This document shows, one piece after another, positions 1 to 64,000 of a stretch of 64,000 nt of DNA. Numbering within the stretch: position 1 is the first letter of the stretch; the number at the start of each line of letters is the position of its first letter. Below the pieces are notes generated by a model, which did not search any database, was not told where the DNA came from, and was given only the letters and a program-made list of their open reading frames with translations. The translations under genes and the position numbers were made by a program. Source of the stretch: an uncultured Methanosarcinales archaeon (GTDB lineage: Archaea > Nanobdellota > Nanobdellia > Woesearchaeales > CAYZNE01); contig CAYWRI010000002.1 of assembly GCA_964461035.1 (NCBI GenBank), positions 11,129 to 75,128 on the forward strand, read 5' to 3'.

Positions 1-441
1 ATGAGGTAGTAAATCCATAATATAATAACCTCCACCAATAAAGTAATTATCTTTGTAATTAAGCATGTGTTCAAACAAAGATTTTATTCCTTCTTTACCT
101 CTGAAAATTTCAATGTTTATTTTGGGTTTTTTAGAATTATAAATTTTATTTATATCTGGAAGAATATTTTGAAGTTCGTTCAATTTTTTCTTTTGTTCAA
201 ATATTTCTTCTTGAAGTTTATTTGGTGGTGCAATCTGATATGTTCTCTTATTTTTTTCAATAGTATAAGTGATTAAACCTTTTTTTATTAGTTTGTTAAT
301 AATATCATAAATTGCTCTTCGTTCAAAACCTGTTTTTTCATGAATTTCATTAATACTTGATATTCCAATATTTAGAATTGCAGTATAAACTTTGATTTCT
401 CCTTGACTTAATCCTAATATTTTTAGTTCTTTTAATTCCAC
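1..441 (-). CDS. TrmB-family transcriptional regulator (paralogue of 1427..2173). Partial: the C-terminus runs off the window. GTG start at 441.
   Basis: My own reverse-strand translation gives VELKELKILGLSQGEIKVYTAILNIGISSINEIHEKTGFERRAIYDIINKLIKKGLITYTIEKNKRTYQIAPPNKLQEE..., which is collinear with the N-terminal winged-HTH of the 248-aa ORF at 1427..2173. The frame stays open to position 1. The six-frame track does not list it because there is no stop inside the window. Confidence 0.55.
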   Translation of the reverse strand, partial: MELKELKILGLSQGEIKVYTAILNIGISSINEIHEKTGFERRAIYDIINKLIKKGLITYTIEKNKRTYQIAPPNKLQEEIFEQKKKLNELQNILPDINKIYNSKKPKINIEIFRGKEGIKSLFEHMLNYKDNYFIGGGYYIMDLLPH

Positions 442-470
442 ATAATTTGGAGTATTTAATAAATATATAA

Positions 471-1394
471 ATGTTGTGGTATAATACTACCCCACATATG
501 TTTAAATACTTCATTTGTTTCCACTATTACATGGCAATAAAAGGACTGGATTTAACCCAAAAAATTAATAATATTATTAAATATTATCCTAAATCGATAG
601 AAAAAGTAACCGAGGCAATTCAAAATATTAGTGAATTAAAAACTGGTAAACTCTATGTTAATCCTCTTTGGATTTCTCTAAAAGATCCAGTCTGTAAATA
701 CACTATACACTATCTTGTTTTATTAAATGCTGAAAATCCACTTATTGAAATTACCACTTTTTCAAAACTAGAAATAATAACTAGAAAAATAAATTCTACA
801 ACTAAAATATCTAAACCTTCTCCTTCACAACCTGATTATCAAATATTATCTTTTTTATTAGATTATAAGAATATAAATTATGAGTATATTTCAATGGTTG
901 CTAAATTTATTACAAATGAATCAAATGATAGTTTCAAAATGGACCAACCTAAAGAATTAAAAGATAAAAAATTAGAAATTTACTGGAACGAAGAAAATAA
1001 AAATACTGAATGTAATATAACAAGAATAAATAATTTTTTTTATGCAAACGCAAACTCTTACAAATTAAAGCTATCAAATGTTCTTATTGGAGAAGACATA
1101 ATTTGTGAAAAAATAAAACCTGAACTCTTAGGTTTATATTTAGAATTTTTGCAGAGTATAAATAAATCTATGAACTGGAAAAAAACAATGAAAACAAGAT
1201 TTTTACAGTTATGGTCTAACGAAAAGTATTTTACAAAACAAGAAGATGGAATAACTCGACCAACAGCTCTCGGATTAGAAAGACTGATGAAAGAAGGATT
1301 TGGTTCGATAAAATATTCTGCGACAGACTTTTCTTTACAAACAGGAATTGTTGTGAATCCTTACGAATTATGTCAAGAATATTCTAAAAAATGA
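471..1394 (+). CDS. Hypothetical protein sitting between two divergently oriented TrmB-like genes. The start may be the internal Met at about 531 (MAIKGLDL...).
   Basis: 307-codon ORF with no recognisable motifs. Its position between two TrmB paralogues on the opposite strand suggests it is a regulated cargo gene. Confidence 0.45.
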   Translation: MLWYNTTPHMFKYFICFHYYMAIKGLDLTQKINNIIKYYPKSIEKVTEAIQNISELKTGKLYVNPLWISLKDPVCKYTIHYLVLLNAENPLIEITTFSKLEIITRKINSTTKISKPSPSQPDYQILSFLLDYKNINYEYISMVAKFITNESNDSFKMDQPKELKDKKLEIYWNEENKNTECNITRINNFFYANANSYKLKLSNVLIGEDIICEKIKPELLGLYLEFLQSINKSMNWKKTMKTRFLQLWSNEKYFTKQEDGITRPTALGLERLMKEGFGSIKYSATDFSLQTGIVVNPYELCQEYSKK

Positions 1395-1426
1395 AAACAA
1401 AGAATTAAAAAAGAATTAAATAAAAA

Positions 1427-2173
1427 TCAAGTTTTATTAGCAACAGGCCATAAAGTGTTAAAGAATACTTTAAAAGATAAAACAATATCTGGATGTTTAA
1501 TTAATAGGCAGGATGATTCTTCACCATACGTTGTTATAAGAATTGAATCTCCAACAATACCTATTGATGCAGGAGTTATTCCTTTTAAGATTTTAGTTTG
1601 AGTTTTTTTCATTTGTTTAAACACTTTGAAATATTTAGAATTATTTTCAGAAAATAACATTTTACAAGCAATATTTTTTTTAATTCTTTTACTATGCCAA
1701 TGTTTCCACATAATATTATATTTAATATCTCTTGAAAGATTTATTCCCATGATCAAAATCTCATCTTTTGAAGAAATATTATTAAGTGTGTCAAAAATAA
1801 CTGTTTTAATACCTTCATATCCTACATACAATTGAGAATCATATTTTATTGCCGTATTTTTCAAAGAAAAAAGAGAGGGTAATTGATCTTCTATTTTTTC
1901 TTTTTTTTCCTTCAATAATTCTTCTTTTTCATCTATATAATTAAGAATCTTATTAGGATGCGCTGCACTAAAATGCTTTATATTTTTTTTAATAATATAA
2001 CTGACAAGACCTTTTTTTATTAATTTATTTAGAATTACATATATTTTTCCACCAGATATATCTGCTTTATCTAATATGTTTCCAGTTGTTGCTTGTCCAA
2101 GATTAAGTAATGCAAGATAAACTTTAATTTCTCCTTTAGTAAGACCTATATCTTCAAGTAATTGAACATCCAT
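1427..2173 (-). CDS. TrmB-family transcriptional regulator (N-terminal wHTH plus a C-terminal sugar-binding-like domain).
   Basis: N-terminus LEDIGLTKGEIKVYLALLNLGQATTGNILDKADISGGKIYVILNKLIKKGLV is a typical TrmB wHTH. At 248 aa the size matches TrmB-like regulators. Confidence 0.6.
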   Translation of the reverse strand: MDVQLLEDIGLTKGEIKVYLALLNLGQATTGNILDKADISGGKIYVILNKLIKKGLVSYIIKKNIKHFSAAHPNKILNYIDEKEELLKEKKEKIEDQLPSLFSLKNTAIKYDSQLYVGYEGIKTVIFDTLNNISSKDEILIMGINLSRDIKYNIMWKHWHSKRIKKNIACKMLFSENNSKYFKVFKQMKKTQTKILKGITPASIGIVGDSILITTYGEESSCLLIKHPDIVLSFKVFFNTLWPVANKT

Positions 2174-2209
2174 AATTGGATAATATTTATTCTAATTAAT
2201 AAAGTTTTC

Positions 2210-2227
2210 TATTGCTCCCTACTAGGT
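2210..2227. promoter_or_regulatory. Inverted repeat CTCCC-N8-GGGAG in the divergent promoter region between the TrmB gene and ORF 2287. A TATA-like 'ctattatatatt' lies just downstream. Candidate operator.
   Basis: Seen directly: gctccctactaggtgggagg. This is a GC-rich palindrome in an otherwise AT-rich intergenic region, immediately upstream of a TATA-like element about 35-45 nt before the ATG at 2287. Confidence 0.25.
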
Positions 2228-2286
2228 GGGAGGGAACTATTATATATTCTATAAGCACTCCTAATAAGTAAACACAGGTGATAAAC

Positions 2287-2979
2287 ATGAAAAATTACTT
2301 ATCAAAACTAAAAAATAAATTCGGAAAAAACAATACCCCTCCCAATAACAATGCATTTCAAAATTTTTTATATGTACTAATAGCAATGGTTGTTTCGGGA
2401 GGATCTCAGAAATTACAGGCTAATTCAATTGAATTAATTTATGGTCAAAAAGATCAAACCAAAAATTGGACATTGGATCAAAAAATTACTACAGATGTTG
2501 GTCCAGTAAATATTTTTCTAAGAAATAAAATAAAAGGAGAACAAGGTAAAGATGATGTAAATTATTTTGGAATAGTTGATTTAACATATCCTTTGAATCA
2601 GGGTATAGAAATTGTTGGAGAAGCTCAATTAATTCAGGGAGTAGGTATTGATTATAGAATAGGACTTAGTATATTCAAACAAGCTGGAGACTTTAGTATT
2701 TTTTCAGTAGGAACAGCATCTACAAAAACTCCTGGAAATATAGAACTTTTAACTGATTCAAACTATGAGATTCAGTTAACTAAAGACCAATATATAAATT
2801 TAGGTCTTGAAACAGTTACAAACATGACTTATGAAGATCTTAATTTTAGTACTGAAAAATTAAGCATAATGTTCAGTCCAAATGAGGGCACATTTTCTTT
2901 TGGTCCTAATGTAACTGTTTCGCAAAGCAATATTGCTCCAACTTATAATGTTGGTGCAAGTGCTAAATTAAAGTTCTAA
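2287..2979 (+). CDS. Hypothetical beta-rich protein with an internal hydrophobic segment (FLYVLIAMVVSGG) and a C-terminal Phe. The track start at 2278 is GTG; the ATG at 2287 is preferred.
   Basis: SD-like 'aggtga' lies 5 nt upstream of the ATG at 2287. The sequence shows an alternating polar/hydrophobic pattern and ends ...SAKLKF. Confidence 0.45.
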   Translation: MKNYLSKLKNKFGKNNTPPNNNAFQNFLYVLIAMVVSGGSQKLQANSIELIYGQKDQTKNWTLDQKITTDVGPVNIFLRNKIKGEQGKDDVNYFGIVDLTYPLNQGIEIVGEAQLIQGVGIDYRIGLSIFKQAGDFSIFSVGTASTKTPGNIELLTDSNYEIQLTKDQYINLGLETVTNMTYEDLNFSTEKLSIMFSPNEGTFSFGPNVTVSQSNIAPTYNVGASAKLKF

Positions 2980-2988
2980 AATAATAAA

Positions 2989-3672
2989 ATGAACGCAAAA
3001 ATAGATATGGAAGAAATTTATGCAATTCAAAGAGGCATGCAGAGTAATTTTACTAACACACCTCTTGAAGGAAAAATCGTAAAATATTTGGATAAAGAAT
3101 TTATTGTTTTTCCAACAGTTTTTCATCCTTCTGAAGATAGTAAAGCTTTAGTACAACATTTAATAAGAACTAATAAATTTAAAGATAAAAAAGTATTGGA
3201 TTTATGCACGGGTTCTGGAGTTATTGCGATTTATGCGGCAATTTATGGTGCAGAAAGTGTTGTTGCTTTAGATATTAATCCTGAAGCAATAAGAGCTACA
3301 AAAGAAAATGCACAAAGATATAATGTTTCAAAAATTATAGAAGCTAAAGTTTCTGATATGTATTCAAGTTTAGATCCTTCAGATAGATTTGACGTAATCA
3401 CTATGAATCCACCGTTTACGCCTCATGAAGCAAGTAACTATGTTGAACAAACAATGTGGGATAATAATTTTCAAGTACATCATGATTTTTTTAAAAAATT
3501 AAATAATTATCTTGCATATAATGAGCATGCACATATTACACAATCAAGTTTTGGCGCAGTAAATGAAATGAAAGAAATGGCAGACCAAGCAGGTTTCAAT
3601 TGTTTACTTGTAGGAAAAAACTATGTTGATGAACTCAGAACATTCTATGCTTTTCAATTAAGTAGAAAATAA
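2989..3672 (+). CDS. Class I SAM-dependent methyltransferase, HemK/Mtq2-like (MTS domain).
   Basis: SAM-binding motif I LDLCTGSGVIAI, the NPPF motif (ITMNPPFTP) typical of HemK/PrmC/Mtq2 and N6-MTases, and an N-terminal FPTVFHPSEDSKALV that resembles Mtq2. Confidence 0.7.
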   Translation: MNAKIDMEEIYAIQRGMQSNFTNTPLEGKIVKYLDKEFIVFPTVFHPSEDSKALVQHLIRTNKFKDKKVLDLCTGSGVIAIYAAIYGAESVVALDINPEAIRATKENAQRYNVSKIIEAKVSDMYSSLDPSDRFDVITMNPPFTPHEASNYVEQTMWDNNFQVHHDFFKKLNNYLAYNEHAHITQSSFGAVNEMKEMADQAGFNCLLVGKNYVDELRTFYAFQLSRK

Positions 3673-3723
3673 AATAAATAAAATAAATAAAAAAATTAAA
3701 ATAAATTAATAAAAGAAAAAAAA

Positions 3724-6207
3724 CTAAAACCCAACACTAAAGTCGCCATCTTTGAAATCAATGTTTTTTATTTTGATTGTGGACTTGATTGTTTTTTCGA
3801 AAAGCAAAATTAGATCTTTTTCTTCAGCATTACAAGTTATTGTTGCATTAGATAATTCTTCGTTCAAAGACATTTTATTATCCGATTTATATTTTCTAAC
3901 ATTTGCAATAATTTTAACTGCTAATTCTCCTGCATTTTCTATTTTTTCATCCCTATTCTTATCAGAATATTCAGGCCACTTAGATATGTGTATGCTTTTT
4001 TCACCTTCAAAATTTTTGAAAAACATTTGATAAATTTCTTCTGTTATGAAAGGTGTGAATGGGGCAAAGAGTTTTAATATGTTCAATAATGTGTTGTATA
4101 AAGTGAACTTAAAACTTTCTAGTTCTTCTTGAGAATAAGCTTCTGAATTGAATACTTTATCTTTAACCATTTCAAGATAATAATCACAAAAAGTATTCCA
4201 AAAGAAATTATCTACAACCGCCTTTGCTTTTGAAAATTCATAATTATCAAACTCTTCTGTTGCAGATTTTATCACATCACGCAATTTGCTTATTAACCAT
4301 TTATCTGTATTTGATAGTTTTTCAAAATGAATTTCTTTTGGAGTGTAATCCTGAAGATTCATAATGGCAAAACGAGATGCATTCCAAAGTTTTGTTATTG
4401 TTTTTTTACCTGTTACTATATCTTTTTCTGGAAAAGCAAGATCTTCACCAAGTTTACAAGACGCAGACATATATCTTAATGCATCAGCGCCATATTTGTC
4501 TATTATTATTTTAGGTTCAATAACATTGCCTTTTGATTTAGACATCTTTTTTCCTTTTGGATCGAGCATCCAACCATTAATAAAACAAACATCCCAAGGT
4601 TTCATATTAAAATGTAAATTACTTTTTACAACTGTGTTAAATAACCAAAAAGAAATTATATCATGCCCTTGAGGTCTTAAGCTCATAGGATTGTCTATAA
4701 GCTGTTGATAAACAGGTTTTCCTTTAAATAATTCTTTAACTATTGTTGGAGTTAAAGATGATGTTGACCAAGTATTTAGTATGTCTGTTTCAGGAATAAA
4801 TTCTGTGCAACCACATTTAGGACATTTATCTACAGGTGCTTTATCTTCAATAGGATCAACAGGTAAATCTTCTTCTTTTGCAAGAATTATTTCATCACAA
4901 TTTTTACAATACCAAACTGGAAAAGGTATTCCAAATGGAAGTTGACGAGAAATACACCAATCCCATGCAAGACCATTTACCCAATTATCAAATCTGTTTT
5001 TCATGTGACTAGGATGCCATTCAAGAGTGTTTCCCCATTTAAACATTTCATCTTTTAAGTCAAGGTATTTGATAAACCATTGTTTTGAATGAACAAACTC
5101 TATTGGTGTTCCACATCGTTCATGTACATTAACCGCATGTTTAATTGGTTTTTGAGATTTCAAAAGATCTTGAGATTTCATGTCTTCAATAATTTGTTTT
5201 CTTGCTTCTTCTATTTTTAGACCTTGATATTTTTCTGCAAGAGCAGTCATTTTTCCATCCCTGCCGATTGCTTCTTTTATGGGGAGCTTGTGTATTTTTT
5301 GCCATTCCATATCTGTTTGATCTCCAAAAGTACAACACATAACTATTCCTGTTCCTTTTTCAGGATCTGCTCTTTCGTCTTCCATAATTGGAACTTCAAT
5401 GTCAAACAAAGGAACTTTTGCTTTTTTACCTTTCAAATGTTGATACCGTTTATCTGTTGGATGATAGAATACTGCAACGCATGCAGGTAATAATTCAGGT
5501 CTTGTAGTTGCAATAATTAATTCTTTTCCATCAACTTTGAAAACAATATCATTAAAAAAAGAATCTATGTCTTTGTCCTCACATTCTACTTGAGATATTG
5601 CAGTTCTACACTTTGGACAATACATTGCAGGTGCTTCTGTTCTATATTCTCTTCCTTGATTATACAAATCAATAAATGATTTTTGAGATATTTTCTGACA
5701 ATGAGGATCAATAGTTGAATAATTAACATCAAAATCACAACTTATTCCTAATCGTTTCCAATCTTGAATATACTTTGGTTTAAGTTCATCATTCAATGTT
5801 TTTAAACACAATTCTCTGAATTCTTTTTTACCAATGTTTCCTGCTCTTAATTTTTTTAATTTTTCAATTAACAACTTAGTTGGAAGACCATTATCGTCAG
5901 TTCCAAATGGTTGAAGAACATTATAACCCTTCATTCTTTTGTATCTTGCAATAAAATCTTGCTGAGAATTTCCAAAAGCATGACCTAGATGCATTTTTCC
6001 ACTAACAGTTGGGGGAGGTGTATCAATAGAATATATATTTTCAGGATTTTCAGCATCAAAAGAATAAATATTATTTTCTTCCCAAAATTTCTGCCATTTT
6101 ATTTCTGATTCTGCAGGATTATATTTTTTAGGAAGCTCTTTTTCATTTGTGAGGTTCTGTTTTTCAAGGGTATTTTCCCTATTAGTTTTATTTTCCATTT
6201 TTATCAA
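3724..6207 (-). CDS. valS: Valyl-tRNA synthetase (class I aaRS).
   Basis: HIGH-type motif PPPTVSGKMHLGHAF, KMSKS motif KMSKSKGNVIEP, GTDDNGLPT, and WCISRQ (typical of ValRS/IleRS). 827 aa fits an archaeal ValRS. Assignment to Val over Leu or Ile is by motif resemblance only. Confidence 0.7.
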   Translation of the reverse strand: MIKMENKTNRENTLEKQNLTNEKELPKKYNPAESEIKWQKFWEENNIYSFDAENPENIYSIDTPPPTVSGKMHLGHAFGNSQQDFIARYKRMKGYNVLQPFGTDDNGLPTKLLIEKLKKLRAGNIGKKEFRELCLKTLNDELKPKYIQDWKRLGISCDFDVNYSTIDPHCQKISQKSFIDLYNQGREYRTEAPAMYCPKCRTAISQVECEDKDIDSFFNDIVFKVDGKELIIATTRPELLPACVAVFYHPTDKRYQHLKGKKAKVPLFDIEVPIMEDERADPEKGTGIVMCCTFGDQTDMEWQKIHKLPIKEAIGRDGKMTALAEKYQGLKIEEARKQIIEDMKSQDLLKSQKPIKHAVNVHERCGTPIEFVHSKQWFIKYLDLKDEMFKWGNTLEWHPSHMKNRFDNWVNGLAWDWCISRQLPFGIPFPVWYCKNCDEIILAKEEDLPVDPIEDKAPVDKCPKCGCTEFIPETDILNTWSTSSLTPTIVKELFKGKPVYQQLIDNPMSLRPQGHDIISFWLFNTVVKSNLHFNMKPWDVCFINGWMLDPKGKKMSKSKGNVIEPKIIIDKYGADALRYMSASCKLGEDLAFPEKDIVTGKKTITKLWNASRFAIMNLQDYTPKEIHFEKLSNTDKWLISKLRDVIKSATEEFDNYEFSKAKAVVDNFFWNTFCDYYLEMVKDKVFNSEAYSQEELESFKFTLYNTLLNILKLFAPFTPFITEEIYQMFFKNFEGEKSIHISKWPEYSDKNRDEKIENAGELAVKIIANVRKYKSDNKMSLNEELSNATITCNAEEKDLILLFEKTIKSTIKIKNIDFKDGDFSVGF

Positions 6208-6356
6208 CTTTGATGATTATTTAATATATTTATTTATAGACTTTAAATTTTTTCTTGTTATAGAATTTATTTAATCGTTTTAGTATCTAATCAAGAAAGC
6301 CTATGAATGTGCTTACTGCACCACTAAAATGACATTTACTCTCATAATCATATAGG

Positions 6357-6554
6357 ATGGTTAAATTATTTAAAAATGTTTTTTATTTTTCTAATAAAGA
6401 AAGCTCTGATTTCGAAATTGAGTTAGTGATAAAAGATCTTACAGAATTGTTAAAAATTATGAACGATATAAAAAAAAGATTCAAAGATGTACTTAGAAAC
6501 GCAAGTTACTTTAGTTATTCAACTTATTTCTTACTAAATTATGTACCTGATTAA
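6357..6554 (+). CDS. Small hypothetical ORF (65 aa) in the 500-bp valS / ORF 6707 intergenic region. Uncertain.
   Basis: This is the only ORF in a long intergenic gap. There is no motif support. Confidence 0.15.
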   Translation: MVKLFKNVFYFSNKESSDFEIELVIKDLTELLKIMNDIKKRFKDVLRNASYFSYSTYFLLNYVPD

Positions 6555-6706
6555 ATGTGGGTAAAGAAATAAAATTTATTAATAAAAGAAATCATAAAAA
6601 AATAGACATTATTAATGTGTTGAAGATTTTTACAGACGCTCATCGCTTATTTTATAAATCTCCGCAATACCACATATTTAAAAAGTAATGTGCATTCTTC
6701 TCTAAA

Positions 6707-7711
6707 ATGTTAGAACAAATGTTGGGACAATTAGGGAATTTAAATATAAATAACTCAGAAATGAATAACTCACAAGATTTTATTCATATTTATAGAAAAA
6801 ATCATTTAGATTCTTCATATTATATAATAGAATTTGGTGTGCCTGAAAATAAATCCCAAGCAGATTTGCTTAGAATATTTGAATATAGATTTGAAGCAAG
6901 AGATCAAAGATACACTCGTGAAATTGATGATAGATTTGAATATTATCCAACTAAAACAAAACTAACTTGCACTGTGGTAGAATTAGCAGAAACATTTTTT
7001 GCTAAATACACTTCAGAAGAATTTGCAGAATTATTAAGACCTCATTTAAAAGAATCTGATTCAGAATACAGAATTCTTGACACTATAAAAATTCTCGATA
7101 AATATTTTCAATATGGATTCATATTCGAAGAATCAAGAACTCGTGATAAAACAAAATTTTGGAGGATTTATTCTCCTGAATTAACAAATGAAGAACTGGA
7201 AAAACTTATTCCTAAAAAATATTGGAGTAAATCAATATATCATAAAATAAATGGAGAAAGTCATTTTTCTCCATTATTGAAAAAAGGTAGAAATATTGAT
7301 TACAAAAAAGCATTCACGAATAGATATTCAGGAGTTCCTAAAAAAGATGAATTCAAAATTATTAAAGCTAAATCAAATAAGGGTAAAATAGATTCATTTG
7401 ATGAATTAAGATTTAGATATTTAAGAAGATGGCATCACCCATTTATGTTACTATATCCTGATCAAAATAGGTGGACTGGTAAAGATGAATTGCTTCCTAA
7501 TCCAAATTTATTTGAAGAAGCAGAACCTATCAAAGAAAGAATGGGTACCCTAGAATATAATTATCCAAGATTAAGAAGTCCAGAACTAAAACAAGACTTA
7601 GAAGAAATGAAAAACTCTGATCCAACTATAAAAGAAGTTCGAGAGTTAACTGACACACTTAGAGATTTCGGATTAGCTATGAGTATAATGGCAAAAGCAT
7701 TGGATCAATAG
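6707..7711 (+). CDS. Hypothetical protein (334 aa, charged, no TM segment).
   Basis: Long ORF with coding-like composition and no recognisable motifs. Confidence 0.5.
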   Translation: MLEQMLGQLGNLNINNSEMNNSQDFIHIYRKNHLDSSYYIIEFGVPENKSQADLLRIFEYRFEARDQRYTREIDDRFEYYPTKTKLTCTVVELAETFFAKYTSEEFAELLRPHLKESDSEYRILDTIKILDKYFQYGFIFEESRTRDKTKFWRIYSPELTNEELEKLIPKKYWSKSIYHKINGESHFSPLLKKGRNIDYKKAFTNRYSGVPKKDEFKIIKAKSNKGKIDSFDELRFRYLRRWHHPFMLLYPDQNRWTGKDELLPNPNLFEEAEPIKERMGTLEYNYPRLRSPELKQDLEEMKNSDPTIKEVRELTDTLRDFGLAMSIMAKALDQ

Positions 7712-7745
7712 TTTATCAAAAATCAATCTACTCAAAAAATCTAAA

Positions 7746-8303
7746 TCAATGCAAAAATCGTTTAATTCTATAAATTAGAAAAGGCCAGAATTGGATAAAA
7801 GAATGTATGAAGAAAAAACAATGTTTTGAATTAATATATTTACCTGACATTCCTGCAACTATTGGATCAAAAAAACACCAAAAAGATAAAATCTTTATAT
7901 TTTTCAATTTTAAAGATTGTAGTTTTTTAAGTAATTCTGTATTGGGTTTTAAATCCATTAAACCTTTAAATTTCTTTGGGAACAAGTAAGACAAAAATGA
8001 ACCCTTAAATGGAGAATATATGCTAACAAATTTATCGCATTTTGAAGAATCAAGCTTTTTTAAGTAATATTCAGCAACTATTCCTCCAGCACTTAAACCA
8101 ATAATAATTATTTTTTCATTTTTTCTAAGTTTTAATAGATCTATAAAATATTTAAGCTTACGTGATAGGACTTCAATAGATTCTAATAATCTTGTATCGT
8201 ATTGAAAAATTATTAATTCATAATCTGAAAGAATTTTCTTGAACAATAAATGATCAAATTTTGTTCCGAAAAAACCACCTATGAAAATTATTTTTTTATT
8301 CAT
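7746..8303 (-). CDS. Alpha/beta-hydrolase fold esterase/lipase-like protein.
   Basis: Nucleophile elbow G-L-S-A-G-G (IIIGLSAGGIVA) after a beta-strand, with downstream Asp (FFDPIV) and His candidates. 185 aa. Confidence 0.5.
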   Translation of the reverse strand: MNKKIIFIGGFFGTKFDHLLFKKILSDYELIIFQYDTRLLESIEVLSRKLKYFIDLLKLRKNEKIIIIGLSAGGIVAEYYLKKLDSSKCDKFVSIYSPFKGSFLSYLFPKKFKGLMDLKPNTELLKKLQSLKLKNIKILSFWCFFDPIVAGMSGKYINSKHCFFFIHSFIQFWPFLIYRIKRFLH

Positions 8304-8362
8304 CTTTAATTTTTTAATAATATTTTTTATAAAACTTATTAAAAAATATGAGTATCACGTAA

Positions 8363-11300
8363 TTAGTTACTACATATTCCTGTTGCGACAGTACAAATAT
8401 ATCCAAGTGAATAGCAATCCAAATCATTTCTACAATCGCAAGCAACATCCGTTCCAGTCCATCTAGGTATATTATCATAGAATAGTGGATCTCCCGTTGT
8501 GATTTGACAATTAGTTTGTTGACAAGTAGAATCACATATGTTTAATTCATGAACATAACCTATTGAGTGTTCATCACAAAAACTACTCGCACCACATCCT
8601 TCTTCGCACACTCCAGGATTAAGATTTCCTAAACCTTGTTCATGCGAAATGTCATTACAATCAACACAATCTTCTCCGCCCGGTGTTGAATCACAAGAAT
8701 AATAAATACTGCATTGATCATTACTATTACATTCACCATAACATCCAAAATCACTCGAGCCAGGATCAAAAGTTGTATTAAAAGAATAAGGTAAACAACC
8801 TATTACTCCACAACTCATTAAACAACCTTTTTCATATCTATTTGCAGGAACTGGGCCCGGAAGTTCTGTAAAACTATATCCTGGATCTTCTGTATCACAT
8901 CTAGAATCCCCATTACAATTAGAACTACAATAGCAATCAGTATCTGTAGTTTGTTGACAATTACCTGTATCAATATTTTCAGTATTTCCTCCGCAGAATG
9001 CTCGCGTACAATAAATTGCATTTCCTGGAGCAGTACCTACAGCAAAGACATTTGTTGCTAGACCATTCTTTCCTTTCATAACGTTTATATCTGTACTGTT
9101 GTAACATGCCTGGTTTCTACAAGGATAATAATGAGTTGGTAAGGGGTTATTGAATTCTTTAAATGTATCTCCAGGGTCATATATTTTACATCCAGAAGGA
9201 ACAGTTAGATCTGTAGAATCAAAATAAGCTGGGGGAGGACCAATACATTTAGCTATTTGATTTGCAGGCATATTATCATAACACTGAAAAGAATTATCAT
9301 AGTCTGCATCCGCATTTCCTTGACAAATATTTCCTCTTGTTCCGTCACAATTTCTTTTGAATGTTCTTAAAAATATATCATTTTCATAAATCACATCAGT
9401 TGTAAAGCTTGCAAAATCATTTGTGAAAACTCCTCCACCTTCTGAATCATTAATAAATCCAGTATACCATTCGTCTGTGTTTTGAAAAAAATATTTATAA
9501 GAAGAATATTCTGAAATATTAAAACATTCATTTGAACTATCTTCTATTTCACCCCAAGTTCCAGATGTATTAGAACAACAAACATGTTCTGCTTGAAAAT
9601 TATTTATAGTAGAATAAAAATGAGTAGAATACGGAAATGGAATTGGATAATTAGTACTTCTATGAGGAAGACATTGGTAAATATCGACAAATATTTCATC
9701 AATAGAATTTATACCCTGACCATATTGAATATTTCCTCCTCCAATATCAAGACCTGTTTCTAATCTTATCATCACATTTTCTCTAGAAGTTTCACCAGAA
9801 TTAAAACTTTCATTTTTAAAAAATTCAGCTATAATTGTAAATATGTTAAAAGGTGTATTCGGAAGAATTGTTATTGCATTAGTTGTTCCAGTTGTTGTGT
9901 AAGGATCAAAGTTTTCATGCCACAAAAACCAAGTATCTGAAGAAGGATTAAATGGATCATTTATAATGACATAGGAGTTTGATGCATCTAAAATATAAAC
10001 ATCTTCAACTGATGCATTTCCATCACCAATATCATCATACTCATTAGACCCATTTGCAATGGCAGAAGGAAAATCTCTAACCAAAATATTTATGTCTTGC
10101 CAATCTTCTAAACCATTGGAATCCCAAGTTGTTAATTTAACTGTGTGTAATCCTAAATCTGAAAGATTAGTTTCGTAAGTCGCATTTCTTGATGTTAAGA
10201 AAAAACTTGGTGATGTTTGCCAATAATTATGAGGGTCAGATATTTGAGGTCCTTGACAATCTAAAGCATTTCCACTTGGAGGTGGCCAACAATTAATATC
10301 AAATACAGTATAATTATCTGCTCTCCAACCTTCATATTTATATCCTAAAACATCTGAATCAGGATCATAACCCTGGGGATCAAGAACAATTGTCTTATTA
10401 TTAAATACAACCATATTGATTTCATCCGATAAATGTCTATTTATATAATCAAGAGCAGGTCTTCTGTTTTCTATTAAAAAATTAAATAGTGATGGTTTAC
10501 CTTTCAGTATTGATGCATTATCTTTAATGACAACTAAATCAATACCATTCTGAACATTTTCTATTTTATTTACACTTATTTGGTTATCAAAACATCTTGT
10601 TCCATCTCTGAGTGTGCATGGAATTTGCGAGGATCTAGATATGTTTTTATAGTCCTGAACATCAAAAAATATATCAAATGATTCATATTTAAGTATTGAA
10701 TATATTAATTCATAAATTTTAGTCATTCTCACATTTTTAAAATCTTGAAACTTTAAAATTTCAGATACTGGCTCGCCTTTTGGCCAAGTTAATATAACTG
10801 GATAATCAATTTCAACACCGATTGAATCTATTGAAAAACTCACTTTGGCTGTGACATTTCCTGTTGATATATTATAACTTCTTTGAGTTTTTAATCTTGA
10901 AATATTTACACACTCAGCCACTTTATCTTCAATATAGTATTCTAATTGACTTTGAATTGTAGTCAAATTAAAATTGTTATATATGTTATAATTTGAATGG
11001 TGATAACATTCACTAAACTGATTGCATAATTTAGGATAACTTATTTCACCATATAATCCTTCAGATCTATCTGGCTCTGGCCACCTTCTGAATCCGTTTA
11101 TCCTTTGAATAAAACTATCTGGAAGTATAATATAAGGTTCTGCTTCTTGAGGATATGCGGGAGCATTTTGAAAAGAACTAGATAAATAAGGTGGATATTG
11201 TCCTGAAGTATTAGTAATCTTGAGTCCTAAACTTATATTAACAAATTTAGACTTATTTCCTTCAGAATAAGGATTTTCTGAACTTAAAGTTATATTACTA

Positions 11301-11647
11301 ATGTTTAAATTTACATAATTTTCCCCTAAAACATAATTTACTGTAGACATTGCTCCGCCTTGATAATCATAAATAATGCCTCCTTGTAGTGTTATTTTTT
11401 CAATTGCATCCGCACTAACTTGATCAAGGCAAGCGCTTATATAATGTTCAACACTCGATGTTTCTATAAATGTGTGGAGTGCTTTTTTAGATTCTGCCTT
11501 TATTTTTAAGCTAGCAGTATCTGCAACAAGAAATATCATTAATCCAAAGACTATAATTATGACGATGCCCATAACAAAAAATATAGTCATTTGGGCAGTA
11601 TTATCTACTTTATTCCCCTTTTTTTTAATAGCCATACCAATAGCCAT
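8363..11647 (-). CDS. Giant secreted or membrane-anchored Cys-rich surface protein (1094 aa). It has an N-terminal TM/signal segment, many N-x-S/T sequons, and a C-terminal ~330 aa that is extremely Cys-rich.
   Basis: N-terminus MAIKKKGNKVDNTAQMTIFFVMGIVIIIVFGLMIFLV, dense NxS/T sequons, and dozens of Cys residues in the last third. Confidence 0.7.
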   Translation of the reverse strand: MAIGMAIKKKGNKVDNTAQMTIFFVMGIVIIIVFGLMIFLVADTASLKIKAESKKALHTFIETSSVEHYISACLDQVSADAIEKITLQGGIIYDYQGGAMSTVNYVLGENYVNLNISNITLSSENPYSEGNKSKFVNISLGLKITNTSGQYPPYLSSSFQNAPAYPQEAEPYIILPDSFIQRINGFRRWPEPDRSEGLYGEISYPKLCNQFSECYHHSNYNIYNNFNLTTIQSQLEYYIEDKVAECVNISRLKTQRSYNISTGNVTAKVSFSIDSIGVEIDYPVILTWPKGEPVSEILKFQDFKNVRMTKIYELIYSILKYESFDIFFDVQDYKNISRSSQIPCTLRDGTRCFDNQISVNKIENVQNGIDLVVIKDNASILKGKPSLFNFLIENRRPALDYINRHLSDEINMVVFNNKTIVLDPQGYDPDSDVLGYKYEGWRADNYTVFDINCWPPPSGNALDCQGPQISDPHNYWQTSPSFFLTSRNATYETNLSDLGLHTVKLTTWDSNGLEDWQDINILVRDFPSAIANGSNEYDDIGDGNASVEDVYILDASNSYVIINDPFNPSSDTWFLWHENFDPYTTTGTTNAITILPNTPFNIFTIIAEFFKNESFNSGETSRENVMIRLETGLDIGGGNIQYGQGINSIDEIFVDIYQCLPHRSTNYPIPFPYSTHFYSTINNFQAEHVCCSNTSGTWGEIEDSSNECFNISEYSSYKYFFQNTDEWYTGFINDSEGGGVFTNDFASFTTDVIYENDIFLRTFKRNCDGTRGNICQGNADADYDNSFQCYDNMPANQIAKCIGPPPAYFDSTDLTVPSGCKIYDPGDTFKEFNNPLPTHYYPCRNQACYNSTDINVMKGKNGLATNVFAVGTAPGNAIYCTRAFCGGNTENIDTGNCQQTTDTDCYCSSNCNGDSRCDTEDPGYSFTELPGPVPANRYEKGCLMSCGVIGCLPYSFNTTFDPGSSDFGCYGECNSNDQCSIYYSCDSTPGGEDCVDCNDISHEQGLGNLNPGVCEEGCGASSFCDEHSIGYVHELNICDSTCQQTNCQITTGDPLFYDNIPRWTGTDVACDCRNDLDCYSLGYICTVATGICSN

Positions 11648-11709
11648 AACTGCAATTATTACCTAAGTATATATAAAATTTTTTAAATTATACTAGTTAT
11701 TTAGGTTTT

Positions 11710-13335
11710 ATGTTTACAAAATTTAAGGTTAAAACTGGAAAAACAAAAATTAAGCATAGTATTTTTCATAAGCCAGCTCATAGTTTACAAAAAAACACTA
11801 ATTCACTTAATAAAAAAGAGAATAATTCTAAAAATCATGTTTTTATATTAATAATTGTATTATTATTCATCTTTTTACTAAAACTCTGGCTTTCATTTAG
11901 TTTAAATAGTCTAAATATTGATTCTTATTATGCATTATATCAATCTAATCAGATTCGCAAAAACGGAATCATTGATTTTCAAATTCATTATCTTGATAAT
12001 TCCGCATTACCTTTAACTGAATATATTTTAACGGCAGGATCTTTGTTTGCTGACTTAGAAATTATTGCTAAAATACTCAGTGCATTATTTGTAACTCTTC
12101 TAAGCTTTTTAGTTTATTTAATAGCAAAAGAATTAACACAAAATAAATCCATAGGATTACAGGTGTTAATATTTTCTGGATTCATACCCATATTATTTTC
12201 AGAACTAATAAATAATTATACCAAGGAAATATTTATTTTACTTTGCTATTTAATCGCAACACTTTATTTTGTTAAATCAATTTCAGACATAAAATATTCT
12301 AGACATTTCATAATATCTTTGATAATTCTTATTTTGGTAAGTCCATTATCAATGTTATTTATCTTAAACTTTATAATTTACTTTTTAATGCTTAGCACTG
12401 AAAAAATCAAAATCAGAATGAGTGAATTAGAAACATTTGTGTTTTCTCTAATTTTGGGTGGGTGGATATACATAATATTATACAAAGATGCACTCGTTGC
12501 AAGAGGTATTCTTAAATTTCTACATCCCTTAATAGAAAATACCGCTGCAATTGGAAGCATAGTTTCTATCGCTGCTTTGATAGGAATAATACCTTTTTTG
12601 CTTGGCGTAATAGGTATGTATTATGTATTAGAACAAAAATCAAGCAGAGCAAATATGTTTATAATAAGTATAATTCTTTCAATAGTTCTTTCAATGTTTG
12701 TTGGAATAGTAACTCTATCATTTGGAATAATTTTACTTGGAATATACATAGTAATAATGTCAACAGTAACCTTAAATAAATTATTCAATAGTTATTCTCT
12801 TAGTAAAATTAAAAAAACATATAAATTTCTTATAGTTATTGGGATAATTCTTTTTCTAATTACATCTGTAGTTCCTAGTATCACAGGAAGTTTAGCATCA
12901 GTAAAAAAGTCTTTATCAAACCAAGATAAATTAGCACTTCAATGGTTAGGAAAAACTACTAACGGAGAACCTTTAATAATGAGTAAAAATGAAGAAGCAT
13001 ATGCTATTTCTTTTTTTACAGAAAAACATAGTATATTATCTAGTCCCAGATTTTCAAATGATGTTGATAAGGGCTTAATAGAGTTAAATGATTTTTTTGA
13101 AATATCTTTAAATGTTGAGGCCATTCGTGTTCTTTCAATCTATGACATTGATTATGTTTTCATATCGCAAAACTTAGCAGATTCTTTAACTGAAGAAAAT
13201 ATGTTAAAATTTCAAGATCCTTGTTTTGAAAGAGTTTATGGAAAGAACGATATTCAAATATTTAAAAGACTTTGTTCATTAAAAAATGAAGAAAAATATA
13301 ATAAAGAATTATTCGAGGATAATGATGACAACTAA
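11710..13335 (+). CDS. Polytopic membrane protein (about 10 or more TM helices) with a C-terminal soluble domain. Its topology resembles GT-C glycosyltransferases (unverified).
   Basis: Alternating long hydrophobic helices along the whole protein, followed by a C-terminal hydrophilic domain of about 130 aa. Catalytic motifs were not confirmed; WWDYG is absent. Confidence 0.55.
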   Translation: MFTKFKVKTGKTKIKHSIFHKPAHSLQKNTNSLNKKENNSKNHVFILIIVLLFIFLLKLWLSFSLNSLNIDSYYALYQSNQIRKNGIIDFQIHYLDNSALPLTEYILTAGSLFADLEIIAKILSALFVTLLSFLVYLIAKELTQNKSIGLQVLIFSGFIPILFSELINNYTKEIFILLCYLIATLYFVKSISDIKYSRHFIISLIILILVSPLSMLFILNFIIYFLMLSTEKIKIRMSELETFVFSLILGGWIYIILYKDALVARGILKFLHPLIENTAAIGSIVSIAALIGIIPFLLGVIGMYYVLEQKSSRANMFIISIILSIVLSMFVGIVTLSFGIILLGIYIVIMSTVTLNKLFNSYSLSKIKKTYKFLIVIGIILFLITSVVPSITGSLASVKKSLSNQDKLALQWLGKTTNGEPLIMSKNEEAYAISFFTEKHSILSSPRFSNDVDKGLIELNDFFEISLNVEAIRVLSIYDIDYVFISQNLADSLTEENMLKFQDPCFERVYGKNDIQIFKRLCSLKNEEKYNKELFEDNDDN

Positions 13336-14737
13336 ACATTCTTTAACTACCCTGGAAAAAATTGTAAACAATAAATTGGTAATATTCATATTTTTGTTTA
13401 TTATTTTGTTTGGAACTTTTAATTTTATTCGTTTCTCTACAAATAATGCTTTTCCTGATGACCTTAGTTATGTTTTCTTGAATAATCTTAATGATTATAA
13501 AACATTTCAAGTTGAAGGTGTAAATGTTTTTTATGAAATAATTCTCGAATTAAGTTTTATTATTAATGAAAATTTGGCGGCAATAATTATTATGATGCTA
13601 GTTTGGATAATAAATATTATAATCTTTAATGATATTTGTGATAGGTTAATTAAAGACAAAACTGAACAAGTGATAATAAACATTTTATTATTATTTTCCA
13701 GTATTCTAATTGCTTCCTCAATGATATTTTCCTATTTTCCTATTATCATTACAATATTGCTTTGGATTATTAGAAGTTCAATAAAAACTCCAAAATTAAC
13801 ATTTATTCCACTTATTGCAGCTTTACTAATAAATTTTCAACTATTTATTGCGAGTTTTATTACTGCAATAATAATTTATTTATTAATGCATTTTTTTAAA
13901 CATAGTAATTTGATAGAAATTATTAAACTAAGTGATTATATTAAACTTAATATTTTTATTCCTTTATTTGCTTTTTTAGCTTCTTATTTTTTGAAAATAT
14001 CTTCTTCTGAACTCATAGTTTTCAGTGGATTTAAATCAATAACTCCTGCTTTAAGTTATGTTGTTGATTTTTCATTAGTTTACATTGCATTAGCAATTAT
14101 TTCTTTGTTCCTTGTTTTAAAAAATAAGAAAATTACATTAATAACTATTTTACTTTTTTTCATTGCAATATTTAATGTTTATGCAAGAATTTTATTTTCA
14201 TTTTTGTGCATTTTTTTAGCTTCAAAAGGGTTTGTTCATTTAATTAAAAGAAATTGGTTTGTTAAAGAACTTAAAAAACCCACAATAATGCTTGTTGTTC
14301 TCTTGATAATGTTTTATGTAATAACACAATCAGAAGAACTTGTTAATTCAGAACCAACACAACAAACAATGTCTGACATTAAAAACATAAATACTTTTAT
14401 TTCTCAAGATATGACTTCTCAAAAAATATTAATGGATAATGAAGACATAAAGTTTTTCAAATATTTTGCTAATTTAAGTATTTATTACTCTGCTGATACT
14501 GAAATAGTAAATTTTACTCTTGAGAATAGTAATTATAAAAAAATGAATGAGTTTTTTACAACTCAAAACATTTCACACATTTACATATCTGATAGGGTAT
14601 TGAATAAAAGATGGACTCGTTCTGATAAAGGAATTCTGCTTTTATTAACTCAAAGTGATAGTTTTATTCAGCACAATATAACAACAAATTCTATCTTTTA
14701 CACTTACAAAAGAAATCAGACCTTAACTTCTAATTAA
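13322..14737 (+). CDS. Second polytopic membrane protein with a C-terminal soluble domain, similar in topology to the upstream gene. The start is adjusted to the ATG at 13322, giving a 14-nt overlap.
   Basis: The MMTTKHSL start overlaps the stop of the previous gene. The protein has more than 10 hydrophobic helices and a hydrophilic C-terminus. Confidence 0.5.
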   Translation: MMTTKHSLTTLEKIVNNKLVIFIFLFIILFGTFNFIRFSTNNAFPDDLSYVFLNNLNDYKTFQVEGVNVFYEIILELSFIINENLAAIIIMMLVWIINIIIFNDICDRLIKDKTEQVIINILLLFSSILIASSMIFSYFPIIITILLWIIRSSIKTPKLTFIPLIAALLINFQLFIASFITAIIIYLLMHFFKHSNLIEIIKLSDYIKLNIFIPLFAFLASYFLKISSSELIVFSGFKSITPALSYVVDFSLVYIALAIISLFLVLKNKKITLITILLFFIAIFNVYARILFSFLCIFLASKGFVHLIKRNWFVKELKKPTIMLVVLLIMFYVITQSEELVNSEPTQQTMSDIKNINTFISQDMTSQKILMDNEDIKFFKYFANLSIYYSADTEIVNFTLENSNYKKMNEFFTTQNISHIYISDRVLNKRWTRSDKGILLLLTQSDSFIQHNITTNSIFYTYKRNQTLTSN

Positions 14738-14942
14738 GAACAGAGTTGCTGAGAATTAAGTACTGCGTTGCGAACATAGTTCTATAATTCATTTAATTTT
14801 ACTTGGAAATCTTTCATTAAAGAGGAATGTGTCCTGTAATTTGTTGTACATTATACACTCTACAAATAAAAACATATTTAAATAGTAATATCAAAAATAT
14901 ACATATCATTTAAATCATATGTATTTTGAGGGGGAGAGAAGT

Positions 14943-17900
14943 ATGAACAATAAAACACTTTTTAACATTCTAGTATCACTCATTTTTTTATTAATATTCA
15001 CATCTAATATTGTTGCAGACCCTCCGAACTATGCAAATACTCTTGAAGAGCTTTTAATTGGTGAGGATGTTTTTTGTAATACAACTTTACAAAATAGTAA
15101 TCCTGATGATTGTCATTTAGTAATTACTTGTGATGGAACAACTTTTGATAGTTTTGTACTATACACTAATTACTACTTTAATTATCTTATAACAGAACTT
15201 ACATCTACAACTCATTTTATACAAGATTGTCCTGGTGTTTTTGAATATGAGTATAATACTCCCGAATATCCTACAGGTTGCAATCCAGTTGGTTTAACTT
15301 GTGCATATGGTAATTGTATATATGAAGATGGTGAAACTTCAAACATACCCTCTGAATTTACTGATCATTGTTTTTGCGATGATGATGCACAAGCCGATTC
15401 AACCCATCCTTATTGTTGCGTTGTTGATGAATTGGGTATAGTATATGATGTTGAAACAGATTGTGGTTCAGGCATAGCTTATGATACTTATTCAATGAGT
15501 GGTTCTATTATTCCTAATCCTAGTTCTCCAATACTTTTGAATACTTCTTATTATACTAGTTTTGTTATTAGTACGAATGGACAACAAACTAATCCTGATT
15601 CCTTAGGAGCTTTTACTATTCAGAATCTTATTTCAGGAATTTATACATTATCTGCAGAATTAACTTATCCTTCAGGAACTTCTAATGTTTATTGTTTGGG
15701 TCAAGTTATTAGAACAATTTCTAATGCACCTATTATTAATGCAGACATATCTGTTACTTGTAGTCTTTTACCTGGTGGTGAACCAAGTGCATGTGATAAT
15801 GGTTGTTATGATGAGGGTTGGCAAAACTCAGGAACTTTAGATTATTGTAATGCTGAAATCTTAACAACTTTTGCTCTCATCGATGATTATTGTGTGGCTT
15901 GTCCAACATCTCAATTATGTGATGGTCAATGCACTCCAAATGATTGTGATGAAACATATCATAGATTCTGTGATGCTAATTCTATATGGCACGATTATTT
16001 TGATGAGCACACCCTTTATTGTGACGAATGTTTTGGAGATGAAATATGTGATGAAATGCCTTGTGAAGCGCCTTATAATTGTGATGGTGAAATTAATGGT
16101 TATTGTCTAACAGTTTTCGATGATCCTGATGTAGGTTCAGGTTTGTGTACTTATACACTTACTTCTGGTGATTTTTTAACAGATTATCTTTCGATTAGTA
16201 GTAATCCACTTCTAGAGCACGCTTGGTGTGATAGGGAGCATAGTGATTGGGTTTATGCAGACAGCATTGTTCCTGTCGATTTAGAAACATATTGTGCTCA
16301 TTGTTCTGGAGATTTAGAATATTGTACAGAGCCTGTTTGTGGTGATGGGCAAGTTACTGGTTTAGAAACTTGTGATTTAGGATATCCTTGGGGAAATTCT
16401 GAACTTTTTGTTCCTTGTTCAGGGGCTTTTGTTTGTGGTCAACCTCAGGGATCATTTTCTTGTCAATGTATTATTGATAGTTGTGGTACTGGAGGATACC
16501 AACCAGGATTAGAAGACTGTGAAGAAGATACAGATTGTATTAATCCCGCATTTATCTGTAATGATCAATGTGAATGTGTAATGAGTACTAGTTGTGATTT
16601 TGAAGATTTTTCAACTTTAGCAAATGTTACTTATAATGAAGTTATGTGTACAGATGACTTAATAATAGTAGTAACCTTACTTCCAGCATGCTCTGATTTA
16701 ATTGATGAAATTATAATGTTTGAAATCATTACAGGCGTTCCTTATGTGCTAGATACTCAAGAAATTACTAATCCAAACATTCTTACTTACGAATTTACTG
16801 ATACACTTCCTGCTGAAACAGAAAAACAATATCAAATAGAATTAATTAGCCATTCTGAGTTTGTAGATATTACTGCGTCTTTAACTTCCGAACCTATTGA
16901 TGCGGGCGATCCTGCTTGTGTGAATTGGAATCCTATTGAGGGAGATTGTCAGGACTTTAGATGTAATGATACTGGCACTTCTAGATTATGGTGTGGGTTT
17001 GAAAATGAATTAAGTGAAGAAGGTTGCACTGGTAATTGTATCTATAATCTTGATAGTATTGCAGTTTGTGATAATGATGCATATTCTTTAGATGCATGTC
17101 AAAGTTGTATGGGTATGGCTGGTTTATTTTACAATCCTAACACGGTTTTTTCTGGAACTAATGACTTTTGTTACTCTTTTTTCCCTCCATTCGGTGCAAA
17201 TATTGAATGTTTTTTAGATTCTTGGTTTACTATTGTTGATCAGGCAAGATCTTGCGCTGAAGTAACAAGTTGTTATGATTATAACTCAAAAGATAATTGT
17301 GTTGGTAATGATAATTATGTTGCAGATCCTTGTGGTATTTCTAATGCAGATGGTTGTGAATGGGTTAATTATAATGTTCAAACATCAAGAGGTATTTGTA
17401 GGCCAAGCAATCCTGCTTTATATGATTGTTCATCAGCAATGAATAAAAACACAAATTCATTATTTCTTTATAATCAACGTGGCGACACCACCACTAATAA
17501 TGTTTTATTGTCAAAAAGAGTTTGTGAACTTTATGGTGATTGTTTTTATACAGATATAGACAATCCTGTGCCATCTAGTGGCTTACAAGAGGGTTATAAT
17601 TGTGTAAATTATGATGGATTAAAATGTTCTTATTTTACAACGCAGAATGCTTGTGAAAATAATTCTGTTTTTGCAATAACTCATTCAACATTTTCTCCAA
17701 TTTCTTTTGCAAGCAATCTTATTAGTTCAGATCATGCTAAATGTAGTTGGACTAATAATAAATGTATTAGAGATGCAAATGATAATAATATTGATGATCA
17801 TTTGCCTAATGAGGGGTTTGATTCTAATTATCCATTAATTCCTAAATCTGAATATAATTTTATTATGTCGCCATATGCTTTAAATGAAATACAAAGAGAC

Positions 17901-20900
17901 TTTTATGCACCCGTAACCACAATAAGTTCATTACCTGAAGGTAATTTATTTGGTAAAGATGTTGTCATAAATTTTTTAAGAGAAGATAATCTTCATCCTC
18001 CTGAAAATATTCATACTTATGCTTGTCTTTATGAAGGAGAATTTGATTCTACAGGTCAAAATCTAATTCCTGATGAATGTAATCCTGCAAGTGAAGGAAA
18101 TGATTGGGACTATCTTGAAGATGGAAATTTTGAACACTTATTTGAACCCCGATCACTTTCTACTATTTTAGTTTATACTTTATATTATTTCTCAGCAGAT
18201 GAATCTAATAATTTTGAAACAATAAAAAGTGAAGTACTTCATATTAATCCAACTCTTCCTTTAATCAATGTTAGTTATTCTTATGAATCATATCCTATAA
18301 ATAATCAATACTTTAACGATTTAGCTGTAACTATATTAGTAACATCTGAGTTTCCAGCGCTTTGTCAAATACAACTTTATTCTGGGCTTGGTGAAGAAAT
18401 TTATCCTGGAGAAGGAATCAATGAACCAATATCATTTATAATTAATTCAGGGGATACAATAGATTTTCCATATTACGAATTATCTGATGGTATTTATAAT
18501 TTTCAAGTTCAATGCACTGATACTTTTTTAGGAAATTCTAATTCTGCATCAAAAGAAATGAGAATACAGGGAGATACAAGAATAAATTCTTCACCCTTTT
18601 ATGAAGTTCTTAAACAAGAATATGTTAACTTTACTGTTCAAACAGCAAATCCTGCTGAATGCTATTATTTAATTAATAATATAAAACACAATTCTGACTT
18701 CGAAACTGTTTATGATCGAGATTCCCAATCTTATAGTGTTATGAAATCTTATTTTGAATCTTCACAAGACTTATCTGATGAAAACTTTGTTGTTAAACAG
18801 TTTGATTCTTCAGAAGAACCTGAAGAAGATGGTTTATATTATCATTATGCTAACGATGTAAACTTTTCAAATCCAAGAAATGTTTCAGGAGTTTATGTTT
18901 ACAATGTTGCATGTAATATAACTATTTACGATCCAGAATTAGAACAAAATGTTTCTGAAATTGTAGAAGGAAATCCAATGCACAGGATAGTTTTTTCTCA
19001 GGATTATACTGCTCCACAAACAGCAATTAAAATGAAAGATTGGAATGATGATTCTTTTGAAGTTTATAATCTTAATTCTGTTTGGAGTCTCGGGCCAAAT
19101 GTTAGTTTTGCATGTAAAGATTTAAATTATTTTGATGATTATTTACCTCTTTGGTTAGAATATGATTCTGATCCAAGAAGAAATTATTTTGTAGAATCAA
19201 ATGTGAATCTTTCAGCAGGTTGTCTAGAACAAAGTAGTTTGAATTTTTGTAGAGTCGGCATGGGTGAAAGTCCTTGCGATCTTCAGCCAATATCGGTTCA
19301 ACCATATACTTTTCTTTTCGAAGATTATGATTGCGAAATTGTAGGATACATTACGGGTATTTGCGAAGTGGTTGGTGTTGGAGGTAATACTGGAGGTCAT
19401 TATAAGAGAGTTTGTTACAATACTATTGATGCACTTGGAAATCAAAGACCAACTTTTTGTGGTGATGTTAAAGTAGACAATGTCGCTCCAGCGTATAATA
19501 GGATAAGTAATAACGATTTTATAGTTTATATGCAACCAATGAGTGAACCACTTACAACAATCGGTCTGGGCTATTATCAGATAGAAATAATTGTTGACGA
19601 AGTTCCTGCAGATTATGATATAAGTCTTTCTATTGCATCAGAAATACTGATTGATCTTGATGAATTTTTTGATGAAGATTCAATGACTCTTTCAGCAACA
19701 TTTATTCCTCATCATTATTTTCCCGAATTATATAATATTAGTGAAAACTTAACATTTAAAATTTATTTAGAAGATGCGCATGGTGTTAGTGATACTTATT
19801 ATAAATATAATTACCTTATTAATACAACTTCTCCGCCAGTACCTCTATTTGAGCCGTTACTTAATGAATTTCATAAACTCAATTATCAAATATTAGATAT
19901 TTTAGGAAATATTTATCCCTTGTTTTATGTTCCAGAGTATTTACTTGATGCAAATGCATATTCATTAGCAAATTTTGATTTAAATGAAACTTTCTTCACT
20001 TATCTTGATGATTTAATAATTACAGGGTTTAGTAGTGCAGATAGTTTTGAACTTGTTCTTAATGACTTAGTAGATGAAAACGCTTTGAATATTCATACTA
20101 TTGATACTTTTATTGCTAATGAGCACGAGTTTATTGACGAGACTGTGCCATTATTAACTGTTCCAATTGTTAATTCTATTGATTACAATAGACAAGGAGA
20201 TATAGAAATATATCTTCCTCACAATGATAATTTAGAAGATATGGTTGGTGCAAGATTAGGTTTACCTATTGATGAAAATAATTATGATTTTGGTTTAGCA
20301 CACGCAGAACAAAAGCAAACTGCATATGGTTCATATTCAAAATTCTATACAGTGCTTAGTATTGCTGAGGATCATATTACTTTAAATGGCGTAGAAGATT
20401 TTCATGTTACAAAATACACTCTTGATGTGTCATTAGAAGAAGATTTGGAATTAGATAAGAATGTTAGTATATATTCCTCGTCTAGTTTAATAGAATCTTA
20501 TCCAAGTAATTACGTGGCTCTTCAGATGCGGGATGTTGAATATAAACAAACTTGTGATCCTAATTCTGGCGGTAATTTCTATGATCTTTCTATTCGTTCA
20601 AAATTTGGAAATGCTGCAACAACAATTGATTCAGAAAAAGTTTTTGTCGATACTGAAAGTCCAAGAGTTGCATACATAACTTTACCACAAGGAACTTATT
20701 CAGAATTAACTCCTGAAATTGGATTTAGCATTATTGAAGGGTCTTGCGGTTCAGGAATAAATATTGATGATTCAAATCTTAATATTATTATAACTGAAAC
20801 GGGTGAATTATATCGACAAATTTCATTATCAGAAATTTTAGTTGATATTTCAGAACCATTCAGTGGAATTGATGTTGCTTATAGCTTTTTATATCAGACT

Positions 20901-22091
20901 CCTGACACTGAACCTTTTGAAAATAATGATTATACAATAGTTGTTGATGCATATGATTATGCAATGAATCCTGTAAGAGCTAATACTTGGTCGTTAAACA
21001 TTAATGATAATGCACCTTCAACACCAATTGTTGAAGTTACAAATGCAGATCCAAATTACGGATTTTGGAATAACATATTCTTTGTGGCTGAATCACCAAT
21101 TATTCAATTAACATTTGCAGAGGGCGAATTAGTTGATTTGATAAGTGTCAAATTATTAACTGAAACTTCTGGTTTTAATTTAGATTGTCGTCAAGTATTT
21201 GATGGGAGTTTTATTTGCACTGTTGACAATCCTGCTTTAATTGAAAATAAAATTTCAATTATTGAAATATCTGCACAATTACTTGACACTGGCGGTTATC
21301 CACTTCGTGTTTCAATAGCTCATTGGTATGATAAACAAGTATCTTTTGACACGGGCGTTCCGAATTTCGAAGTTGATAATTTACCTGGTGCAATTCAACC
21401 AACTGAAGAATTTTCTTGGACAAATTTTTTGATTCTTCTAACGAATCCCGAATTAGATTTATTAGTTAATATATCTGAAGTTCTTGGTGAAGGTTCTCCT
21501 TGTTCAAATTATTTGTTATCTAATTTAAGCAGAAGTACAGATAATTTAACTTATTCTGCAATGTTAAATGCATCTTACTTTGGATGGGCGAGTTATAATA
21601 ATTACGAATTTCAAATAAGTGTTTTTGATAGGGCAATGAATCAAGTTTCTTCAGAATATAATATCTGGGTTGACGATATTCCTCCTGAAATAAACATTAC
21701 TGAATTTAAATCAAACGGAATATATATTTCGCCAGAAGAATTAAATATAACAACAAGCGATTTAAATATATCCATAGGTGGTGTTGTAAATGATTCTGCC
21801 ATGAAACATATTTGTTTAAATGTTTCCAGCGATGCAACATCATATCCTGAAATAACATGTCAATATCCCTGTCTTGAAGGTCAGACATCAGATTGTATAA
21901 CTGAAGATAATTTATTTACTTTTAATTTTACAATGTCCTTTGACTCTTATGTGAATCAAGGTGGACTTGTTTGGAATTATATAAATTTAGTTGCAACAGA
22001 TGATGCATTAAATAAAGAGCAGGCAAATTTAACTGCTTTGCTTGACTTAGAACCACCAACTGTTATAGGTGTATTTGTAGATATAGAGTGA
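14943..22091 (+). CDS. Giant secreted adhesin-like protein (about 2382 aa). It has a Sec signal peptide, a Cys-rich N-terminal region and multiple Ig-like domains. The track start at 14919 is replaced by the ATG at 14943.
   Basis: A strong SD-like 'gagggggagagaagt' sits 0-8 nt before the ATG at 14943. Signal peptide MNNKTLFNILVSLIFLLIFTSNIVA|DPP. Repeated domain-boundary motifs of the D-x-[ST]-x-P type: VDTESPRV, DNVAPAY, DTGVPNF, VDDIPPEI, LDLEPPTV. Very acidic. Confidence 0.8.
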   Translation: MNNKTLFNILVSLIFLLIFTSNIVADPPNYANTLEELLIGEDVFCNTTLQNSNPDDCHLVITCDGTTFDSFVLYTNYYFNYLITELTSTTHFIQDCPGVFEYEYNTPEYPTGCNPVGLTCAYGNCIYEDGETSNIPSEFTDHCFCDDDAQADSTHPYCCVVDELGIVYDVETDCGSGIAYDTYSMSGSIIPNPSSPILLNTSYYTSFVISTNGQQTNPDSLGAFTIQNLISGIYTLSAELTYPSGTSNVYCLGQVIRTISNAPIINADISVTCSLLPGGEPSACDNGCYDEGWQNSGTLDYCNAEILTTFALIDDYCVACPTSQLCDGQCTPNDCDETYHRFCDANSIWHDYFDEHTLYCDECFGDEICDEMPCEAPYNCDGEINGYCLTVFDDPDVGSGLCTYTLTSGDFLTDYLSISSNPLLEHAWCDREHSDWVYADSIVPVDLETYCAHCSGDLEYCTEPVCGDGQVTGLETCDLGYPWGNSELFVPCSGAFVCGQPQGSFSCQCIIDSCGTGGYQPGLEDCEEDTDCINPAFICNDQCECVMSTSCDFEDFSTLANVTYNEVMCTDDLIIVVTLLPACSDLIDEIIMFEIITGVPYVLDTQEITNPNILTYEFTDTLPAETEKQYQIELISHSEFVDITASLTSEPIDAGDPACVNWNPIEGDCQDFRCNDTGTSRLWCGFENELSEEGCTGNCIYNLDSIAVCDNDAYSLDACQSCMGMAGLFYNPNTVFSGTNDFCYSFFPPFGANIECFLDSWFTIVDQARSCAEVTSCYDYNSKDNCVGNDNYVADPCGISNADGCEWVNYNVQTSRGICRPSNPALYDCSSAMNKNTNSLFLYNQRGDTTTNNVLLSKRVCELYGDCFYTDIDNPVPSSGLQEGYNCVNYDGLKCSYFTTQNACENNSVFAITHSTFSPISFASNLISSDHAKCSWTNNKCIRDANDNNIDDHLPNEGFDSNYPLIPKSEYNFIMSPYALNEIQRDFYAPVTTISSLPEGNLFGKDVVINFLREDNLHPPENIHTYACLYEGEFDSTGQNLIPDECNPASEGNDWDYLEDGNFEHLFEPRSLSTILVYTLYYFSADESNNFETIKSEVLHINPTLPLINVSYSYESYPINNQYFNDLAVTILVTSEFPALCQIQLYSGLGEEIYPGEGINEPISFIINSGDTIDFPYYELSDGIYNFQVQCTDTFLGNSNSASKEMRIQGDTRINSSPFYEVLKQEYVNFTVQTANPAECYYLINNIKHNSDFETVYDRDSQSYSVMKSYFESSQDLSDENFVVKQFDSSEEPEEDGLYYHYANDVNFSNPRNVSGVYVYNVACNITIYDPELEQNVSEIVEGNPMHRIVFSQDYTAPQTAIKMKDWNDDSFEVYNLNSVWSLGPNVSFACKDLNYFDDYLPLWLEYDSDPRRNYFVESNVNLSAGCLEQSSLNFCRVGMGESPCDLQPISVQPYTFLFEDYDCEIVGYITGICEVVGVGGNTGGHYKRVCYNTIDALGNQRPTFCGDVKVDNVAPAYNRISNNDFIVYMQPMSEPLTTIGLGYYQIEIIVDEVPADYDISLSIASEILIDLDEFFDEDSMTLSATFIPHHYFPELYNISENLTFKIYLEDAHGVSDTYYKYNYLINTTSPPVPLFEPLLNEFHKLNYQILDILGNIYPLFYVPEYLLDANAYSLANFDLNETFFTYLDDLIITGFSSADSFELVLNDLVDENALNIHTIDTFIANEHEFIDETVPLLTVPIVNSIDYNRQGDIEIYLPHNDNLEDMVGARLGLPIDENNYDFGLAHAEQKQTAYGSYSKFYTVLSIAEDHITLNGVEDFHVTKYTLDVSLEEDLELDKNVSIYSSSSLIESYPSNYVALQMRDVEYKQTCDPNSGGNFYDLSIRSKFGNAATTIDSEKVFVDTESPRVAYITLPQGTYSELTPEIGFSIIEGSCGSGINIDDSNLNIIITETGELYRQISLSEILVDISEPFSGIDVAYSFLYQTPDTEPFENNDYTIVVDAYDYAMNPVRANTWSLNINDNAPSTPIVEVTNADPNYGFWNNIFFVAESPIIQLTFAEGELVDLISVKLLTETSGFNLDCRQVFDGSFICTVDNPALIENKISIIEISAQLLDTGGYPLRVSIAHWYDKQVSFDTGVPNFEVDNLPGAIQPTEEFSWTNFLILLTNPELDLLVNISEVLGEGSPCSNYLLSNLSRSTDNLTYSAMLNASYFGWASYNNYEFQISVFDRAMNQVSSEYNIWVDDIPPEINITEFKSNGIYISPEELNITTSDLNISIGGVVNDSAMKHICLNVSSDATSYPEITCQYPCLEGQTSDCITEDNLFTFNFTMSFDSYVNQGGLVWNYINLVATDDALNKEQANLTALLDLEPPTVIGVFVDIE

Positions 22092-25000
22092 TAACTTTAA
22101 AAAATAAAAAAAGAGGTGTAGGGCTTTCAGTTAAGAGCTTAAATTTTTTTATTTCTTTCTTATTATTAGTTATGACTATATCATTACTTACTTTACCCGT
22201 AAACGCAGATGATATTATTAAGTATTCAAATAATGCTTATCCTGAATTAACAATAAGTTTTTCAGAACCTATTTTACTAAGTAATGTAACTGCAAATGTT
22301 CGTTGTGCAAATGAAGATGGAAATTGTTTTCAACTATATGACACTCTTGATTCATTTGCAACAGTTTCAAATGATGGAATATCTGTTCAATATGGTCCAA
22401 ATTCAGACAGTTCTGTAATAGTATATTCATTAAATAGACCTTTGTTAAGTGATACATATTTATTTGAAACAACGGTTTCAGACTTACTTGGAAATGAATT
22501 AATTGATTATGAAATTACTTTAATTGTAGATTCTGAATCAGAAAGTATTGAGCTTATTGAACCAATTCAGGGTTGGGCAAATTCAACTTCATTTGATATT
22601 GTTGTTGAAACTCAATTACCCGGTTCTTGTTGGGCTAATCAAGAAGATTTTAAATTTTCACCAAATTTAGATAACACACATCTTTTTACTGATTCAACTT
22701 CAGGAATGCGACACACAATATCTAATATCGCTATTTGGGGAGATGATGCAATGGTTCGACATTCGCCATATGATCTTTATGTTGTTTGTAATTCTTCTAA
22801 TGCGGCAAACTCAAATAAAATTTATCTAGGTCATTTTATATTGGCGTGGGATGATACTCCGCCTAATTTAAATTATCATCCTGAATTTCAATATACTGTT
22901 CTTGATATTACAGAACCCTATGTGGATATGATTATTGAATCAGATTATATAACTGGAGATCCTCCCGATGAAATTGCTTGTAGATTAAAAAATTTAACAG
23001 AAGACGGAATTTCAATACAAAATTCACCCTATGAATTTTTTCCTAATATTAATTATTCTGACTTATGGAATTACACAAAAACAAATACGAAGCGTTTAGA
23101 TTTTTCATATATTCTTGACGGTGGAACGCCTAATGGTGGAGTGCATGAGCCCCATGAGTATAGATTTGAGGTTTCTTGTAGAAATACTGCTAGACTCAAA
23201 CCAACACCTTTTGAAAGAATATATGATATCACTGTGCAATTTGCTGATACATTTAGAATTGAAAAATTACTCCCTCATGATTATGTTAATGCAAATCCGG
23301 TTTTTATAGAAGTAAAAACTTCTGTTGTAACAGACGCTTGTAATATATCTGCTGAAGGTGCATCCTTAGATGAAATAGAACAAATGGTTCAAATTGTTGA
23401 TGAAAAAACATATGCTATATCTTTAAGTGGCTTAGAAGAGGGAACTCATTCTTACGAAGTAACTTGTTACTCTCACATATATACTAGCTCAGGATTGTTA
23501 AGCTTTGATTTTGTTGTTGATAGAACATCACCTTCACTCTTAGATATAAATTCTCTTGTCAAAACTTGCTCGCTTAATTCTTTTGAATTTGAATTATATG
23601 CAGAAGACAATGTCGGTCTTAATTATTTTAAATATAATTTTACGGGAGTTAATGTAAGTATTCAAAACATCATTAATTCAGAAGATACGGAGGACACTGT
23701 AAATGTAGAATTTGATGATTTAGAGTTAATTGAAAATCAAACTTACACAATAACTGCGTGGGTTTATGATCTTGCTAATAATTCTAAAGGTCCTGTAACA
23801 AAAACAATTACTGCTTCAAAACCTAATGATCTTGTTTGTGATTTATATCCTCCATCAATAACACTTAATGTTATTAATGAGTCTATGGGAGAAGTTACTG
23901 TAAAACTAAATTGTCAAGACTCTGGAAGTGGATGTTCTGATAATTATATTTTAGAAAGATTAGGAAATCTATCACATGCTTGCTCTTATTATAGTGGTCA
24001 CGAAATGCCTTTCTCAGACAATATTATAATTTCCTATGACACAAAAATATGTGCGCAAGCACACGATTTATCAGGTAATAGTGTGAATAAATCTTGGATA
24101 ATTGAAGTTCCAACAAATCTTCCTCAATATTGTCAGAATAATGTTAAAGATGAAGATGAATCAGGGATAGATTGTGGTGGTAGTTGTGTGGGGTGTTCTT
24201 TAGATTCTCCTTGTTTTTCAAGCACTGATTGTGTTTCAGGCATGTGGTGCGATCCTACTTTAAATCTTTGTAAATGGGCATCTTGTGATGATAAAATAAT
24301 GAATGGTCAAGAAACAGATATTGATTGTGGCGGTCCAGATTGTACAACTTGTTCAATTAATAGCTCTTGTTTAACATCTGATGATTGTGATAGTAATTAT
24401 TGTACTGCAGAAGGTATTTGTTCTTTATCATCCTGTTCTGATGGAATCATGAATGGTTTTGAAACTGATGATGATTGTGGCGGTCCAGATTGTACACCCT
24501 GTCAAAACGAAAAGGATTGTGATTTTGACACAGATTGTCAAAGTGGTTGTTGTAATTACGGAACTTGCGATGATTGTTCTAGTTCACCTTCACCTCTACC
24601 ACCTCCCCCTCCAAAAGATATTGTTTCGCTCATATTATTAATAGTTGGAATAGTTTTAATTTTGGCAGGAAGCGCTTATCTTTATTACTTGCATGCTAAT
24701 AAATTAAATTCTTCAAATACGCAAATAGGTTTTTCAGATTCTTTATCAGATTCTCGTATTTCAAAATCTAAACAATTAAAAACTCATTTAACAAAAGAGC
24801 AATTATTATCTTTAACCAATAGAAAAAAGCAAATGCGTAACAAATTTAAATCTAGAAAAACAGATAGATTATCTGAAATAGAAACAACCATGTCAGAATT
24901 TGATGAAAAAACTCTCGGAGTAAAAAAAGAAAAAAAAGACCAAACAACTAAAAAAGTTGAAAAACTTGTTGATAATATGGATTTAAAAAATAAGCAAGAT

Positions 25001-25735
25001 AATAATAAAACAGACGATGATAATAAAAAAATAAAAGAAAAACTTTCTGTTGATTTTCCTGCAAAAGATTTTATTTCGCTTAAAGAATTAGAAGAAAGTT
25101 CTGTAGAATTAATGAATAAAGATAAGAAGTTTAAGGATAAAGTTATGACTGATGTTTTTGCGCAATTAGAAAAATTACACGCAACAAAACCAGAAATAAA
25201 AAAAGCAAAGCAAAAAGATAAATTATCTGTTTATTATGATGGAGTTATTCCTGTTGAAGATGAATCTCCTATAGAAACTTTAGAAAAAACTAATTCCTCT
25301 AAAAAAGATTCTTCAAAGACAACTTCTAAAACAGCTTTAAAAATAACTTCAAAAATATCTAAAAATTCAAACAGTAAAAAATCAAAGTCTACAAATTCTA
25401 TGCCGTCTTCTAAAAAAGACGATGATGTTTTTTTGGCTCTAGAAAAAATTTCAAATTCCTCTTCAAAAACATCTTCTAAAAAAGATATAGAACTTAAATC
25501 TGATTCAATTAATTTTAAAAATAATCTTAACGCAGATACGGATAGTATGATTAACTTATTTAAAACTAATGAGTTAAATATTGATGTGTTTAAAGTAATA
25601 CTGTCCGAACTTTTAAACTCAAAAAAACTAAATAAACAAGATGTTTCAGGAATAATATTTAGACTTCTTGAACAAAAACTAATAAAAGAATCTAAAGCAA
25701 ATAAAATATTAACAGAATTAGGGTTATTAAATTAA
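22088..25735 (+). CDS. Type-I membrane surface protein (1215 aa). Order: signal peptide, Ig-like domains, three tandem Cys-rich modules, poly-Pro stalk, TM helix, and a ~350-aa Lys/Ser-rich cytoplasmic tail.
   Basis: GTG start overlaps the stop of the previous gene (GTGA). Signal peptide ...LLTLPVNA|DD. Ig-like boundary motifs WDDTPPNL, VDRTSPSL, CDLYPPSI. Three modules of the form D-x-D-CGG-x2-C-x2-C...MNG-x-ET. Stalk LPPPPPK, TM IVSLILLIVGIVLILAGSAYLYYL, then a K/S/D low-complexity tail. Confidence 0.8.
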   Translation: MITLKNKKRGVGLSVKSLNFFISFLLLVMTISLLTLPVNADDIIKYSNNAYPELTISFSEPILLSNVTANVRCANEDGNCFQLYDTLDSFATVSNDGISVQYGPNSDSSVIVYSLNRPLLSDTYLFETTVSDLLGNELIDYEITLIVDSESESIELIEPIQGWANSTSFDIVVETQLPGSCWANQEDFKFSPNLDNTHLFTDSTSGMRHTISNIAIWGDDAMVRHSPYDLYVVCNSSNAANSNKIYLGHFILAWDDTPPNLNYHPEFQYTVLDITEPYVDMIIESDYITGDPPDEIACRLKNLTEDGISIQNSPYEFFPNINYSDLWNYTKTNTKRLDFSYILDGGTPNGGVHEPHEYRFEVSCRNTARLKPTPFERIYDITVQFADTFRIEKLLPHDYVNANPVFIEVKTSVVTDACNISAEGASLDEIEQMVQIVDEKTYAISLSGLEEGTHSYEVTCYSHIYTSSGLLSFDFVVDRTSPSLLDINSLVKTCSLNSFEFELYAEDNVGLNYFKYNFTGVNVSIQNIINSEDTEDTVNVEFDDLELIENQTYTITAWVYDLANNSKGPVTKTITASKPNDLVCDLYPPSITLNVINESMGEVTVKLNCQDSGSGCSDNYILERLGNLSHACSYYSGHEMPFSDNIIISYDTKICAQAHDLSGNSVNKSWIIEVPTNLPQYCQNNVKDEDESGIDCGGSCVGCSLDSPCFSSTDCVSGMWCDPTLNLCKWASCDDKIMNGQETDIDCGGPDCTTCSINSSCLTSDDCDSNYCTAEGICSLSSCSDGIMNGFETDDDCGGPDCTPCQNEKDCDFDTDCQSGCCNYGTCDDCSSSPSPLPPPPPKDIVSLILLIVGIVLILAGSAYLYYLHANKLNSSNTQIGFSDSLSDSRISKSKQLKTHLTKEQLLSLTNRKKQMRNKFKSRKTDRLSEIETTMSEFDEKTLGVKKEKKDQTTKKVEKLVDNMDLKNKQDNNKTDDDNKKIKEKLSVDFPAKDFISLKELEESSVELMNKDKKFKDKVMTDVFAQLEKLHATKPEIKKAKQKDKLSVYYDGVIPVEDESPIETLEKTNSSKKDSSKTTSKTALKITSKISKNSNSKKSKSTNSMPSSKKDDDVFLALEKISNSSSKTSSKKDIELKSDSINFKNNLNADTDSMINLFKTNELNIDVFKVILSELLNSKKLNKQDVSGIIFRLLEQKLIKESKANKILTELGLLN
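24165..24580 (+). repeat. Three tandem copies of a Cys-rich module of about 48 aa (about 145 nt) within CDS 22088..25735.
   Basis: IDCGGSCVGCS..., DIDCGGPDCTTCS..., DDDCGGPDCTPCQ.... The stretch 'gattgtggcggtccagattgtaca' is identical in copies 2 and 3. Confidence 0.7.
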
Positions 25736-25771
25736 CTATTAAATTTCAAACAGTGCGTTAAAGGTGATAAT

Positions 25772-26260
25772 GTGAATAAAAAAGCAATAACAAAACAAAT
25801 CTTTACTTTTCTAATGGTTGCGATATTAATAGGACTACTCTTTTTATTTGGCATAATTAGTGCTAAAAACTTATTAACTCAAACTTGCAAAGCACAAAAA
25901 GCGCTATCTCAAAAAGATATTATGGACGCAATATCTGATTATAATAGTAAAGATTCAGCGCATACAGAATCAATAATTCTTTCCTGTGATTATACTGAAA
26001 TATGTTTTTTAGATGCGGAAAGACTTAAAACAAACTCTCCACCAATAACCAACATTCCTTACAAAGTAATGCAAGATGTAGTAACTATTCAAGGAGATTA
26101 TAATATATTTTTCGTAAAAGGAGATGTTGTTGAACCAATTGGATTTTCAAATAAATTAACTGTTGAAGGTGATGGAAGTCTTTGTGTTACTTCAACAGGC
26201 AATAGTTTTAAAATTATTTTTGTGGGTAAGGGAAGAACAACAGCAGTAAGAACAAGTTAA
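25772..26260 (+). CDS. Type IV pilin-like protein (class III signal peptide), 162 aa.
   Basis: SD-like 'aggtga' before the GTG start. N-terminus NKKAITKQIFTFLMVAILIGLLFLFGI is a short basic region followed by an uninterrupted hydrophobic helix. Confidence 0.55.
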   Translation: MNKKAITKQIFTFLMVAILIGLLFLFGIISAKNLLTQTCKAQKALSQKDIMDAISDYNSKDSAHTESIILSCDYTEICFLDAERLKTNSPPITNIPYKVMQDVVTIQGDYNIFFVKGDVVEPIGFSNKLTVEGDGSLCVTSTGNSFKIIFVGKGRTTAVRTS

Positions 26261-26270
26261 TAATTTTAAA

Positions 26271-26720
26271 ATGATATTTTCAAAAAAAGCATTTACAATA
26301 CAATTTAGTTGGATTTTTATTTTAATAGTTGGATTTTTTGTAATGTTTCTAGTAATAAGAATAATAACTTCCCAGACAGATGTATCTAAACAAGAAATAA
26401 ATTTGGATTTATCTAAGAATATAGATTCTATTTTATCAAGTGCAGAACAAAGCACAGACACTTTCAAAATAGTTCATACACCTGAACTCAAATTAACTTA
26501 TTTGTGTTTTGAAGATTACACCGCATATTCTGTTCAGAAAAATATAAATAAAATAGAAAATTCAATAATGTTTTCTTCTTCATCAATATCTGGAAGAAAT
26601 ATTTATACTTGGACAAAAGAGTATAAAATGCCTATGAAAATAACAAATGTTCTCTATGTTACTGACCCGCTTCATAAATTTATTTTTGTTGACGGGTATC
26701 CTGTTATTGATTATTGTTAG
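26271..26720 (+). CDS. Type IV pilin-like protein, 149 aa.
   Basis: N-terminus MIFSKKAFTIQFSWIFILIVGFFVMFLVI. Confidence 0.5.
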   Translation: MIFSKKAFTIQFSWIFILIVGFFVMFLVIRIITSQTDVSKQEINLDLSKNIDSILSSAEQSTDTFKIVHTPELKLTYLCFEDYTAYSVQKNINKIENSIMFSSSSISGRNIYTWTKEYKMPMKITNVLYVTDPLHKFIFVDGYPVIDYC

Positions 26721-26725
26721 ATTTA

Positions 26726-27289
26726 ATGCCTTCAAATATAACTAGGGAAGTTGTTAATAGTATTAATGACATAACTGATAATAATTATAATCAGTATATA
26801 ATAATGACTGCTACTTCGTTATCAGGAACTATTTTAAATGGTTTTTCCCCCATGTTTCTTAGAAAAATAATAGCTTTACAAATAACAACAGTTCCGGGTC
26901 AAGAAAATAAAGGACAAATTACTTTTTACAAATTTGATGATAATGGTCAGTCAGCAGTTGTCGGAGAAAACGAGTATGACTATATTGATGAAACTCTTTT
27001 GTTTGGCGCAATATTTACTGCAGATCCTTATTTGTACAATTGTACTGCAAATAAACTATTTGAAAAATCAAAATCAATATATCAAATATATAATTACACC
27101 GCAACAAAAATGAATCAAGCAACAACAAGAGTGATATGCAAAGATCCTTCAAGAGGGTATCTTTCTGTTATTAGTATATTGGAAGATATGATTACTTCAG
27201 ATTCTTCTAATACGATTTACGAAGATGCAATTCAGCTTCGATCTAGAAATACTTATCTTCAAAGAAGCGATTGTCCTCTTGCATATTAA
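26726..27289 (+). CDS. Hypothetical protein in the pilin operon (187 aa, no N-terminal helix). The track start at 26714 is TTG; the ATG at 26726 is preferred.
   Basis: Sits between pilin-like genes in the same orientation. Confidence 0.4.
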   Translation: MPSNITREVVNSINDITDNNYNQYIIMTATSLSGTILNGFSPMFLRKIIALQITTVPGQENKGQITFYKFDDNGQSAVVGENEYDYIDETLLFGAIFTADPYLYNCTANKLFEKSKSIYQIYNYTATKMNQATTRVICKDPSRGYLSVISILEDMITSDSSNTIYEDAIQLRSRNTYLQRSDCPLAY

Positions 27290-27339
27290 TTGTTAGTTCA
27301 TAATTGTTGTAGATTTAATAAATGAGCTAAAAATAAACA

Positions 27340-27849
27340 ATGACACTAAAAACATTAAATAAAAAAGCGCAACTTCAAATAACTGAAAATGTAGTTATAA
27401 TTATAATCATAATTTTCATATTTATTATTGGAATTGTTTTTTATAATAATGTTAAAAAAATTACGTATGTTGAAACAGTAAATGAATATTCTGACCTTGA
27501 TTTAGTAAAAGCAAGCCAAAAAATAACAAATTTACCCGAATTAAGTTGTTCTTTTAATGAGCAAGTAGAAGTAGGTTGTGTTGATGAATTAAAACTTGAA
27601 GCAGTTATTGCATTAGATTTATTGAATACATCATATTCTTATTATTATTCCATATTTGGAAAATCAAAAGTCATAATAAATACAACTTTTCCAGAACAGG
27701 GCAAAGGTTTTGTTATTTATGATAGTAAATTATCTGGAGACTATAATCAAATTCCTTTAGTTATTCCTATAAAAGTTTACAATCCTATAAACATGACAAC
27801 CAACTTAGGTTATGTTCAAATATTAAAATACACAGAGGTTTTTAATTAA
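27340..27849 (+). CDS. Type IV pilin-like protein, 169 aa.
   Basis: N-terminus MTLKTLNKKA|QLQITENVVIIIIIIFIFIIGIVFY. It has K-K-A|Q with Gln at +1 and Glu at +6, matching the archaeal FlaFind-type pattern. Confidence 0.65.
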   Translation: MTLKTLNKKAQLQITENVVIIIIIIFIFIIGIVFYNNVKKITYVETVNEYSDLDLVKASQKITNLPELSCSFNEQVEVGCVDELKLEAVIALDLLNTSYSYYYSIFGKSKVIINTTFPEQGKGFVIYDSKLSGDYNQIPLVIPIKVYNPINMTTNLGYVQILKYTEVFN

Positions 27850-27851
27850 TA

Positions 27852-28370
27852 ATGGTGTACTCAAAATTTCCTTCAAAAAAGGCACAAGTTGAAATTATGG
27901 GTCTTGTAATAATAGTTATTTTAATTGTAATAATAATATTTGTTGTTCTTGTTTTCATGTTAAATAAAAAACCGAATGAGGTTGTTTCAAAGTATTCTGA
28001 TTCTCAGTATCCCACCGCATTTATTCTTGCACTTTTAGACACAAGTTCTATGTGTCAAGACCATGTTCCAATAAAAAGTTTAATTTATGATTGTGCTGTT
28101 GACAAGAGAATTCATTGTCCAAGTTCAGATACTTCTTCTTGTAAATATTTGAATGAATCTCTTACACAAATATTTGATTCAACATTAAATGCGTGGGGAG
28201 AAAATTATGAATTTAAAATGGATCACGCAGCATTTATTCACTACAATAATTTTACTTTTTCATCTGGTTGTGGTCCTTATTCAACTGTTGAAACTAATCC
28301 CTTTCAAATTATTCCTTTGTGGCCAAGAAGGGATTTTGTCAGAGTAAGCATGAAAATATGTTCTAATTAA
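27852..28370 (+). CDS. Type IV pilin-like protein, 172 aa.
   Basis: N-terminus MVYSKFPSKKA|QVEIMGLVIIVILIVIIIFVVLVF. Confidence 0.65.
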   Translation: MVYSKFPSKKAQVEIMGLVIIVILIVIIIFVVLVFMLNKKPNEVVSKYSDSQYPTAFILALLDTSSMCQDHVPIKSLIYDCAVDKRIHCPSSDTSSCKYLNESLTQIFDSTLNAWGENYEFKMDHAAFIHYNNFTFSSGCGPYSTVETNPFQIIPLWPRRDFVRVSMKICSN

Positions 28371-28415
28371 AATAATTTATGTGTTTGAGAATATTATATT
28401 TTAATAAAATGAATT

Positions 28416-29105
28416 TTAATTTTCAGTAACGTGAATATTAAATTCTTTTGTAAATAAAGGCATTTTAGAATCCATTTTTTCATAGGCTTCAAGAATTATT
28501 GTACAATAGCCTGATTTTATTTTATTCATGTCAAATTTATTAAGATCACTTATTGGTTTTGGTAACTCAAGTTTGAATATGAGTGGTCCGTCAGGATTAA
28601 AACAAGGAGTTCCATCATTTAATTTAATTTCAAATTGTATGACGGAATAATTAAAATATCTGTGTGGTGCATATAACTCAAAATGTATTACTTCAGGTTC
28701 ATCTATTTCAATTAGATTTTCTTTTTCTATTTTAGGAAATAAATATTGCTTATCTGCAATACTATTAAAATAATAATTAAATTCAATTTTATCTGTAGGA
28801 TTGATTTCAGGTATACAACAAACTAAATCTTTTGTTGCTTCTTTTGTGTCTTCATTTGTTAAATCTAAACAAGCTCCTCTAAATGTAGAAACTCTTTCAC
28901 TTGAAAGACACATATCTTTACTTGTAACACAAATACCTGGTTCTCCAGGAACTATAAAACATTCTCCATGTTTTTCTAAAGCTGGATTTATTATATCAAC
29001 CACATTAGGTATTATGTTTAGAGAGATTAATAAAACTATAATAACTATTATCAGGGTGGCTATCATCCACATTACATTAGAATCCGCTTTTTTAGTATTT
29101 TTCAT
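28416..29105 (-). CDS. Type IV pilin-like protein with a Cys-rich knot ending in the 'VCCIP' motif, 229 aa.
   Basis: N-terminus MKNTKKA|DSNVMWMIATLIIVIIVLLI, then C-x-C-x-C...LVCCIPE. Confidence 0.6.
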   Translation of the reverse strand: MKNTKKADSNVMWMIATLIIVIIVLLISLNIIPNVVDIINPALEKHGECFIVPGEPGICVTSKDMCLSSERVSTFRGACLDLTNEDTKEATKDLVCCIPEINPTDKIEFNYYFNSIADKQYLFPKIEKENLIEIDEPEVIHFELYAPHRYFNYSVIQFEIKLNDGTPCFNPDGPLIFKLELPKPISDLNKFDMNKIKSGYCTIILEAYEKMDSKMPLFTKEFNIHVTEN

Positions 29106-29172
29106 TTTTTGATTTGTTCAAATTGTTTTATGTTTGTTAAATACGTATAAATTATTATTTTTAATACAATTT

Positions 29173-29439
29173 TTATTCAGGTTTTTCTCCACCACAGCAA
29201 ACATAATTAGGATTTGTTTCTTTTTTACAATTTATATCGCTACCTGCAAGATGAATAGTTCCTTCTGGGCAAGTTGTTCCTGCCTGACAAAATGAGGCTG
29301 CATAAGCTCCGCAACCTTTTTCTAGTTTTACGTTGTGAAATATATCTGTATAATAATAAATACCCAATCCTAAGCCTATAACCGCTAAAATAATCATAAT
29401 CACTTGAAATGACATTTGTGCTTTTTTATGTTTATTCAT
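29173..29439 (-). CDS. Small Cys-rich pilin-like protein (88 aa from the internal Met). The track ORF extends to 29532 and overlaps the upstream gene.
   Basis: MNKHKKA|QMSFQVIMIILAVIGLGLGIYYY, then GCGAYAASFCQAGTTCPEG...NYVCCGGEKPE. Confidence 0.55.
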   Translation of the reverse strand: MNKHKKAQMSFQVIMIILAVIGLGLGIYYYTDIFHNVKLEKGCGAYAASFCQAGTTCPEGTIHLAGSDINCKKETNPNYVCCGGEKPE

Positions 29440-31270
29440 TTTCTTGTGCCTCACATTCTTCTTCTGAATTATTCCATTCGCAAATAGAACATTGATCACA
29501 TTGATACTCATTACTAAGTCTATCACAATCATCTTTGTTTTGAGGACAAGTGCTACAGTAGTTAGTTAAAAAGCCCTTTTCTTCTTTATCTTCTCGTTCC
29601 CAATAACAATTTGCACCGGGTAAACAAGGATTTTGAATACAAGCATTTTTTCTTGCATAAATTTTACAATTCAAATTAGTTTGAGTTGCTTGAGCACAGG
29701 GCACACAATCATAATTTTCATCGCTATCACCACTACGTTTATCAGAATAACATTGATATTGCGGATTAGTACTACTACAAAAAGAATCAGCACTGCTATA
29801 AGGTGGACTATTAATAAAATAATTATTATAAATCTCGGCTTTAGTAGGATCTACAAAATTATATCCCAAATGTTCAGAAGTTATTTGACTATGAACTGAA
29901 TTACATATTTGTTCATACATAGTGTTGCCTCCCGCTCTCGATATGGCATCGCATTCAGCTATATCGCAAGTATTTGATGGACTGCTTTTTTCAGGATTCA
30001 CATAGTATATTTTTGAACAAGATAAGTGAGATTCTACAAAAATTGATTTTGTTGCAGGTGCAAAACCCATAATGCATATTTTTGATTCTGTTATTGGCGA
30101 ACTATAAACACCATCATTTTGAACTTGACCATTTTCTGCAAAAATAAATGAATCATAATATGATTCATATTGTTCAGGATTTGTTAGAGAAATTAAATTA
30201 TTAGGACATTTTTCTGATGACTTTTTTAGACTTATTCCAACAAATTCACAAGGATAATCTCTTGAATCATCTGTTTTTCTTGCTTTACAATATATGTCGC
30301 AGACTGTTCCCATTCCATTAACACCTAAAACGGGTCTTGACTCAATATTAAAAGAAATAGAATCAAAAGTTTCAGGAGTTGTTATTTCGTCTTCTAAGAT
30401 TTCAGGAACATCAACAAAAGTTCTTATGTACTGAGACTTATCATCACTATTACCATTCCATCCTTTCATTAAGAGCATGAACATTGCGTCTTTATCTCTT
30501 CTTTCTGGTTGTGCATAATTACTACATGATGCAAATGGTAATTTGGATTCCCAAACTTCTTTATTAAATGCTATGTCATTGGTTCTTTTAAAATAAACAG
30601 GGCCACTAATACTGCATTCACCTTTTGCATTTTTTGTTCCTGTAGCAATTTTCTTTGATTCATCAGCATAACTTGGATTATTTGATTCATCCATCCAATT
30701 AATCCTTAATTCACAATGTTCAACATCGGTCATGTTCCCATAAAATATGACTTTACCATCAGGATTTAGTCCATTTATTTCTACACCTACATTATCTCTT
30801 ACTTGATGACAGTTATGAATAACATTATTCCATTTACTAATTGGTCTTATTCCTGTAGCAGTTGCATCATTTCCCACGTTTTTATAAAATAATTGATCAG
30901 ATGATTTTGAATCTGGATCACCAGGTAGTATTTGTGAGCCTGGTGTTGTTCCATTATTATCTGATTTAGAACCACCCAAAATATTCAAATAACAGTTTTC
31001 TCCTACAACAATTTTTTCATTTTTTTCATTAAAACAATCAAGAAAACTTATTTTTATTCCCATTGCAGGCCTAACATCTGAACAAGACATTAAGGGATTA
31101 TAAGATTCACATTTAAACATTGATAAACCAAGACCTAAAGCAGAATTTATAAAATAAAGTGACACTCCAAGCACTACAAGCACTACAACCGCAGAAAGAA
31201 CTAATCCGAGTCCTGAATTCTCGCCTTTAGTATTTATTCGATGTTTCATTTTGTTATTTATCTCACACAT
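29432..31270 (-). CDS. Large pilin-like or secreted protein (612 aa) with an N-terminal hydrophobic helix and a Cys-rich C-terminus.
   Basis: N-terminus MKHRINTKGENSGLGLVLSAVVVLVVLGVSLYF. The C-terminal ~110 aa holds more than 20 Cys (CVPCAQATQTNLNCKIY...CSTCPQNKDDCD...). Confidence 0.65.
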   Translation of the reverse strand: MCEINNKMKHRINTKGENSGLGLVLSAVVVLVVLGVSLYFINSALGLGLSMFKCESYNPLMSCSDVRPAMGIKISFLDCFNEKNEKIVVGENCYLNILGGSKSDNNGTTPGSQILPGDPDSKSSDQLFYKNVGNDATATGIRPISKWNNVIHNCHQVRDNVGVEINGLNPDGKVIFYGNMTDVEHCELRINWMDESNNPSYADESKKIATGTKNAKGECSISGPVYFKRTNDIAFNKEVWESKLPFASCSNYAQPERRDKDAMFMLLMKGWNGNSDDKSQYIRTFVDVPEILEDEITTPETFDSISFNIESRPVLGVNGMGTVCDIYCKARKTDDSRDYPCEFVGISLKKSSEKCPNNLISLTNPEQYESYYDSFIFAENGQVQNDGVYSSPITESKICIMGFAPATKSIFVESHLSCSKIYYVNPEKSSPSNTCDIAECDAISRAGGNTMYEQICNSVHSQITSEHLGYNFVDPTKAEIYNNYFINSPPYSSADSFCSSTNPQYQCYSDKRSGDSDENYDCVPCAQATQTNLNCKIYARKNACIQNPCLPGANCYWEREDKEEKGFLTNYCSTCPQNKDDCDRLSNEYQCDQCSICEWNNSEEECEAQENE

Positions 31271-31326
31271 ATCTATTTACTTTTATAAATTCTAAAAATT
31301 ATAAATAAAAATTAAATATTATTTTT

Positions 31327-31584
31327 TTAGCTAGTACTTAGGATACAGCATTCCTGATTTCCAGGGCAAACCAATTCATTACCTTCATTATCATAAGAAT
31401 AATCTGCAAAAGCGCCATCACAAGATTCTCTGCACATTCCCATCTTAGAACTGCAACTTATTCCACTATCAATAGGCTTAATCATACTAACAACGAAGTA
31501 GATTATTACTCCTAAAACTAATAACCCAAGAACTGCCACTATTACTGTATGTAAACTTAAGCTCTGTGCTTTTTTATTCAACAT
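31327..31584 (-). CDS. Small Cys-rich pilin-like protein, 85 aa.
   Basis: MLNKKA|QSLSLHTVIVAVLGLLVLGVIIYFVV, then a Cys-rich tail ending ECCILSTS. Confidence 0.65.
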   Translation of the reverse strand: MLNKKAQSLSLHTVIVAVLGLLVLGVIIYFVVSMIKPIDSGISCSSKMGMCRESCDGAFADYSYDNEGNELVCPGNQECCILSTS

Positions 31585-31607
31585 TTTTTATTACCTCATT
31601 AGTTTTT

Positions 31608-31850
31608 TTAGATTGGTATGCAACATACAGGATCTTCTTCGGGGCATCCTCTCTGTCCACTTTCTAAATAGCCATCACCACACCAGCCAGAATCATCACA
31701 TCTTGCTCCAGATATTCCAGTACAACTTGTCTGATCAAAAAGTTCTCCACCTGTATTCAAAACAAGGGTTGCAAGAATTACTAGGACAAGTAATGATACT
31801 GCTGCAATAATGATTGTATTCATACTTAATCCTTGTGCTTTTTTATTCAT
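31608..31850 (-). CDS. Small Cys-rich pilin-like protein, 80 aa (tandem paralogue of 31327..31584).
   Basis: MNKKA|QGLSMNTIIIAAVSLLVLVILATLVL, then a Cys-rich tail ending PVCCIPI. Confidence 0.65.
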   Translation of the reverse strand: MNKKAQGLSMNTIIIAAVSLLVLVILATLVLNTGGELFDQTSCTGISGARCDDSGWCGDGYLESGQRGCPEEDPVCCIPI

Positions 31851-31960
31851 TTTTTCACCTCATTAATCTTTTTATGTTTAATGTAACTTAACCCATTCTT
31901 TATTTTTATTACCTTTATATATAAATTTATTGATAACTTTTATGTTTTTTTTGATATTTT

Positions 31961-32671
31961 TTACACTAAAGTCCATTCATATTCTCCATTAACTTTTTTA
32001 CATTGATATTCTATTCCATCACTTTTAATTACATTTTTTTGAAGATTTTCTTTTGTTTCTTTGCTAAATTCTTCTGTGCATTTAAACCAATAATAGTACT
32101 TTCCAGCATCTATTTTTGCACATAATAATCCTTTTGGTTTTGAATTTAATAATTGAATTATCGTGTTATCTGCAGTTGCGGTTATTGTTGTTATTGAAGT
32201 AAGATCCATTTCACTTAATATTCCATTGAAGTTTCCTAGTTTTCCATTAGGTTCAAATAAAAATGGTTCTTCAAATGTATCTGTGTCCTTAGTATATCCC
32301 TTAATAAAACAACCAAATCTATCCATAAAGTTAATTGGATATTGTTGTTCAAAAACATCTTTTGAAATATGTTCAAATTCTATGAATTTATCATAATCAA
32401 AAGTTTCAAATTTATTATCAACAACAAGTATAAATTCATAAGCAATCTTTTCAAACTGAATGTATTCTGCTGGAAATTTGTCACCTTCCACTTCTGCATC
32501 CATATAACTTTTGAATATTTCTTTTATAGAAATTATCATAGAATCTAATCCTTTTGTTATTGTTTTTGGAGAAAAATCTGATAATAATAAACTTGCAAGT
32601 ATAACGACGAATATTATGATTGTAACTACCATAGAATAATTTGCTTTTTTCTGTGAAATTATTTTCATCAT
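31961..32671 (-). CDS. Type IV pilin-like protein, 236 aa.
   Basis: MMKIISQKKANYSMVVTIIIFVVILASLLLS. Confidence 0.55.
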   Translation of the reverse strand: MMKIISQKKANYSMVVTIIIFVVILASLLLSDFSPKTITKGLDSMIISIKEIFKSYMDAEVEGDKFPAEYIQFEKIAYEFILVVDNKFETFDYDKFIEFEHISKDVFEQQYPINFMDRFGCFIKGYTKDTDTFEEPFLFEPNGKLGNFNGILSEMDLTSITTITATADNTIIQLLNSKPKGLLCAKIDAGKYYYWFKCTEEFSKETKENLQKNVIKSDGIEYQCKKVNGEYEWTLV

Positions 32672-32710
32672 TTTATTGCTCTATACTACTCTTTCATTCA
32701 TATACCTTAT

Positions 32711-32851
32711 TCATATTCGGATTAAGCCTCTTATAACATCTATAAATCCCTTGCTTGCATCTTGCTGTTGTGACATACCAACTATAATAACTATTAGGAA
32801 TAGAAGTGATAGGACTATCCAGAATACAATTGAATACATTCCTTTTTTCAT
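32711..32851 (-). CDS. Mini-pilin-like peptide (46 aa from the internal Met MKKG...). The track ORF 32711..32956 is longer.
   Basis: MKKG|MYSIVFWIVLSLLFLIVIIVGMSQQQDASKGFIDVIRGLIRI. It consists only of the signal region plus the hydrophobic helix. Confidence 0.4.
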   Translation of the reverse strand: MKKGMYSIVFWIVLSLLFLIVIIVGMSQQQDASKGFIDVIRGLIRI

Positions 32852-32936
32852 ATTATTACCTCTTTTTTTGATATTTATAATCTTTTTGATTAAATCATGC
32901 AGTTTGACGAACTTACACTTGAAAGTCAAAATTTTT

Positions 32937-34001
32937 TTATTTTTCAAATTCCACACTCATTTCACAATTCATCGATGATATCATCCATGTTTCATATGGT
33001 ACAACATACATTGCTGAGATTATTATTTTTTTTCCATTAGAACTTATATGATTTATTTCATAAAAAACAATTCCGTAGTATGTGTATTTATCTTGTTTTT
33101 TATAATCTTGAAGTGTTCCAGTTTCATAATACTCTTTGAGGTTTGCTTCAAGAACCGCAAGATGTTCCTTAATCTTTTGATCCTTAGCTTCTGTATTAGC
33201 AATTTCACCCATTCTCGTAGTTTGACTGAGCGCAAGTATATATGATTTTGAACCTTCACTTTGAGTTTCTAAAGGAATTTCGGTAACTAAGTGGGCATAT
33301 CCTAGATAACAGTTTTCAACCCAGTTTTTATATTCTGGATAGTCATCTTTGAATGAATCATGATGAAATCCCGTAATTGCAAAAAAATTAGAATAACTAC
33401 TGTAAATATTAACTACCTGATTAAAATAATGATCATCATTTCTTTTAAGATATTCTTCAATAGTTATAGTATTATCTGAACTTGTAGGAAACAATTCTTT
33501 GATATTAGTATAGTATAATATGTTCGACCAATTATTCATTTGAAAATTTTCATTAAATCTAACAACATATCTTACATGACAAAATGCATCTTTAGTAATA
33601 TCAGGATAAAACATTTTCTCTCCTTCACCAAATTCATTCCATGTTTTGACAGTTAATTTTATTAGCTCTTTTTGAGCTTCTTCTTTAGTTTCAGCCTTAG
33701 ATTTTATCATTTTTGTATTACATTCTATTGGAGGAACATTAGTTTTATCTACGTCAAACAAATAAGCTAGCAAACCAATATTTTCATCAATTTTTTTCTC
33801 TGTTCTTAATAACGCTTCAACAAAATTTTTATGAGTTTCTATTGAAGCAATACAATTAGTTTCTTCAATTTCGTCTTTAAACTTAGAACCTATTAAGCTA
33901 TTTACCAAAATCGACATTATTATGATACTTATGCAAATAATTATTATCACATTTACTATATCTTTCAAATCTGTTTCTGCTTTCTTTCTTTTAATTATCA
34001 T
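32937..34001 (-). CDS. Type IV pilin-like protein with a large C-terminal domain, 354 aa.
   Basis: MIIKRKKA|ETDLKDIVNVIIIICISIIIMSILV. Confidence 0.55.
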   Translation of the reverse strand: MIIKRKKAETDLKDIVNVIIIICISIIIMSILVNSLIGSKFKDEIEETNCIASIETHKNFVEALLRTEKKIDENIGLLAYLFDVDKTNVPPIECNTKMIKSKAETKEEAQKELIKLTVKTWNEFGEGEKMFYPDITKDAFCHVRYVVRFNENFQMNNWSNILYYTNIKELFPTSSDNTITIEEYLKRNDDHYFNQVVNIYSSYSNFFAITGFHHDSFKDDYPEYKNWVENCYLGYAHLVTEIPLETQSEGSKSYILALSQTTRMGEIANTEAKDQKIKEHLAVLEANLKEYYETGTLQDYKKQDKYTYYGIVFYEINHISSNGKKIIISAMYVVPYETWMISSMNCEMSVEFEK

Positions 34002-34010
34002 TTTTAAACA

Positions 34011-35123
34011 TTAACCCATTGGAAGGTAAAGTCCCTGAAATTTTGCGATTTCAGTTTCAGGACGTAGTATTTGTAAATTATACGGGATGGCAACCAGCAA
34101 ATTCATGTTTATTATGTTACCCGCTAAGGTGCTTGTTTCAGCAACTAAATATTCCACATTTATATTATATTGAATGGTAGTATCTATTTTATTATCTCTA
34201 TTTTCTCCTATTACCATTTGTTTTAGATTATTTTTAAAATTAAATGCGGCCACATTTTGTTCTGAAATAGTTTTAATTCTTTCCATATATCTTTCAACCA
34301 TAAGATTATAATTATCTAAGAATACCGAGTCATCAATTTTTTTATCTGGAGCAAAGGGTGCAAGATATTTTTTTCTAAAATAGTCTGCATAAAACATATC
34401 ATCTGTATCTTTTGTTTTTAGAATACTTGCAAAATTATATAATTCCGTTAATTCAGTATTTAAAAATACTTTTGAATCAAAGTTAAAAGATACACAGGGT
34501 TTTGCCATAATCATGTTGCTTGGTTCAATACCTGATAGGTTTACTAGTTTTTCAGTTCCTGCACCCATAATTGATTTACCGTTTATTATTTCTTTAATAA
34601 CGTCTACACTATAAACATCTGCAGGTGAACTGATGGCGGTTTGTTTCATGAGTTTCATTGTTATTTCATTAACATCTCCTTTAAAGTTTACAACCGCTCT
34701 TGATATTAACATACTATCAACATAATAAATATTATCGCATAGTTTCATTTCCTGTAATATTATAGAGTATACTGCGTATTCTCTTTCTTTCTCTTCAGGA
34801 AAATAAATATGCTCATTTTTTAGTTTTTGAATTTCTTTTGAATACGAATAAGTAAATATTTTTTCTTTCTTATCACTTAAAAGATCATATTTAACTGCCT
34901 CTTTTTCTCCAAACTTAAGAATATATTCATGACAAGTACTAAAACCTACAGGAACTCCTTTTGCTGACAGTGCGATTTGTGTTTTACAAGCTTGATAGTT
35001 CGTATTGTTTGTAATCAGAGTTATTATCATGATTGATAAACCAATTAAAATAAGAGCTCCAATGAAAAGCAATATTATCTTTACTGAGCTGTCAATCATT
35101 GCTTTTTTTGTTTTTAATTTCAT
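34011..35123 (-). CDS. Type IV pilin-like protein with a large C-terminal domain, 370 aa.
   Basis: MKLKTKKA|MIDSSVKIILLFIGALILIGLSIMIITLI. Confidence 0.55.
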   Translation of the reverse strand: MKLKTKKAMIDSSVKIILLFIGALILIGLSIMIITLITNNTNYQACKTQIALSAKGVPVGFSTCHEYILKFGEKEAVKYDLLSDKKEKIFTYSYSKEIQKLKNEHIYFPEEKEREYAVYSIILQEMKLCDNIYYVDSMLISRAVVNFKGDVNEITMKLMKQTAISSPADVYSVDVIKEIINGKSIMGAGTEKLVNLSGIEPSNMIMAKPCVSFNFDSKVFLNTELTELYNFASILKTKDTDDMFYADYFRKKYLAPFAPDKKIDDSVFLDNYNLMVERYMERIKTISEQNVAAFNFKNNLKQMVIGENRDNKIDTTIQYNINVEYLVAETSTLAGNIINMNLLVAIPYNLQILRPETEIAKFQGLYLPMG

Positions 35124-35251
35124 TTTGGAACCATCTTTTGTAATATTCCTTTAATTATTAAGAATGCGAGAAACCCAATCAATAATGAAATTATAAGTGT
35201 TGCAATTGTTTCCTTTAATTCTGCTTTCTTGTTTGCATTTTTTTTATTCAT
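35120..35251 (-). CDS. Mini-pilin-like peptide, 43 aa. Not in the supplied track. It overlaps the start of the downstream gene (ATGA).
   Basis: My own translation gives MNKKNANKKA|ELKETIATLIISLLIGFLAFLIIKGILQKMVPK*. It is the first gene of the minus-strand pilin operon, and its stop overlaps the ATG at 35123. Confidence 0.45.
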   Translation of the reverse strand: MNKKNANKKAELKETIATLIISLLIGFLAFLIIKGILQKMVPK

Positions 35252-35375
35252 ATTAAACCATTTCTCATTTATATCCTATCTACACTATCATCCTTAATTA
35301 TATTATTTATAAAATTTATTGTATTTTACTTAATCGAACCCAAACAATTATAAATAATTCTGCTTCTCTAAATAT

Positions 35376-35954
35376 ATGAAATTCGAGTTTTCAAAAAAAG
35401 AATTAATGGATTTGTTTATCACTGCACTCATGCTTGCACTTGCATTTTCTTTTCTATTTAAAGGAATTTCTTTAGATGTAATCTTAATATTTCCTTTAAT
35501 GTTACTTGTAGTGTTATTTAGTTTTATTATTCATGAAATTGCTCATAAATATTTTGCTCAAAAATATCATTATATTGCAGAATTCAGAGCAAACTTTAAA
35601 TTTCTTATAGTCACAGTTTTATTAAGCTTAATAGGTTACATTGTTGCTGCTCCAGGAGCAGTTTACACTATAGGACCTGACAACAAAAGAAAACAGGGAA
35701 TTATCGCATTAGCAGGACCTGCTTCAAATATTTTTTTAGCAGCATTATTTTTAATATTAACTATTTTAACACCAATATCTTATCTAAATTCTGTTTTTTC
35801 ACACATTTATTTTATTAATGCTATTTTAGGATTGTTTAATATGCTTCCAGCTCCAGGATTTGACGGTCACAAAGTTTGGAAGTGGAATAAACTTATTTTC
35901 TTTTCTTCAGGGTTATTGGCTCTAGCCCTTTGGAGTGTTTTGTTATTATCTTAG
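35376..35954 (+). CDS. Site-2-protease-like zinc metalloprotease (M50 family), polytopic membrane protein.
   Basis: HEIAH sits inside a TM helix, and the downstream motif FNMLPAPGFDGHK matches the M50 NxxPxxxLDG signature. Confidence 0.65.
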   Translation: MKFEFSKKELMDLFITALMLALAFSFLFKGISLDVILIFPLMLLVVLFSFIIHEIAHKYFAQKYHYIAEFRANFKFLIVTVLLSLIGYIVAAPGAVYTIGPDNKRKQGIIALAGPASNIFLAALFLILTILTPISYLNSVFSHIYFINAILGLFNMLPAPGFDGHKVWKWNKLIFFSSGLLALALWSVLLLS

Positions 35955-36069
35955 ACATATTATTCTAAGCAGTCTTGCACAATAGAAAACTATATAAAAC
36001 ATTTAAACTCCAGTATATTAAAAAGGGTGAGAAGATTAAAAAGATAGAAATATGTCGAGAGTGTGAAAT

Positions 36070-36699
36070 ATGGTCAAATTAGGTTTTTTATTAAAAAAAT
36101 TTTTCAGAAGTATATTTAAAGGTAGAAGAGATATAAAACTGGGTTTATATGGCCCGCCAAATGGTGGAAAAACAACTTTAGCTAACACAATTTGTAAAGA
36201 TTGGCTTGGTGAAGAGATGGGTTCTGTTTCTAATGTTGCTCATGAAACAAGAGAAGTTCAAATAAAAGAAGAAGTCACCATAAAAAATAAAGCTGGAAAA
36301 GAATTAAAATTTAATCTGGTTGATACTCCAGGAATTGCTACAAAAATAGATTATGAAGATTTTCTGAAATCTGGAATGAAAGAAGCTAAAGCAAAAGAAA
36401 GGGCAAAAGAGGCAACCAAAGGAGTTATTGATTCAATAAAATGGCTTGATGATATGGATGCAGTAATAGTTGTTTTAGATAGTACAATAGATCCATATAG
36501 TCAGGTAAACATAACTATAATGGGAAATTTGCAGGCAAGAGATATTCCTGTTCTTGTTGTAGGAAATAAAGTAGACTTGAAAAAAGCAAATCTTAAGAAA
36601 CTTCAAGCAGCATTCCCTCAATATGATGTTATAGGAATTAGTGCTAAATATGGAAAAAATATAGAAGAACTATATGATTCAATTTTTAAATTAGTTTAA
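36070..36699 (+). CDS. Small P-loop GTPase (Ras/Arf-like superfamily).
   Basis: G1 GPPNGGKTT, G3 DTPG, G4 NKVD. Confidence 0.7.
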   Translation: MVKLGFLLKKFFRSIFKGRRDIKLGLYGPPNGGKTTLANTICKDWLGEEMGSVSNVAHETREVQIKEEVTIKNKAGKELKFNLVDTPGIATKIDYEDFLKSGMKEAKAKERAKEATKGVIDSIKWLDDMDAVIVVLDSTIDPYSQVNITIMGNLQARDIPVLVVGNKVDLKKANLKKLQAAFPQYDVIGISAKYGKNIEELYDSIFKLV

Positions 36700-36715
36700 A
36701 AGAGCGTGAGAAAAG

Positions 36716-37102
36716 ATGTTAACATTTCAATTTGTACCATATGAGGATATAAGAGGACTTGATTCAGATCAGAGAATAAAGCGACTTTTAAGCATGGTTA
36801 AATCAGAAAAAATAATTCTGTTAGCAGGTCATCTTAAAAGTCAAGAAGAGGCAGAACTAATAAAAAGAACAATGGAAGCAATATCTAAAACCTTTAAAGG
36901 AATAGAGATAGGTTCTATTTCTCCAAGACATGCTAACAAGTTTAAAGAATTTTTGCTCAGAACTTTTTTCGGTGAAGAAACAGGATTTACAATTATAGGT
37001 CCTGCATCTGTAATAAAAGAAATAAAACAAGATCCAGGTAAAATTCAATTATTTATGAATGAAGCTGAAGGAAAAAAATCTATTAATAAGAGAAAAAGAT
37101 AA
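36716..37102 (+). CDS. Small conserved protein, DUF2073-like, that partners the GTPase.
   Basis: 128 aa, directly downstream of the GTPase and upstream of the Zn-ribbon gene. The family assignment is from memory of this conserved archaeal trio and was not verified. Confidence 0.4.
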   Translation: MLTFQFVPYEDIRGLDSDQRIKRLLSMVKSEKIILLAGHLKSQEEAELIKRTMEAISKTFKGIEIGSISPRHANKFKEFLLRTFFGEETGFTIIGPASVIKEIKQDPGKIQLFMNEAEGKKSINKRKR

Positions 37103-37103
37103 A

Positions 37104-37490
37104 ATGCCACATCAATGTGTTAAATGCGGAGAAATATATGATTCTGGTACAGATGTTATTCTAAAAGGATGTAGAAAATGTGGTGGAAAGATGTTCTTTT
37201 TTATTAAAAAAGATGCATTAGCTAAAAGAAAAAATATTGTTAAAAATCTTTCTGAAGAAGAAAAAATTCAAATAGAAAAAGATGTTTATGACATTATGGG
37301 TGAAGATATAGATAAGGAAAAGCCTATAATACTTGATATTGAATCAATAAACATTCTTAAACCAGGAAAATATGAACTCGACCTTGTTAATCTCTTCAAG
37401 AAAAAACAACCACTGATTTATAAACTCGAAGATGGCAAATATATTATTGATTTAATTGAAACTTTTAATAAATTTCTAGGTAAAAAGTGA
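37104..37490 (+). CDS. Zn-ribbon protein (DUF2072-like).
   Basis: MPHQCVKCGE...GCRKCGG gives a CxxC...CxxC ribbon. The start is adjusted to the ATG immediately after the upstream stop. Confidence 0.5.
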   Translation: MPHQCVKCGEIYDSGTDVILKGCRKCGGKMFFFIKKDALAKRKNIVKNLSEEEKIQIEKDVYDIMGEDIDKEKPIILDIESINILKPGKYELDLVNLFKKKQPLIYKLEDGKYIIDLIETFNKFLGKK

Positions 37491-37741
37491 ATTAATATTG
37501 TTAATTATAGTTAACTATCACACATTACTAAAATACTTGAGGTGAACTTACGAAAAAAATATTTTTAGTATTACTTTGTTTAGCAGTTTTATTAGTTTCT
37601 GGTTGTGGTCATCAAACAACTATTAACAATAATGAAACTGAGAGTGTTGTTCCTTCAACAGAACTTCTTGTAAATGCATTAAATACTATTGAGTTTCCTG
37701 AGGTTCATGGCGAATTAAAACTTCCTGCTTTTTTCACTTCT

Positions 37742-38347
37742 TTGACAGATAATGAATTGATTGCATACCCTGTTTTAAGAGGTTCAACTAATTTCTATGC
37801 TGCACAATCATATGAAGTTGATTTACCTTCTCAAGAAATTATGAATTTATCTAACGACGAAATAATTTCTTATTTTGAAACTTTAAGCTTTAATAATTTC
37901 AATACTTATTGTTATGTTGAAAACAATGATGATTCAGAATTAAATAGAAACATTATTTGTGATGAATTCTCTTTTTCTGATTCTTGTGAAGTATCAACTT
38001 ATATTTTTCCAGAAGATGTTTTAGCTGTGTTTCCAGATTTATCTTCTATAGAATTTGAAAAGTGCTCTTTTGAGTTTCCTGGTTCAACAGATAGTAATAT
38101 TTTAATTAGTGACAATTATTTGATTATTGATAAAAAAACATATAGATCTCAAGGATATCCTGAAGTTCCTCATATTTTAATTCTGACTGGTGTTGTTCCT
38201 ACAAATTTTGAAGAAACTGATTATGTTTGTCAAATTCAAACTTCAGACTTAGAATATTATCAATACATAGAATCTCAAACTCCTTGTGAAGAAATACAAT
38301 CAAGTTCAACAATGCTTAGATTATTATCTAATTCATTATTGAATTAG
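37742..38347 (+). CDS. Secreted lipoprotein, as called by the track. The true N-terminus (signal peptide plus lipobox) is probably upstream and out of frame; see the finding at 37538-37745.
   Basis: The frame is open from 37541 and encodes ...KKIFLVLLCLAVLLVSGCGHQ... without a start codon. GTG at 37542 is in the +1 frame. Confidence 0.6.
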   Translation: MTDNELIAYPVLRGSTNFYAAQSYEVDLPSQEIMNLSNDEIISYFETLSFNNFNTYCYVENNDDSELNRNIICDEFSFSDSCEVSTYIFPEDVLAVFPDLSSIEFEKCSFEFPGSTDSNILISDNYLIIDKKTYRSQGYPEVPHILILTGVVPTNFEETDYVCQIQTSDLEYYQYIESQTPCEEIQSSSTMLRLLSNSLLN

Positions 38348-38472
38348 TTTTTTCTTTTTTATTTACTTTTTGTCATAAGTTCTGCATATTTTTGAGTTGC
38401 GTTTTTTGCAAATTCTTCATAAGTTGCTTTAAGTTCTTCAGGAGTGTTAGCGTTTGAAAATTTTTGTACGAA

Positions 38473-38757
38473 TCAGGACCCACAATGTCCATGTGTCGAT
38501 ACTAAGTGTAATCGCTCTTTATCTATTTTTGAGTCTATTGAATCTTTTAAGTTTTTCCTTATTGAATCGTCTAGTTCACGAATTTTTTTACGGCTTTCTC
38601 CGTCTCCAAGCATATAAACTAATTTATAATAAATATCACTAAATGAAATACCATTTTTAGAATTATTTAATGTCATTGTAGCTTTAAATCTGGTAGCTTT
38701 AGAAATAATTATGTCAGAATCAAAGTACTTATGCACTTGAGCGTCTATATAATTCAT
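38473..38757 (-). CDS. Hypothetical protein that ends ...HGHCGS at a TGA. The same frame continues for 38 more codons to a TAA at 38359.
   Basis: See the finding at 38359-38757. Confidence 0.5.
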   Translation of the reverse strand: MNYIDAQVHKYFDSDIIISKATRFKATMTLNNSKNGISFSDIYYKLVYMLGDGESRKKIRELDDSIRKNLKDSIDSKIDKERLHLVSTHGHCGS

Positions 38758-38834
38758 AACTTGAAAACAATATGTTAATTTAAACTCTTTTTATGTTAAA
38801 ACTTATATAAACAGATTTTAAAAAAATAAAAAAA

Positions 38835-40274
38835 TTATAAAGATTTTTGCAAATGATATTTATCAAATACCATCTTAACAATCTCTTTACTTTGTCCAAT
38901 ATATTTAGTTGGATTAGTTATTTGAACTATTGTATCGTTACTTAATCTTGAAGTTACTTCATCGCTTTCAAGAAGCACATTTACAAAAGGAATTTTATTA
39001 TTCCATGCATAAGTTGCTAATGCACCCATTAAATCATGAGCTTCTGATCTAGTCATAGGATTATCTGTTTTATTGTTATCTGTTAGATAAGTCATAACTT
39101 GTTGAGATGTAGTACAACCATAACTCCTTAAAACTCTTTCTTTAGATCGTTTTGCACGTATTTGAATATCATACATTATTCTACTCAATCTTCTAATTCC
39201 ATGATCCAAAAACTTGAATCCGTCTTCTAAATTTATTCTTGCGTTTGAAGATGCAGATAAATCTCTTGCATATAACATTTGACAATTCATCATTCCCGTA
39301 GTTAAATTTCCAACTAAATAGTTAGCAATAGACATAACTTGTTCTTCTGCAGTGGGATTTCCTCCTTTTACATCTTTATGAGGCATTGCTGAACTACCCT
39401 TCATTTTTTTACCTGTGTTAACAAAAATATTTACATCATCACTTCGTCCCCATGCAATGTATCTTGCTAAGTTATTCATTGTTGTTCCAAGTCTGGCAAT
39501 AGCATAAAAAATATCTGCTTCAAATTCTAAGCCTGGAAGTTGTGCAGGTGCCATCATCCATCCAATACCTAAATCTTTACAATATTCTTCTTGTAATTTT
39601 ATTCCATCAACACCTAATGCTGTTGCTGAATGATTATTTCCTGTAGCATCTACCCATTTTCCAATAATTGAATTATTGTAAACAAATTTTATAACATTAA
39701 GATCAGATTGAAGCATTTCTGCATAAAAACTAAGAGGTCTTCCAGCAACAGTTGGTAGAGCATCATATAAATGAGACGTATCCATGTGGGGAACATCAAT
39801 CCAAGCTATAGATTTTTCCAAAACAATATCTCTTAAATTTTCAACAGAATTTGTTATTACTTCAAGAGCTTCTTTAACTTGGAGTGCTCTTGCAGGTTGA
39901 GTTGTATCTGCACTTGTTTTGAACTGGTTAATATGTGTTCCAGCATCATGACTTACAACTTCTTCTAAAGCAGTGTTAATTGCAATAACATCATGACCTG
40001 TTTGTTCTTCAAGTACTCTAATTCTATTTGCATCTATATGCTTTAAAGAAGCCTTTTCTTTTAATTCTTTAGCACATTTTGGAGGAACAATTCCTGGATA
40101 TAATCTAGATAATGTTTCTGCAGCTTGACCTTGAACATTTAAACTTTTTTCAAATGTTTGTTCAGGTCCAAAAATATTAATCATTTCTAAAGTTCCGTAC
40201 CTTCCTGCAGCTAATGAAGAAACATCTGGTTCAAAATTTTTTGGAAATCTTGCTTTTGGTTCAGTTTTTATCAT
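38835..40274 (-). CDS. purB: Adenylosuccinate lyase (fumarate-lyase superfamily).
   Basis: Signature GSSAMPHK...NP. 479 aa. Confidence 0.7.
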   Translation of the reverse strand: MIKTEPKARFPKNFEPDVSSLAAGRYGTLEMINIFGPEQTFEKSLNVQGQAAETLSRLYPGIVPPKCAKELKEKASLKHIDANRIRVLEEQTGHDVIAINTALEEVVSHDAGTHINQFKTSADTTQPARALQVKEALEVITNSVENLRDIVLEKSIAWIDVPHMDTSHLYDALPTVAGRPLSFYAEMLQSDLNVIKFVYNNSIIGKWVDATGNNHSATALGVDGIKLQEEYCKDLGIGWMMAPAQLPGLEFEADIFYAIARLGTTMNNLARYIAWGRSDDVNIFVNTGKKMKGSSAMPHKDVKGGNPTAEEQVMSIANYLVGNLTTGMMNCQMLYARDLSASSNARINLEDGFKFLDHGIRRLSRIMYDIQIRAKRSKERVLRSYGCTTSQQVMTYLTDNNKTDNPMTRSEAHDLMGALATYAWNNKIPFVNVLLESDEVTSRLSNDTIVQITNPTKYIGQSKEIVKMVFDKYHLQKSL

Positions 40275-40431
40275 TTAAATACACCCCGCATAACATATCT
40301 TGAAAAACAATTATATTATTTAATACTTTCTATTATTTTGAAGTCAGAATGTCTTTGCTTTTAAACTTAGGTTTATTCTTTAATTCAAGCAATGATAATT
40401 GTGGGTCTCACAACACTAATTGTGGGAACAG

Positions 40432-40720
40432 TTGTCTTTATTTATTTACAAAAAAGCCAATACTATAACCTATGCAAAAATGAAAAATCAAAGATTTTTA
40501 GTCATGTCTTCGACATAAACCAGAGGTTTTTGAAATACAAAATTGTAAATTTTGGTCATTATTGATTGAAAATCAATAATAAACGAAAAACAGAGTTTTT
40601 GGTCACGATAAAGCGTAAATCGAAGATTTAGGTTGTAGATGTAGGCTTTTTTGGATGCCATCCTTTTTGTTGGATACCGCATTCTTTAGGTTGTGAAAGG
40701 ATGTCATTTTATCAGGTAGT
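40432..40720 (+). repeat. Intergenic repeat element, copy A (about 280 nt). It is related to 61645..61870 and to a partial copy near 44040..44095.
   Basis: Shared blocks: aaaaaagccaa[tc]ac[tc]ataa[ct]ctatgcaaaaa; c[at]gaggtttttgaaa; cgaaaaacagagtttttggt[ct]ac[ga]ataaagcgtaaatcgaagatttaggttgta[ga]atgtaggcttttttg; tttaggttgtg...ggatgt[ct]attt. Confidence 0.6.
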
Positions 40721-41174
40721 TGTTCTCAATTAGGTTTTTGCCAGGATCAATATCTTCCTTTTCATAACTTTCTTGTAACTTTTTGTATTTAGATAATGGT
40801 TGTATGGTTGTTAAAATATGTTCCCTTAAAATATTCGGGTTGTTAGCTATGTTAGTTTTATTGTCAGAATCTTCTCCTTGGTTTAATATTTCTTGTTTTT
40901 TTATATATGCATCATTAATATCTTCAACAGTTCTTAGATTATCTTCGGGTTTTTCATAACCGTTTACACCTAAAAAATTAGCAATATGATGATTTTGAGT
41001 CTCACGACTTGGAATACTTATTTTATTTAATACCTTTCCTACATAATTTACTACATTTCCTATATTTTTTAATATATTTTTTCTCCATTTTAAATCACAT
41101 CCTTTTATGATTAAATTAAGTAATTTATAGTGGTAAATTATAACTAGTATATAGGTGTTTCGATTGTTTATCAC
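40704..41174 (-). CDS. Hypothetical protein (156 aa).
   Basis: ORF only. Confidence 0.35.
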   Translation of the reverse strand: MINNRNTYILVIIYHYKLLNLIIKGCDLKWRKNILKNIGNVVNYVGKVLNKISIPSRETQNHHIANFLGVNGYEKPEDNLRTVEDINDAYIKKQEILNQGEDSDNKTNIANNPNILREHILTTIQPLSKYKKLQESYEKEDIDPGKNLIENNYLIK

Positions 41175-41303
41175 TAATGAGTAATAACGTGTATGTTTTT
41201 ATTCATTCATAAATAATTTATTATTATTAAGAATTTTTAAAAATGAGATATATAATAATATAAAAAGTTATAAATCATTAAAGTAAATTTTAAGTTTATT
41301 AGT

Positions 41304-43997
41304 ATGGTTGACTTCAAAAATATTCATAAAATTCCCTTAAAAGATTTTTATAAGATAGTTAATGCAACTGAACAAGGATTATCTTCAGAAGAAGCAGAAA
41401 AAAGATTAAAAAAATTTGGTAAAAACATTCTTGTTACAAAAAAGAAAACATCTTTTCTTCTTAATTATCTTAAGCAATTTACTAATTTTTTTGCAATATT
41501 GCTACTTGTTGGATCATTGTTATCATTCTTAGCAAACTATCTTTATCCTGGTGAAGGAAATTTATATATTGCTATTGTCCTTTTAGTTGTTGTTTTTCTT
41601 AATGCAACTTTTACTTTTATTCAAAAATATCAAAGTGAAAAAATTATGGAATCATTTAAAAACATGCTTCCTTCAGAAGTTACAGTTCTTAGAGATAAAA
41701 AACGTATTAAGATACTTACAGAAAATCTTGTTTCTGGAGATATGATTTTTCTTGAAGAGGGAGATAAAATACCTGCAGATGCAAGAATTATAGAAACAAA
41801 TAATATGAAAGTGGATGTTGCTTCTATTACGGGAGAATCAGAACCTCAATTAAGAAAAGATATTGCAACACATGATAATATTTTAGAATCTAGAAATATA
41901 CTTTTTTCAGGAACACTTGTTCAAACAGGTGATGGAAAAGCAGTTGTTTATGGAACAGGAATGAATACCCAAATTGGAAAAATTGTAAAACTTACTAAAG
42001 AAACAAAAAGTACTAATTCGCCTTTACATAAAGAACTTAATCATTTTATTAAAATCATTTCAAGAATAGCAATAATATTAGGTGTTTTATTTTTTCTTAT
42101 TAGTCTTTTCTCAGGTAATATTGCAACTGCAAGTTTGGTTTTTGCAATAGGAATAATTGTTGCAAATGTTCCTGAAGGATTATTACCAACTGTTACTCTT
42201 TCATTATCAATGGCTGCTAAAAGAATGGCCAAAAAAAATGCATTAATAAAAAATTTAGAGTCAGTTGAAACATTAGGCTCTACAACAGTAATTTGTACAG
42301 ATAAAACTGGAACCCTAACAGAAAATAAGATGAGATTAGAAACCATTTTTATGAATATGGAAGAGACTACTGCAGAAACATTAATTATAAAAAATAAAAA
42401 ATGTTTTTCTCATCTTATAAAAACAATGGTTCTTTGCAATAATGCATACATAGGTGACAAAGGAAAACTTTTTGGTGATCCAACAGAAACTGCGCTAATA
42501 AAATTTTCTAATAAATATGAGAATATTGGGTTGCTAAATAATAAACTGAAAAGACTTAGAGAATCCCCTTTTGATTCTAAAACAAAACGAATGATTACTT
42601 ATAATAAATATAAAAAAGGAATTCGAGCGTATCTTAAAGGTGCACCCGAAGTTGTTGTAAAAAAGTGTACTAAAATACGTGTTAATCAAAAAGTTAGAAA
42701 GTTAACAATAAAAGATAAAAAATTAATCATAAATAAGTATAAAGAAGTTGCTTCTAGAGGAGAAAGAGTTTTAGGGTTTGCATATAAAGATGTTAAAACA
42801 ATTAATAGTTCTGAAAAAAACTATATTTTTACAGGATTAATTGGAATGATGGATCCACCTAGAAAAGAAGTTCCTGCAGCACTAAAAGCTTGTAAAACTG
42901 CAGGAATTAAGGTTATTATGATTACAGGAGATCATCCGCTTACAGCAGAAGCTATTGCTAGAAAAGTTGGGCTTATAACTAAAAAAGCTAATATTATAGT
43001 TGGAGGAGAGCTTGCAAAAATGACAAGTAATAAACTAAAAGCTTTCTTAAAAAAAGATAATATATTATTTGCAAGAACAGCACCCGCTCAAAAATTACAA
43101 ATTGTAAAAGCCCTACAATCCATGAATGAAATAGTTACAGTTACAGGGGATGGGGTTAATGATGCACCGGCACTGAAAAATGCAGATATGGGTGTAGCCA
43201 TGGGAAAAATGGGTACAGAAGTTGCAAGAGAAGCTAGTGACATGATTTTAATGGATGATAACTTTGCTACAATAATTGGTGCAATTAAAGAAGGTAGAAC
43301 AATTTTTGAAAATATTAAAAAGTTTGTAGCATACGTCTTAACAAGTAACATTCCTGAAATACTACCATTTATTGTATTTGTAGCACTAGGATTACCGTTA
43401 CCTTTAACAGTTATACTTATTCTTTCTATTGACCTAGGAACAGATCTTTTGCCTGCATTGGGCTTAGGTTCTGAAAAACCAGAATCTGATGTTATGACTA
43501 AAAAACCAAGATCAAGAAAAGAGAGATTACTTACTAAAAACTTATTATTTATGTCTTATGGCATAATAGGTTTTATACAAGCTGCTGCAGGATTTGCAAC
43601 ATACTTTTTCATTTTATATTCAGGAGGATGGATGTGGGGTCAAGAATTAGCAACAACTAGTCCATTATATTTAAGAGCAGTTACTGGTTTCTTTGTAAGC
43701 ATAATAATTGCTCAGATTGCAGATGTTCTCATATGTAGAACAAGAAGAGAATCAATATTTAAAATTGGATTTGGTAAAAATAAGTTGATACTGTTAGGAA
43801 TACTAACAGAAATATTATTAGTTGGTTTTATTGTTTATACTTCAATAGGCAACAAATTCTTTGGAACAGCACCATTAACATTGCTGGAATTAAGCATTAG
43901 TATTCCTTTTGCATTATTAATTTTCTTTGGTGATGAACTCAGAAAGAAGTTTGTAAGAAAAAACAATAAATTTGTTTTGAATTATTTGACTTGGTGA
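41304..43997 (+). CDS. P-type cation-transporting ATPase (type II, Ca2+/cation).
   Basis: DKTGTLT phosphorylation motif, PEGL in TM4 (not CPC), and the GDGVNDAPAL hinge. 897 aa. Confidence 0.8.
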   Translation: MVDFKNIHKIPLKDFYKIVNATEQGLSSEEAEKRLKKFGKNILVTKKKTSFLLNYLKQFTNFFAILLLVGSLLSFLANYLYPGEGNLYIAIVLLVVVFLNATFTFIQKYQSEKIMESFKNMLPSEVTVLRDKKRIKILTENLVSGDMIFLEEGDKIPADARIIETNNMKVDVASITGESEPQLRKDIATHDNILESRNILFSGTLVQTGDGKAVVYGTGMNTQIGKIVKLTKETKSTNSPLHKELNHFIKIISRIAIILGVLFFLISLFSGNIATASLVFAIGIIVANVPEGLLPTVTLSLSMAAKRMAKKNALIKNLESVETLGSTTVICTDKTGTLTENKMRLETIFMNMEETTAETLIIKNKKCFSHLIKTMVLCNNAYIGDKGKLFGDPTETALIKFSNKYENIGLLNNKLKRLRESPFDSKTKRMITYNKYKKGIRAYLKGAPEVVVKKCTKIRVNQKVRKLTIKDKKLIINKYKEVASRGERVLGFAYKDVKTINSSEKNYIFTGLIGMMDPPRKEVPAALKACKTAGIKVIMITGDHPLTAEAIARKVGLITKKANIIVGGELAKMTSNKLKAFLKKDNILFARTAPAQKLQIVKALQSMNEIVTVTGDGVNDAPALKNADMGVAMGKMGTEVAREASDMILMDDNFATIIGAIKEGRTIFENIKKFVAYVLTSNIPEILPFIVFVALGLPLPLTVILILSIDLGTDLLPALGLGSEKPESDVMTKKPRSRKERLLTKNLLFMSYGIIGFIQAAAGFATYFFILYSGGWMWGQELATTSPLYLRAVTGFFVSIIIAQIADVLICRTRRESIFKIGFGKNKLILLGILTEILLVGFIVYTSIGNKFFGTAPLTLLELSISIPFALLIFFGDELRKKFVRKNNKFVLNYLTW

Positions 43998-44118
43998 AAA
44001 ACTATTTTATATTATTGGATGAGTATTTAAGTTAGACTGTGTTTATTGTTCGCAAAAAACCAATATCATAATCCTATAAAAATCATAGAGCTTTAGTGTG
44101 CTAAAAACTTTTTGTTAT

Positions 44119-44712
44119 TTAGATTATTATAACTTCTCCATCTTTTAGTGCTTTGAATTTAATATTTTTATTTTTTAACGAATCAATAAGTTTTTGTGCA
44201 TTATCAGACTCGCTATGATTAGACTGAAAATGAGGCACAATCACAAAATCAATAAGTCCGAGGCCATCCCAAACAATATCTGTGTTATAAGGATTCAGAT
44301 TTGGATCATCCATGATTCTAAATTCTTTAACACTATCTGAAAGCACGCAGACTCCCGCACTATATCCTCCATAAATTATGTTAATTTCAGAAAGAATTTC
44401 ATCAAATCTGCTAAGTTTCATTGCTTGTCTGAGAACAAAAACATTACCTCCTCTAACCCAAACTATATCAAATGATTCTAATTTTTTCTTTAATTTTTTC
44501 TTTTTTCCAAAATAAGTTCTAAGATCTATTTTATCTACTGAGAATCCTAATTCCTGTAATTCATCAATGTCTTTTTGTTCACTTATTTTACGTCTTTTAA
44601 AATCATCTGAGTAGTCCAGAGCATTGGATATGTATGCTAATTTCTTACCCTCTAAAGATTTTAGCTTGTCAAACTTATTCCCTAATTTATATGATGAAAG
44701 GTAAAATCTCAT
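44119..44712 (-). CDS. Peptidase S51 family (dipeptidase E / cyanophycinase-like).
   Basis: RGGNVF...GGYSAGVCVL is the S51 nucleophile region, and VIVPHF is the catalytic His region. Confidence 0.55.
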   Translation of the reverse strand: MRFYLSSYKLGNKFDKLKSLEGKKLAYISNALDYSDDFKRRKISEQKDIDELQELGFSVDKIDLRTYFGKKKKLKKKLESFDIVWVRGGNVFVLRQAMKLSRFDEILSEINIIYGGYSAGVCVLSDSVKEFRIMDDPNLNPYNTDIVWDGLGLIDFVIVPHFQSNHSESDNAQKLIDSLKNKNIKFKALKDGEVIII

Positions 44713-44795
44713 ATTACCTTATTGAATGATAACACTTTAAATAATTTTTGTATTTAAGAAAGATATTTAAATTTGTTGTACTTACTTAGAATATT

Positions 44796-46013
44796 ATGGG
44801 TGAAGAAAAATTTCAGAAGTTAGTTAAGGCTGCTAAGATATCGGCTAATACTTATCCTGTAAAGGGTGTGGACATATTATTGCCTTTAGGTAAAGCGATT
44901 CTTTCTAATATTGAAAATTTATGTTTATCTTCCTATAAAGACATTGGTTATAAAGAAGTTAGTCTTCCAACAGTATTACCTGAAAAACTTATAGCGCACT
45001 TGAGAAAAGACGGATTGTTTAAATTCAATAATGAATTTGGGCAATATTTTCTTGCTCCAGGCTATGAAACTCAAGCAGTTCTAATGTTTAATGATATTAT
45101 CGATAATTATACTATGTTTCCAGTAAAAATATTCAATATTGGCAGTGCTTATAGACAAACTGCTAAAACACATCTTATTAAGAATTTAGAATTTAGAATT
45201 ATTGAATTTAACTCCTTTTTTAAACTAAGAGAAGACGCTGAAAACGAACTTGATAAATTTAATAAAATTGTTCCGAGAAATCTTAATGCTTTAGAAATTC
45301 CTTGGATTAAATCTAAAGATTCTAAAAATCCTAATGCACAACATAAGTTTTTCGCTTTCTTTCCACACTCTGAACGATTTGGTAGTGTGGCTTGTAATTT
45401 GATAGCAGATTATAAATACACTCAAGCACATGCAATTTCTCTAATCGATGAAAATCATAATCATTTTTATCCTGTTCAATTAAATGCTAGTTTTACAGGA
45501 AGGATGCTCGCAGCGTACTTATCGAATCATATGTATGAAGAAAGAGGTTTCATGTTAGGAAATAATATTTCTCCATATATGGTCCTAGTTAATGAATTAG
45601 ATTTTGATAAACAAGAACTAACTGGATTGACAAGAAGATTTCGTGAAAGTAATATATCTTATCTTCTCTTAAGACAAAAGAGTAATACTCCCAGTTATAA
45701 ACAGTTCATTGCATCAGGCATACCTTTTCAGTTAGGATCAGGAAAACATGATTTGAAAATTAGGAAGAGAGGAGAGGATGTCATCTGGGTAAATTCTAAT
45801 AATGTTATTGAAAGACTTTTATCTCTTAATGAAAATACATTTTCTGTAGATGCTAAGGTTATAAAAGTCATTGAGATAAGCGAAATTCGTAAAGAATATG
45901 CTTCAGATGCAGTATATGTAACAGATAATCCTGCTTTCAATCCGCAAAATAAACTTAAGTTTATTGGTTTTAACGAAGAGAATCAGAGATTGTTCGTGAA
46001 GATGAAGTATTAA
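44796..46013 (+). CDS. Prolyl-tRNA-synthetase-like class IIa aaRS paralogue (archaeal/eukaryotic type, C-terminal Tyr). Motif 2 looks divergent.
   Basis: N-terminus YPVKGVDILLPLGKAILSNIENL...GYKEVSLPTVLPEKL is like archaeal ProRS. The class IIa anticodon-binding region is ISPYMVLVNEL. The protein ends ...KMKY. However, motif 2 reads YRQTAKTHLIKNLEFRIIEF, where the usual fRxE...R(E)F..EGH residues appear substituted, and at 405 aa it is short. Confidence 0.5.
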   Translation: MGEEKFQKLVKAAKISANTYPVKGVDILLPLGKAILSNIENLCLSSYKDIGYKEVSLPTVLPEKLIAHLRKDGLFKFNNEFGQYFLAPGYETQAVLMFNDIIDNYTMFPVKIFNIGSAYRQTAKTHLIKNLEFRIIEFNSFFKLREDAENELDKFNKIVPRNLNALEIPWIKSKDSKNPNAQHKFFAFFPHSERFGSVACNLIADYKYTQAHAISLIDENHNHFYPVQLNASFTGRMLAAYLSNHMYEERGFMLGNNISPYMVLVNELDFDKQELTGLTRRFRESNISYLLLRQKSNTPSYKQFIASGIPFQLGSGKHDLKIRKRGEDVIWVNSNNVIERLLSLNENTFSVDAKVIKVIEISEIRKEYASDAVYVTDNPAFNPQNKLKFIGFNEENQRLFVKMKY

Positions 46014-46999
46014 TGATTAATTATTTTTATCTCGGGATTATTAATATTTGCATCTATAGCTGCATATCCTCCTATTGGAAATATGTTTTTAGGATTGGTG
46101 TGACCAAAATCGGCATTCATTATTGTGGGAACATAAAGACCTATCTTGTCAAGAGCATCAGTTATGGCTTCTGTGGTTATTCCTAATGAACTTTGAAATC
46201 TTCCGAATACAATTCCTTTTAATCCATAGAAACCGTCAAATTGAGATATGGCAAAAAGCATCTCTCGAAAAAACTTAGAATGGTTCTTCATTTTTCTATC
46301 TGCCGTTTCAAGAAAGAGTATTTCTCCTTCAAGGTTTAAGATGTATTTTTGATTTAGCATTACAAGTGTGTCTATGTTTCCTCCAAGTATTGATCCTTTT
46401 GCAGACCCTTCTCTTAAAACTTTTAATCCATTACTTTTCTTAAAATCTCTGTTTATCTGATTTACCGCCCAATAATCATTACTCCAAAATTCAGAAGATC
46501 GTAGAATGTAAGCTTCTTCTTTAAACAGCACGTCTTTAATAGAATTATAAGATAATTCAAAATTTTTCTTCTCTGCAAAATCAAAGAAATTAATACCGTA
46601 ATATGTTACTAGTTCTGCTTTTTTTAATAAAGCATTCTGCAAAGAAGTAATATTCGAATAACCTATAAATATCTTCGGATTTTTTCTTATTATATCATAA
46701 TTGATGAAATTTAAAAGTTCACCGCAGTTGTAACCTCCGATAGTTGATATAATTGCTTTTACATCAGGATCTAAAAAAGCTTCTTCCAAATCTTGCAAAC
46801 GAGATTTAATACTTGTAGTGTCAGAATTTGAAGATCCTTCAGAATTTTTTCCATATGTGACGTAAAGACCTAATGACTCTATTTTTTTCTGGCTTAGGAT
46901 TGGAATGTCTGATGAAATACTTCTTATGAATTTGATTGATCTTGCTGGAGAAATTACTCTAATTTGATCACCTTTACTAAGTTTGGCTGGAAAATTCAT
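46010..46999 (-). CDS. Peptidase S66 family (LD-carboxypeptidase LdcA / microcin-C immunity MccF-like).
   Basis: Nucleophile motif GYSNITSL (GYSDxTxL-like) and the DFGH catalytic His region. It sits 7 nt downstream of ThrRS on the same strand. Confidence 0.6.
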   Translation of the reverse strand: MNFPAKLSKGDQIRVISPARSIKFIRSISSDIPILSQKKIESLGLYVTYGKNSEGSSNSDTTSIKSRLQDLEEAFLDPDVKAIISTIGGYNCGELLNFINYDIIRKNPKIFIGYSNITSLQNALLKKAELVTYYGINFFDFAEKKNFELSYNSIKDVLFKEEAYILRSSEFWSNDYWAVNQINRDFKKSNGLKVLREGSAKGSILGGNIDTLVMLNQKYILNLEGEILFLETADRKMKNHSKFFREMLFAISQFDGFYGLKGIVFGRFQSSLGITTEAITDALDKIGLYVPTIMNADFGHTNPKNIFPIGGYAAIDANINNPEIKIINH

Positions 47000-47006
47000 T
47001 ATAAGA

Positions 47007-48464
47007 TTACTTGAATAAAACTCTTTTGCTAATTAAAGGATTTAGCATCAATCTTTCATAAGGGAAATTTTCAATACGCTTATGTATTGTATTGTAAAGT
47101 TGTTCAGGGCTTGTTTCAAAAGTTTCTTTATCCGCTCTAACTCTTACAGGGATAAGTTTTGATTCTAGTTCTTTTTCGCCAATAACAACTATGTAGGGAA
47201 CCCAGTCTTTTTCAGCAAGTCTTATTTTTTTTCCAACACTAAGATTTCTATCATCTACTTCTGTTCTTATTTTTTTACTGTCAAAGTAATTTAGTAGTTC
47301 TATTGAATGATCTAAATAGGACTCTGATACAGGCACTATTCTTAATTGTGACGGTGCTAACCAAAAGGGAAATTCTGGAACTTTACCTTCTCTTTGATCT
47401 ATTGCGGTATTTTCAAGGATGCTACATAGAGCCCTTTCAATACTTCCAAAACTTGAAGCGTGAAGTATAACTTCTGCAGGTCTCTTTTTTCCGTCGATAG
47501 TAGGTCCAATTCCAAAACGTTCACCATTTTTCACATCCCATTGAACAGTTGAAATTTGAATATTTGATCCATCTGAATTTATACTTTGATACTCATTCTT
47601 AAATGCAAAATAATGTGACATTTCGGGCATTAGTTTGATAAGTGCAGGAACATTAAGATTATCACTTACTGATTTGAACCAATCTTTATTCTTATCAAAG
47701 TATTCATTAGTAGTTTCCCATCCCATAACCCATCTGTCTTTTGCAATTACATTATTCATAAGTCCTGCAAAGAGTTCTGATAATTCTTCAAACTCTTGTT
47801 TTGCTTGTTCGCCGGTATCATAAACTCCGTGCATATCAGTCATAATAAACCATCGCATTCTTTTTAGTCCTGATACTGAACCTTCTAATTCATTTCTGAA
47901 GCAATAAGCTTCTTCATAAACCTTTAGCGGTGATTGTTTTTCAGAATAGATAAGGTTTTGCATGAATGGAAAACCTAGCGGGTCTGAAGCATATCTTAAG
48001 TAAGCTTTTCCTCTTCCACCATCAACAGTATAATTGTTTTCGTGAAATTCGCCCATTAGTTTCATAACCAATTCGTTGTCAGCCTTCATTATTAAAGGAT
48101 TGCCCATTTCTAATGCACCCCATTTATAGGCTAATTCTTTTGCATAATCAAGCATCAGGTTTCTCATTACCATTCCCTTTGGATACCATTTCATATGACC
48201 TTTTTCTGAAACGTCGCAATAGTCTACAAGATCATGTCTTTTCATTAATTCTATGTGGCTTACCTTATTATTTGCGGGTTTAGTAGTCGTTTCTAAATTC
48301 AATTCATTATTTATGAATTGTTGTAAGAATTTTGCTTGATAATTCGTTTTCTTAAAATAAGGATGCTTTTTAAAATTTTCGTCATGTATTTGTATGATGT
48401 CTGTTCCTGGTGCTGTCCAGTAAAAGCTTTTAAATTTTCCTCGCTCTATATTTGATTCGACCAT
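47007..48464 (-). CDS. thrS: Threonyl-tRNA synthetase, catalytic plus anticodon-binding domains only. It has no N-terminal TGS or editing domains.
   Basis: Motif 2 SPLKVYEEAYCFRNELEGSVSGLKRMRWFIMTDMHGV aligns residue for residue with ThrRS LPLR..E...CHRNE.SG.L.GL.RVR.F.QDD.H, including the Zn-ligand Cys and His. Also HIELMKRHDLVDY / GHMKWYPKG at the start of the domain. Class IIa anticodon domain WLAPSQLRIVPVSE. 485 aa, against about 620-640 for a full-length ThrRS. Confidence 0.75.
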   Translation of the reverse strand: MVESNIERGKFKSFYWTAPGTDIIQIHDENFKKHPYFKKTNYQAKFLQQFINNELNLETTTKPANNKVSHIELMKRHDLVDYCDVSEKGHMKWYPKGMVMRNLMLDYAKELAYKWGALEMGNPLIMKADNELVMKLMGEFHENNYTVDGGRGKAYLRYASDPLGFPFMQNLIYSEKQSPLKVYEEAYCFRNELEGSVSGLKRMRWFIMTDMHGVYDTGEQAKQEFEELSELFAGLMNNVIAKDRWVMGWETTNEYFDKNKDWFKSVSDNLNVPALIKLMPEMSHYFAFKNEYQSINSDGSNIQISTVQWDVKNGERFGIGPTIDGKKRPAEVILHASSFGSIERALCSILENTAIDQREGKVPEFPFWLAPSQLRIVPVSESYLDHSIELLNYFDSKKIRTEVDDRNLSVGKKIRLAEKDWVPYIVVIGEKELESKLIPVRVRADKETFETSPEQLYNTIHKRIENFPYERLMLNPLISKRVLFK

Positions 48465-48548
48465 GTAAATTAGAAGTGGTTTAAACTTTATAAATTTATC
48501 TTAATTCTTAAGTGACTAAATTCTTTTTTGGGTCATAAATATCTTGAT

Positions 48549-49352
48549 TTATCTTGAGGATAAGTTGTTCTTTTGTTTTTCATTCCATAAATAAAGATAT
48601 TTGGGTAGAAATTTGTCCAGAAAAGAGGTTATTTTTTCTTTGTCATTCATAGGGTTCATTTCATACATCAGAACTTTTTTTATGTCTACTGAAAGTTGAG
48701 GAAATTCTGTAGATATAATTTCTGCACATTTGTGGAGGTTAGGAGTATATACTGCTTTTTTAAACATGACTAATCCAAGACCCGACCTTAATATTGTTCT
48801 CATAGTCCATCTGCACCAGAATTCAGGCGCTCTAACTCTGGATAAGTATGAACGTGACTCATCATTTTTGAAATAGTTATAAAAATCAAGTAATTCTTTA
48901 TTAATATTAGAGTACATAAAAAGAGCGAGTTTCTTATTGGCTTTGAAAGGGGTTATGTCTGAAATCACGTCTTTGCCATATAATAAACACGATTGCGTTT
49001 TAAGATAAACTCTTAATCTCTTATATTTAGAGGACATTAATAGTTTATGCGTTAGAATAGTTATATCTACTTCAGAAACAATTGAAAACTCGTGTTCCAA
49101 AGAATCTATAATTTGTAAGACTTTCTTTATTTCTTTTTTATCAGATGTAGATTCCTTAAAAACTACAATGTCAATATCTGACATATATTTTAATCCTTTA
49201 CCTTCAGATAAGCTTCCTCTTAAATATATTGAAATCGGCTTAAGCTCCAAAGTTATTCTTTTCATTGCTTCTTCAGTTAATTTCTTGAAAGTAGGTTGAA
49301 TCTTCTTTATGTTACTTTCATTTAAAATAGTTCCATTATCCAATATTTTCAT
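48549..49352 (-). CDS. Nucleotidyltransferase-fold protein (Pol-beta superfamily).
   Basis: LRGSLSEGKGLKYMSDIDIVVF matches the GS...DxD minimal NTase motif. Confidence 0.45.
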   Translation of the reverse strand: MKILDNGTILNESNIKKIQPTFKKLTEEAMKRITLELKPISIYLRGSLSEGKGLKYMSDIDIVVFKESTSDKKEIKKVLQIIDSLEHEFSIVSEVDITILTHKLLMSSKYKRLRVYLKTQSCLLYGKDVISDITPFKANKKLALFMYSNINKELLDFYNYFKNDESRSYLSRVRAPEFWCRWTMRTILRSGLGLVMFKKAVYTPNLHKCAEIISTEFPQLSVDIKKVLMYEMNPMNDKEKITSFLDKFLPKYLYLWNEKQKNNLSSR

Positions 49353-49355
49353 TTT

Positions 49356-51122
49356 TCACACGAAATCTTTAATTCCAAACAAATCTAGGTGTATTATAAA
49401 TGCATCAATACAATCAGTTCTGTGAAGTCCACAAAAAACCATAGAACAGTATTTATTTATATAATTGTCTTTTGTAGGTAAACCAAACATAGATCTTAAA
49501 GAATCATCTTTTTTATTTTGATATGCTTTGAAATGTCCAATATCTGAGTTCAATCTTTTAATAGTTTCTCCGTTCTCATGTTTAAGAATTAAAACTTGGA
49601 AATTCTCTCCAAAATTAGATTTTTTATATGCTTCTTGAAATATGTCTGTTATTTTTTTGTCAGGATAATCAGCTGAATACATTTGAGACACTTTATCTGA
49701 GAATTTATTTAGTTTATAAGAGTTAAGTATTTTATATCCTCTTCTGATTACTTCTGATTTGATTTCTTCAAATCTGTTCATTGATTCAGGTCTGACTACA
49801 AGCATTGAAACATCAAGCTTTTTTACCTGTTGATATCTGCTGTTACTTTGACGGGCTCTACCATTAAAAAGATCAATCCTTCCTGAAACAACATCTTTTA
49901 GTATATAATCTTCCTGATCTGAAAAAATAATTGTTGTGTTTTCGGTTTCATAATATTCTTTTATAAAAATCATAATATTTTTGATAGATTGGGAATCTAA
50001 TCCTGCAAATGGTTCATCTATTATGAGTAGTTCTGGTTTTTTCATCAACGTTGAAGCAATAAGTAATAATTGTTTTTGACCTCTGCTTAGAAAAAAAGGG
50101 TGTTCTTCTTTTTTATGTTCTAAATTTATTCTTGTTAGTACTCTTAGAAGCTCTTTTTTAGTGAAATTACTCTCAAAGTTTAGTTCTTCCAAGACAGAGT
50201 TAGCGAAGAGTTGTTTTTCGGGCTCTTGCATTATCATTGCACAGGATTTAAAATTTAGATTAATGTTCCCTTTTGATTTTTTAATATTATTTGTTATGAT
50301 ATTCAGGAGGGTTGTTTTTCCGGATCCATTAGGTCCGAATATTCCAAAAATCTGACCTTTTTTTATATTAAAATTAATATCTTTGAGTGCAATTGTTCTG
50401 TCCGAATAAGTTTTATGAACGTTTCTGAATCTAATCAGATCATTTCTTGATTTTTTTTCTTTAAATTTTACAAGTTTAATTTTTTCAGGTATGTTACCTT
50501 TTATCCATTTTCCATTATTATAACTTATTATTTTATTTCCAATCCTAAAAAGTTTATCGTCATGAGTGCATAATACGATTATTTTATTAGGGGATATTAG
50601 TTTGAGATGTGAAACAAGCCTTTTTCTATGTTCGTTGTCTAGGTTAGATGTCGGTTCATCAAGAAGTATTATGTCTTTATCCTGTGCCAGCACCGAAATA
50701 ATAGATAAGATTTTTCTCTGTCCTGTAGATAAATCCTTTAGACTCTTTGATTTGAGATTTTCTACATGAAAATACTTTAAGAGATTATCTGCAAGGAACT
50801 GTTTGTTGCGAGATATTGAAAAAAATAATTCGTGTTCCAATGTGCTAAGTATAAATTGATTTTCAGGTTCTTGAAATGCGAAAGAAATATGTTTTCTGAG
50901 ATTATTTAAATCTTCTTCTTTTCCATAAGTTATTTTTCCTGAGAAAATAGATTCTTGAATTTCAGGAATTAATCCGGAAATTGCTTTTAGCAAAGTTGTC
51001 TTTCCGCAACCAGTACTTCCTATTAGGACTAATAGGTCTCCTTTCTTCAACTTTAATGAAAAGTTTTCCATTAGTAGTTCTTTCTCAAATCCGAGTTTAT
51101 TTATTTGTATGTTTAAAATCAT
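49356..51122 (-). CDS. ECF-type ABC transporter ATPase with two fused ABC domains (EcfA-EcfA') and an extra C-terminal domain of about 165 aa that resembles nucleoside-diphosphate kinase.
   Basis: Two Walker A sites (GSTGCGKTT and GPNGSGKTT), two signature/Walker B sites (LSTGQRK...LLDEPTSNLD and LSRGQKQ...IIDEPFAGLD), then a C-terminal domain; see the finding at 49356-49880. Confidence 0.75.
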   Translation of the reverse strand: MILNIQINKLGFEKELLMENFSLKLKKGDLLVLIGSTGCGKTTLLKAISGLIPEIQESIFSGKITYGKEEDLNNLRKHISFAFQEPENQFILSTLEHELFFSISRNKQFLADNLLKYFHVENLKSKSLKDLSTGQRKILSIISVLAQDKDIILLDEPTSNLDNEHRKRLVSHLKLISPNKIIVLCTHDDKLFRIGNKIISYNNGKWIKGNIPEKIKLVKFKEKKSRNDLIRFRNVHKTYSDRTIALKDINFNIKKGQIFGIFGPNGSGKTTLLNIITNNIKKSKGNINLNFKSCAMIMQEPEKQLFANSVLEELNFESNFTKKELLRVLTRINLEHKKEEHPFFLSRGQKQLLLIASTLMKKPELLIIDEPFAGLDSQSIKNIMIFIKEYYETENTTIIFSDQEDYILKDVVSGRIDLFNGRARQSNSRYQQVKKLDVSMLVVRPESMNRFEEIKSEVIRRGYKILNSYKLNKFSDKVSQMYSADYPDKKITDIFQEAYKKSNFGENFQVLILKHENGETIKRLNSDIGHFKAYQNKKDDSLRSMFGLPTKDNYINKYCSMVFCGLHRTDCIDAFIIHLDLFGIKDFV

Positions 51123-51768
51123 ATTCTTTCAAAATATACGCTTGATTCAATAGTTCTATTTTCTTAAAATTGGATAGCAAAATAACCACGCCTATGTAAA
51201 ATATTCTCTTGAGTTTTTTCTTGATGCTATTTGCAACAAACCCCCTTGATTTTAAGGCAGAGTTTATTTTTGTGATATCGCCCAGTGTGAATCCAATAGT
51301 GTTAAACGCTATTGTAAACATGAATATTAAATTTATTGGCGCTTTGATTTTTAACATGGAGTTAATAATATCTTTTTCTGAACTGATTGCCATAAAAAAT
51401 GTTCCTGCAAGCACCACAACAATCCATCTTGATGCAGCAAGGAGCATAAGTGATAAAGTATTATTTGAAAAAAATGTTCCCCAGGGTAATGTAAATATAA
51501 TTTCCCCTTGAATTTTGCTCAAAAATATCCAAAAAAGAGAAAAGATAATTATTGCTATTGAAAGAGATTTATATACTGTCAAATTATAAAACTTTATTGA
51601 CATCAAAAGTAATATCAATAAAACCATAATTGTAAAATTTAGAATTAAGTTTTTATTTAGAACTCCTATCATACTTATAATAATAAAAAAAAGGAGTTTA
51701 AATAAAAAACTCACTTTATTAAAAAAAGAACAACTTTCTAAGTAATGAATAAATGTGGGCTCTTTCAT
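51097..51768 (-). CDS. ECF transporter transmembrane (T) component, CbiQ/EcfT-like.
   Basis: 223-aa polytopic membrane protein immediately upstream of the ATPase and overlapping it. Confidence 0.5.
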   Translation of the reverse strand: MKEPTFIHYLESCSFFNKVSFLFKLLFFIIISMIGVLNKNLILNFTIMVLLILLLMSIKFYNLTVYKSLSIAIIIFSLFWIFLSKIQGEIIFTLPWGTFFSNNTLSLMLLAASRWIVVVLAGTFFMAISSEKDIINSMLKIKAPINLIFMFTIAFNTIGFTLGDITKINSALKSRGFVANSIKKKLKRIFYIGVVILLSNFKKIELLNQAYILKEYDFKHTNK

Positions 51769-51778
51769 TAAGCTACCT

Positions 51779-52345
51779 TTACCAAAATTTCTTTACGAAT
51801 AATGATGTTTTTTTGATAAAAGGACTTAAATATTTTAGTAAAGGTATTCCTATAATTATTGAAACTATTACGTCACCTATTAACCAACCATAAATTGAAG
51901 CGACTATTGCTTCTGCAGGCATTATTCCAAAATAATAGAATCCTGTTAGTACCCACGCTGATGAGATAACACTTTGTAATATTGTGACGGAAATTATAAA
52001 TCCTAGAAAATCTTTAGGTTTTTTTAATTCCATATTAAACCATTTTTTAAAGAATATCATGGGGATTATCACACCTATAACATTTCCCCAAGCCAACAAA
52101 AATGCATAAATTGTGAAAGTACCTGAAATTAAGGCACCTAACAAGAGTCCGATGTATATGGATATAAGTGCTTTTCCTTTAAACCAAATTGCGAATGCGG
52201 TGTAGAATGCTGAACCAATATAGAATGCAGAAGCGCCCATTATTCCAATTGGAAAAATAATGACTCCAATATAGTCAAGTATTGCAACAAGTCCTGCAAT
52301 AACACCTATTAATATAAAATCGTTTAGTTTATTTGTTTCTTCCAT
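51779..52345 (-). CDS. ECF transporter substrate-specific (S) component-like membrane protein.
   Basis: 188 aa, 5-6 TM helices, first gene of the S-T-AA' block. Confidence 0.45.
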   Translation of the reverse strand: MEETNKLNDFILIGVIAGLVAILDYIGVIIFPIGIMGASAFYIGSAFYTAFAIWFKGKALISIYIGLLLGALISGTFTIYAFLLAWGNVIGVIIPMIFFKKWFNMELKKPKDFLGFIISVTILQSVISSAWVLTGFYYFGIMPAEAIVASIYGWLIGDVIVSIIIGIPLLKYLSPFIKKTSLFVKKFW

Positions 52346-52380
52346 AAACTCATTGAGAGTTACTTTTATTTAAAAAGTTA

Positions 52381-52797
52381 ATGATTGATATTACATTAAT
52401 AATATTTATAAGCGCTGAATTCTTTCGGAATCATATGAATTGGTTAAAAGTAAAACGTGATCGTAGCCCAGTTGAAAAAAAACATGTTGAATATTCCTCA
52501 CCTCAATCAATTGAGGGTATTATTCTTGACAAAATTAGTAATTTTAATGAATATTTATTTCAACCATTGTTGTTCTTCAGATCATTTTATTCTTTAGTTA
52601 TTAAGACAGATTTGTTTACACACATATTAAGTGATTCTTTTTTTTGTGATGCTTTAGAACCTGGAACTGAAGTGATAGTAACTTATAGACTTAGAACAAC
52701 ATCTTTTTTGGAGTATTCAGATTCAAAGCTTGTTACAGAAAATTTATTATCTAAGTTTAAAACAGATTATTTTATTGATTCAATAGATTGTAAATAA
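52381..52797 (+). CDS. Hypothetical small protein (138 aa). Uncertain.
   Basis: ORF in a gap between minus-strand genes. No motifs. Confidence 0.2.
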   Translation: MIDITLIIFISAEFFRNHMNWLKVKRDRSPVEKKHVEYSSPQSIEGIILDKISNFNEYLFQPLLFFRSFYSLVIKTDLFTHILSDSFFCDALEPGTEVIVTYRLRTTSFLEYSDSKLVTENLLSKFKTDYFIDSIDCK

Positions 52798-52868
52798 ATC
52801 AAGAATGTTTTAATCTGAAAATATTATATGAATTTTTAAAAAAATAATTAGAGTGTATCAATTTGTGA

Positions 52869-53546
52869 TTAATCATTACTACTTTTCACTAAAAAGCTAT
52901 TACTGATTTTATTGATTATTGTTGGTTTTTTAATACTTCCAATATATTCAACTTGCTTGTGAAAAATACTTTCTGGATTAAAAAAATCAATATGTCCAAA
53001 ATTACAAAATTCATTAATTTCATCAATAGAATCAACAACACAAATATATACTCCTGAATCCCCCATCATATTATGATAAGTTTTATTTAATGCATCAGGT
53101 CTTCTATAATCATCACTATTTATCAACTCAGCTTCACCATCAATATAATAATAACCTTTTTCAATCGCTTTGATTGTGAGAGTATCAAACACTTTTTCTT
53201 CTTCATAGGGATTTATTTCTAGCATTATAGTTTGATTTTCTTCATAATTTTCTACTTTAATTCCTTTACCTATTTTTTCAAAAGTGAACTTTACTTGTCC
53301 GGGAATACTTTTATTATTATAACCTTGAATAAGTCTGCCAACTAAATTTAATTGAAATTCATCTCCTGGTGCCACAATAAAACTAACATGATCTTTTTCA
53401 GAACGTAAACCTACTTCTACGGGAAAAGACATTTTATTACTAGAATCATCATAAATATTATTTGAATTACATCCAGTTAAAACTAAACTTCCGAATATAA
53501 TTAAACTTGCTAATATGATTCCTACTAAAAGTGTGTGTAATTTCAT
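52869..53546 (-). CDS. Lipoprotein (lipobox LTGC).
   Basis: MKLHTLLVGIILASLIIFGSLVLTG|C. Confidence 0.55.
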   Translation of the reverse strand: MKLHTLLVGIILASLIIFGSLVLTGCNSNNIYDDSSNKMSFPVEVGLRSEKDHVSFIVAPGDEFQLNLVGRLIQGYNNKSIPGQVKFTFEKIGKGIKVENYEENQTIMLEINPYEEEKVFDTLTIKAIEKGYYYIDGEAELINSDDYRRPDALNKTYHNMMGDSGVYICVVDSIDEINEFCNFGHIDFFNPESIFHKQVEYIGSIKKPTIINKISNSFLVKSSND

Positions 53547-53651
53547 CTTAAATATGTATAAATCATAAATCCTATTTAAACATTCTCTTAACTTTAACTG
53601 TAATAGAAACTAAACAATATTGAATAAATATAAAATTGCATAAAGATGTAA

Positions 53652-56600
53652 TCAATTATTAAACTTGTTTATATAAGAATCTAAGTCTTCAGTTTTTTGT
53701 TTTTCTTTTTTAATTGTTTTAGTGAGCAATCTTTTTTTTCTAAAATTGTTAACAAAAAGAAAAAGGAAAATAAGAATTAAGAAAAACGCAACTGAAACAA
53801 GAAGGATTTTCCAACCATCATCTTTTTCTTTAAAGACTATGTCCTTTTGATCTATGTTTAAATTATAATTAATTAGTTCATTACAACTTTTTATAGAACT
53901 TTCAAGTAATAGATTTGCATTTTCAAAATTAGAAGAATTAATCTTTTCTTTTATTTTATCAAAGTTACTTATCAACTCATTACAAATAGGATTATTCGAA
54001 ATTAAATGTTCAGCAAATTTTAATTTTGTAATTAAATCGTCTTTAATAGTTGTGTCTTTTAATAATGCAGTAATGTAAAGATACTCTGTTTCTGTAAAGT
54101 CAGGAGAAGTGCTATGTATCAACAATTTAAGAGTGTGATTTCCAGTTTTATTTTTAGAAGAGAATTGACCTTCAATTGATTTTTTCTGATTTGAAATCAA
54201 ATCCAAGTGTGATTGAAATAATGAACATGTACCCGTATTACATTCAAGATCTAATTCCAAATCATTAAGAGTTTGATTCAACTTGTTTTTTACATGAATT
54301 ATAAAGTAAACTGTTCGATTTGAAGATATGGTTAAAGGATCAGGCATTGTTATTTCTAAGGGTTCTGAATAAACATTATTCGTCACAGGAAGAGTTATTG
54401 TTCGAGTTGAACTTCCACCAGATGAAGAAGATGAACTTAAATCTTCATCTCCATCAGTTGAACCATCTTCTTCTTGTCCAGAAATATTAAAATTTATAGT
54501 AATGTTCTGTGAAGAAACAACTTCGTAAGTATCATTGAGTGTGAAGTAAATAGTTTCTTGCAAATTGTTATTATTATTTGAGTTAAAAGTTACTGAATTA
54601 GTAATGTTATTTATTGTAACAATCATATTATTATATCCTAAAGCGGCATAAATTAATGTATCATCTGAATCATAATCATAAAAAAAGTTATCCAGATCTA
54701 CCCAGTCTTCAAGTATTTGAGTGTTGAGAGTTGAATTTCTAAGAAACTTTTTTAAGAATAAGTTCTGAATTATTGGTGTTTGAGAAGTATCATTAGTTAA
54801 CATAATAATTTTGTATTGAAAATATTTTCCCTCACTAGGTATCAAATTTTGATAATCATTTTCTATGGTTATCCATTCTGACCAAGAACCATTATTATAA
54901 TCTGAAGAGTATCCTGTTCTTGCAAAACAAGATATTGAAGTGTTAATAAAAGTTGTATTAGTAAAATTAAAAGATGCGTAATATCTTGACTCCTGCCATT
55001 CTATTATGGGTGAAGTATAAGTTCCATTGTTTGAGTAATTTCCATTTGAAGTATTTAAAGAAAAACTTGTTTCATAAAATAAATTATGAAAAATTCCATT
55101 TGAAAAAGAAGAATGGTTGAATAAGTCAAGTTCCATTGCATAATGAGGTAGCCTATTAAGATTTATGACTGAAACATTCCAATAACGTGTTTTATAAAAG
55201 TTACCATCAAACACTTGTAAAGTAATATTATGATTACCTGCAGAAGTATAATTAAAATATACTGAAATATTAGCAGACGAAGAATAAATAACTGAATCCA
55301 AAAACCAAGTATAACTTAAATTATCTCCATCTAAATCATAAGAAGAATGATTAAAATCCACTGTGTCTGTTTCATTAATAGTTATGTTAACACCTATAGG
55401 TGTATCAATACTTATGTTTGGAGGGTTATTTTGAGTGATGTTTAAAGTAAAACTTGCTTGAGTCATGTTTCTAGAATCATTTAAATCACAAGTTATTTTT
55501 GCCAAACCAATAAAATTATTTAGTGCGGTAACTTTTAACAATTTAAGAACATTGGTCATAGATAAATTGAGTTCCGAATTTGTTAAATTGGAAGAACAAT
55601 TCCACATTAACTCAGTTAATAAATTATCTTCATCAAAAGAAGAATTTGTAAAATTCAAGTATCTAAAAGTGTTTTGAATAAGTAAAGAATTATTGAACGC
55701 CGTAAAATTTATATTCGGAATATCATTTTTTTCTGTTAAGTTAAAAGTAAAATTTTCAGAATCCCATAAAGGTTCAAAATCCTCAACAGAATAATTTATT
55801 ACAAACTCTTGAACACCATCAATTTCATCAATAACAGTATAATTAAATCGATAAGAATAAAGAAAGTTTTGATTAGCTCTATTTAAACTCAAATTAGCGT
55901 TTAAATCAAACAAAGATAGTAAATTTGAATCCAAATAAATAAATGCTCTATACATATTAGTTTCAGAATCTATTGAGGTAAAGTTAAAGTATATTGTATC
56001 TCCTTCACAAACATTAGTAGGTACTAAGCTATTTGTTATTATTGGAGGCATATTATTTCCCACCCCAAAACAATTTGAACACAAACGACTAGTTGAGTTT
56101 TCTGAATCAGAAGCTTCTAGTAAATATTTGTAAGTGCCAGCATCAGAAAAATTTGTTTGCCAAATAATATCTACTTGCCAAAGATGATTTTCATAAGTTA
56201 AATTGGATAAAGTAATGTTAAAAGACTGATTAAAAGTACAAACACCCTCAGTTTGGTCATATTCATCTAAAGAAACATTACAAGAATATATCCATGTACA
56301 ATTATTAGAATTGCAAGGAGCAGAACAATTACAAATATAATACGAAAAATTAATTAAATCTTCATCTTCGTCTCCAATAGCACCATGTCCGGAAGAAGAA
56401 TCTCCTTCGCTCGTGCCAGACCCAGAATTACCTGTAACATTAATTAATCTGTTAACATTAGTTATATTTATGTACCAATAATGAAAATCGTATTTAGTTG
56501 GAATGCCAACAGAATCAGATGCTCGCATGCTGACTCTGTGTGTTCCCTCAGGTTCTGAGGAATAACTTGTTTCTGCATCATCATAATCTGCAAAATAAGT

Positions 56601-57527
56601 ATAACAAGAATAATTTGAAGTATAATTAATTTGAACAGAACCAGAATTAAAAAACCAAAACCCTGAAAGAGAATTACCATCAGGATCTGTGTAATTAGCA
56701 CAAAAAGTTATGTTTTCTTCTTCAGTTATAGTTATATTACTGGTTAAATCCTCAGATTCTTCAACTATTGAAGAGTTTGAGTCATTGCTTGGAAAATGCC
56801 AATAAATAAATGGTGGACGATTATAACTCATGATTGTTAAATTCCAAGTTAGAGAAGTACACGCAGAATTATTGTCACAAATTGTTGCGTTTATTATGTA
56901 GTTACCATCTGATTCACAATCAGGCAAAAAACAATAACTTGCATTTAATTCAGAATTTGGAGAAGGGTTTTGTATAGATGTATTGATGGCTTGAAAAACA
57001 TCTTCATTAAACCAAGTTACGTTTAATTCATCATTAGTGGGATCAATATCCATAAAAAAAGCTGTAAAACATATTGATTGATTTTCTTCAGTTACAGGTG
57101 TTGAATTAAAGTGTTCTGTTCCTAAATATGCTTGCCAAGATTGATTTAAAACAATTGGAACATCATTAGTATTAATAATATAGATAGGTATGAAACCAGT
57201 TTCTAATTTATCCGCAGGATTTGAAATATTAAATACTTTAATTCCTCGCTCATAGTAAATATCATAATTATCCAAATTATCTGCAATATCTTGAAATAAA
57301 CCATTTTCAGATATGTTTCTTAAAATCGTTGATTGATCGACTGCATCAATATAAATGGAGTAATTAACTAAACTTTCATCACAAGTAACATTGAAATCAA
57401 AAGAAAAAATACTATCTTCTATTAATGTAAAATTAGCGGGAACTGATTGATCCCAATTAAATGATGCAGCCAAAACTACTGAAATATTCAAAATTGCGAA
57501 AAATAGTAAAAATATTTGTTTTTTCAT
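53652..57527 (-). CDS. Giant Asn-rich surface protein (1291 aa). It has a signal peptide, dozens of N-x-S/T sequons, and a C-terminal TM anchor with a basic tail.
   Basis: Signal peptide MKKQIFLLFFAILNISVVLAASF. C-terminus ...WKILLVSVAFFLILIFLFLFVNNFRKKRLL. The composition is very N/S/T-rich. Confidence 0.75.
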   Translation of the reverse strand: MKKQIFLLFFAILNISVVLAASFNWDQSVPANFTLIEDSIFSFDFNVTCDESLVNYSIYIDAVDQSTILRNISENGLFQDIADNLDNYDIYYERGIKVFNISNPADKLETGFIPIYIINTNDVPIVLNQSWQAYLGTEHFNSTPVTEENQSICFTAFFMDIDPTNDELNVTWFNEDVFQAINTSIQNPSPNSELNASYCFLPDCESDGNYIINATICDNNSACTSLTWNLTIMSYNRPPFIYWHFPSNDSNSSIVEESEDLTSNITITEEENITFCANYTDPDGNSLSGFWFFNSGSVQINYTSNYSCYTYFADYDDAETSYSSEPEGTHRVSMRASDSVGIPTKYDFHYWYINITNVNRLINVTGNSGSGTSEGDSSSGHGAIGDEDEDLINFSYYICNCSAPCNSNNCTWIYSCNVSLDEYDQTEGVCTFNQSFNITLSNLTYENHLWQVDIIWQTNFSDAGTYKYLLEASDSENSTSRLCSNCFGVGNNMPPIITNSLVPTNVCEGDTIYFNFTSIDSETNMYRAFIYLDSNLLSLFDLNANLSLNRANQNFLYSYRFNYTVIDEIDGVQEFVINYSVEDFEPLWDSENFTFNLTEKNDIPNINFTAFNNSLLIQNTFRYLNFTNSSFDEDNLLTELMWNCSSNLTNSELNLSMTNVLKLLKVTALNNFIGLAKITCDLNDSRNMTQASFTLNITQNNPPNISIDTPIGVNITINETDTVDFNHSSYDLDGDNLSYTWFLDSVIYSSSANISVYFNYTSAGNHNITLQVFDGNFYKTRYWNVSVINLNRLPHYAMELDLFNHSSFSNGIFHNLFYETSFSLNTSNGNYSNNGTYTSPIIEWQESRYYASFNFTNTTFINTSISCFARTGYSSDYNNGSWSEWITIENDYQNLIPSEGKYFQYKIIMLTNDTSQTPIIQNLFLKKFLRNSTLNTQILEDWVDLDNFFYDYDSDDTLIYAALGYNNMIVTINNITNSVTFNSNNNNNLQETIYFTLNDTYEVVSSQNITINFNISGQEEDGSTDGDEDLSSSSSSGGSSTRTITLPVTNNVYSEPLEITMPDPLTISSNRTVYFIIHVKNKLNQTLNDLELDLECNTGTCSLFQSHLDLISNQKKSIEGQFSSKNKTGNHTLKLLIHSTSPDFTETEYLYITALLKDTTIKDDLITKLKFAEHLISNNPICNELISNFDKIKEKINSSNFENANLLLESSIKSCNELINYNLNIDQKDIVFKEKDDGWKILLVSVAFFLILIFLFLFVNNFRKKRLLTKTIKKEKQKTEDLDSYINKFNN

Positions 57528-57536
57528 TTTTTAATA

Positions 57537-58454
57537 TCAGGGTTCTATCTTATATATTGTATTTATCAACACCAACTTTAACAAGTACAAAATAAGTAAT
57601 AGGATTAAAGAGTATGTAATTAACTGTTTTTCCTCTTGTACTACGGAATTTACTATAACTGAAGATTTTGCATTTGAAAAATCTCTATTTTTTAAGTTGA
57701 AATAAGTAATATCTTCTAAATCCCCAATTTTTTGAAAGGTTTCATCTAACTTGAAAGTTATATTGGTTTCGGGGATTACACCTCCTTCAATTGTTCCAAC
57801 ACCAATTATTGAAAGATGTAAATTCTTATTAACGATATAATCTAAAGCATTATCTAAATTTGCATCACTGAGAGAATCCGTTAATAAAACTAAATTTCCC
57901 ATTTCTTCTTCTTGAAATAAATTTGCTGAAGTTATTAATGCATCAACTAGTTGAGTGTTACTTTTTGTTGTTGGTTCTAATTTATTCAACGAGTTAAAAA
58001 AATCTTGTTTATTTGCACTTAACGATTGATGTATTTTAACATTAGAAGAATAACTCACTAAACCTAATTTTGAAGAAGAGGAAGAATCTTTAACTATGTT
58101 TTCTATGAATTCTTTACTAAGAAAGAATCTGGAAGTACCCACATCTTTAACAAGCATACTCACAGATGAGTCCAACACAAAAACATAATTAGATCCGCCC
58201 ATTTCCTTTTCATATAAGACAACTGGAGAAGATAAAGTAAAAATTAAGAGAATCAAAAAAAGTAATCTTATAATATCTAAAAAAAAGAAATTTGGTTCAC
58301 CAGCTATATTTATTGCTTTTTTTATTAAATCGAAGTTAGCAAAAGTAACTGAGTTTTTTTTGTATCTTTTTTTAAAAAATAAAAGTAAAACCGAGATAAT
58401 TGGAACTAGTACAAACAAAAACAAGTAGTTGGGGTTCGTAAATATTAATTCCAT
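57537..58454 (-). CDS. VWA-domain membrane protein (BatA-like).
   Basis: N-terminal TM helices plus the MIDAS-like motif VFVLDSSVSM. Confidence 0.55.
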   Translation of the reverse strand: MELIFTNPNYLFLFVLVPIISVLLLFFKKRYKKNSVTFANFDLIKKAINIAGEPNFFFLDIIRLLFLILLIFTLSSPVVLYEKEMGGSNYVFVLDSSVSMLVKDVGTSRFFLSKEFIENIVKDSSSSSKLGLVSYSSNVKIHQSLSANKQDFFNSLNKLEPTTKSNTQLVDALITSANLFQEEEMGNLVLLTDSLSDANLDNALDYIVNKNLHLSIIGVGTIEGGVIPETNITFKLDETFQKIGDLEDITYFNLKNRDFSNAKSSVIVNSVVQEEKQLITYSLILLLILYLLKLVLINTIYKIEP

Positions 58455-58455
58455 T

Positions 58456-59424
58456 TTATTTTTGTGCTATAAAATACTCCATTATTTGTGATTCGGAATC
58501 TTTTGACATACTTATTTCTACTAAATCATTTTCTTTTTCTAAAAAATGGTTTTTTAATCTGAATATGTTCTTTCTATATTCTTTGTGGTATAAATCCTTT
58601 ATTTTTTGGGAATCTATTAAAATATGACTGCTTGAAAAAGGATCGTTTAAAGAATACAATCCTTTTTTAGGGAGATTTTCTTCAACAGGATCCTTAATTA
58701 AAAAACCCGTTATGTCAAAACCAGCACACAATATATCTAAGTATTCTAATTGTTCTTTATGAAGTTGTGAAAAGTCCGAAATAATAAAAAGTAAAACATC
58801 CTTTTCTACAATCATTTCCCCAAGTTTCTTAAAAGTTTGTATATAATCTTTTTCATAGAAATAATTATCTTCATTTTGAAGTTCATTTAATAACTTAAAA
58901 TAATGATCAAGAGAGTTTGCAGGGGGAATAAATTTTTTTATACCCTTATTAAAAATTGCTAATCCAACATTGTCTTTAGATTCTATAATTGCAAAAGAAA
59001 GAGAAGCTGCTAACTCTGCAGCATATTCACATTTTAATTTATTTGAAGAACTGAAAAACATAGATTTGCTTGTATCTAAAGCTATAATTACGTTAGTGCT
59101 TCTTTGAGTTTTAAATTTCTTAACTAAAAGACTGGTTGTTTTATTCGAAGCAACCCAATCTATTTTATTAGCATCGTCTTCACCATAAATATATTCTTTG
59201 TACTCCTCAAACTCTATTCCTTGACCTTTAAACTTACTCAAATAAGCACCCGTTAATCTACTTGTAATGTTAGGATTTTTGGTTAAATCTTCTAATTCGT
59301 GAATATTATGTTTAAAATCTAAATTTAATGAAATCTTATTTGATTTAATCTTATTAGACCTTTTTCTATTAAACTTTAATTTTTGCATTTTATAAAACCT
59401 ATCTGACAATCGAAATAATCTCAT
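58456..59424 (-). CDS. DUF58 family protein (partner of the MoxR ATPase).
   Basis: G.GIEFEEYKEYIYGEDDANKIDW...VIIALDTSKSM matches the DUF58 pattern. Confidence 0.6.
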   Translation of the reverse strand: MRLFRLSDRFYKMQKLKFNRKRSNKIKSNKISLNLDFKHNIHELEDLTKNPNITSRLTGAYLSKFKGQGIEFEEYKEYIYGEDDANKIDWVASNKTTSLLVKKFKTQRSTNVIIALDTSKSMFFSSSNKLKCEYAAELAASLSFAIIESKDNVGLAIFNKGIKKFIPPANSLDHYFKLLNELQNEDNYFYEKDYIQTFKKLGEMIVEKDVLLFIISDFSQLHKEQLEYLDILCAGFDITGFLIKDPVEENLPKKGLYSLNDPFSSSHILIDSQKIKDLYHKEYRKNIFRLKNHFLEKENDLVEISMSKDSESQIMEYFIAQK

Positions 59425-60364
59425 TTATGATATGATCTGAAGTTAAATTTTTAGAACGACCTTCGTAATTAATAATAATTCTATGTCTAAGAATATCATT
59501 AACAACATTTAAAACATCATCTTCAACGACAAAATTTCTTCCTTGAATTAATGCTTCTGCTCTAGCAGCAGATATTAATTGTATGGTTCCTCTAGGACCC
59601 GAACCGAATTTAATGAATTTTCCAAGTTTCAAAGAATATTTTTTATAATTACGTGTTGCTTCTATTAAATTAACAACAAACAATTTTATTTTTGGATCTA
59701 CATAAATATTCCTTGAAAGAGATTGCATTTCTCTTATTATTTCAGAAGAAAGCAAAGTATTTATTTTATCTTCAAAAATTTGTATATCTCCAATTTTTCT
59801 TTTTAATATATTATATTCCTCCTGAATCGTAGGATAATTGATAAAGAGCTTGAACAAAAATCTATCTAGTTGTGCAGCAGGTAGAGGATACGTTCCTGCA
59901 GATTCAATTGGGTTTTCAGTTGCAAAAACCAGAAACGGAGATTCTAAATCAAAAGTATTATTACCTATAGTTACTCTTTTCTCGCCCATTGCTTCAATAA
60001 GTGCTGATTGAGTTTTGGGATTAACTCTGTTTATTTCATCCGCAAGTAATATGTTCGTAAAGATTGGTCCTTTAATAACATGAAAACCAACATCTTTTTG
60101 AAATGCATTTAATCCAAGAATATCTGAAGGTAATAAATCTGCTGTAAACTGAACTCTGTTAAAATTACAACCCAAAATTTTTGAAAGAACCCTGATCAAA
60201 GTTGTTTTTGCAAGACCTGGAACTCCCTCTATTAAAACATGACCTCCCGCGATTATTGCTCTTAAAAAAGCATTTATTATTTCATCTTGTCCAACTATAA
60301 CTTTTTTAACCTCTACTTTTAATTGGACAAGTAATTTTGAATAATGTTTTATTTTATCTTCCAT
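59399..60364 (-). CDS. MoxR-family AAA+ ATPase.
   Basis: Walker A GVPGLAKTT, at 321 aa the size and layout of MoxR, overlaps the DUF58 gene. Confidence 0.75.
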   Translation of the reverse strand: MEDKIKHYSKLLVQLKVEVKKVIVGQDEIINAFLRAIIAGGHVLIEGVPGLAKTTLIRVLSKILGCNFNRVQFTADLLPSDILGLNAFQKDVGFHVIKGPIFTNILLADEINRVNPKTQSALIEAMGEKRVTIGNNTFDLESPFLVFATENPIESAGTYPLPAAQLDRFLFKLFINYPTIQEEYNILKRKIGDIQIFEDKINTLLSSEIIREMQSLSRNIYVDPKIKLFVVNLIEATRNYKKYSLKLGKFIKFGSGPRGTIQLISAARAEALIQGRNFVVEDDVLNVVNDILRHRIIINYEGRSKNLTSDHIINEIISIVR

Positions 60365-60387
60365 TTTCTATCTATTGAATTTATATA

Positions 60388-61002
60388 TCATTTAATTGAA
60401 TCGGTGGAATTGATTTCTTTAACAGTTTTTTCTGGTTCAGAAAAGCATAATGTATTATGAATGAATCTATAATTATATCCTAAAAAATTTAGGAGAGGTA
60501 ATAACAAATCAGAAAACTTTTCTGTATGAATAAGAGCTTGGAAAGAAATAATTGTTTTTTTATTTTGTTCTTTAATCTTTTTTAATGACTCTAAATAATT
60601 TTCAGAATAAGTTCCCTCTATCAAATTAAGTAAAGAAGAATGAATGATATAATTGTTTAAACCAATATCGTAATTAATATAATCCCCCAATTTTGATTGC
60701 ATTTTAGAGTCTATTATTTTAGAATCGATTTCAGATTTTCCTTTCTTTGCAATGAGAATATTGGTTTCTTGACATTTTAAAATTTCTTCTTGTTTATCTT
60801 TAAGAAACGTTTTTACTTCTTTCAGGAAAGAATATATTTTATTAATCTCCAAATATTCCTTATGTAAATCCAAATTGAATAAAGAGAATTTTAGTGTCTT
60901 TTGAATTTTTTGTAGAGCTTCACTTTTATCTTTTATTAAATTTTTTTCTAAGGCTTGAAATAAAATCAGTTTAAAAAAACTTGTCATATGATCATAATTC
61001 AC
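60388..61002 (-). CDS. Hypothetical protein. It probably extends upstream to about 61306 across a C7 homopolymer.
   Basis: GTG start at 61002, but the same frame is open for 96 more codons upstream with no start codon. An ATG lies in the adjacent frame at about 61304-61306. Confidence 0.4.
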   Translation of the reverse strand: MNYDHMTSFFKLILFQALEKNLIKDKSEALQKIQKTLKFSLFNLDLHKEYLEINKIYSFLKEVKTFLKDKQEEILKCQETNILIAKKGKSEIDSKIIDSKMQSKLGDYINYDIGLNNYIIHSSLLNLIEGTYSENYLESLKKIKEQNKKTIISFQALIHTEKFSDLLLPLLNFLGYNYRFIHNTLCFSEPEKTVKEINSTDSIK

Positions 61003-61644
61003 TAAGTTTAATTCTCGGGTGTTGTAACATAGTTCCTGACAATGATTTAGAAAAAATAGGATAGACTTATTTAACTTAGCTTTTTCGGATTTAAGATTCG
61101 AATCATATAACAGATTATAAGCTTTTGTTAAAGGAACATTACTATCAATATTTAAAAAAAATGAAAAAACTATTTTAAACTTTCTAACATAATCATAATA
61201 TTCGGAATCATTAATACCTAATCCAGATAATGAAAAATTTTCATTGACAAAGTTCCGAAAGTTTATTTCTTGTTCTTTGACTTTAATATAACTCCCCCCC
61301 TAAACATCTAGAACTTACTTTTGATAAATAAATTAACTATTATGATTGAAGTAATTGTTTATAAAATTATCTATTTAAGTGGCTAATATGAAACTCGCTG
61401 TATTTTTGTGTTCGTTAGTGTCATTATTATCATTTTATTTAACTGAAAGTAAGATAATAATGGTTAGATTATCTAAATAACAACAGTGAGTGTAATGCAG
61501 ATTGATATATTAAGAAATTAATACTTCTAGATTCTATTAAAAAATGATTTGTAAATAGCAACTTGGAATTGAATTAAATTTATTCGTTGTTGATACTTAG
61601 TTTATGTTTCAGGGTTAAAGTTGAATTTTTATTGAGCATATTTT

Positions 61645-61870
61645 ATTCTAAAAAAAGCCAACACCATAATCTATGCAAAAACCTGAGGTTTTTGAAACGA
61701 AAAACAGAGTTTTTGGTTACACTAAAGCGTAAATCGAAGATTTAGGTTGTAAATGTAGGCTTTTTTTGTGACTATTAAACTTTGGTTAATGCTCAAAAAC
61801 TTGTTTTTGTATGAGCATTTTTTTTTTTTGATACTGTATCATTTAGGTTGTGTGAAGGATGTTATTTGAA
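61645..61870 (+). repeat. Intergenic repeat element, copy B (about 225 nt). It ends in a hairpin followed by T12.
   Basis: See copy A. The terminal hairpin aatgctca-N15-tgagcatt is followed by tttttttttttt (61788-61829). Confidence 0.6.
61788..61829 (+). terminator. Hairpin (8-bp stem) plus a T12 run, in plus-strand orientation.
   Basis: aatgctcaaaaacttgtttttgtatgagcatttttttttttt. Confidence 0.3.
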
Positions 61871-64000
61871 TAAATTTGATAAACTACTTATTATTCTACT
61901 TATATAATTTGATTGAGAATTACTTTGTTGATATGCTTTTCCTCCCAGATTTATTTGTTTCAATTTTGGAATTTTATTCAAAGATTTTTTTTCTTTTATT
62001 TCTTTTTTTTCAATTACAATTTCTTTTTTAATATCTGTATTATCAATACACTTATTTGTTTTTTTATCACAAATTAGGGGATTTGAACACCCACATTTTT
62101 GACAATTTTGAACCAATTTATTTTCATTACAATAATATGGTTGTTTTTCTGAACATGCACCTCTTGGAAGACTTTCACAAGTATTTTGTATGATGCATTG
62201 TCCATGTTCACAAAGTTCAGGACAATCATATCTTTCTTTTGCCATGTTATTGTTTACACAATAAAATTCAATAAGTGTTCGATCTTCACAGTAATCTGTA
62301 TAAGTTTCAGGATTGCTTTGAATTGTTCCGGATATTTCATAAGTGATTGTTCCTTGTACTTCATAATTTATTCCTTGATCTGAATCTTCACATATTCTTC
62401 CTTCACAAGTTCCATCCTGTAAACAAATTTCATTGTTTGAACATCCACATTCTTGACAATTTTCTACTAAATTAGTGTTTTCACAATATAAAGGTTGATT
62501 TATTGAACAGGCATTGTTTAAGGTTCCATCTTCACAATTAGTAATAATAACTTCTATTGCTATTGGTAAATAATCTTCTGCAAACTCAAATATGTAGGGA
62601 TCATCACAAATATCAAATGGTTCTTCATCATCATAACATTCATTATCACTCCAGTAATTTCCTATTATGTCACTATTCCAAAAATTAGTTCCTTCGTCAT
62701 AAGCATTTACATCGTTTTCAATAAATTCATTACCATAAATTAAATTATCATTTGAAAATTCACTTGATCTTATGCCCGTATAAAATGGATTATATTCATT
62801 TTCACAATTCAAACCATTAAATTTTATGTGATTGTAACTTATATTATTATATTTTACAGATGCATCAAAAATATGAATATCATTACCAAACAACCAAATA
62901 CCATCACATGCGTTATTTTCAATTTCATTATTATAGATTAGATTATAGTTAGAAGCAAACATCATAATTCCGTCCTTTTGGTTGTTAGAAATAGTATTGT
63001 TAATTACAGAACAATTATTAGATGCATAAATAATTAAGCCATATTCATCATGATCAAATATATTATTATTTTCAATAACATTTTCAATTCCAGTATTTAA
63101 AATAATTCCAGAACCAACACCTTCTCCATTAATAAAATTATTTCTAATTAAATTATAACTACTTCCTCTTTGCAAATCTATATTTCTATTTGAGTTTTCA
63201 TGAATATAACTTTCTTCAATAATATTATAGTTGCTAGGAACATTATTTTCTTTAACTAATTCTATTCCCTTATTGTTATTGTATATATCTAATTGGCTCA
63301 ATTCGTTATTAGTTGCTCCTTTCAGTGATACACCAATATCAAAATTAGTAAAAGAACAATCTATAATATTTATATTTGAACCACTACTCATTATGCCTGC
63401 CCCTGTGTTGTTACCAGTTATGGTCTTTCCATGACAATTTAATGTTATATCTTCAACGGTTGAATTAATTATAAATCCATTTTCTAAACAATTAATGTCA
63501 TCATAGAGATCATAATCTTCTGTTAGTTCAATATTACAATCATTTGTTTCAATTGATACTCCTAAAGCAATTGTTTTAAGTTGATTATCTCCTTCACAGT
63601 ATAGTCTGTTATAACTAGAAATATACTCGCAATTTGATGTCAATTCCCATCCTGTTAAACATTCTTCTGTTTCAAATGACCAATTTTCACAAGCATACAT
63701 TTTGAAATCTATGTTTTCTAAAGGTTCTTCTATGTTAAAGCTTTCAAAGTCAGTTATACTGATTATTTGTCCTGTATATCCATATTCTGTAACCCAATCT
63801 GTTTCAGTTGCATAGACTGCATATAATTGTTTATCTTCATCTATAATTGTTTCATTATAATATTCTGATGTTTGAATCATATAATCTTGAATATAAGAGT
63901 TTTCGTAATTAATAATAAATATTTTGCCTGAGTCTTCAAGAGAATTTTCATCAAAATCTTCTATATGTGCAATAATTATATCTTCTATTTCAGACGGATT
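61862..64000 (-). CDS. Parallel beta-helix (pectate-lyase-like repeat) surface protein with a Cys-rich C-terminal region. Partial: the N-terminus runs off the window.
   Basis: Repeated N-rich beta-helix rungs (ITGNNTGAGIMSSGSNINIIDCSFTNFDIGVSL..., NNNIFDHDEYGLIIYASNNCSVINNTISNN...). The frame is open to position 64000. The C-terminus has a duplicated motif C-x6-YC-x-N-x-[NK]LV-x-NCQ-x-CGCSN. Confidence 0.65.
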   Translation of the reverse strand, partial: NPSEIEDIIIAHIEDFDENSLEDSGKIFIINYENSYIQDYMIQTSEYYNETIIDEDKQLYAVYATETDWVTEYGYTGQIISITDFESFNIEEPLENIDFKMYACENWSFETEECLTGWELTSNCEYISSYNRLYCEGDNQLKTIALGVSIETNDCNIELTEDYDLYDDINCLENGFIINSTVEDITLNCHGKTITGNNTGAGIMSSGSNINIIDCSFTNFDIGVSLKGATNNELSQLDIYNNNKGIELVKENNVPSNYNIIEESYIHENSNRNIDLQRGSSYNLIRNNFINGEGVGSGIILNTGIENVIENNNIFDHDEYGLIIYASNNCSVINNTISNNQKDGIMMFASNYNLIYNNEIENNACDGIWLFGNDIHIFDASVKYNNISYNHIKFNGLNCENEYNPFYTGIRSSEFSNDNLIYGNEFIENDVNAYDEGTNFWNSDIIGNYWSDNECYDDEEPFDICDDPYIFEFAEDYLPIAIEVIITNCEDGTLNNACSINQPLYCENTNLVENCQECGCSNNEICLQDGTCEGRICEDSDQGINYEVQGTITYEISGTIQSNPETYTDYCEDRTLIEFYCVNNNMAKERYDCPELCEHGQCIIQNTCESLPRGACSEKQPYYCNENKLVQNCQKCGCSNPLICDKKTNKCIDNTDIKKEIVIEKKEIKEKKSLNKIPKLKQINLGGKAYQQSNSQSNYISRIISSLSNLFK

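What the first reader, a model, noticed from the sequence alone, without database searches (positions are those of the whole stretch)
38359..38757. In-frame TGA inside an apparently continuous ORF, in a Cys-x-x-TGA context
On the minus strand the 94-aa ORF ends ...KERLHLVSTHGHCGS-TGA. The same frame then continues for 38 more sense codons (FVQKFSNANTPEELKATYEEFAKNATQKYAELMTKSK) to a TAA at 38359-38361. The downstream segment has no start codon of its own, and it looks like genuine protein sequence. The TGA is immediately preceded by C-G-S, so the element would read C-x-x-U, the classic redox selenoprotein arrangement. The alternatives are a recent nonsense mutation (pseudogene), stop-codon readthrough, or a base-call error. 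The two homopolymer frameshifts elsewhere in the window make an assembly error plausible. Selenocysteine would be remarkable in this kind of archaeon, because the known archaeal Sec users are Methanococcales, Methanopyrus and some Asgard lineages.
Basis: seen in the sequence. Interest (0 to 1): 0.55.

Follow-up and report, generated by a model that had tools for sequence, protein, structure and literature searches.

The report
Premature TGA stop in orphan gene
A small gene found only in this one DPANN archaeal population has a genuine TGA stop two-thirds of the way along what was once a 132-codon reading frame; this is most likely an ordinary recent nonsense mutation, not selenocysteine.

Summary
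On the minus strand a 94-codon ORF (38757→38476) ends HCGS-TGA (38475-38473).

The TGA is not an assembly error. Five other public assemblies from at least three samples carry it, and all are identical across the ORF.

The downstream 37 codons have full coding character (codon log-odds 19.7 bits; GC1/2/3 = .43/.32/.135). Homogeneous non-coding nulls reproduce this about 5 times in a million, so it is or recently was part of the gene.

TGA is a normal stop elsewhere in the window. Selenocysteine is not supported:
- There is no bacterial-type, published euryarchaeal-type or Asgard-type SECIS.
- There is no tRNA and no Sec machinery gene in the 64 kb.
- The organism is a DPANN archaeon, a group with no known Sec users.
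- The protein has no homologue among about 15 billion proteins, so no Cys/Sec alignment exists.

A 3'-UTR hairpin has a G-AA/G loop that loosely recalls an archaeal SECIS. It fails the published descriptor and reads better as the terminator of the convergent gene.

The public 132-aa protein with Trp at this position is a code-4 gene-calling artefact.

Best explanation: a recent nonsense mutation in an orphan gene (about 0.68). Sec is about 0.03.

The parts
38476..38757 (-). 94 sense codons of the orphan ORF (MNYIDAQV...THGHCGS), start ATG at 38757-38755
   Evidence: Codon log-odds is 0.30 bit per codon and GC1/2/3 is .36/.31/.21, which is coding-like. It is present as a called gene in ENA, Logan and JGI assemblies.
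38473..38475 (-). In-frame TGA (codon 95), followed by T
   Evidence: It is identical in L001-L006. The TGA-T context is the commonest context of ordinary TGA stops in the window, 6 of 11.
38362..38472 (-). 37 further sense codons in the same frame (FVQKFSNANTPEELKATYEEFAKNATQKYAELMTKSK), read here as the relic (or rarely translated) C-terminus
   Evidence: Codon score is 19.7 bits, the 75th percentile of real gene windows. GC1/2/3 is .43/.32/.135. Homogeneous non-coding nulls give a joint probability of about 5e-6.
38359..38361 (-). TAA, the original stop of the 132-codon frame. It lies 11 nt from the stop of the convergent gene.
   Evidence: The 11-nt spacer TTTTTTCTTTT resembles the other very AT-rich convergent spacers in the window.
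38301..38346 (.). AT-rich hairpin (10-13 bp lower stem, AA/G internal loop, 6 bp upper stem, AAUA loop on the minus-strand RNA) inside the last codons of the convergent gene
   Evidence: (z = -3.2 on the minus strand, -2.5 on the plus strand). It fails the published GAA_A descriptor. It is the only hit of a descriptor I relaxed after the fact, at lower stem >= 9 bp and upper stem >= 6 bp, in 128 kb.
38348..38360 (+). T6-C-T6 run just after the hairpin and the TAG stop of the + strand gene. It is terminator-like for that gene.
   Evidence: Read directly. The purB 3' end has the same hairpin plus T-run layout. The terminator role is inferred.
37742..38347 (+). Convergent neighbour, a 201-aa orphan ORF (the stop-to-stop frame starts at 37532)
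   Evidence: It has no Pfam or PHROG family.
38803..38811 (-). TTTATATAA, an archaeal TATA-box-like sequence about 50 nt upstream of the ATG, in the 77-nt, 13% GC spacer after purB
   Evidence: Read directly. Promoter function is inferred and was not tested.
38835..40274 (-). Upstream neighbour purB (adenylosuccinate lyase), used to place the organism
   Evidence: Pfam Lyase_1 and ADSL_C. It is 60-75% identical to proteins of Nanoarchaeota, Woesearchaeota, Pacearchaeota, Aenigmarchaeota and Diapherotrites MAGs.

Best explanation
A gene specific to this lineage, originally 132 codons long, picked up a single-base nonsense mutation at codon 95, creating TGA. The likeliest sources are TGG (Trp), GGA (Gly), TGT (Cys) or an Arg codon. 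The mutation is fixed in the sampled population. Translation now ends at the TGA through the ordinary archaeal release factor and yields a 94-aa product, which may or may not still function. The remaining 37 codons are an untranslated relic. They still look like coding sequence because too little time has passed for them to decay.

Shown here: the TGA is real and fixed; TGA is an ordinary stop in this genome; the downstream segment has coding character in this frame. Inferred: that a sense codon once stood there, and that the tail is no longer translated.
For: - Real base: six assemblies agree.
- TGA is a normal stop. 20 of 60 ORFs of 100 codons or more (stop to stop) end in TGA. Long genes either have no internal TGA or have one only within a few codons of the end. 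The OapC Pfam match reaches profile position 132 of 133 just before its TGA.
- The extension is coding-like: 19.7 bits, GC1/2/3 periodicity equal to real genes, joint null probability about 5e-6.
- With the extension, the convergent spacer becomes an 11-nt T-rich stretch like the window's other spacers. Without it, the spacer is 125 nt at 27% GC, against 2-24% for the other convergent spacers.
- Only 19 of the 333 possible single substitutions in the tail create a stop. By my own calculation, a neutral relic would stay open until roughly 0.1 substitutions per site.
- The TGA-T context is typical of real stops.
- No recoding signal was found.
Against: - No intact allele or orthologue with a sense codon has been found. 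The protein has no homologue at all, and relatives with 70-75% identical purB carry other genes at this position. The ancestral state is therefore inferred, not observed.
- Zero polymorphism in the ORF gives no test of relaxed selection.
- The Cys at -3 and the G-AA/G hairpin in the 3' UTR are two coincidences, each at about the 1-2% level, that this explanation has to absorb.
Confidence: 0.68

Rival explanations
1. This is an ordinary 94-aa gene whose natural stop has always been this TGA. The 37 open codons behind it are a chance feature of the 3' untranslated spacer.
For: Open runs of 25 or more codons after a stop occur in 4 of about 44 window genes that do not run into a same-frame neighbour. 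In empirical 'intergenic' windows, 6% of stop-free 111-nt stretches score as high, and so do 2% of stop-free off-frame windows inside genes. Another convergent spacer of 121 nt and 24% GC exists at 43998-44118.
Against: Homogeneous non-coding nulls almost never give this codon score (about 1e-4 given stop-free; joint probability about 5e-6). The three-base GC periodicity equals that of real genes. The empirical nulls are contaminated by real coding constraint: antisense and off-frame stretches of genes, and unannotated small genes in large gaps.
Confidence: 0.1
2. There is leaky or programmed UGA readthrough by a standard near-cognate tRNA (for example Trp or Cys). It would give a major 94-aa product and a minor 132-aa product, with selection keeping the tail.
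For: The tail is intact and fully coding-like. Both products would be plausible proteins.
Against: No stimulatory structure follows the UGA. The 69 nt from the UGA fold at -1.5 kcal/mol, z = +1.7. The UGA-U context is the commonest ordinary stop context here. In Archaea the only demonstrated stop-codon readthrough events are Sec and Pyl (PMC8211752). There is no comparative evidence of selection on the tail.
Confidence: 0.08
3. The UGA encodes selenocysteine in an orphan C-G-S-U redox protein, and the 3'-UTR hairpin 38301-38346 acts as a divergent archaeal SECIS.
For: - Cys sits at -3, giving a C-x-x-U arrangement.
- The tail is intact and coding-like.
- A stable hairpin starts 16 nt after the TAA. 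It has an asymmetric internal loop, 5'-G-AA / 3'-G.
- The two A residues are the invariant part of the methanogen SECIS, and an A-to-G change of the opposing base kept some function in M. jannaschii fruA (PMC11881835).
- A descriptor relaxed after the fact finds such hairpins only 1-5 times in 128 kb at comparable stem lengths.
Against: - The published euryarchaeal descriptor (GAA_A) does not match the hairpin. Its only nearby hit (38140-38175) has a weak upper stem and is at the chance rate of about 1 per kb.
- The hairpin has no run of G/C pairs in the upper stem.
- There is no Asgard-type SECIS on this strand, no Rfam SECIS and no bacterial-type hairpin.
- The same hairpin followed by T6CT6 reads as the terminator of the convergent gene, and purB has the same layout.
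- The 64 kb holds no tRNA and no SelB/SelD/PSTK/SepSecS domain among the genes scanned.
- The host is DPANN. Sec in archaea is known only in Methanococcales, Methanopyrales and Asgard (PMC13188914, PMC11227280).
- From my own knowledge, known selenoprotein families generally have Cys-containing homologues. This protein has no homologue at all.
- The low-confidence model is all-alpha, not thioredoxin-like.
Confidence: 0.03
4. The TGA is a sequencing or assembly error, or the genome reads TGA as Trp or Gly (code 4 or 25).
For: A public 132-aa protein (P0002, JGI/IMG) shows Trp at this position.
Against: The DNA of that JGI contig reads TGA, so the Trp comes from a code-4 gene call on a short AT-rich contig. 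Five assemblies from at least three samples read TGA. TGA ends many conserved genes and is absent from the interior of long genes.
Confidence: 0.01

Closest known systems
Genes truncated by a nonsense mutation (young pseudogenes or shortened alleles) in prokaryotic genomes
   Same: A single in-frame stop sits in an otherwise intact frame. The downstream part keeps its codon usage and its original stop. The stop codon is an ordinary one for the genome, and no recoding signal is present.
   Different: No intact orthologue or allele is available to show the ancestral codon, so pseudogene status is inferred from sequence statistics only. The 94-aa product may still be functional.
Archaeal selenoprotein genes (Methanococcales, Methanopyrales, Asgard): in-frame UGA plus a 3'-UTR SECIS
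   Same: There is an in-frame UGA with a Cys three residues upstream. A stable hairpin lies shortly after the stop codon, with an asymmetric internal loop that contains the AA dinucleotide.
   Different: The GAA_A bulge with flanking G-C pairs is absent, and so is an Asgard or eukaryote-like kink-turn SECIS. No Sec machinery is seen. The host belongs to a superphylum with no Sec users. The protein has no Cys-containing homologues and belongs to none of the 11 archaeal selenoprotein families counted in PMC13188914.
UGA-to-Trp (table 4) or UGA-to-Gly (table 25) reassigned genomes
   Same: A public database entry translates this very codon as Trp.
   Different: In this genome TGA terminates conserved genes and is absent from their interiors. 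The Trp is an annotation artefact.
DUF2004 (PF09406; Thermoplasma acidophilum TA0743, PDB 2ABY)
   Same: There is a local 13/25 identity between tail residues 106-130 and TA0743 residues 87-111 (PEExK...ExF..N....YxELMTK).
   Different: E = 0.29 against the PDB. The DUF2004 profile does not match the orphan, either whole or as a C-terminal fragment. I treat the match as chance.

Membership tests
Archaeal selenoprotein gene | In-frame UGA inside a continuous coding frame | tested here: met
Archaeal selenoprotein gene | Euryarchaeal SECIS in the UTR: two stems, a 5'-GAA_A-3' bulge and consecutive G/C pairs in the upper stem (PMC11227280, PMC11881835) | tested here: not met
   I re-implemented the published PatScan descriptor. 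The only hit within the scanned region 37500-38800, at 38140-38175, has a 3-bp upper stem with one G-C pair. The background rate is about 66 hits per strand per 64 kb. The hairpin at 38301-38346 has G-AA/G and one G-C pair in the upper stem, so it fails. It passes only a descriptor I relaxed after the fact.
Archaeal selenoprotein gene | Asgard or eukaryote-like SECIS ([A/G]UGA ... [G/A]A core, 7-15 bp upper stem, 8-20 nt loop) | tested here: not met
   One search finds no hit on the minus strand at 37700-38500, although the background is 115 hits per 64 kb. Rfam gives no SECIS family at E <= 10.
Bacterial-type selenoprotein gene | SECIS hairpin immediately 3' of the UGA | tested here: not met
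   the 69 nt from the UGA fold at -1.5 kcal/mol, z = +1.7.
Archaeal selenoprotein gene | tRNA-Sec, SelB, PSTK, SepSecS and SelD in the same genome | tested here: inconclusive
   The 64 kb has no tRNA at all. None of these domains appears among the roughly 40 genes scanned; the two largest genes, 14919-22091 and 22088-25735, were not scanned. The rest of the genome could not be fetched.
Archaeal selenoprotein gene | Homologues with Cys (or Sec) aligned to the UGA | tested here: inconclusive
   No homologue exists among 5.8 billion clusters, 1.84 billion representatives, GTDB genomes or JGI metagenomes. Relatives have no positional orthologue either.
Archaeal selenoprotein gene | Host lineage known to use Sec | tested here: not met
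   The closest purB relatives carry DPANN names. The literature limits archaeal Sec to Methanococcales, Methanopyrales and Asgard.
Reassigned UGA genetic code (tables 4 and 25) | UGA at conserved sense positions inside genes, and UGA not used as a stop | tested here: not met
   The second apparent in-frame TGA (stop of the ABC ATPase ORF, 49358-49356) separates two unrelated genes.
Nonsense-mutation pseudogene or truncated allele | The stop is a real base, not an error | tested here: met
Nonsense-mutation pseudogene or truncated allele | Sequence downstream of the stop keeps in-frame coding character | tested here: met
Nonsense-mutation pseudogene or truncated allele | An intact allele or orthologue with a sense codon at the position | tested here: inconclusive
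   None was found. All six assemblies carry TGA, and the JGI scan, which included a W(TGG)FVQKFSN pattern, found no other allele.
DUF2004 (PF09406) | Match to the family profile | tested here: not met
   Searches give no hit at E <= 10. Only a pairwise match to TA0743 exists, at E = 0.29.

The most novel reading that the evidence does not exclude
A DPANN archaeon makes an orphan C-x-x-U selenoprotein. The UGA would be decoded through a divergent, AU-rich 3'-UTR SECIS (G-AA/G loop, 38301-38346). This would extend selenocysteine use to a superphylum with strongly reduced genomes. A weaker version is functional UGA readthrough without Sec, which has not been demonstrated in Archaea.
Probability: 0.03. 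Interest if true: 0.85.

Novelty: already known. Interest (0 to 1): 0.12.

Why it matters
As it stands this matters little. It is one more young truncation in a fast-evolving orphan gene of a DPANN genome.

It has two practical uses:
- It shows that public protein collections hold a wrong 132-aa 'Trp' translation of this locus, produced by a code-4 gene call on a short AT-rich contig.
- It is a worked example of how a C-x-x-TGA context and a nearby hairpin can mimic a selenoprotein signature by coincidence.

Only if Sec machinery turned up in the rest of this genome would the locus become important. It would then be the first selenoprotein in DPANN and a new SECIS variant.

Tried and rejected
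- Family searches on the 132-aa product. Pfam and NCBIfam, PHROGs and PDB sequences gave nothing significant. The TA0743/DUF2004 lead was rejected because the family profile does not match. A follow-up search with the TA0743 fragment found no candidates.
- Homologue searches. The word-indexed search and the exhaustive phmmer search returned only the protein itself. The GTDB genome scan found nothing. The JGI metagenome scan found only identical copies.
- Synteny. Relatives with 70-75% identical purB carry an HD-domain gene, an aaRS or IMP cyclohydrolase downstream, so there is no positional orthologue.
- The 132-aa 'Trp' protein as evidence for a sense allele. Rejected because its DNA reads TGA.
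- A second in-frame TGA at the end of the ABC ATPase ORF (49358-49356) as a sign of systematic recoding. Rejected because it separates two different genes, an ABC ATPase and a nucleotidyltransferase, as TGA AAA ATG.
- A suspected frameshifted gene at 28416-31270. Rejected because these are separate genes, each with its own N-terminal membrane anchor.
- AlphaFold2 on the single sequence. Mean pLDDT was 48.7, so the model is unusable and I ran no fold search.
- Fetching the rest of the 119,634-nt NCBI contig or naming the organism. It is not on record. The ProRS genome scan gave only hits of 37% identity or less over most of the protein, all archaeal.
- Slightly different purB alleles (L025, L026; 99.8-99.9% identical). 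These contigs end 15-49 nt after purB and do not reach the orphan gene.
- Rfam on the whole window. No family reached its gathering score.

Full report
OBSERVATION

On the minus strand an ORF starts at ATG 38757-38755 and reads 94 codons to ...S-T-H-G-H-C-G-S, followed by TGA at 38475-38473. The same frame continues FVQKFSNANTPEELKATYEEFAKNATQKYAELMTKSK to TAA at 38361-38359. The tail has no start codon of its own. The description is therefore correct.

IS THE TGA REAL?

- The 94-aa product is on record in NCBI, ENA and Logan assemblies.
- I fetched contigs from ENA ERZ27316756 (L001), Logan SRR8862237 (L002) and three JGI metagenomes: Ga0307992 (L003/L004), Ga0307991 (L005) and Ga0307990 (L006).
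- All of them read TGA and are identical to the window across the ORF. The only two mismatches lie at 39525 and 37449, near contig ends.
- A base-call or assembly error is therefore excluded for practical purposes.
- All copies are at least 99.9% identical, so this is one clonal population and offers no comparative signal.

THE 'TRP' PROTEIN

The 90% cluster of this protein contains a 132-aa member from JGI/IMG with W at position 95. Its contig nevertheless reads TGA. The W comes from a gene call made with genetic code 4 on a short AT-rich contig. It is not a sense allele.

GENETIC CODE

- The window is 28% GC.
- Of 60 ORFs of 100 codons or more (measured stop to stop), 20 end in TGA.
- When only TAA and TAG are treated as stops, long genes either have no internal TGA or have one only within a few codons of the end.
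- OapC's Pfam match reaches profile position 132 of 133 just before its TGA.
- A second apparent in-frame TGA, the stop of the ABC ATPase ORF at 49358-49356, separates an ABC ATPase from a nucleotidyltransferase as TGA-AAA-ATG.
- TGA is therefore an ordinary stop in this genome.

IS THE TAIL CODING, OR OPEN BY CHANCE?

Length alone is unremarkable. Among 48 genes, four that do not run into a same-frame neighbour have 25 or more open codons after their stop. Composition is a different matter:
- The tail's codon log-odds (in-frame against off-frame usage of the window's genes) is 19.7 bits. Real in-frame 111-nt windows average 15.4 +/- 6.3.
- Its GC1/GC2/GC3 is .43/.32/.135, against .38/.32/.16 for genes.
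- Three homogeneous non-coding nulls were run: a shuffle of the segment, a first-order Markov model of short spacers, and one of the whole window. They give P(stop-free) = 0.02-0.05 and P(score >= 19.7 | stop-free) of about 1e-4 or less. The joint probability is about 5e-6 or less per gene.
- Two empirical nulls give 2% and 6%: stop-free off-frame windows inside genes, and stop-free windows in 'intergenic' gaps. Both are contaminated by real coding constraint.
- With the tail included, the convergent spacer is 11 nt of T-rich sequence, like the window's other spacers. Without it, the spacer is 125 nt at 27% GC.

I conclude that the tail is, or recently was, part of the gene.

WHAT ORGANISM, AND WHAT PROTEIN?

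- The neighbours are purB (38835-40274) and an OapA/B/C origin-associated cluster (36070-37490).
- purB is 60-75% identical to proteins of MAGs named Nanoarchaeota, Woesearchaeota, Pacearchaeota, Aenigmarchaeota and Diapherotrites.
- The ProRS has only archaeal relatives.
- The protein itself is an orphan. It has no Pfam, NCBIfam or PHROG family. It has no homologue in the 5.8-billion-cluster search or the exhaustive phmmer of 1.84 billion representatives, and nothing in GTDB genomes.
- Relatives with 70-75% identical purB have unrelated genes downstream.
- AlphaFold2 without an alignment gave an all-helical model of pLDDT 48.7, too poor to use.
- A local match of the tail to TA0743 (DUF2004, PDB 2ABY; 13/25 identities) has E = 0.29, and the family profile does not support it. 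I treat it as chance.

SELENOCYSTEINE

- No bacterial-type hairpin follows the UGA (-1.5 kcal/mol, z = +1.7).
- Rfam finds no SECIS.
- I re-implemented the descriptors of PMC11227280. The euryarchaeal GAA_A descriptor hits about 66 times per strand in the window by chance. Its only hit near the gene (38140-38175) has a 3-bp upper stem with one G-C pair.
- The Asgard type I descriptor has no hit on the right strand between 37700 and 38500.
- The window holds no tRNA. None of the roughly 40 genes scanned has a SelB, SelD, PSTK or SepSecS domain.
- Reviews restrict archaeal Sec to Methanococcales, Methanopyrales and Asgard (PMC13188914; PMC11227280).

One thing deserves mention. A stable hairpin begins 16 nt after the TAA (38301-38346, z = -3.2). 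On the minus-strand RNA it has a 10-13 bp lower stem, an internal loop 5'-AA/3'-G closed below by a G-C pair, a 6-bp AU-rich upper stem and an AAUA loop.
- The two A residues are the invariant part of the methanogen SECIS, and an A-to-G change of the opposing base kept some activity (PMC11881835).
- A descriptor relaxed after the fact to admit it has 216, 21, 5 and 1 hits in 128 kb as the stem thresholds rise, and this hairpin is the single hit at the strictest level.
- So this is a coincidence at roughly the 1-2% level. The Cys at -3 is another, since Cys is 2.08% of codons.
- Against it, the hairpin fails the published descriptor and lacks the G-C clamps.
- The hairpin also has a simpler reading. 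On the + strand it is followed directly by T6CT6, right after the TAG of the convergent gene 37742-38347. That is a terminator-like layout, and the purB 3' end shows the same one.
- Given the very low prior (an orphan protein, a DPANN host, no machinery seen), I put Sec at about 3%.

READTHROUGH WITHOUT SEC

The UGA-U context is the commonest among ordinary TGA stops in the window. No structure follows the UGA. In Archaea the only demonstrated stop-codon readthrough events are Sec and Pyl (PMC8211752). I give this about 8%.

MOST LIKELY MECHANISM

A single-base nonsense mutation arose in a lineage-specific 132-codon gene and is now fixed.
- Codon frequencies in the window are TGG 0.89%, TGT 1.77%, TGC 0.31%, CGA 0.17%, AGA 1.86%, GGA 2.46%, TTA 4.50% and TCA 2.49%.
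- I assume a GC-to-AT-biased, transition-rich mutation spectrum. Under that assumption, which is inference and not measurement, Trp, Gly, Cys and Arg ancestors are all plausible and Cys is not favoured.
- Only 19 of the 333 possible single substitutions in the tail create a stop. A neutral relic would therefore remain open for roughly 0.1 substitutions per site. An intact-looking tail is not in tension with loss of translation.
- The weak point is that no intact allele or orthologue exists to show the ancestral state.

VERDICT

It is an ordinary feature of a known kind, a young truncation of an orphan gene. Interest is low unless Sec machinery is found in the rest of the genome.

Noticed in passing
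L003 / L004 (JGI 3300031601, Ga0307992_1052814) 658-1056; protein P0002: The public collection holds a 132-aa translation of this locus with Trp at the TGA. The contig DNA reads TGA, so the gene was called with genetic code 4 on a short AT-rich archaeal contig. This is a database artefact that could mislead homology-based checks.
   Followed up: yes
window 36070-37490 (+): An OapA-like GTPase, OapB (PF09846) and OapC (PF09845), the origin-associated proteins, sit in a row. This suggests a replication origin nearby. I did not look for ORB repeats or an Orc1/Cdc6 gene.
   Followed up: no
window 38826-38885 (-) and 38301-38360: Two gene ends share one layout: an AT-rich hairpin within the last codons, followed directly by a T-run after the stop. 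They are purB and the + strand orphan 37742-38347. This bacterial-style intrinsic-terminator architecture is seen at only some gene ends of this archaeal window.
   Followed up: partly
window 38362-38436 (tail residues 106-130): There is a local 13/25 identity to Thermoplasma acidophilum TA0743 (PDB 2ABY, Pfam DUF2004): PEExK...ExF..N....YxELMTK. E = 0.29 against the PDB, and the DUF2004 profile does not match. It is probably chance.
   Followed up: yes
window 48549-51122 (-): An ABC ATPase gene with two ATPase domains (588 aa) ends in TGA. One AAA codon later, in the same frame, comes the ATG of a nucleotidyltransferase gene (267 aa). The pair looks like an 869-codon ORF with one internal TGA but is two genes.
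   Followed up: yes
window 8363-11647 (-), 11710-14737 (+), 14919-25735 (+), 25772-35123: There is a long run of large genes (1094, 541, 483, 2390 and 1215 aa) and many smaller ones. All those scanned lack a Pfam family; the 2390- and 1215-aa genes were not scanned. Several are Cys-rich with N-terminal membrane anchors (for example 29432-31270 and 28416-29105). They are probably lineage-specific surface proteins. About half of the window's genes are orphans.
   Followed up: no
L025 (ENA ERZ27316679) and L026 (JGI Ga0307991_1050501), equal to window 38786-40579: Slightly different purB alleles (1-4 SNPs, 99.8-99.9% identical) occur in sibling samples. Several assemblies break between the purB 3' end and the middle of the orphan gene: contigs end at 38786 and 38820, and others start at 38642 and 38546. 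This may reflect low coverage or strain heterogeneity just at this locus.
   Followed up: partly
window 44796-46013 (+) and 47007-48464 (-): Two class II aminoacyl-tRNA-synthetase-like genes lie 1 kb apart. One is 405 aa with only the tRNA-synt_2b core. The other is a 485-aa ProRS-like protein with an anticodon-binding domain.
   Followed up: no
window 471-1940 (+): The 307-aa orphan ORF ends in TGA and is followed by 68 more open codons. That stretch runs antisense through the convergent TrmB-like gene (1427-2173) and contains further TGAs. It is an example of a long post-stop open frame produced by an overlapping gene.
   Followed up: partly

Follow-up and report, generated by a model that had tools for sequence, protein, structure and literature searches.

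A small, lineage-restricted family of mosaic palindromic repeats at gene 3' ends in a DPANN archaeon, with one module found in either of two hairpin loops

Among the described systems, the BIME/REP elements of enterobacteria, the BOX elements of Streptococcus pneumoniae and hairpin elements derived from IS200/IS605 are similar in style to the repeat reported here. REPs, which are short (20-40 nt) imperfect palindromes linked to RAYT transposase genes, are present in hundreds of copies, and IS elements insert into their loops. BOX elements follow a boxA-boxB(n)-boxC plan with a fixed module order and are present in more than 100 copies. Archaeal transcription terminators, for which a T-run is the termination signal, are short and locus-specific. 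DPANN archaea have tiny, streamlined genomes, and to our knowledge little is known about their non-coding DNA and mobile elements. Two kinds of non-autonomous element are relevant to archaea in general: MITEs, which have been surveyed there (PMC11602168), and PATEs, which derive from IS200/IS605 and are described also in archaea (the term is used in PMC3119063 and PMC4810608).

The window, i.e. the whole 64,000-nucleotide stretch of DNA that was analysed, has a G+C content of 28.4%. A Pfam scan of its 46 ORFs of at least 120 aa identified several aminoacyl-tRNA synthetase-type proteins, an ECF/ABC transporter, a MoxR/VWA cluster and a P-type ATPase, along with very large, functionally uncharacterised proteins and numerous ORFs without a family. 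Transposase, integrase and reverse-transcriptase domains were not found among these 46 ORFs, and neither tRNA or tmRNA genes (ARAGORN) nor Rfam-recognisable RNA genes were found in the 64 kb. The best named relatives of a purB-like protein encoded next to one of the repeat copies (copy A) are Nanoarchaeota, Woesearchaeota, Pacearchaeota and other DPANN MAGs; beyond an identical database entry, its next relative is only 75% identical. The third locus described below encodes an archaeal RNase HII and a Hel308-type helicase, and the host is therefore taken to be an uncultivated DPANN archaeon.

A preliminary description, made from the sequence alone, had reported two full copies and one partial copy of an intergenic element in the window. 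Alignment confirmed the two full copies as genuine, with copy A at 40450-40712 and copy B at 61650-61869, and the blocks listed for them are indeed common to both, in the same order and orientation. They share a core of 72 nt (40581-40652 and 61695-61766) with an identity of 94% (blastn E ~2e-27), from which a 28-mer occurs exactly twice in the window, compared with 0.00 expected occurrences in shuffles. The reported indels were also recovered: A carries inserts of 39 nt (40481-40519) and 46 nt (40535-40580), and a stretch of about 20 nt in A corresponds to a 62-nt block in B (61768-61829). Likewise, each full copy contains the hairpin followed by a T-run that had been described, namely GGATGCCATCC and then T5 in A, and ATGCTCA...TGAGCAT and then T12 in B. 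The partial copy had to be dropped. It has a blastn E-value of 0.23 and is absent from the nhmmer profile output at E<=50, and since the window has a G+C content of only 28%, this similarity is at chance level. Profile searches of the window with models of the two components of the repeat, the host unit H and the module P' (nhmmer --max), found no further copies. The statement that the element is not CRISPR-like holds, as the repeat scan found no regularly spaced array and the copies are 21 kb apart. The features of both copies and of their surroundings are as follows.

40450-40468, plus strand: copy A, A6 run and 5' arm of hairpin 1 (AAAAAAGCCAATACTATAA), which pairs with 40629-40646 in the fold
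40469-40626, plus strand: copy A, hairpin 1 loop containing module P' (CCTATGCAAAAA...AAATCGAAGA), the module being split by two A-specific insertions
40627-40652, plus strand: copy A, first TTTAGGTTG, 3' arm of hairpin 1 and T6 run
40653-40712, plus strand: copy A, hairpin 2 (GGATGCCATCCTTTTT ... second TTTAGGTTG at 40685-40693 ... AAAGGATGTCATTTTAT), with an empty loop site
40704-41174, minus strand: hypothetical ORF of 156 aa that starts with GTG and matches no Pfam family; its 3' end overlaps the tail of copy A
44045-44090, plus strand: claimed partial copy in the spacer between the P-type ATPase and peptidase S51 genes, excluded from the family because the similarity is not significant
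61650-61669, plus strand: copy B, A7 run and 5' arm of hairpin 1
61670-61740, plus strand: copy B, P' in its uninterrupted 71-nt form, in the loop of hairpin 1
61741-61767, plus strand: copy B, first TTTAGGTTG, 3' arm of hairpin 1 and T7 run
61768-61829, plus strand: copy B, block of 62 nt specific to this copy, containing the nested hairpin ATGCTCA (CAAAAA CTTG TTTTTG) TGAGCAT and then T12
61830-61869, plus strand: copy B, rest of hairpin 2, second TTTAGGTTG at 61842-61850 and tail GAAGGATGTTATTTGA
61862-63880, minus strand: gene for a NosD/beta-helix protein next to copy B, 3' end overlapping the tail of B

The host unit H, which is what is left of each copy when P' is taken out, comprises about 105 nt and two hairpins. 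Hairpin 1 lies between the A-run and the T-run and consists of AAAAAAGCCAATACTATAA, the loop TTTAGG and TTGTAGATGTAGGCTTTTTT, while hairpin 2 is composed of CCATCCTTT...GGATACC..., again a TTTAGG loop, and ...AAAGGATGTCA. The motif TTTAGGTTG is found twice per H, once in each apical loop; four of its five occurrences in the window are within the elements, with 0.87 occurrences expected in total. The module P' (71 nt) is an array of four hairpins: CAAAAACC-N3-GGTTTTTG, AAAAAC-AGA-GTTTTT, ACGC-TAAA-GCGT and TAAATC-GAA-GATTTA. Three of the four are perfect palindromes in B, where the third is degraded, and this third hairpin is perfect in only one copy, the copy C described below. The two insertions that are specific to A (40481-40519 and 40535-40580) are themselves strings of perfect hairpins with 3-nt loops and stems of 7, 5, 7 and 10 bp.

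This density of palindromes sets the elements apart from the rest of the window, whose two hairpin-densest 300-nt windows are the two elements. When perfect hairpins with stems of at least 5 bp were counted, a procedure in which the same hairpin may count at two loop sizes, A, B and C gave 14, 11 and 7 hits compared with about 2, 1.7 and 0.8 in shuffles, and none of 500 shuffles reached the observed numbers. Hairpins of the form AAAAAC-N-GTTTTT are found four times in the window, every time in the elements, with 0.36 expected.

A scan of JGI metagenomes with one 19-20-mer of the element returned two contigs of the same organism, one covering the locus of copy B (L002) and the other carrying a third copy, C, at 1270-1444 of a contig (L001) that is not part of the window. 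The three copies occupy unlinked loci and have unrelated flanks. In C, both arms of hairpin 1 are adjacent and form a simple hairpin, AAAAAAGCCAATACTATAAAC TTTAGG TTGTAGATGTAGGCTTTTTT. The module is present nevertheless: P' is found at 1347-1417 (CCTATGCAAAAACC...AAATCGAAGA), about 55 nt beyond hairpin 1 and within hairpin 2 (CCCCGA / TTGGGG). A and B thus have P' in the hairpin 1 loop, whereas in C it is the loop of hairpin 2 that contains the module. Its right junction, ...CGAAGA followed by TTTAGGTTG, is the same in all three copies, so that P' is always directly 5' of TTTAGGTTG, or 3' of CAACCTAAA when read on the minus strand, and its left flanks are ATAA in A, ATAA in B and CCCCGA in C. 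Duplicated flanking bases were not found at the P' junctions of A, B or C.

With P' removed, the H units of A and C are identical at 94 of 102 positions, and the P' cores of the copies agree at 66-67 of 71 positions. Overall, these recent, unlinked copies are 92-98% identical, with loops, linkers and spacers included. The simplest description of these alignments would be a pair of equivalent loop sites, either of which can accommodate P', and the displacement of a 57-nt segment between the two sites is a formally equivalent one. The movement of the module rests on one permutation event among the three known copies.

Each of the three copies borders on a minus-strand gene, at the 3' end of that gene. 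The preliminary description had placed every copy in intergenic DNA, which is nearly correct; the exception is that the tails of A and B hold the last two to three codons and the stop codon of minus-strand ORFs (TCA at 40704-40706 of ORF 40704-41174 in A, TTA at 61862-61864 of ORF 61862-63880 in B). Copy C is located between convergent genes; it starts 12 nt past the plus-strand stop codon, and the minus-strand stop codon is 15 nt away. The element-bearing spacers measure 429, 859 and 202 nt. Among the six remaining convergent spacers of the window, five are 32-121 nt long and contain nothing similar. T-runs of five to twelve residues are present on both strands of the element. Hairpin 1 is followed by a T6-T7 run in all three copies, and the mirror-image A-run is the same signal on the other strand.

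Several minor observations concern these flanks. The ORF 40704-41174 (minus strand) contains no methionine and is known solely from the source MAG, and it may be a degraded or misannotated gene. Short hydrophobic plus-strand ORFs are located upstream of A (40392-40565, MIIVGLTTLIVGTVVFIYLQ...) and of B (about 61389-61481, MKLAVFLCSLVSLLSFYL...); the former reads into copy A, and neither has homologues or a counterpart at copy C. A 30-nt inverted match with 87% identity links the start of the first A insertion (40471-40500, …ATGAAAAATCAAAGATTTTTA) to 57507-57536, an arm that coincides with the stop/start junction of the genes 57537-58454 and 53652-57527 (…ATGAAAAAACAAATATTTTTA). This match is probably a low-complexity coincidence.

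Independent assemblies are available for loci B and C. Locus B is 100% identical in four contigs from JGI, ENA and Logan, one of which reaches only the start of the locus, and locus C is 100% identical in three contigs of independent JGI, ENA and Logan assemblies. Since these assemblies are identical, loci B and C are not assembly artefacts. Independent assemblies of the 44-kb locus are also 100% identical. No polymorphism between empty and filled sites was found among the independent assemblies, all of which are clonal.

Outside this organism, no relatives of the element were detected in the collections searched. Two different 19-20-mers had no exact match in 185,579 species genomes, five blocks of the element gave only chance matches in IMG/VR, as checked with nhmmer, and blastn searches of phage and plasmid collections found no relatives. 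A chimeric six-frame peptide query, intended to detect spurious ORF calls at further copies, had no match among 5.8 billion proteins. In the contigs fetched for the nearest two relatives (purB 75% and 71% identical; L003-L007 and L019/L020), neither the element nor synteny was present. As nothing related was found in any other genome examined, the spread of the element cannot be traced. The metagenome scan recaptured one of the two window copies and added one new copy, while the density in the window, about 30 copies per Mb, would have led to a dozen new matches. For this reason, the family of P'-bearing elements is probably small, with fewer than ten copies.

A side observation from the same search concerns the purB locus in the nearest relative (75%), the contigs of which break just upstream of purB (L003 3-125, L006 2-139). 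The fragment at the break has the C-terminus …KSQKIEILTRVIAYNIDRLIRI, which resembles the end of a DDE transposase. A transposase end would suggest IS activity at the purB locus in relatives.

Compared with the systems introduced above, the element resembles BIMEs in its general plan. Both are extragenic clusters of palindromic units at gene 3' ends or between convergent genes, both have a mosaic composition that changes from locus to locus, hairpin loops serve as insertion sites, and side functions as terminator or mRNA stabiliser would be compatible with either. The differences from REPs are the archaeal host, the number of only three known copies and the lack of sequence similarity. In addition, the palindromic units are confined to the three elements, and neither a RAYT nor a Y1 transposase was seen among the 46 window ORFs of at least 120 aa. 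With BOX, the element shares a modular intergenic organisation of about 100-300 nt, variable internal modules, a strong predicted structure and the lack of an encoded transposase. However, here one module shifts between two hairpin loops, and the family is tiny.

The agreement with PATEs is partial. The element is rich in hairpins and has no terminal inverted repeats, and P' is inserted directly 3' of a fixed CAACCTAAA (minus strand) without duplication, as seen at three junctions and two sites in H. In contrast to PATEs, P' does not have a pair of similar subterminal hairpins at its left and right ends, since its similar hairpins (AAAAAC/GTTTTT) are adjacent at one end and those at the other end, ACGC/GCGT and TAAATC/GATTTA, are unrelated to them. 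At 71 nt, P' is also far below the known size of PATEs, and TnpA/TnpB were not seen in the window. The element thus half fits this class. As for classical MITEs, the copies are short, non-coding, AT-rich, structured, intergenic and interspersed. However, outer terminal inverted repeats and target-site duplications are lacking, and with three known copies the family is probably far less numerous than MITEs. The outer ends (…TTATTCTC AAAAAAGCC and GGATGTCATTTTAT) are not inverted copies of each other, and the only inverted termini of P' are CCTA/TAGG, 4 nt in length. The check for target-site duplications that the preliminary description had proposed found none, as the flanks of A, B and C share only AT-rich chance matches. 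Among the options offered in that description, the MITE-like mobile repeat nevertheless comes closest, in that near-identical copies are found at three unlinked loci with a module at two positions; the part that did not stand is the assignment to classical MITEs, given the lack of outer terminal inverted repeats and target-site duplications and the probably low copy number.

The element also has the appearance of an archaeal oligo-T or bidirectional hairpin terminator, with an A-run, a GC-clamped hairpin and a T-run, T5-T12 runs on both strands and a position at gene 3' ends. As far as predicted sequence signals go, a T-run of at least five residues after a stable hairpin at a gene 3' end is present. 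A scan for bacterial-style promoters and terminators gave counts equal to those in shuffles. The difference from known archaeal terminators is that the units measure 180-270 nt and are 92-98% identical between unlinked loci.

We consider the chance about even that this is a low-copy, lineage-restricted, non-coding mosaic palindromic repeat that is propagated at the DNA level, in either a selfish or a duplicative manner. The near-identity of copies at unlinked loci, the module with two sites, the accretions, the placement at gene ends and the restriction to one lineage argue for such a mobile or duplicative DNA repeat. In this scenario, copies of H would have reached the 3' ends of at least three unlinked genes, P' would have moved between two equivalent loop sites, or equivalently the intervening segment would have moved, and further small hairpin blocks would have accreted in A and B. 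A transposase or recombinase acting in trans could process such a palindromic selfish element in its single-stranded or hairpin form, and stems that are exact palindromes, the same on either strand, would be expected of hairpins formed at the DNA level. Mobility and the participation of an enzyme are what we infer from the observed anatomy; given that neither terminal inverted repeats nor target-site duplications are present, no known transposition chemistry is identified. Judged by its predicted signals, the element probably ends transcription that arrives from either side, and its insertion at gene ends would for this reason be tolerated. This putative terminator function alone does not account for the sequence identity and the mosaicism.

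A more specific version of the mobile repeat must be regarded as doubtful. According to it, P' would be a mobile module of a new and extremely small kind in DPANN archaea, a hairpin array of only 71 nt. An enzyme provided in trans would excise it as single-stranded DNA and paste it beside CAACCTAAA in the apical loops of hairpins that resemble terminators, and the combination of H and P' would be an archaeal counterpart of BIME/REP, i.e. mobile bidirectional terminators.

It is unlikely that the copies are instead structured ncRNA genes or 3' UTRs on the plus strand, in which hairpins 1 and 2 would form the scaffold and P' an optional loop domain. Folding is the main point in favour of this explanation. 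Plus-strand folds are more stable than those of shuffles (z = -4.1 for the core of B, -5.8 for the core of A and -5.7 for C) and 6-14 kcal/mol better than those of the minus strand. This advantage is due to G-U pairs and, as a property of predicted folds, could be taken as a hint of selection on RNA rather than DNA. In the 5' arm of hairpin 1, A and B show U/C differences at three positions that are opposite G or in a wobble pair, and only plus-strand RNA would tolerate these differences. Furthermore, every insertion is located in or beside a hairpin loop, and hairpin 1 ends in the T-run in each copy. However, RNAalifold found no compensatory change among the 28 pairs of the three P' cores, which are near-identical and therefore give this check little power; two of the pairs are broken and two differ on one side only. 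In addition, the hairpin 1 stem of B contains uncompensated C-A mismatches. Most stems are exact palindromes that work equally well on both strands and for this reason carry no strand information. Rfam 15 yielded nothing in the window at the gathering score, and what it returned for both loci at E<=10 was noise. As the homology begins about 8 nt before the A-run, there is no conserved promoter at -25 or further inside the repeat, and TATA/BRE signals are not conserved at a useful distance within it. The P' domain switches its host helix between copies, which would be awkward for a single RNA architecture, and no homologue was found in the relatives examined. The small RNA gene family proposed in the preliminary description thus received no positive support from Rfam, compensatory changes or an internal promoter, and the outcome that this description had named as speaking against it, only these copies and no covariation, is essentially what was found with regard to RNA. 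In line with its remark that the element shows no coding potential, no ORF is conserved: a frame with a start codon that is common to the copies was absent from the six-frame translations.

Somewhat less likely again is a native cis-acting cassette, which would serve as bidirectional terminator and stabiliser of mRNA 3' ends and would be kept alike by selection and gene conversion. This reading draws on the same signals that led the preliminary description to suggest a transcription signal cassette, and these signals stand: hairpin 1 is enclosed by runs of A6-7 and T6-7, more T5-T12 runs are found on both strands, and the copies are always at gene 3' ends, with C between convergent genes. The identity of 92-98% is what such a cassette leaves unexplained, because in loops and linkers it exceeds the needs of a signal. 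Since the other convergent spacers mostly measure 32-121 nt, the genome has no need of cassettes of 200-860 nt. The module permutation and the private insertions are likewise unfit for a constrained signal, and the tails of A and B extend into the terminal codons of genes.

Finally, the copies could be relics of something larger, such as attL/attR of an element spanning 40.7-61.6 kb, a duplicated gene 3' end or a locus resembling a type I toxin-antitoxin system. A and B are direct repeats 21 kb apart in the repeat scan, and small hydrophobic plus-strand ORFs are located upstream of both. However, the 21 kb between them encode two class II aminoacyl-tRNA synthetase-type proteins, the ECF/ABC transporter, the MoxR/VWA cluster and the P-type ATPase, without an integrase. 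The small ORFs are outside the homologous region, with none at copy C and no homologue. The C-termini of the three flanking genes are unrelated, which speaks against the duplicated gene 3' end that the preliminary description had named as a possible refutation. Given this gene content and the presence of copy C at a third unrelated locus, such relics are largely refuted and must be considered very improbable.

Some known systems were considered as further candidates and rejected. Integron attC sites follow a cassette ORF and consist of one imperfect hairpin with R''/R' cores (RYYYAAC ... GTTRRRY) at its base; by inspection, the arms TATAAAC and GTTGTAG do not fit these cores, and the flanks are housekeeping genes rather than cassettes. 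The same kind of content between the copies excluded attL/attR of an island, and type I toxin-antitoxin systems were set aside since the small ORFs are outside the repeat. The template and variable repeats of a DGR were rejected because the scanned ORFs lack a reverse-transcriptase domain and the repeat is outside coding sequence. For a BHB intron, the junctions are in a continuous helix without bulges, and for tRNA halves, the tRNA-like arms are absent. A replication origin was likewise rejected: OapB and OapC, 3 kb away, belong to a small-GTPase vesicle cluster (PMC10927574), GC skew tracks the gene strand, and B and C are found elsewhere.

The repeat is a genuine small family private to its lineage and a new member among the interspersed mosaic palindromic intergenic repeats. 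An identity of 92-98%, spacers enlarged from about 30-120 nt to 200-860 nt and a relocated module suggest active small-scale DNA mobility in a DPANN genome. If both movement and terminator activity are true, the element would be an archaeal analogue of the bacterial mosaic palindromic repeats and would offer a handle on a hairpin-targeting recombinase. As the family is small and private to its lineage, its wider significance is limited, and the permutation of the module is the one feature worth following up.

Other parts of the window also deserve mention. The cluster of three genes for a small GTPase (MMR_HSR1), OapB (PF09846) and OapC (PF09845) at 36070-37490 (plus strand), about 3 kb from copy A, resembles haloarchaeal oapABC, for which the small GTPase is reported to drive the formation of extracellular vesicles (PMC10927574); neither an Orc1/Cdc6 gene nor a clear skew switch was seen near it. 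Four gaps of 490-690 nt between ORFs of at least 120 aa (6208-6706, 31271-31960, 38348-38834 and 61003-61640) are of a length that is unusual in a compact genome. These gaps match no Rfam family, are dissimilar to the element and may contain small genes, pseudogenes or unknown RNAs. Two overlapping giant ORFs at 14919-22091 and 22088-25735 (plus strand) encode 2390 and 1215 aa with almost no Pfam signal, and the 1215-aa ORF contains a tandem Cys-rich repeat (24279-24352 and 24429-24502, 81% identical) that encodes a ...DCGGPDCT.C motif.

Follow-up and report, generated by a model that had tools for sequence, protein, structure and literature searches.

An accessory gene cassette of DPANN archaea unites an ECF importer, microcin-C-resistance-type hydrolases and a divergent ProRS copy

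Processed microcin C, an aminoacyl-nucleotide inhibitor of aminoacyl-tRNA synthetases (aaRSs), is cleaved by both MccF, a family S66 peptidase, and MccG of family S51 (PMC8323819, PMC9239234). Experiments have established S51 peptidases as a second family of hydrolases that confer resistance to microcin C, an aminoacyl-nucleotide (PMC9239234). Carrying an additional aaRS copy is a classical means of resistance (table in PMC9437257); known duplicates include Streptomyces ProRSx, albomycin-resistant SerRS2 and indolmycin-resistant TrpRS (review PMC9437257), and trans-oligomerization has been documented for ThrRS duplicates (PMC4787780). In Crenarchaeota, ThrRS is split into ThrRS-cat and a free-standing ThrRS-ed. 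ECF transporters, whose Group II combines EcfAA'T with an S component, are known for the uptake of vitamins and micronutrients, so that an ECF importer combined with detoxifying enzymes is an unusual pairing. To our knowledge, none of the known aaRS duplicates is linked to such an importer.

Here, we show that positions 44119-52345 of a 64,000-nucleotide stretch of archaeal DNA (GC 28%), called the window in the following, form an accessory gene cassette of DPANN (Pacearchaeota-like) archaea, which are tiny symbionts. The conserved unit is an ECF importer together with microcin-C-resistance-type hydrolases and a divergent ProRS copy, not a ThrRS-peptidase operon. The initial annotation had described a cluster of four genes, encoding ThrRS, an S66 peptidase, a ProRS-like protein and an S51 peptidase. 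Their coordinates, strands and lengths were all correct when re-read from the sequence, and the four family assignments held in profile searches. The genes are real, but the extent of the cluster had been drawn too small, and its ECF, nucleotidyltransferase (NTase) and NDK-like components had been overlooked. The features are as follows.

44119..44712, minus strand: S51 peptidase (PepE/MccG family), 197 aa, divergent from the ProRS-like gene
44713..44795, no strand: divergent intergenic region of 83 nt with the TATA-like TATTTAAA inside
44796..46013, plus strand: ProL, the ProRS-derived paralogue, 405 aa, ending in ...KMKY
46010..46999, minus strand: S66 serine hydrolase, MccF-like subfamily, 329 aa
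47007..48464, minus strand: ThrRS, archaeal-type, without editing domain, 485 aa
48487..48494, minus strand: TATA-like TTTATAAA, at -30 to -23 of the ThrRS ATG, read from sequence
48549..49352, minus strand: Pol-beta-fold NTase, 267 aa
49356..51122, minus strand: fused EcfA-EcfA' ATPase with two ABC_tran domains and a C-terminal NDK-like domain (about 49359-49808)
51097..51768, minus strand: EcfT (CbiQ family) transmembrane component (PF02361, E 3e-10)
51779..52345, minus strand: putative ECF S (substrate-capture) component, 188 aa, hydrophobic, first in the operon

Six genes form a co-directional run that starts at 52345 and leads from the S component through EcfT, EcfAA', NTase and ThrRS to S66, with successive spacings of 10 nt, a 26-nt overlap, 3, 84 and 7 nt. 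The importer resembles Group II ECF transporters in its order S-T-AA', its CbiQ-type T component and its tandem ABC domains. It differs from them in an S component that matches no described family, in the fusion of the ATPase to an NDK-like domain, with an APH-type kinase added in relatives, and in an operon that runs on into the NTase and the S66 hydrolase. TTTATAAA falls in the 84-nt gap, the sole sizeable one of the run, and might be an internal promoter ahead of thrS, which is suggestive only. TATTTAAA lies at -32 to -25 relative to the ProL ATG (read from sequence); as a TATA-like element it is weak evidence in a genome of 72% AT. The stop codons of S66 and ProL overlap tail-to-tail, and this overlap, GTATTAATG, is identical in the window and in L094, a 30%-identical relative.

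ThrRS and S66 are the final two genes of the run, on the same strand and 7 nt apart, as had been reported. This spacing, the TATA-like box upstream of thrS, the MccF-like character of S66 and the missing editing domain of ThrRS all fit the proposal made when the locus was first described, i.e., that the catalytic ThrRS and S66 work together as an operon, with S66 clearing aminoacyl-adenylate mimics, or offsetting the missing editing, for ThrRS specifically, while ProL and S51 are accessory in an editing or detoxification neighborhood. However, thrS and S66 were adjacent in none of 80 metagenome thrS loci (including 12 with no editing-domain match) and in none of four closer short-ThrRS loci (L087, L089, L091, L093); the supposed core of transcriptionally coupled ThrRS and S66 is lineage-specific. 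The conserved partners of S66 are the ECF transporter operon and ProL, not thrS, as seen in L094, L096 and L102, and S66 closes the ECF operon in L094, L096 and L102-104. In a sister strain (86-90% DNA identity), a 1.4-kb IS element replaces a 7.4-kb block from S51 to ProL and sits between thrS and canonical proS, both of which are kept although the cassette is deleted. ThrRS, retained upon this deletion, behaves as a housekeeping flank. It also flanks the cassette in a relative, and in the lineage of the window a rearrangement has placed it between NTase and S66. Because the thrS-S66 linkage is not conserved, the proposed ThrRS-S66 operon is largely refuted and highly improbable as an account of the locus.

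The ThrRS scores 397.5 bits against NF003068, covering model positions 161-612 of 613, and what it lacks is PF08915, the archaeal editing domain. The absence of an editing domain had thus been recognized correctly, but the additional statement that the protein lacks a TGS domain does not apply to this archaeal-type enzyme, since its full-length homologues carry PF08915 and a TGS domain is listed for none of them. The short form is common (45 of the 120 top homologues). At least 14 short forms fall into the same clade of the tree, which is broad, has short and long forms interspersed and includes some members labeled bacterial by their sources. C187, H211 and H334, which we take to be equivalent to the zinc ligands of E. 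coli ThrRS, are invariant among 14 relatives together with the class II motifs, and the enzyme is predicted to be catalytically intact. Like ThrRS-cat of Crenarchaeota, it comprises catalytic and anticodon domains with no N-terminal editing domain. Unlike in the crenarchaeal split, it belongs to a clade of mixed forms, and neither the window nor related loci yielded a separate ThrRS-ed gene, leaving the asserted need for trans-editing unproven. Judged by its sequence, this is probably an ordinary, active, editing-domain-less archaeal ThrRS.

The neighborhood as such is non-random, in agreement with the initial annotation: ProRS-like, S66, S51 and aaRS genes are found together repeatedly across loci. 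The recurring set comprises the ProRS-like gene, the ECF importer with its ATPase-NDK-like fusion, an NTase or APH, and S66 with or without S51, which often adjoins the cassette too. An ECF operon lies beside ProL in all five contexts with enough flank (window, L001, L093, L094 and L096). Two arrangements occur: ProL is tail-to-tail with the operon's final gene, or it is head-to-head with the S component. NTase is paired with a ProRS-type gene in four contexts, one of them a code-25 bacterium in which the cassette is partly present. Part of this recurrent synteny may reflect shared ancestry inside one archaeal order. Neither an ECF nor an aaRS gene neighbors P0086, a DPANN orthologue of S66.

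ProL represents a highly divergent ProRS copy whose family has not been described before. The family is rare, with about 21 clusters among 1.84 billion representatives, and a sharp score gap divides it from all canonical ProRS; the window protein reaches 62 bits against TIGR00408, for which the cutoff is 437. By hhalign, ProL matches ProRS with 100% probability at 14% identity. Its AF2 model (pLDDT 92.5; TMq 0.85 to M. jannaschii ProRS) predicts the full three-domain ProRS fold, consisting of a catalytic core, an anticodon-binding-like domain and a short C-terminal domain with a final Tyr. In common with archaeal/eukaryote-type ProRS (TIGR00408; PDB 1NJ8, 1NJ1, 1H4Q), ProL keeps the ATP-contacting Arg of both motif 2 and motif 3, the TxE Glu, the E of 'WxExH', the GIP motif in its anticodon-binding domain and a Tyr at the C terminus. 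Unlike these enzymes, to which it is only 14-18% identical, it has no Zn-binding cysteines and is about 70 aa shorter. Motif 2 had been thought to have lost both its Arg and its Glu. The Glu of 'RxE' is indeed gone (T122 in the window, variable across the family), but the Arg, R120, is invariant in 23/23 family members, as is R236 of motif 3. The motif-2 loop Arg is replaced by a Lys, K129, which is conserved in the family along with E91 and E137. In the proline pocket, Thr, Trp, His, Thr, His and Trp are swapped for an equally conserved set of residues (N139, F141, F142, Y186, F199, W/C200, Y208 and N230).

The full ProRS architecture of ProL, with its terminal Tyr and catalytic Arg residues, would also suit a fast-evolving, shortened housekeeping ProRS of a reduced genome, surrounded by coincidental synteny, and no other ProRS was found within the 64-kb window or in the 21 kb available around P0002. 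This is nonetheless the least credible reading of the locus. In L093 and L098, the family coexists with canonical ProRS of archaeal type, bacterial type or both: L093 carries a canonical archaeal-type ProRS on the ProL contig and an INS-less bacterial-type ProRS within the cassette, and in L098 such an INS-less enzyme adjoins ProL. The sister strain deleted ProL with the cassette yet keeps its canonical ProRS, and both the exchanged pocket and the score gap argue in the same direction. As a bona fide ProRS occupies the same contig in two relatives, ProL is a paralogue, and the earlier suggestion that it is a repurposed one is upheld. Like known aaRS duplicates, ProL is an extra divergent copy in an accessory context, beside the housekeeping enzyme. 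Unlike ProRSx, which is bacterial-type and paired with a special tRNA, it had no tRNA gene nearby in any locus examined. The inhibitor-resistant aaRS copies that we know of keep their substrate pocket and much higher identity, and ProL is more diverged than these.

The neighboring synthetases raise the further possibility that ProL partners or regulates editing-domain-less class IIa synthetases, either as a heterodimer with, or as an aid to, short ThrRS or INS-less ProRS (e.g., in tRNA delivery or fidelity). HisZ and the trans-oligomerizing ThrRS duplicates set a precedent for this, and peptidases and transporter would then be incidental neighbors. ThrRS is adjacent in three contexts (window, L093 and L095) and is of two unrelated types, being bacterial-type in L095. 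The INS-less ProRS of L098 and L093 fit as well, and none of these neighboring synthetases has a cis-editing domain. We consider such a partnership improbable, since the catalytic Arg and the strongly conserved pocket would be needless for a purely structural partner, ProL has no editing-type domain, and the ProL of L001 has no aaRS within 10 kb.

The S66 protein contains Pfam S66 and S66C domains, and its catalytic signature is intact, as had been stated (Ser115, Glu231 and His300). Among solved structures, it is closest to BA_5613 (E 1e-71) and Lmo1638 (1e-68), for which we know of no published substrate, and reaches only 1e-29 to MccF and 1e-7 to LdcA. Its W177 aligns with W186 of E. coli MccF, which stacks on adenine. 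The preference for an MccF-like over an LdcA-like enzyme was therefore sound. The S51 protein matches PF03575 with 73.9 bits, and the Ser of GYSAG and the His of PHF align with the nucleophile and His of its best solved relatives, Lmo0363, DR_1070 and PepE (E 1e-11 to 5e-9); its likeness to MccG, with Ser and His of the triad retained, is one at the family level. S51 orthologues (54-69% identity) adjoin the ProRS-type gene in L001 and L093. As in microcin C immunity, both peptidase families stand side by side in the window. Unlike there, they lie outside an mcc-type biosynthetic cluster, no microcin-type biosynthetic gene being seen among the window's annotated genes, and the host is an archaeon.

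The S component is conserved better than any other protein of the cassette, with 61-81% identity in L001, L093, L094 and L096, against 30-45% for the other cassette proteins in the distant relatives L093, L094 and L096. Nothing in Pfam, NCBIfam or PDB matches it above noise, and it is putatively novel, outside known families. The NDK-like domain of EcfAA' scores below threshold throughout (23 bits in the window, 20.5 in L096 and 24.1 in L102), and its motif xxH(R/K)x(D/N) is conserved in five orthologues. The NTase, taken to act on small molecules, matches PF01909 with 27 bits, with weak matches to ANT(9), CCA and MntA, and has a conserved C-terminal helical domain (FWCRWTMRTILRS); its orthologues are convergent to the ProRS-type gene in L001, L093 and L095. 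In L094, a free-standing APH-family kinase takes the place of the NTase, and in L096 and L102 an APH-like kinase domain is inserted into EcfAA'. NTase and APH-type kinase thus appear interchangeable. PADLOC returned no defense model match except generic ABC-ATPase and weak NTase matches.

Taken as a whole, the cassette is best explained, albeit tentatively, as importer-coupled protection of translation against Trojan-horse aaRS inhibitors. Aminoacyl-nucleotide-like molecules would enter via the ECF importer and be handled or detoxified by the cassette. S66, with its adenine-stacking Trp, and S51 would hydrolyze the aminoacyl-nucleotide amide bond, and the NTase or APH-type kinase would modify a hydroxyl group, like antibiotic-inactivating enzymes. 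ProL could still bind ATP and form or bind an aminoacyl-adenylate via its motif-2 and -3 Arg and the TxE Glu, with an amino-acid pocket that has presumably been remodeled. It may be an inhibitor-insensitive or altered-specificity tRNA ligase, or alternatively an adenylate-binding decoy, and in either role would keep class IIa aminoacylation (ProRS/ThrRS) working.

The conservation of the S component fits a fixed nutrient better than an arms race and counts against detoxification. So do the unusual pairing of an ECF importer with detoxifying enzymes, the divergence of ProL beyond that of the known resistance copies, the lack of a specific PADLOC match or of a microcin-type biosynthetic gene in the window's annotation, and the solitary S66 orthologue P0086. 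DPANN archaea are generally regarded as auxotrophic, and the cassette might instead serve nutrient salvage: the ECF importer would take up a nutrient that is nucleoside-like or conjugated to an amino acid, the fused APH-like kinase with the NDK-like domain (or NTase) would trap and activate it, S66 and S51 would free amino acids from conjugates or peptides, e.g., scavenged cell-wall peptides, and ProL would be a tRNA-independent or altered-specificity ligase using the product, with aaRS genes clustering because of amino-acid supply. In its favor, the importer ATPase carries the kinase and NDK-like domains as physical fusions, adenylosuccinate lyase, a purine-salvage gene, is encoded near the cassette (38835-40274), and adenylosuccinate synthase adjoins the S component in L001. 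We consider salvage rather unlikely, however, as kinase and NTase in one slot would yield different products, which is tolerable for inactivation but odd for anabolism. Furthermore, the cassette is dispensable in the sister strain and has moved between domains, and the S66 subfamily has the nucleotide-stacking Trp of MccF, not LdcA features.

Four adjacent genes were described in the initial annotation, and the coordinates given there for all of them were found to be exact:

44119-44712, minus strand, S51 peptidase
44796-46013, plus strand, class II aminoacyl-tRNA synthetase (aaRS)-like protein of 405 aa, here called ProL
46010-46999, minus strand, S66 peptidase
47007-48464, minus strand, ThrRS

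The S66 and ThrRS genes belong to a longer co-directional minus-strand run, which begins at 52345 and encodes, in this order, a 188-aa membrane protein, EcfT (CbiQ), a fused EcfA-EcfA' ATPase (EcfAA'; 49356-51122, minus strand), a Pol-beta-type nucleotidyltransferase (NTase), ThrRS and S66. Successive genes of this six-gene run are spaced by 10 nt, a 26-nt overlap, 3, 84 and 7 nt. The 84-nt gap, the sole sizeable one, contains TTTATAAA, a box positioned -30 to -23 relative to the thrS ATG, which may, as a weak indication in a genome so AT-rich, mark an internal promoter.

With a GC content of ~28%, the window encodes TrmB, the origin-associated proteins OapB and OapC, and archaeal-type ThrRS and ValRS, and is thus archaeal. 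The nearest named relatives of its genes are found in DPANN archaea (Pacearchaeota, Woesearchaeota). The complete ValRS gene (3724-6207; NF009687, 1058 bits) is located 40 kb from the cluster and represents an ordinary housekeeping aaRS unlinked to the cassette. OapB and OapC (36716-37490, with surroundings at 35-39 kb) adjoin the minimum of the cumulative GC skew near 36 kb. A replication origin may lie close to these genes at ~36 kb; origin-type or origin-recognition-box repeats were sought in their vicinity and no convincing ones were found. Two very large consecutive open reading frames of 2390 and 1215 aa (14919-25735) may encode surface proteins of the DPANN/CPR type.

The window ThrRS matches positions 161-612 of the 613 positions of the archaeal ThrRS model NF003068 with 397 bits. 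It contains the class II core (PF00587) and an HGTP anticodon-binding domain (PF03129, 65 bits, residues 373-462). Residues C187 (YCFRNE), H211 (TDMH) and H334 (ILHASS) are invariant across 14 relatives, and we take them to be the counterparts of the threonine-selecting zinc ligands C334, H385 and H511 of E. coli ThrRS. The archaeal editing domain PF08915 is not listed for the protein, and the alignment to NF003068 begins only at position 161. ThrRS had been described as devoid of both an editing and a TGS domain. The first point holds, while the second needs correction, as the protein lacks the archaeal editing domain PF08915 rather than the bacterial TGS/N2 module. Among the best 120 homologues, 45 are similarly short (480-529 aa, without PF08915) and 75 comprise at least 600 aa, PF08915 being present in every long form seen in the homologue table. 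The short form is not rare. The window protein falls into a clade of at least 14 such forms and is a further member of an already known kind. A free-standing editing-domain gene was not detected by tblastn with six editing domains, neither in the window nor in 22 related loci. A related contig, L091, carries another editing-less class IIa paralogue pair: a divergent 466-aa ThrRS-like gene (9461-10861; NF003068, 288 bits) follows a short ThrRS (8001-9455) at a distance of 5 nt, lacks an editing domain, and has a catalytic domain missed by the precomputed Pfam hits.

The initial annotation had also regarded S66 as transcriptionally coupled to ThrRS and had placed ThrRS at the center of its model. 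The thrS-S66 adjacency was absent from all 80 metagenome thrS loci inspected, 12 of them without an editing-domain match, and from the related loci L087, L089, L091 and L093. As it was seen nowhere outside the window, we rejected the thrS-S66 operon as a conserved unit, and a ThrRS-centered model is unlikely.

ProL resembles ProRS but is highly divergent. On the archaeal-type ProRS model TIGR00408 it scores 62.4 bits against an equivalog cutoff of 437, and a tblastn search of the window with canonical ProRS did not detect its gene at E <= 10. A word-indexed search of 5.8 billion proteins returned ProL itself and a single relative of 52% identity. When 1.84 billion representatives were searched exhaustively with a profile, a discrete family of ~21 full-length clusters of 393-456 aa emerged; its E-values run from 1e-78 to 1e-39, and a gap separates it from canonical ProRS at 1e-18. 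The AlphaFold (AF2) model computed from the family alignment reached a pLDDT of 92.5 and superposed in all three domains on M. jannaschii ProRS (1NJ8; Foldseek TMq 0.85, 18% identity). Profile-profile alignment by hhalign with 55 canonical archaeal-type ProRS was colinear over the full length at 14% identity. ProL thus consists of a catalytic, an anticodon-binding and a C-terminal domain, and the chain ends with a Tyr in 19 of 23 members.

Among the class II ATP-binding residues (motif-2 Arg and Glu, motif-3 Arg), ProL keeps both Arg but not the Glu. R120 of motif 2 and R236 of motif 3 show no variation among the 23 members; the Glu of the TxE motif (E91) is present in 22 and the Glu of the second motif-2 strand (E137) in 21, and the GIP motif is kept. 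The motif-2 loop Arg of ProRS is replaced by a conserved Lys (K129). Motif 2 had been thought to have lost its canonical Arg and Glu; this applies to the Glu of RxE, which is not conserved in the family (T122 in the window), but not to the Arg. The C-terminal domain has lost its zinc cysteines. The proline pocket of ProRS structures is formed by the T of TxE, the W and H of WxExH, the T and H of TsH and the W of SWG. At these positions ProL carries S/G89, S/I135, N139, variable residues at 200-202 and A231, a mapping that rests on the profile alignment rather than on an inspected superposition. A well-conserved substitute set is formed by S/G89, N139, F141, F142, Y186, F199, W/C200, Y208 and N230. 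Such a pattern would be expected if adenylate formation or binding persisted in an enzyme with a remodeled amino-acid site. By score, pocket residues and zinc site ProL departs from ProRS, whose fold and catalytic Arg residues it keeps. Automatic annotation would either miss the gene or label it ProRS, distorting aaRS inventories in DPANN/CPR genomes.

The proposal that the ProRS-like protein is a paralogue was borne out by related genomes, in which ProL coexists with a canonical ProRS (L093) or a bacterial-type ProRS (L093 and L098). L093 is a contig of a related archaeon; the ThrRS proteins of L093 and the window share 63% identity. The 12.3-kb stretch of L093 encodes a canonical archaeal ProRS (477 aa), S51, a bacterial-type ProRS that lacks INS (410 aa; TIGR00409, 501 bits), NTase, the ECF operon, a ProL member 39% identical to that of the window, and a short ThrRS. 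Three ProRS-type genes of a small-genome archaeon are hence found in one 12-kb stretch, the ProL there measuring 397 aa. In L098, an INS-less bacterial-type ProRS follows the ProL member after 40 nt. Within the 64-kb window, tblastn with canonical ProRS returned no further ProRS gene.

L087, from a strain with 86-90% DNA identity to L093, contains only a 1.4-kb IS element between thrS and canonical proS. At this very position, L093 carries a 7.4-kb block comprising S51, bacterial-type ProRS, NTase, the ECF operon and ProL. This comparison identifies the block as an accessory cassette, with thrS and canonical proS as its housekeeping flanks. A reading of ProL as the degenerate housekeeping ProRS of the genome is accordingly unlikely and was rejected, since family members occur alongside a canonical ProRS in related genomes, and ProL is deleted together with the cassette in a sister strain that retains the canonical enzyme. 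The ProL family is best regarded as an aaRS paralogue within an accessory cassette.

ProL differs from known aaRS duplicates. ProRSx is of bacterial type and has a dedicated tRNA, whereas no tRNA was found near ProL in nine loci (ARAGORN) and no RNA gene in the window (Rfam, ARAGORN), which argues against a dedicated tRNA of the ProRSx kind. Resistance paralogues of synthetases, in turn, are as far as known much less divergent than ProL. Searches of the literature available to us yielded no description of the ProL family, of an ECF-kinase-NDK fusion or of the cassette. The family is compact, well conserved and apparently undescribed, and it resides in ultra-small symbionts of both prokaryotic domains within a cassette that can be lost.

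Parts of the neighborhood of ProL are conserved. The ECF operon adjoins ProL in five of five contexts with enough flank (the window, L001, L093, L094 and L096/97), several of the compared contexts being short contigs, and part of this synteny may be due to common descent within one order. The transporter is composed of EcfT/CbiQ (PF02361), two ATPase domains (2x PF00005) and the 188-aa hydrophobic first gene product, a putative S component, all in one operon. The S component is 61-81% identical across the five contexts, compared to 30-45% for other cassette proteins in the distant relatives L093, L094 and L096. It matched no known family, and neither it nor the NDK-like domain described below gave an informative match to PDB sequences. 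S66 is the final gene of the ECF operon in L094, L096 and L102-104, the last being a named Pacearchaeota genome. ProL and S66 meet tail-to-tail with overlapping stop codons in the window and likewise in L094, the GTATTAATG junction being the same in both, even though the proteins are just 30% and 40% identical, respectively. The linkage of S66 to ECF or aaRS genes is not universal, as a DPANN S66 orthologue (P0086) has neither as a neighbor. An S51 gene goes with the cassette in three contexts (window, L001 and L093).

In L001, L093 and L095 the NTase gene and a ProRS-type gene are convergent; in the window, NTase and ProL are separated by thrS and S66. An APH-family kinase takes the NTase slot in L094 and is fused into EcfAA' in L096 and L102 (34% identity, E 1e-46), where it is inserted between the ABC domains and an NDK-like domain. 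The latter forms the C-terminus of EcfAA' in five orthologues (49359-49808 in the window; L001, L093, L096 and L102). Its Pfam scores of 20-24 bits are below threshold, yet consistent among the orthologues, and the position of the NDK active-site His coincides with a conserved H(R/K)x(D/N) motif.

Genes for further synthetases are found next to the cassette. ThrRS is adjacent in the window, in L093 and, as a bacterial-type enzyme, in L095. A role of ProL as partner or regulator of an editing-less ThrRS or ProRS is possible, though of low probability. A class I LysRS and a 377-379-aa class II LysRS-like gene adjoin the L096 cassette as well as the ECF-S66 operon of L102, for which the stretch viewed contains no ProL gene. 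The LysRS-like genes (L096 2335-3468, L102 9557-10696) are directly upstream of class I LysRS, and the pair is convergent with S66. These shortened genes score 142-162 bits against cutoffs above 420 and show similarity to EpmA/GenX.

Part of the cassette extends beyond archaea. In L095, the gene of the ProL homologue P0258 (686-1942) carries TGA in frame at 14 of the conserved Gly positions. Such codon usage indicates a host with genetic code 25 (UGA = Gly), i.e., a Gracilibacteria- or Absconditabacteria-type bacterium, and the ProL-NTase pair has therefore crossed domains. Database translations place Trp at the TGA sites of P0258, and apparently also of P0259, which has the same W-for-G pattern.

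The S66 peptidase of the window contains both S66 domains and had been proposed to be of the MccF type rather than LdcA, a proposal that our comparison with solved structures supports. The best matches were BA_5613 ('MccF-like', E 1e-71) and Lmo1638 (E 1e-68), followed by true MccF (E 1e-29) and LdcA (E 1e-7, with partial coverage only), and the score of 52 bits on the LdcA equivalog model NF008424 is below its cutoff of 378. In the alignment with MccF and BA_5613, S115, E231 and H300 fall on the catalytic triad. Residue W177 aligned with W186 of E. coli MccF (chain residue 213 in the structure), which sits in a loop and makes the stacking contact with the adenine of processed microcin C (PMC8323819). 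The S66 subfamily is very large, with 5,864 matches at E <= 1e-10 in DPANN archaea, candidate-phyla bacteria and Bacillota. For S51 (PF03575, 73.9 bits), the Ser of GYSAG and the His of PHF aligned with Lmo0363 and DR_1070, and the acid of the triad is probably D191 or E193. Its best solved relatives are uncharacterised proteins; MccG itself belongs to clade V of the published S51 tree. Both window peptidases are members of known families; to our knowledge, the closest relatives of either have no experimentally established substrate.

For both families, S66/MccF and S51/MccG, experiments have demonstrated activity against processed microcin C, whose aminoacyl-nucleotide bond is cleaved (PMC8323819, PMC9239234). 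Destruction of aminoacyl-nucleotide antibiotics is the sole specialised role shown for these hydrolase families. The presence of both families, the adenine-stacking Trp of S66 and the adenylate-contacting residues kept by ProL together suggest that the targets of the cassette combine an aminoacyl group and a nucleotide. NTase and APH-type kinase apparently interchange at one operon position, which would resemble antibiotic inactivation, where either modification suffices; an anabolic route requires a single defined product. Extra synthetase copies are a classical bypass of an inhibited target (PMC9437257). Gene identities, architecture, recurrence and domain fusions of the cassette, its accessory nature and the paralogy and conservation pattern of ProL are established; for the function of the cassette we tentatively infer, at somewhat less than even confidence, an importer-coupled protection against Trojan-horse aaRS inhibitors. 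ProL would then act as a ligase of altered specificity, as an insensitive ligase or as an adenylate-binding decoy. In PADLOC, only generic ABC-ATPase and weak NTase hits were obtained, and no defence system was matched. If the cassette does serve defence, it shows how organisms that import most metabolites shield translation from such inhibitors.

The main rival is a salvage route, in which an imported nutrient, nucleoside-like or conjugated, would be trapped by the fused kinase and NDK-like domains and processed by the peptidases. This route is favored by the strongly conserved S component and by the purine-salvage genes nearby, but we consider it less likely than protection; were it correct, it would point to new ligase chemistry and an unknown nutrient. 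Natural antibiotic resistance and new enzymology both arise to a large extent from extra copies of tRNA synthetases. It is possible, if somewhat doubtful, that ProL founds a new aaRS-like family, derived from archaeal-type ProRS and acting on a non-proline substrate. It would work with a kinase/NDK-fused importer and MccF/MccG-type hydrolases in a mobile cassette for the uptake and the processing or neutralisation of molecules of the aminoacyl-nucleotide type, and this cassette would be common to DPANN archaea and candidate-phyla bacteria with code 25. Such a pathway would be undescribed in any organism.

Purine-salvage genes are located near the cassette in two genomes, namely adenylosuccinate lyase in the window (38835-40274) and adenylosuccinate synthase in L001 (15157-16674), where it adjoins the S component. 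The contig with the closest ProL relative (CAYONI010000003.1) is labelled 'uncultured Methanosarcinales archaeon', yet its gene content and its GC content of ~30% (measured on the equivalent locus L001) look DPANN-like, and the label is probably wrong.
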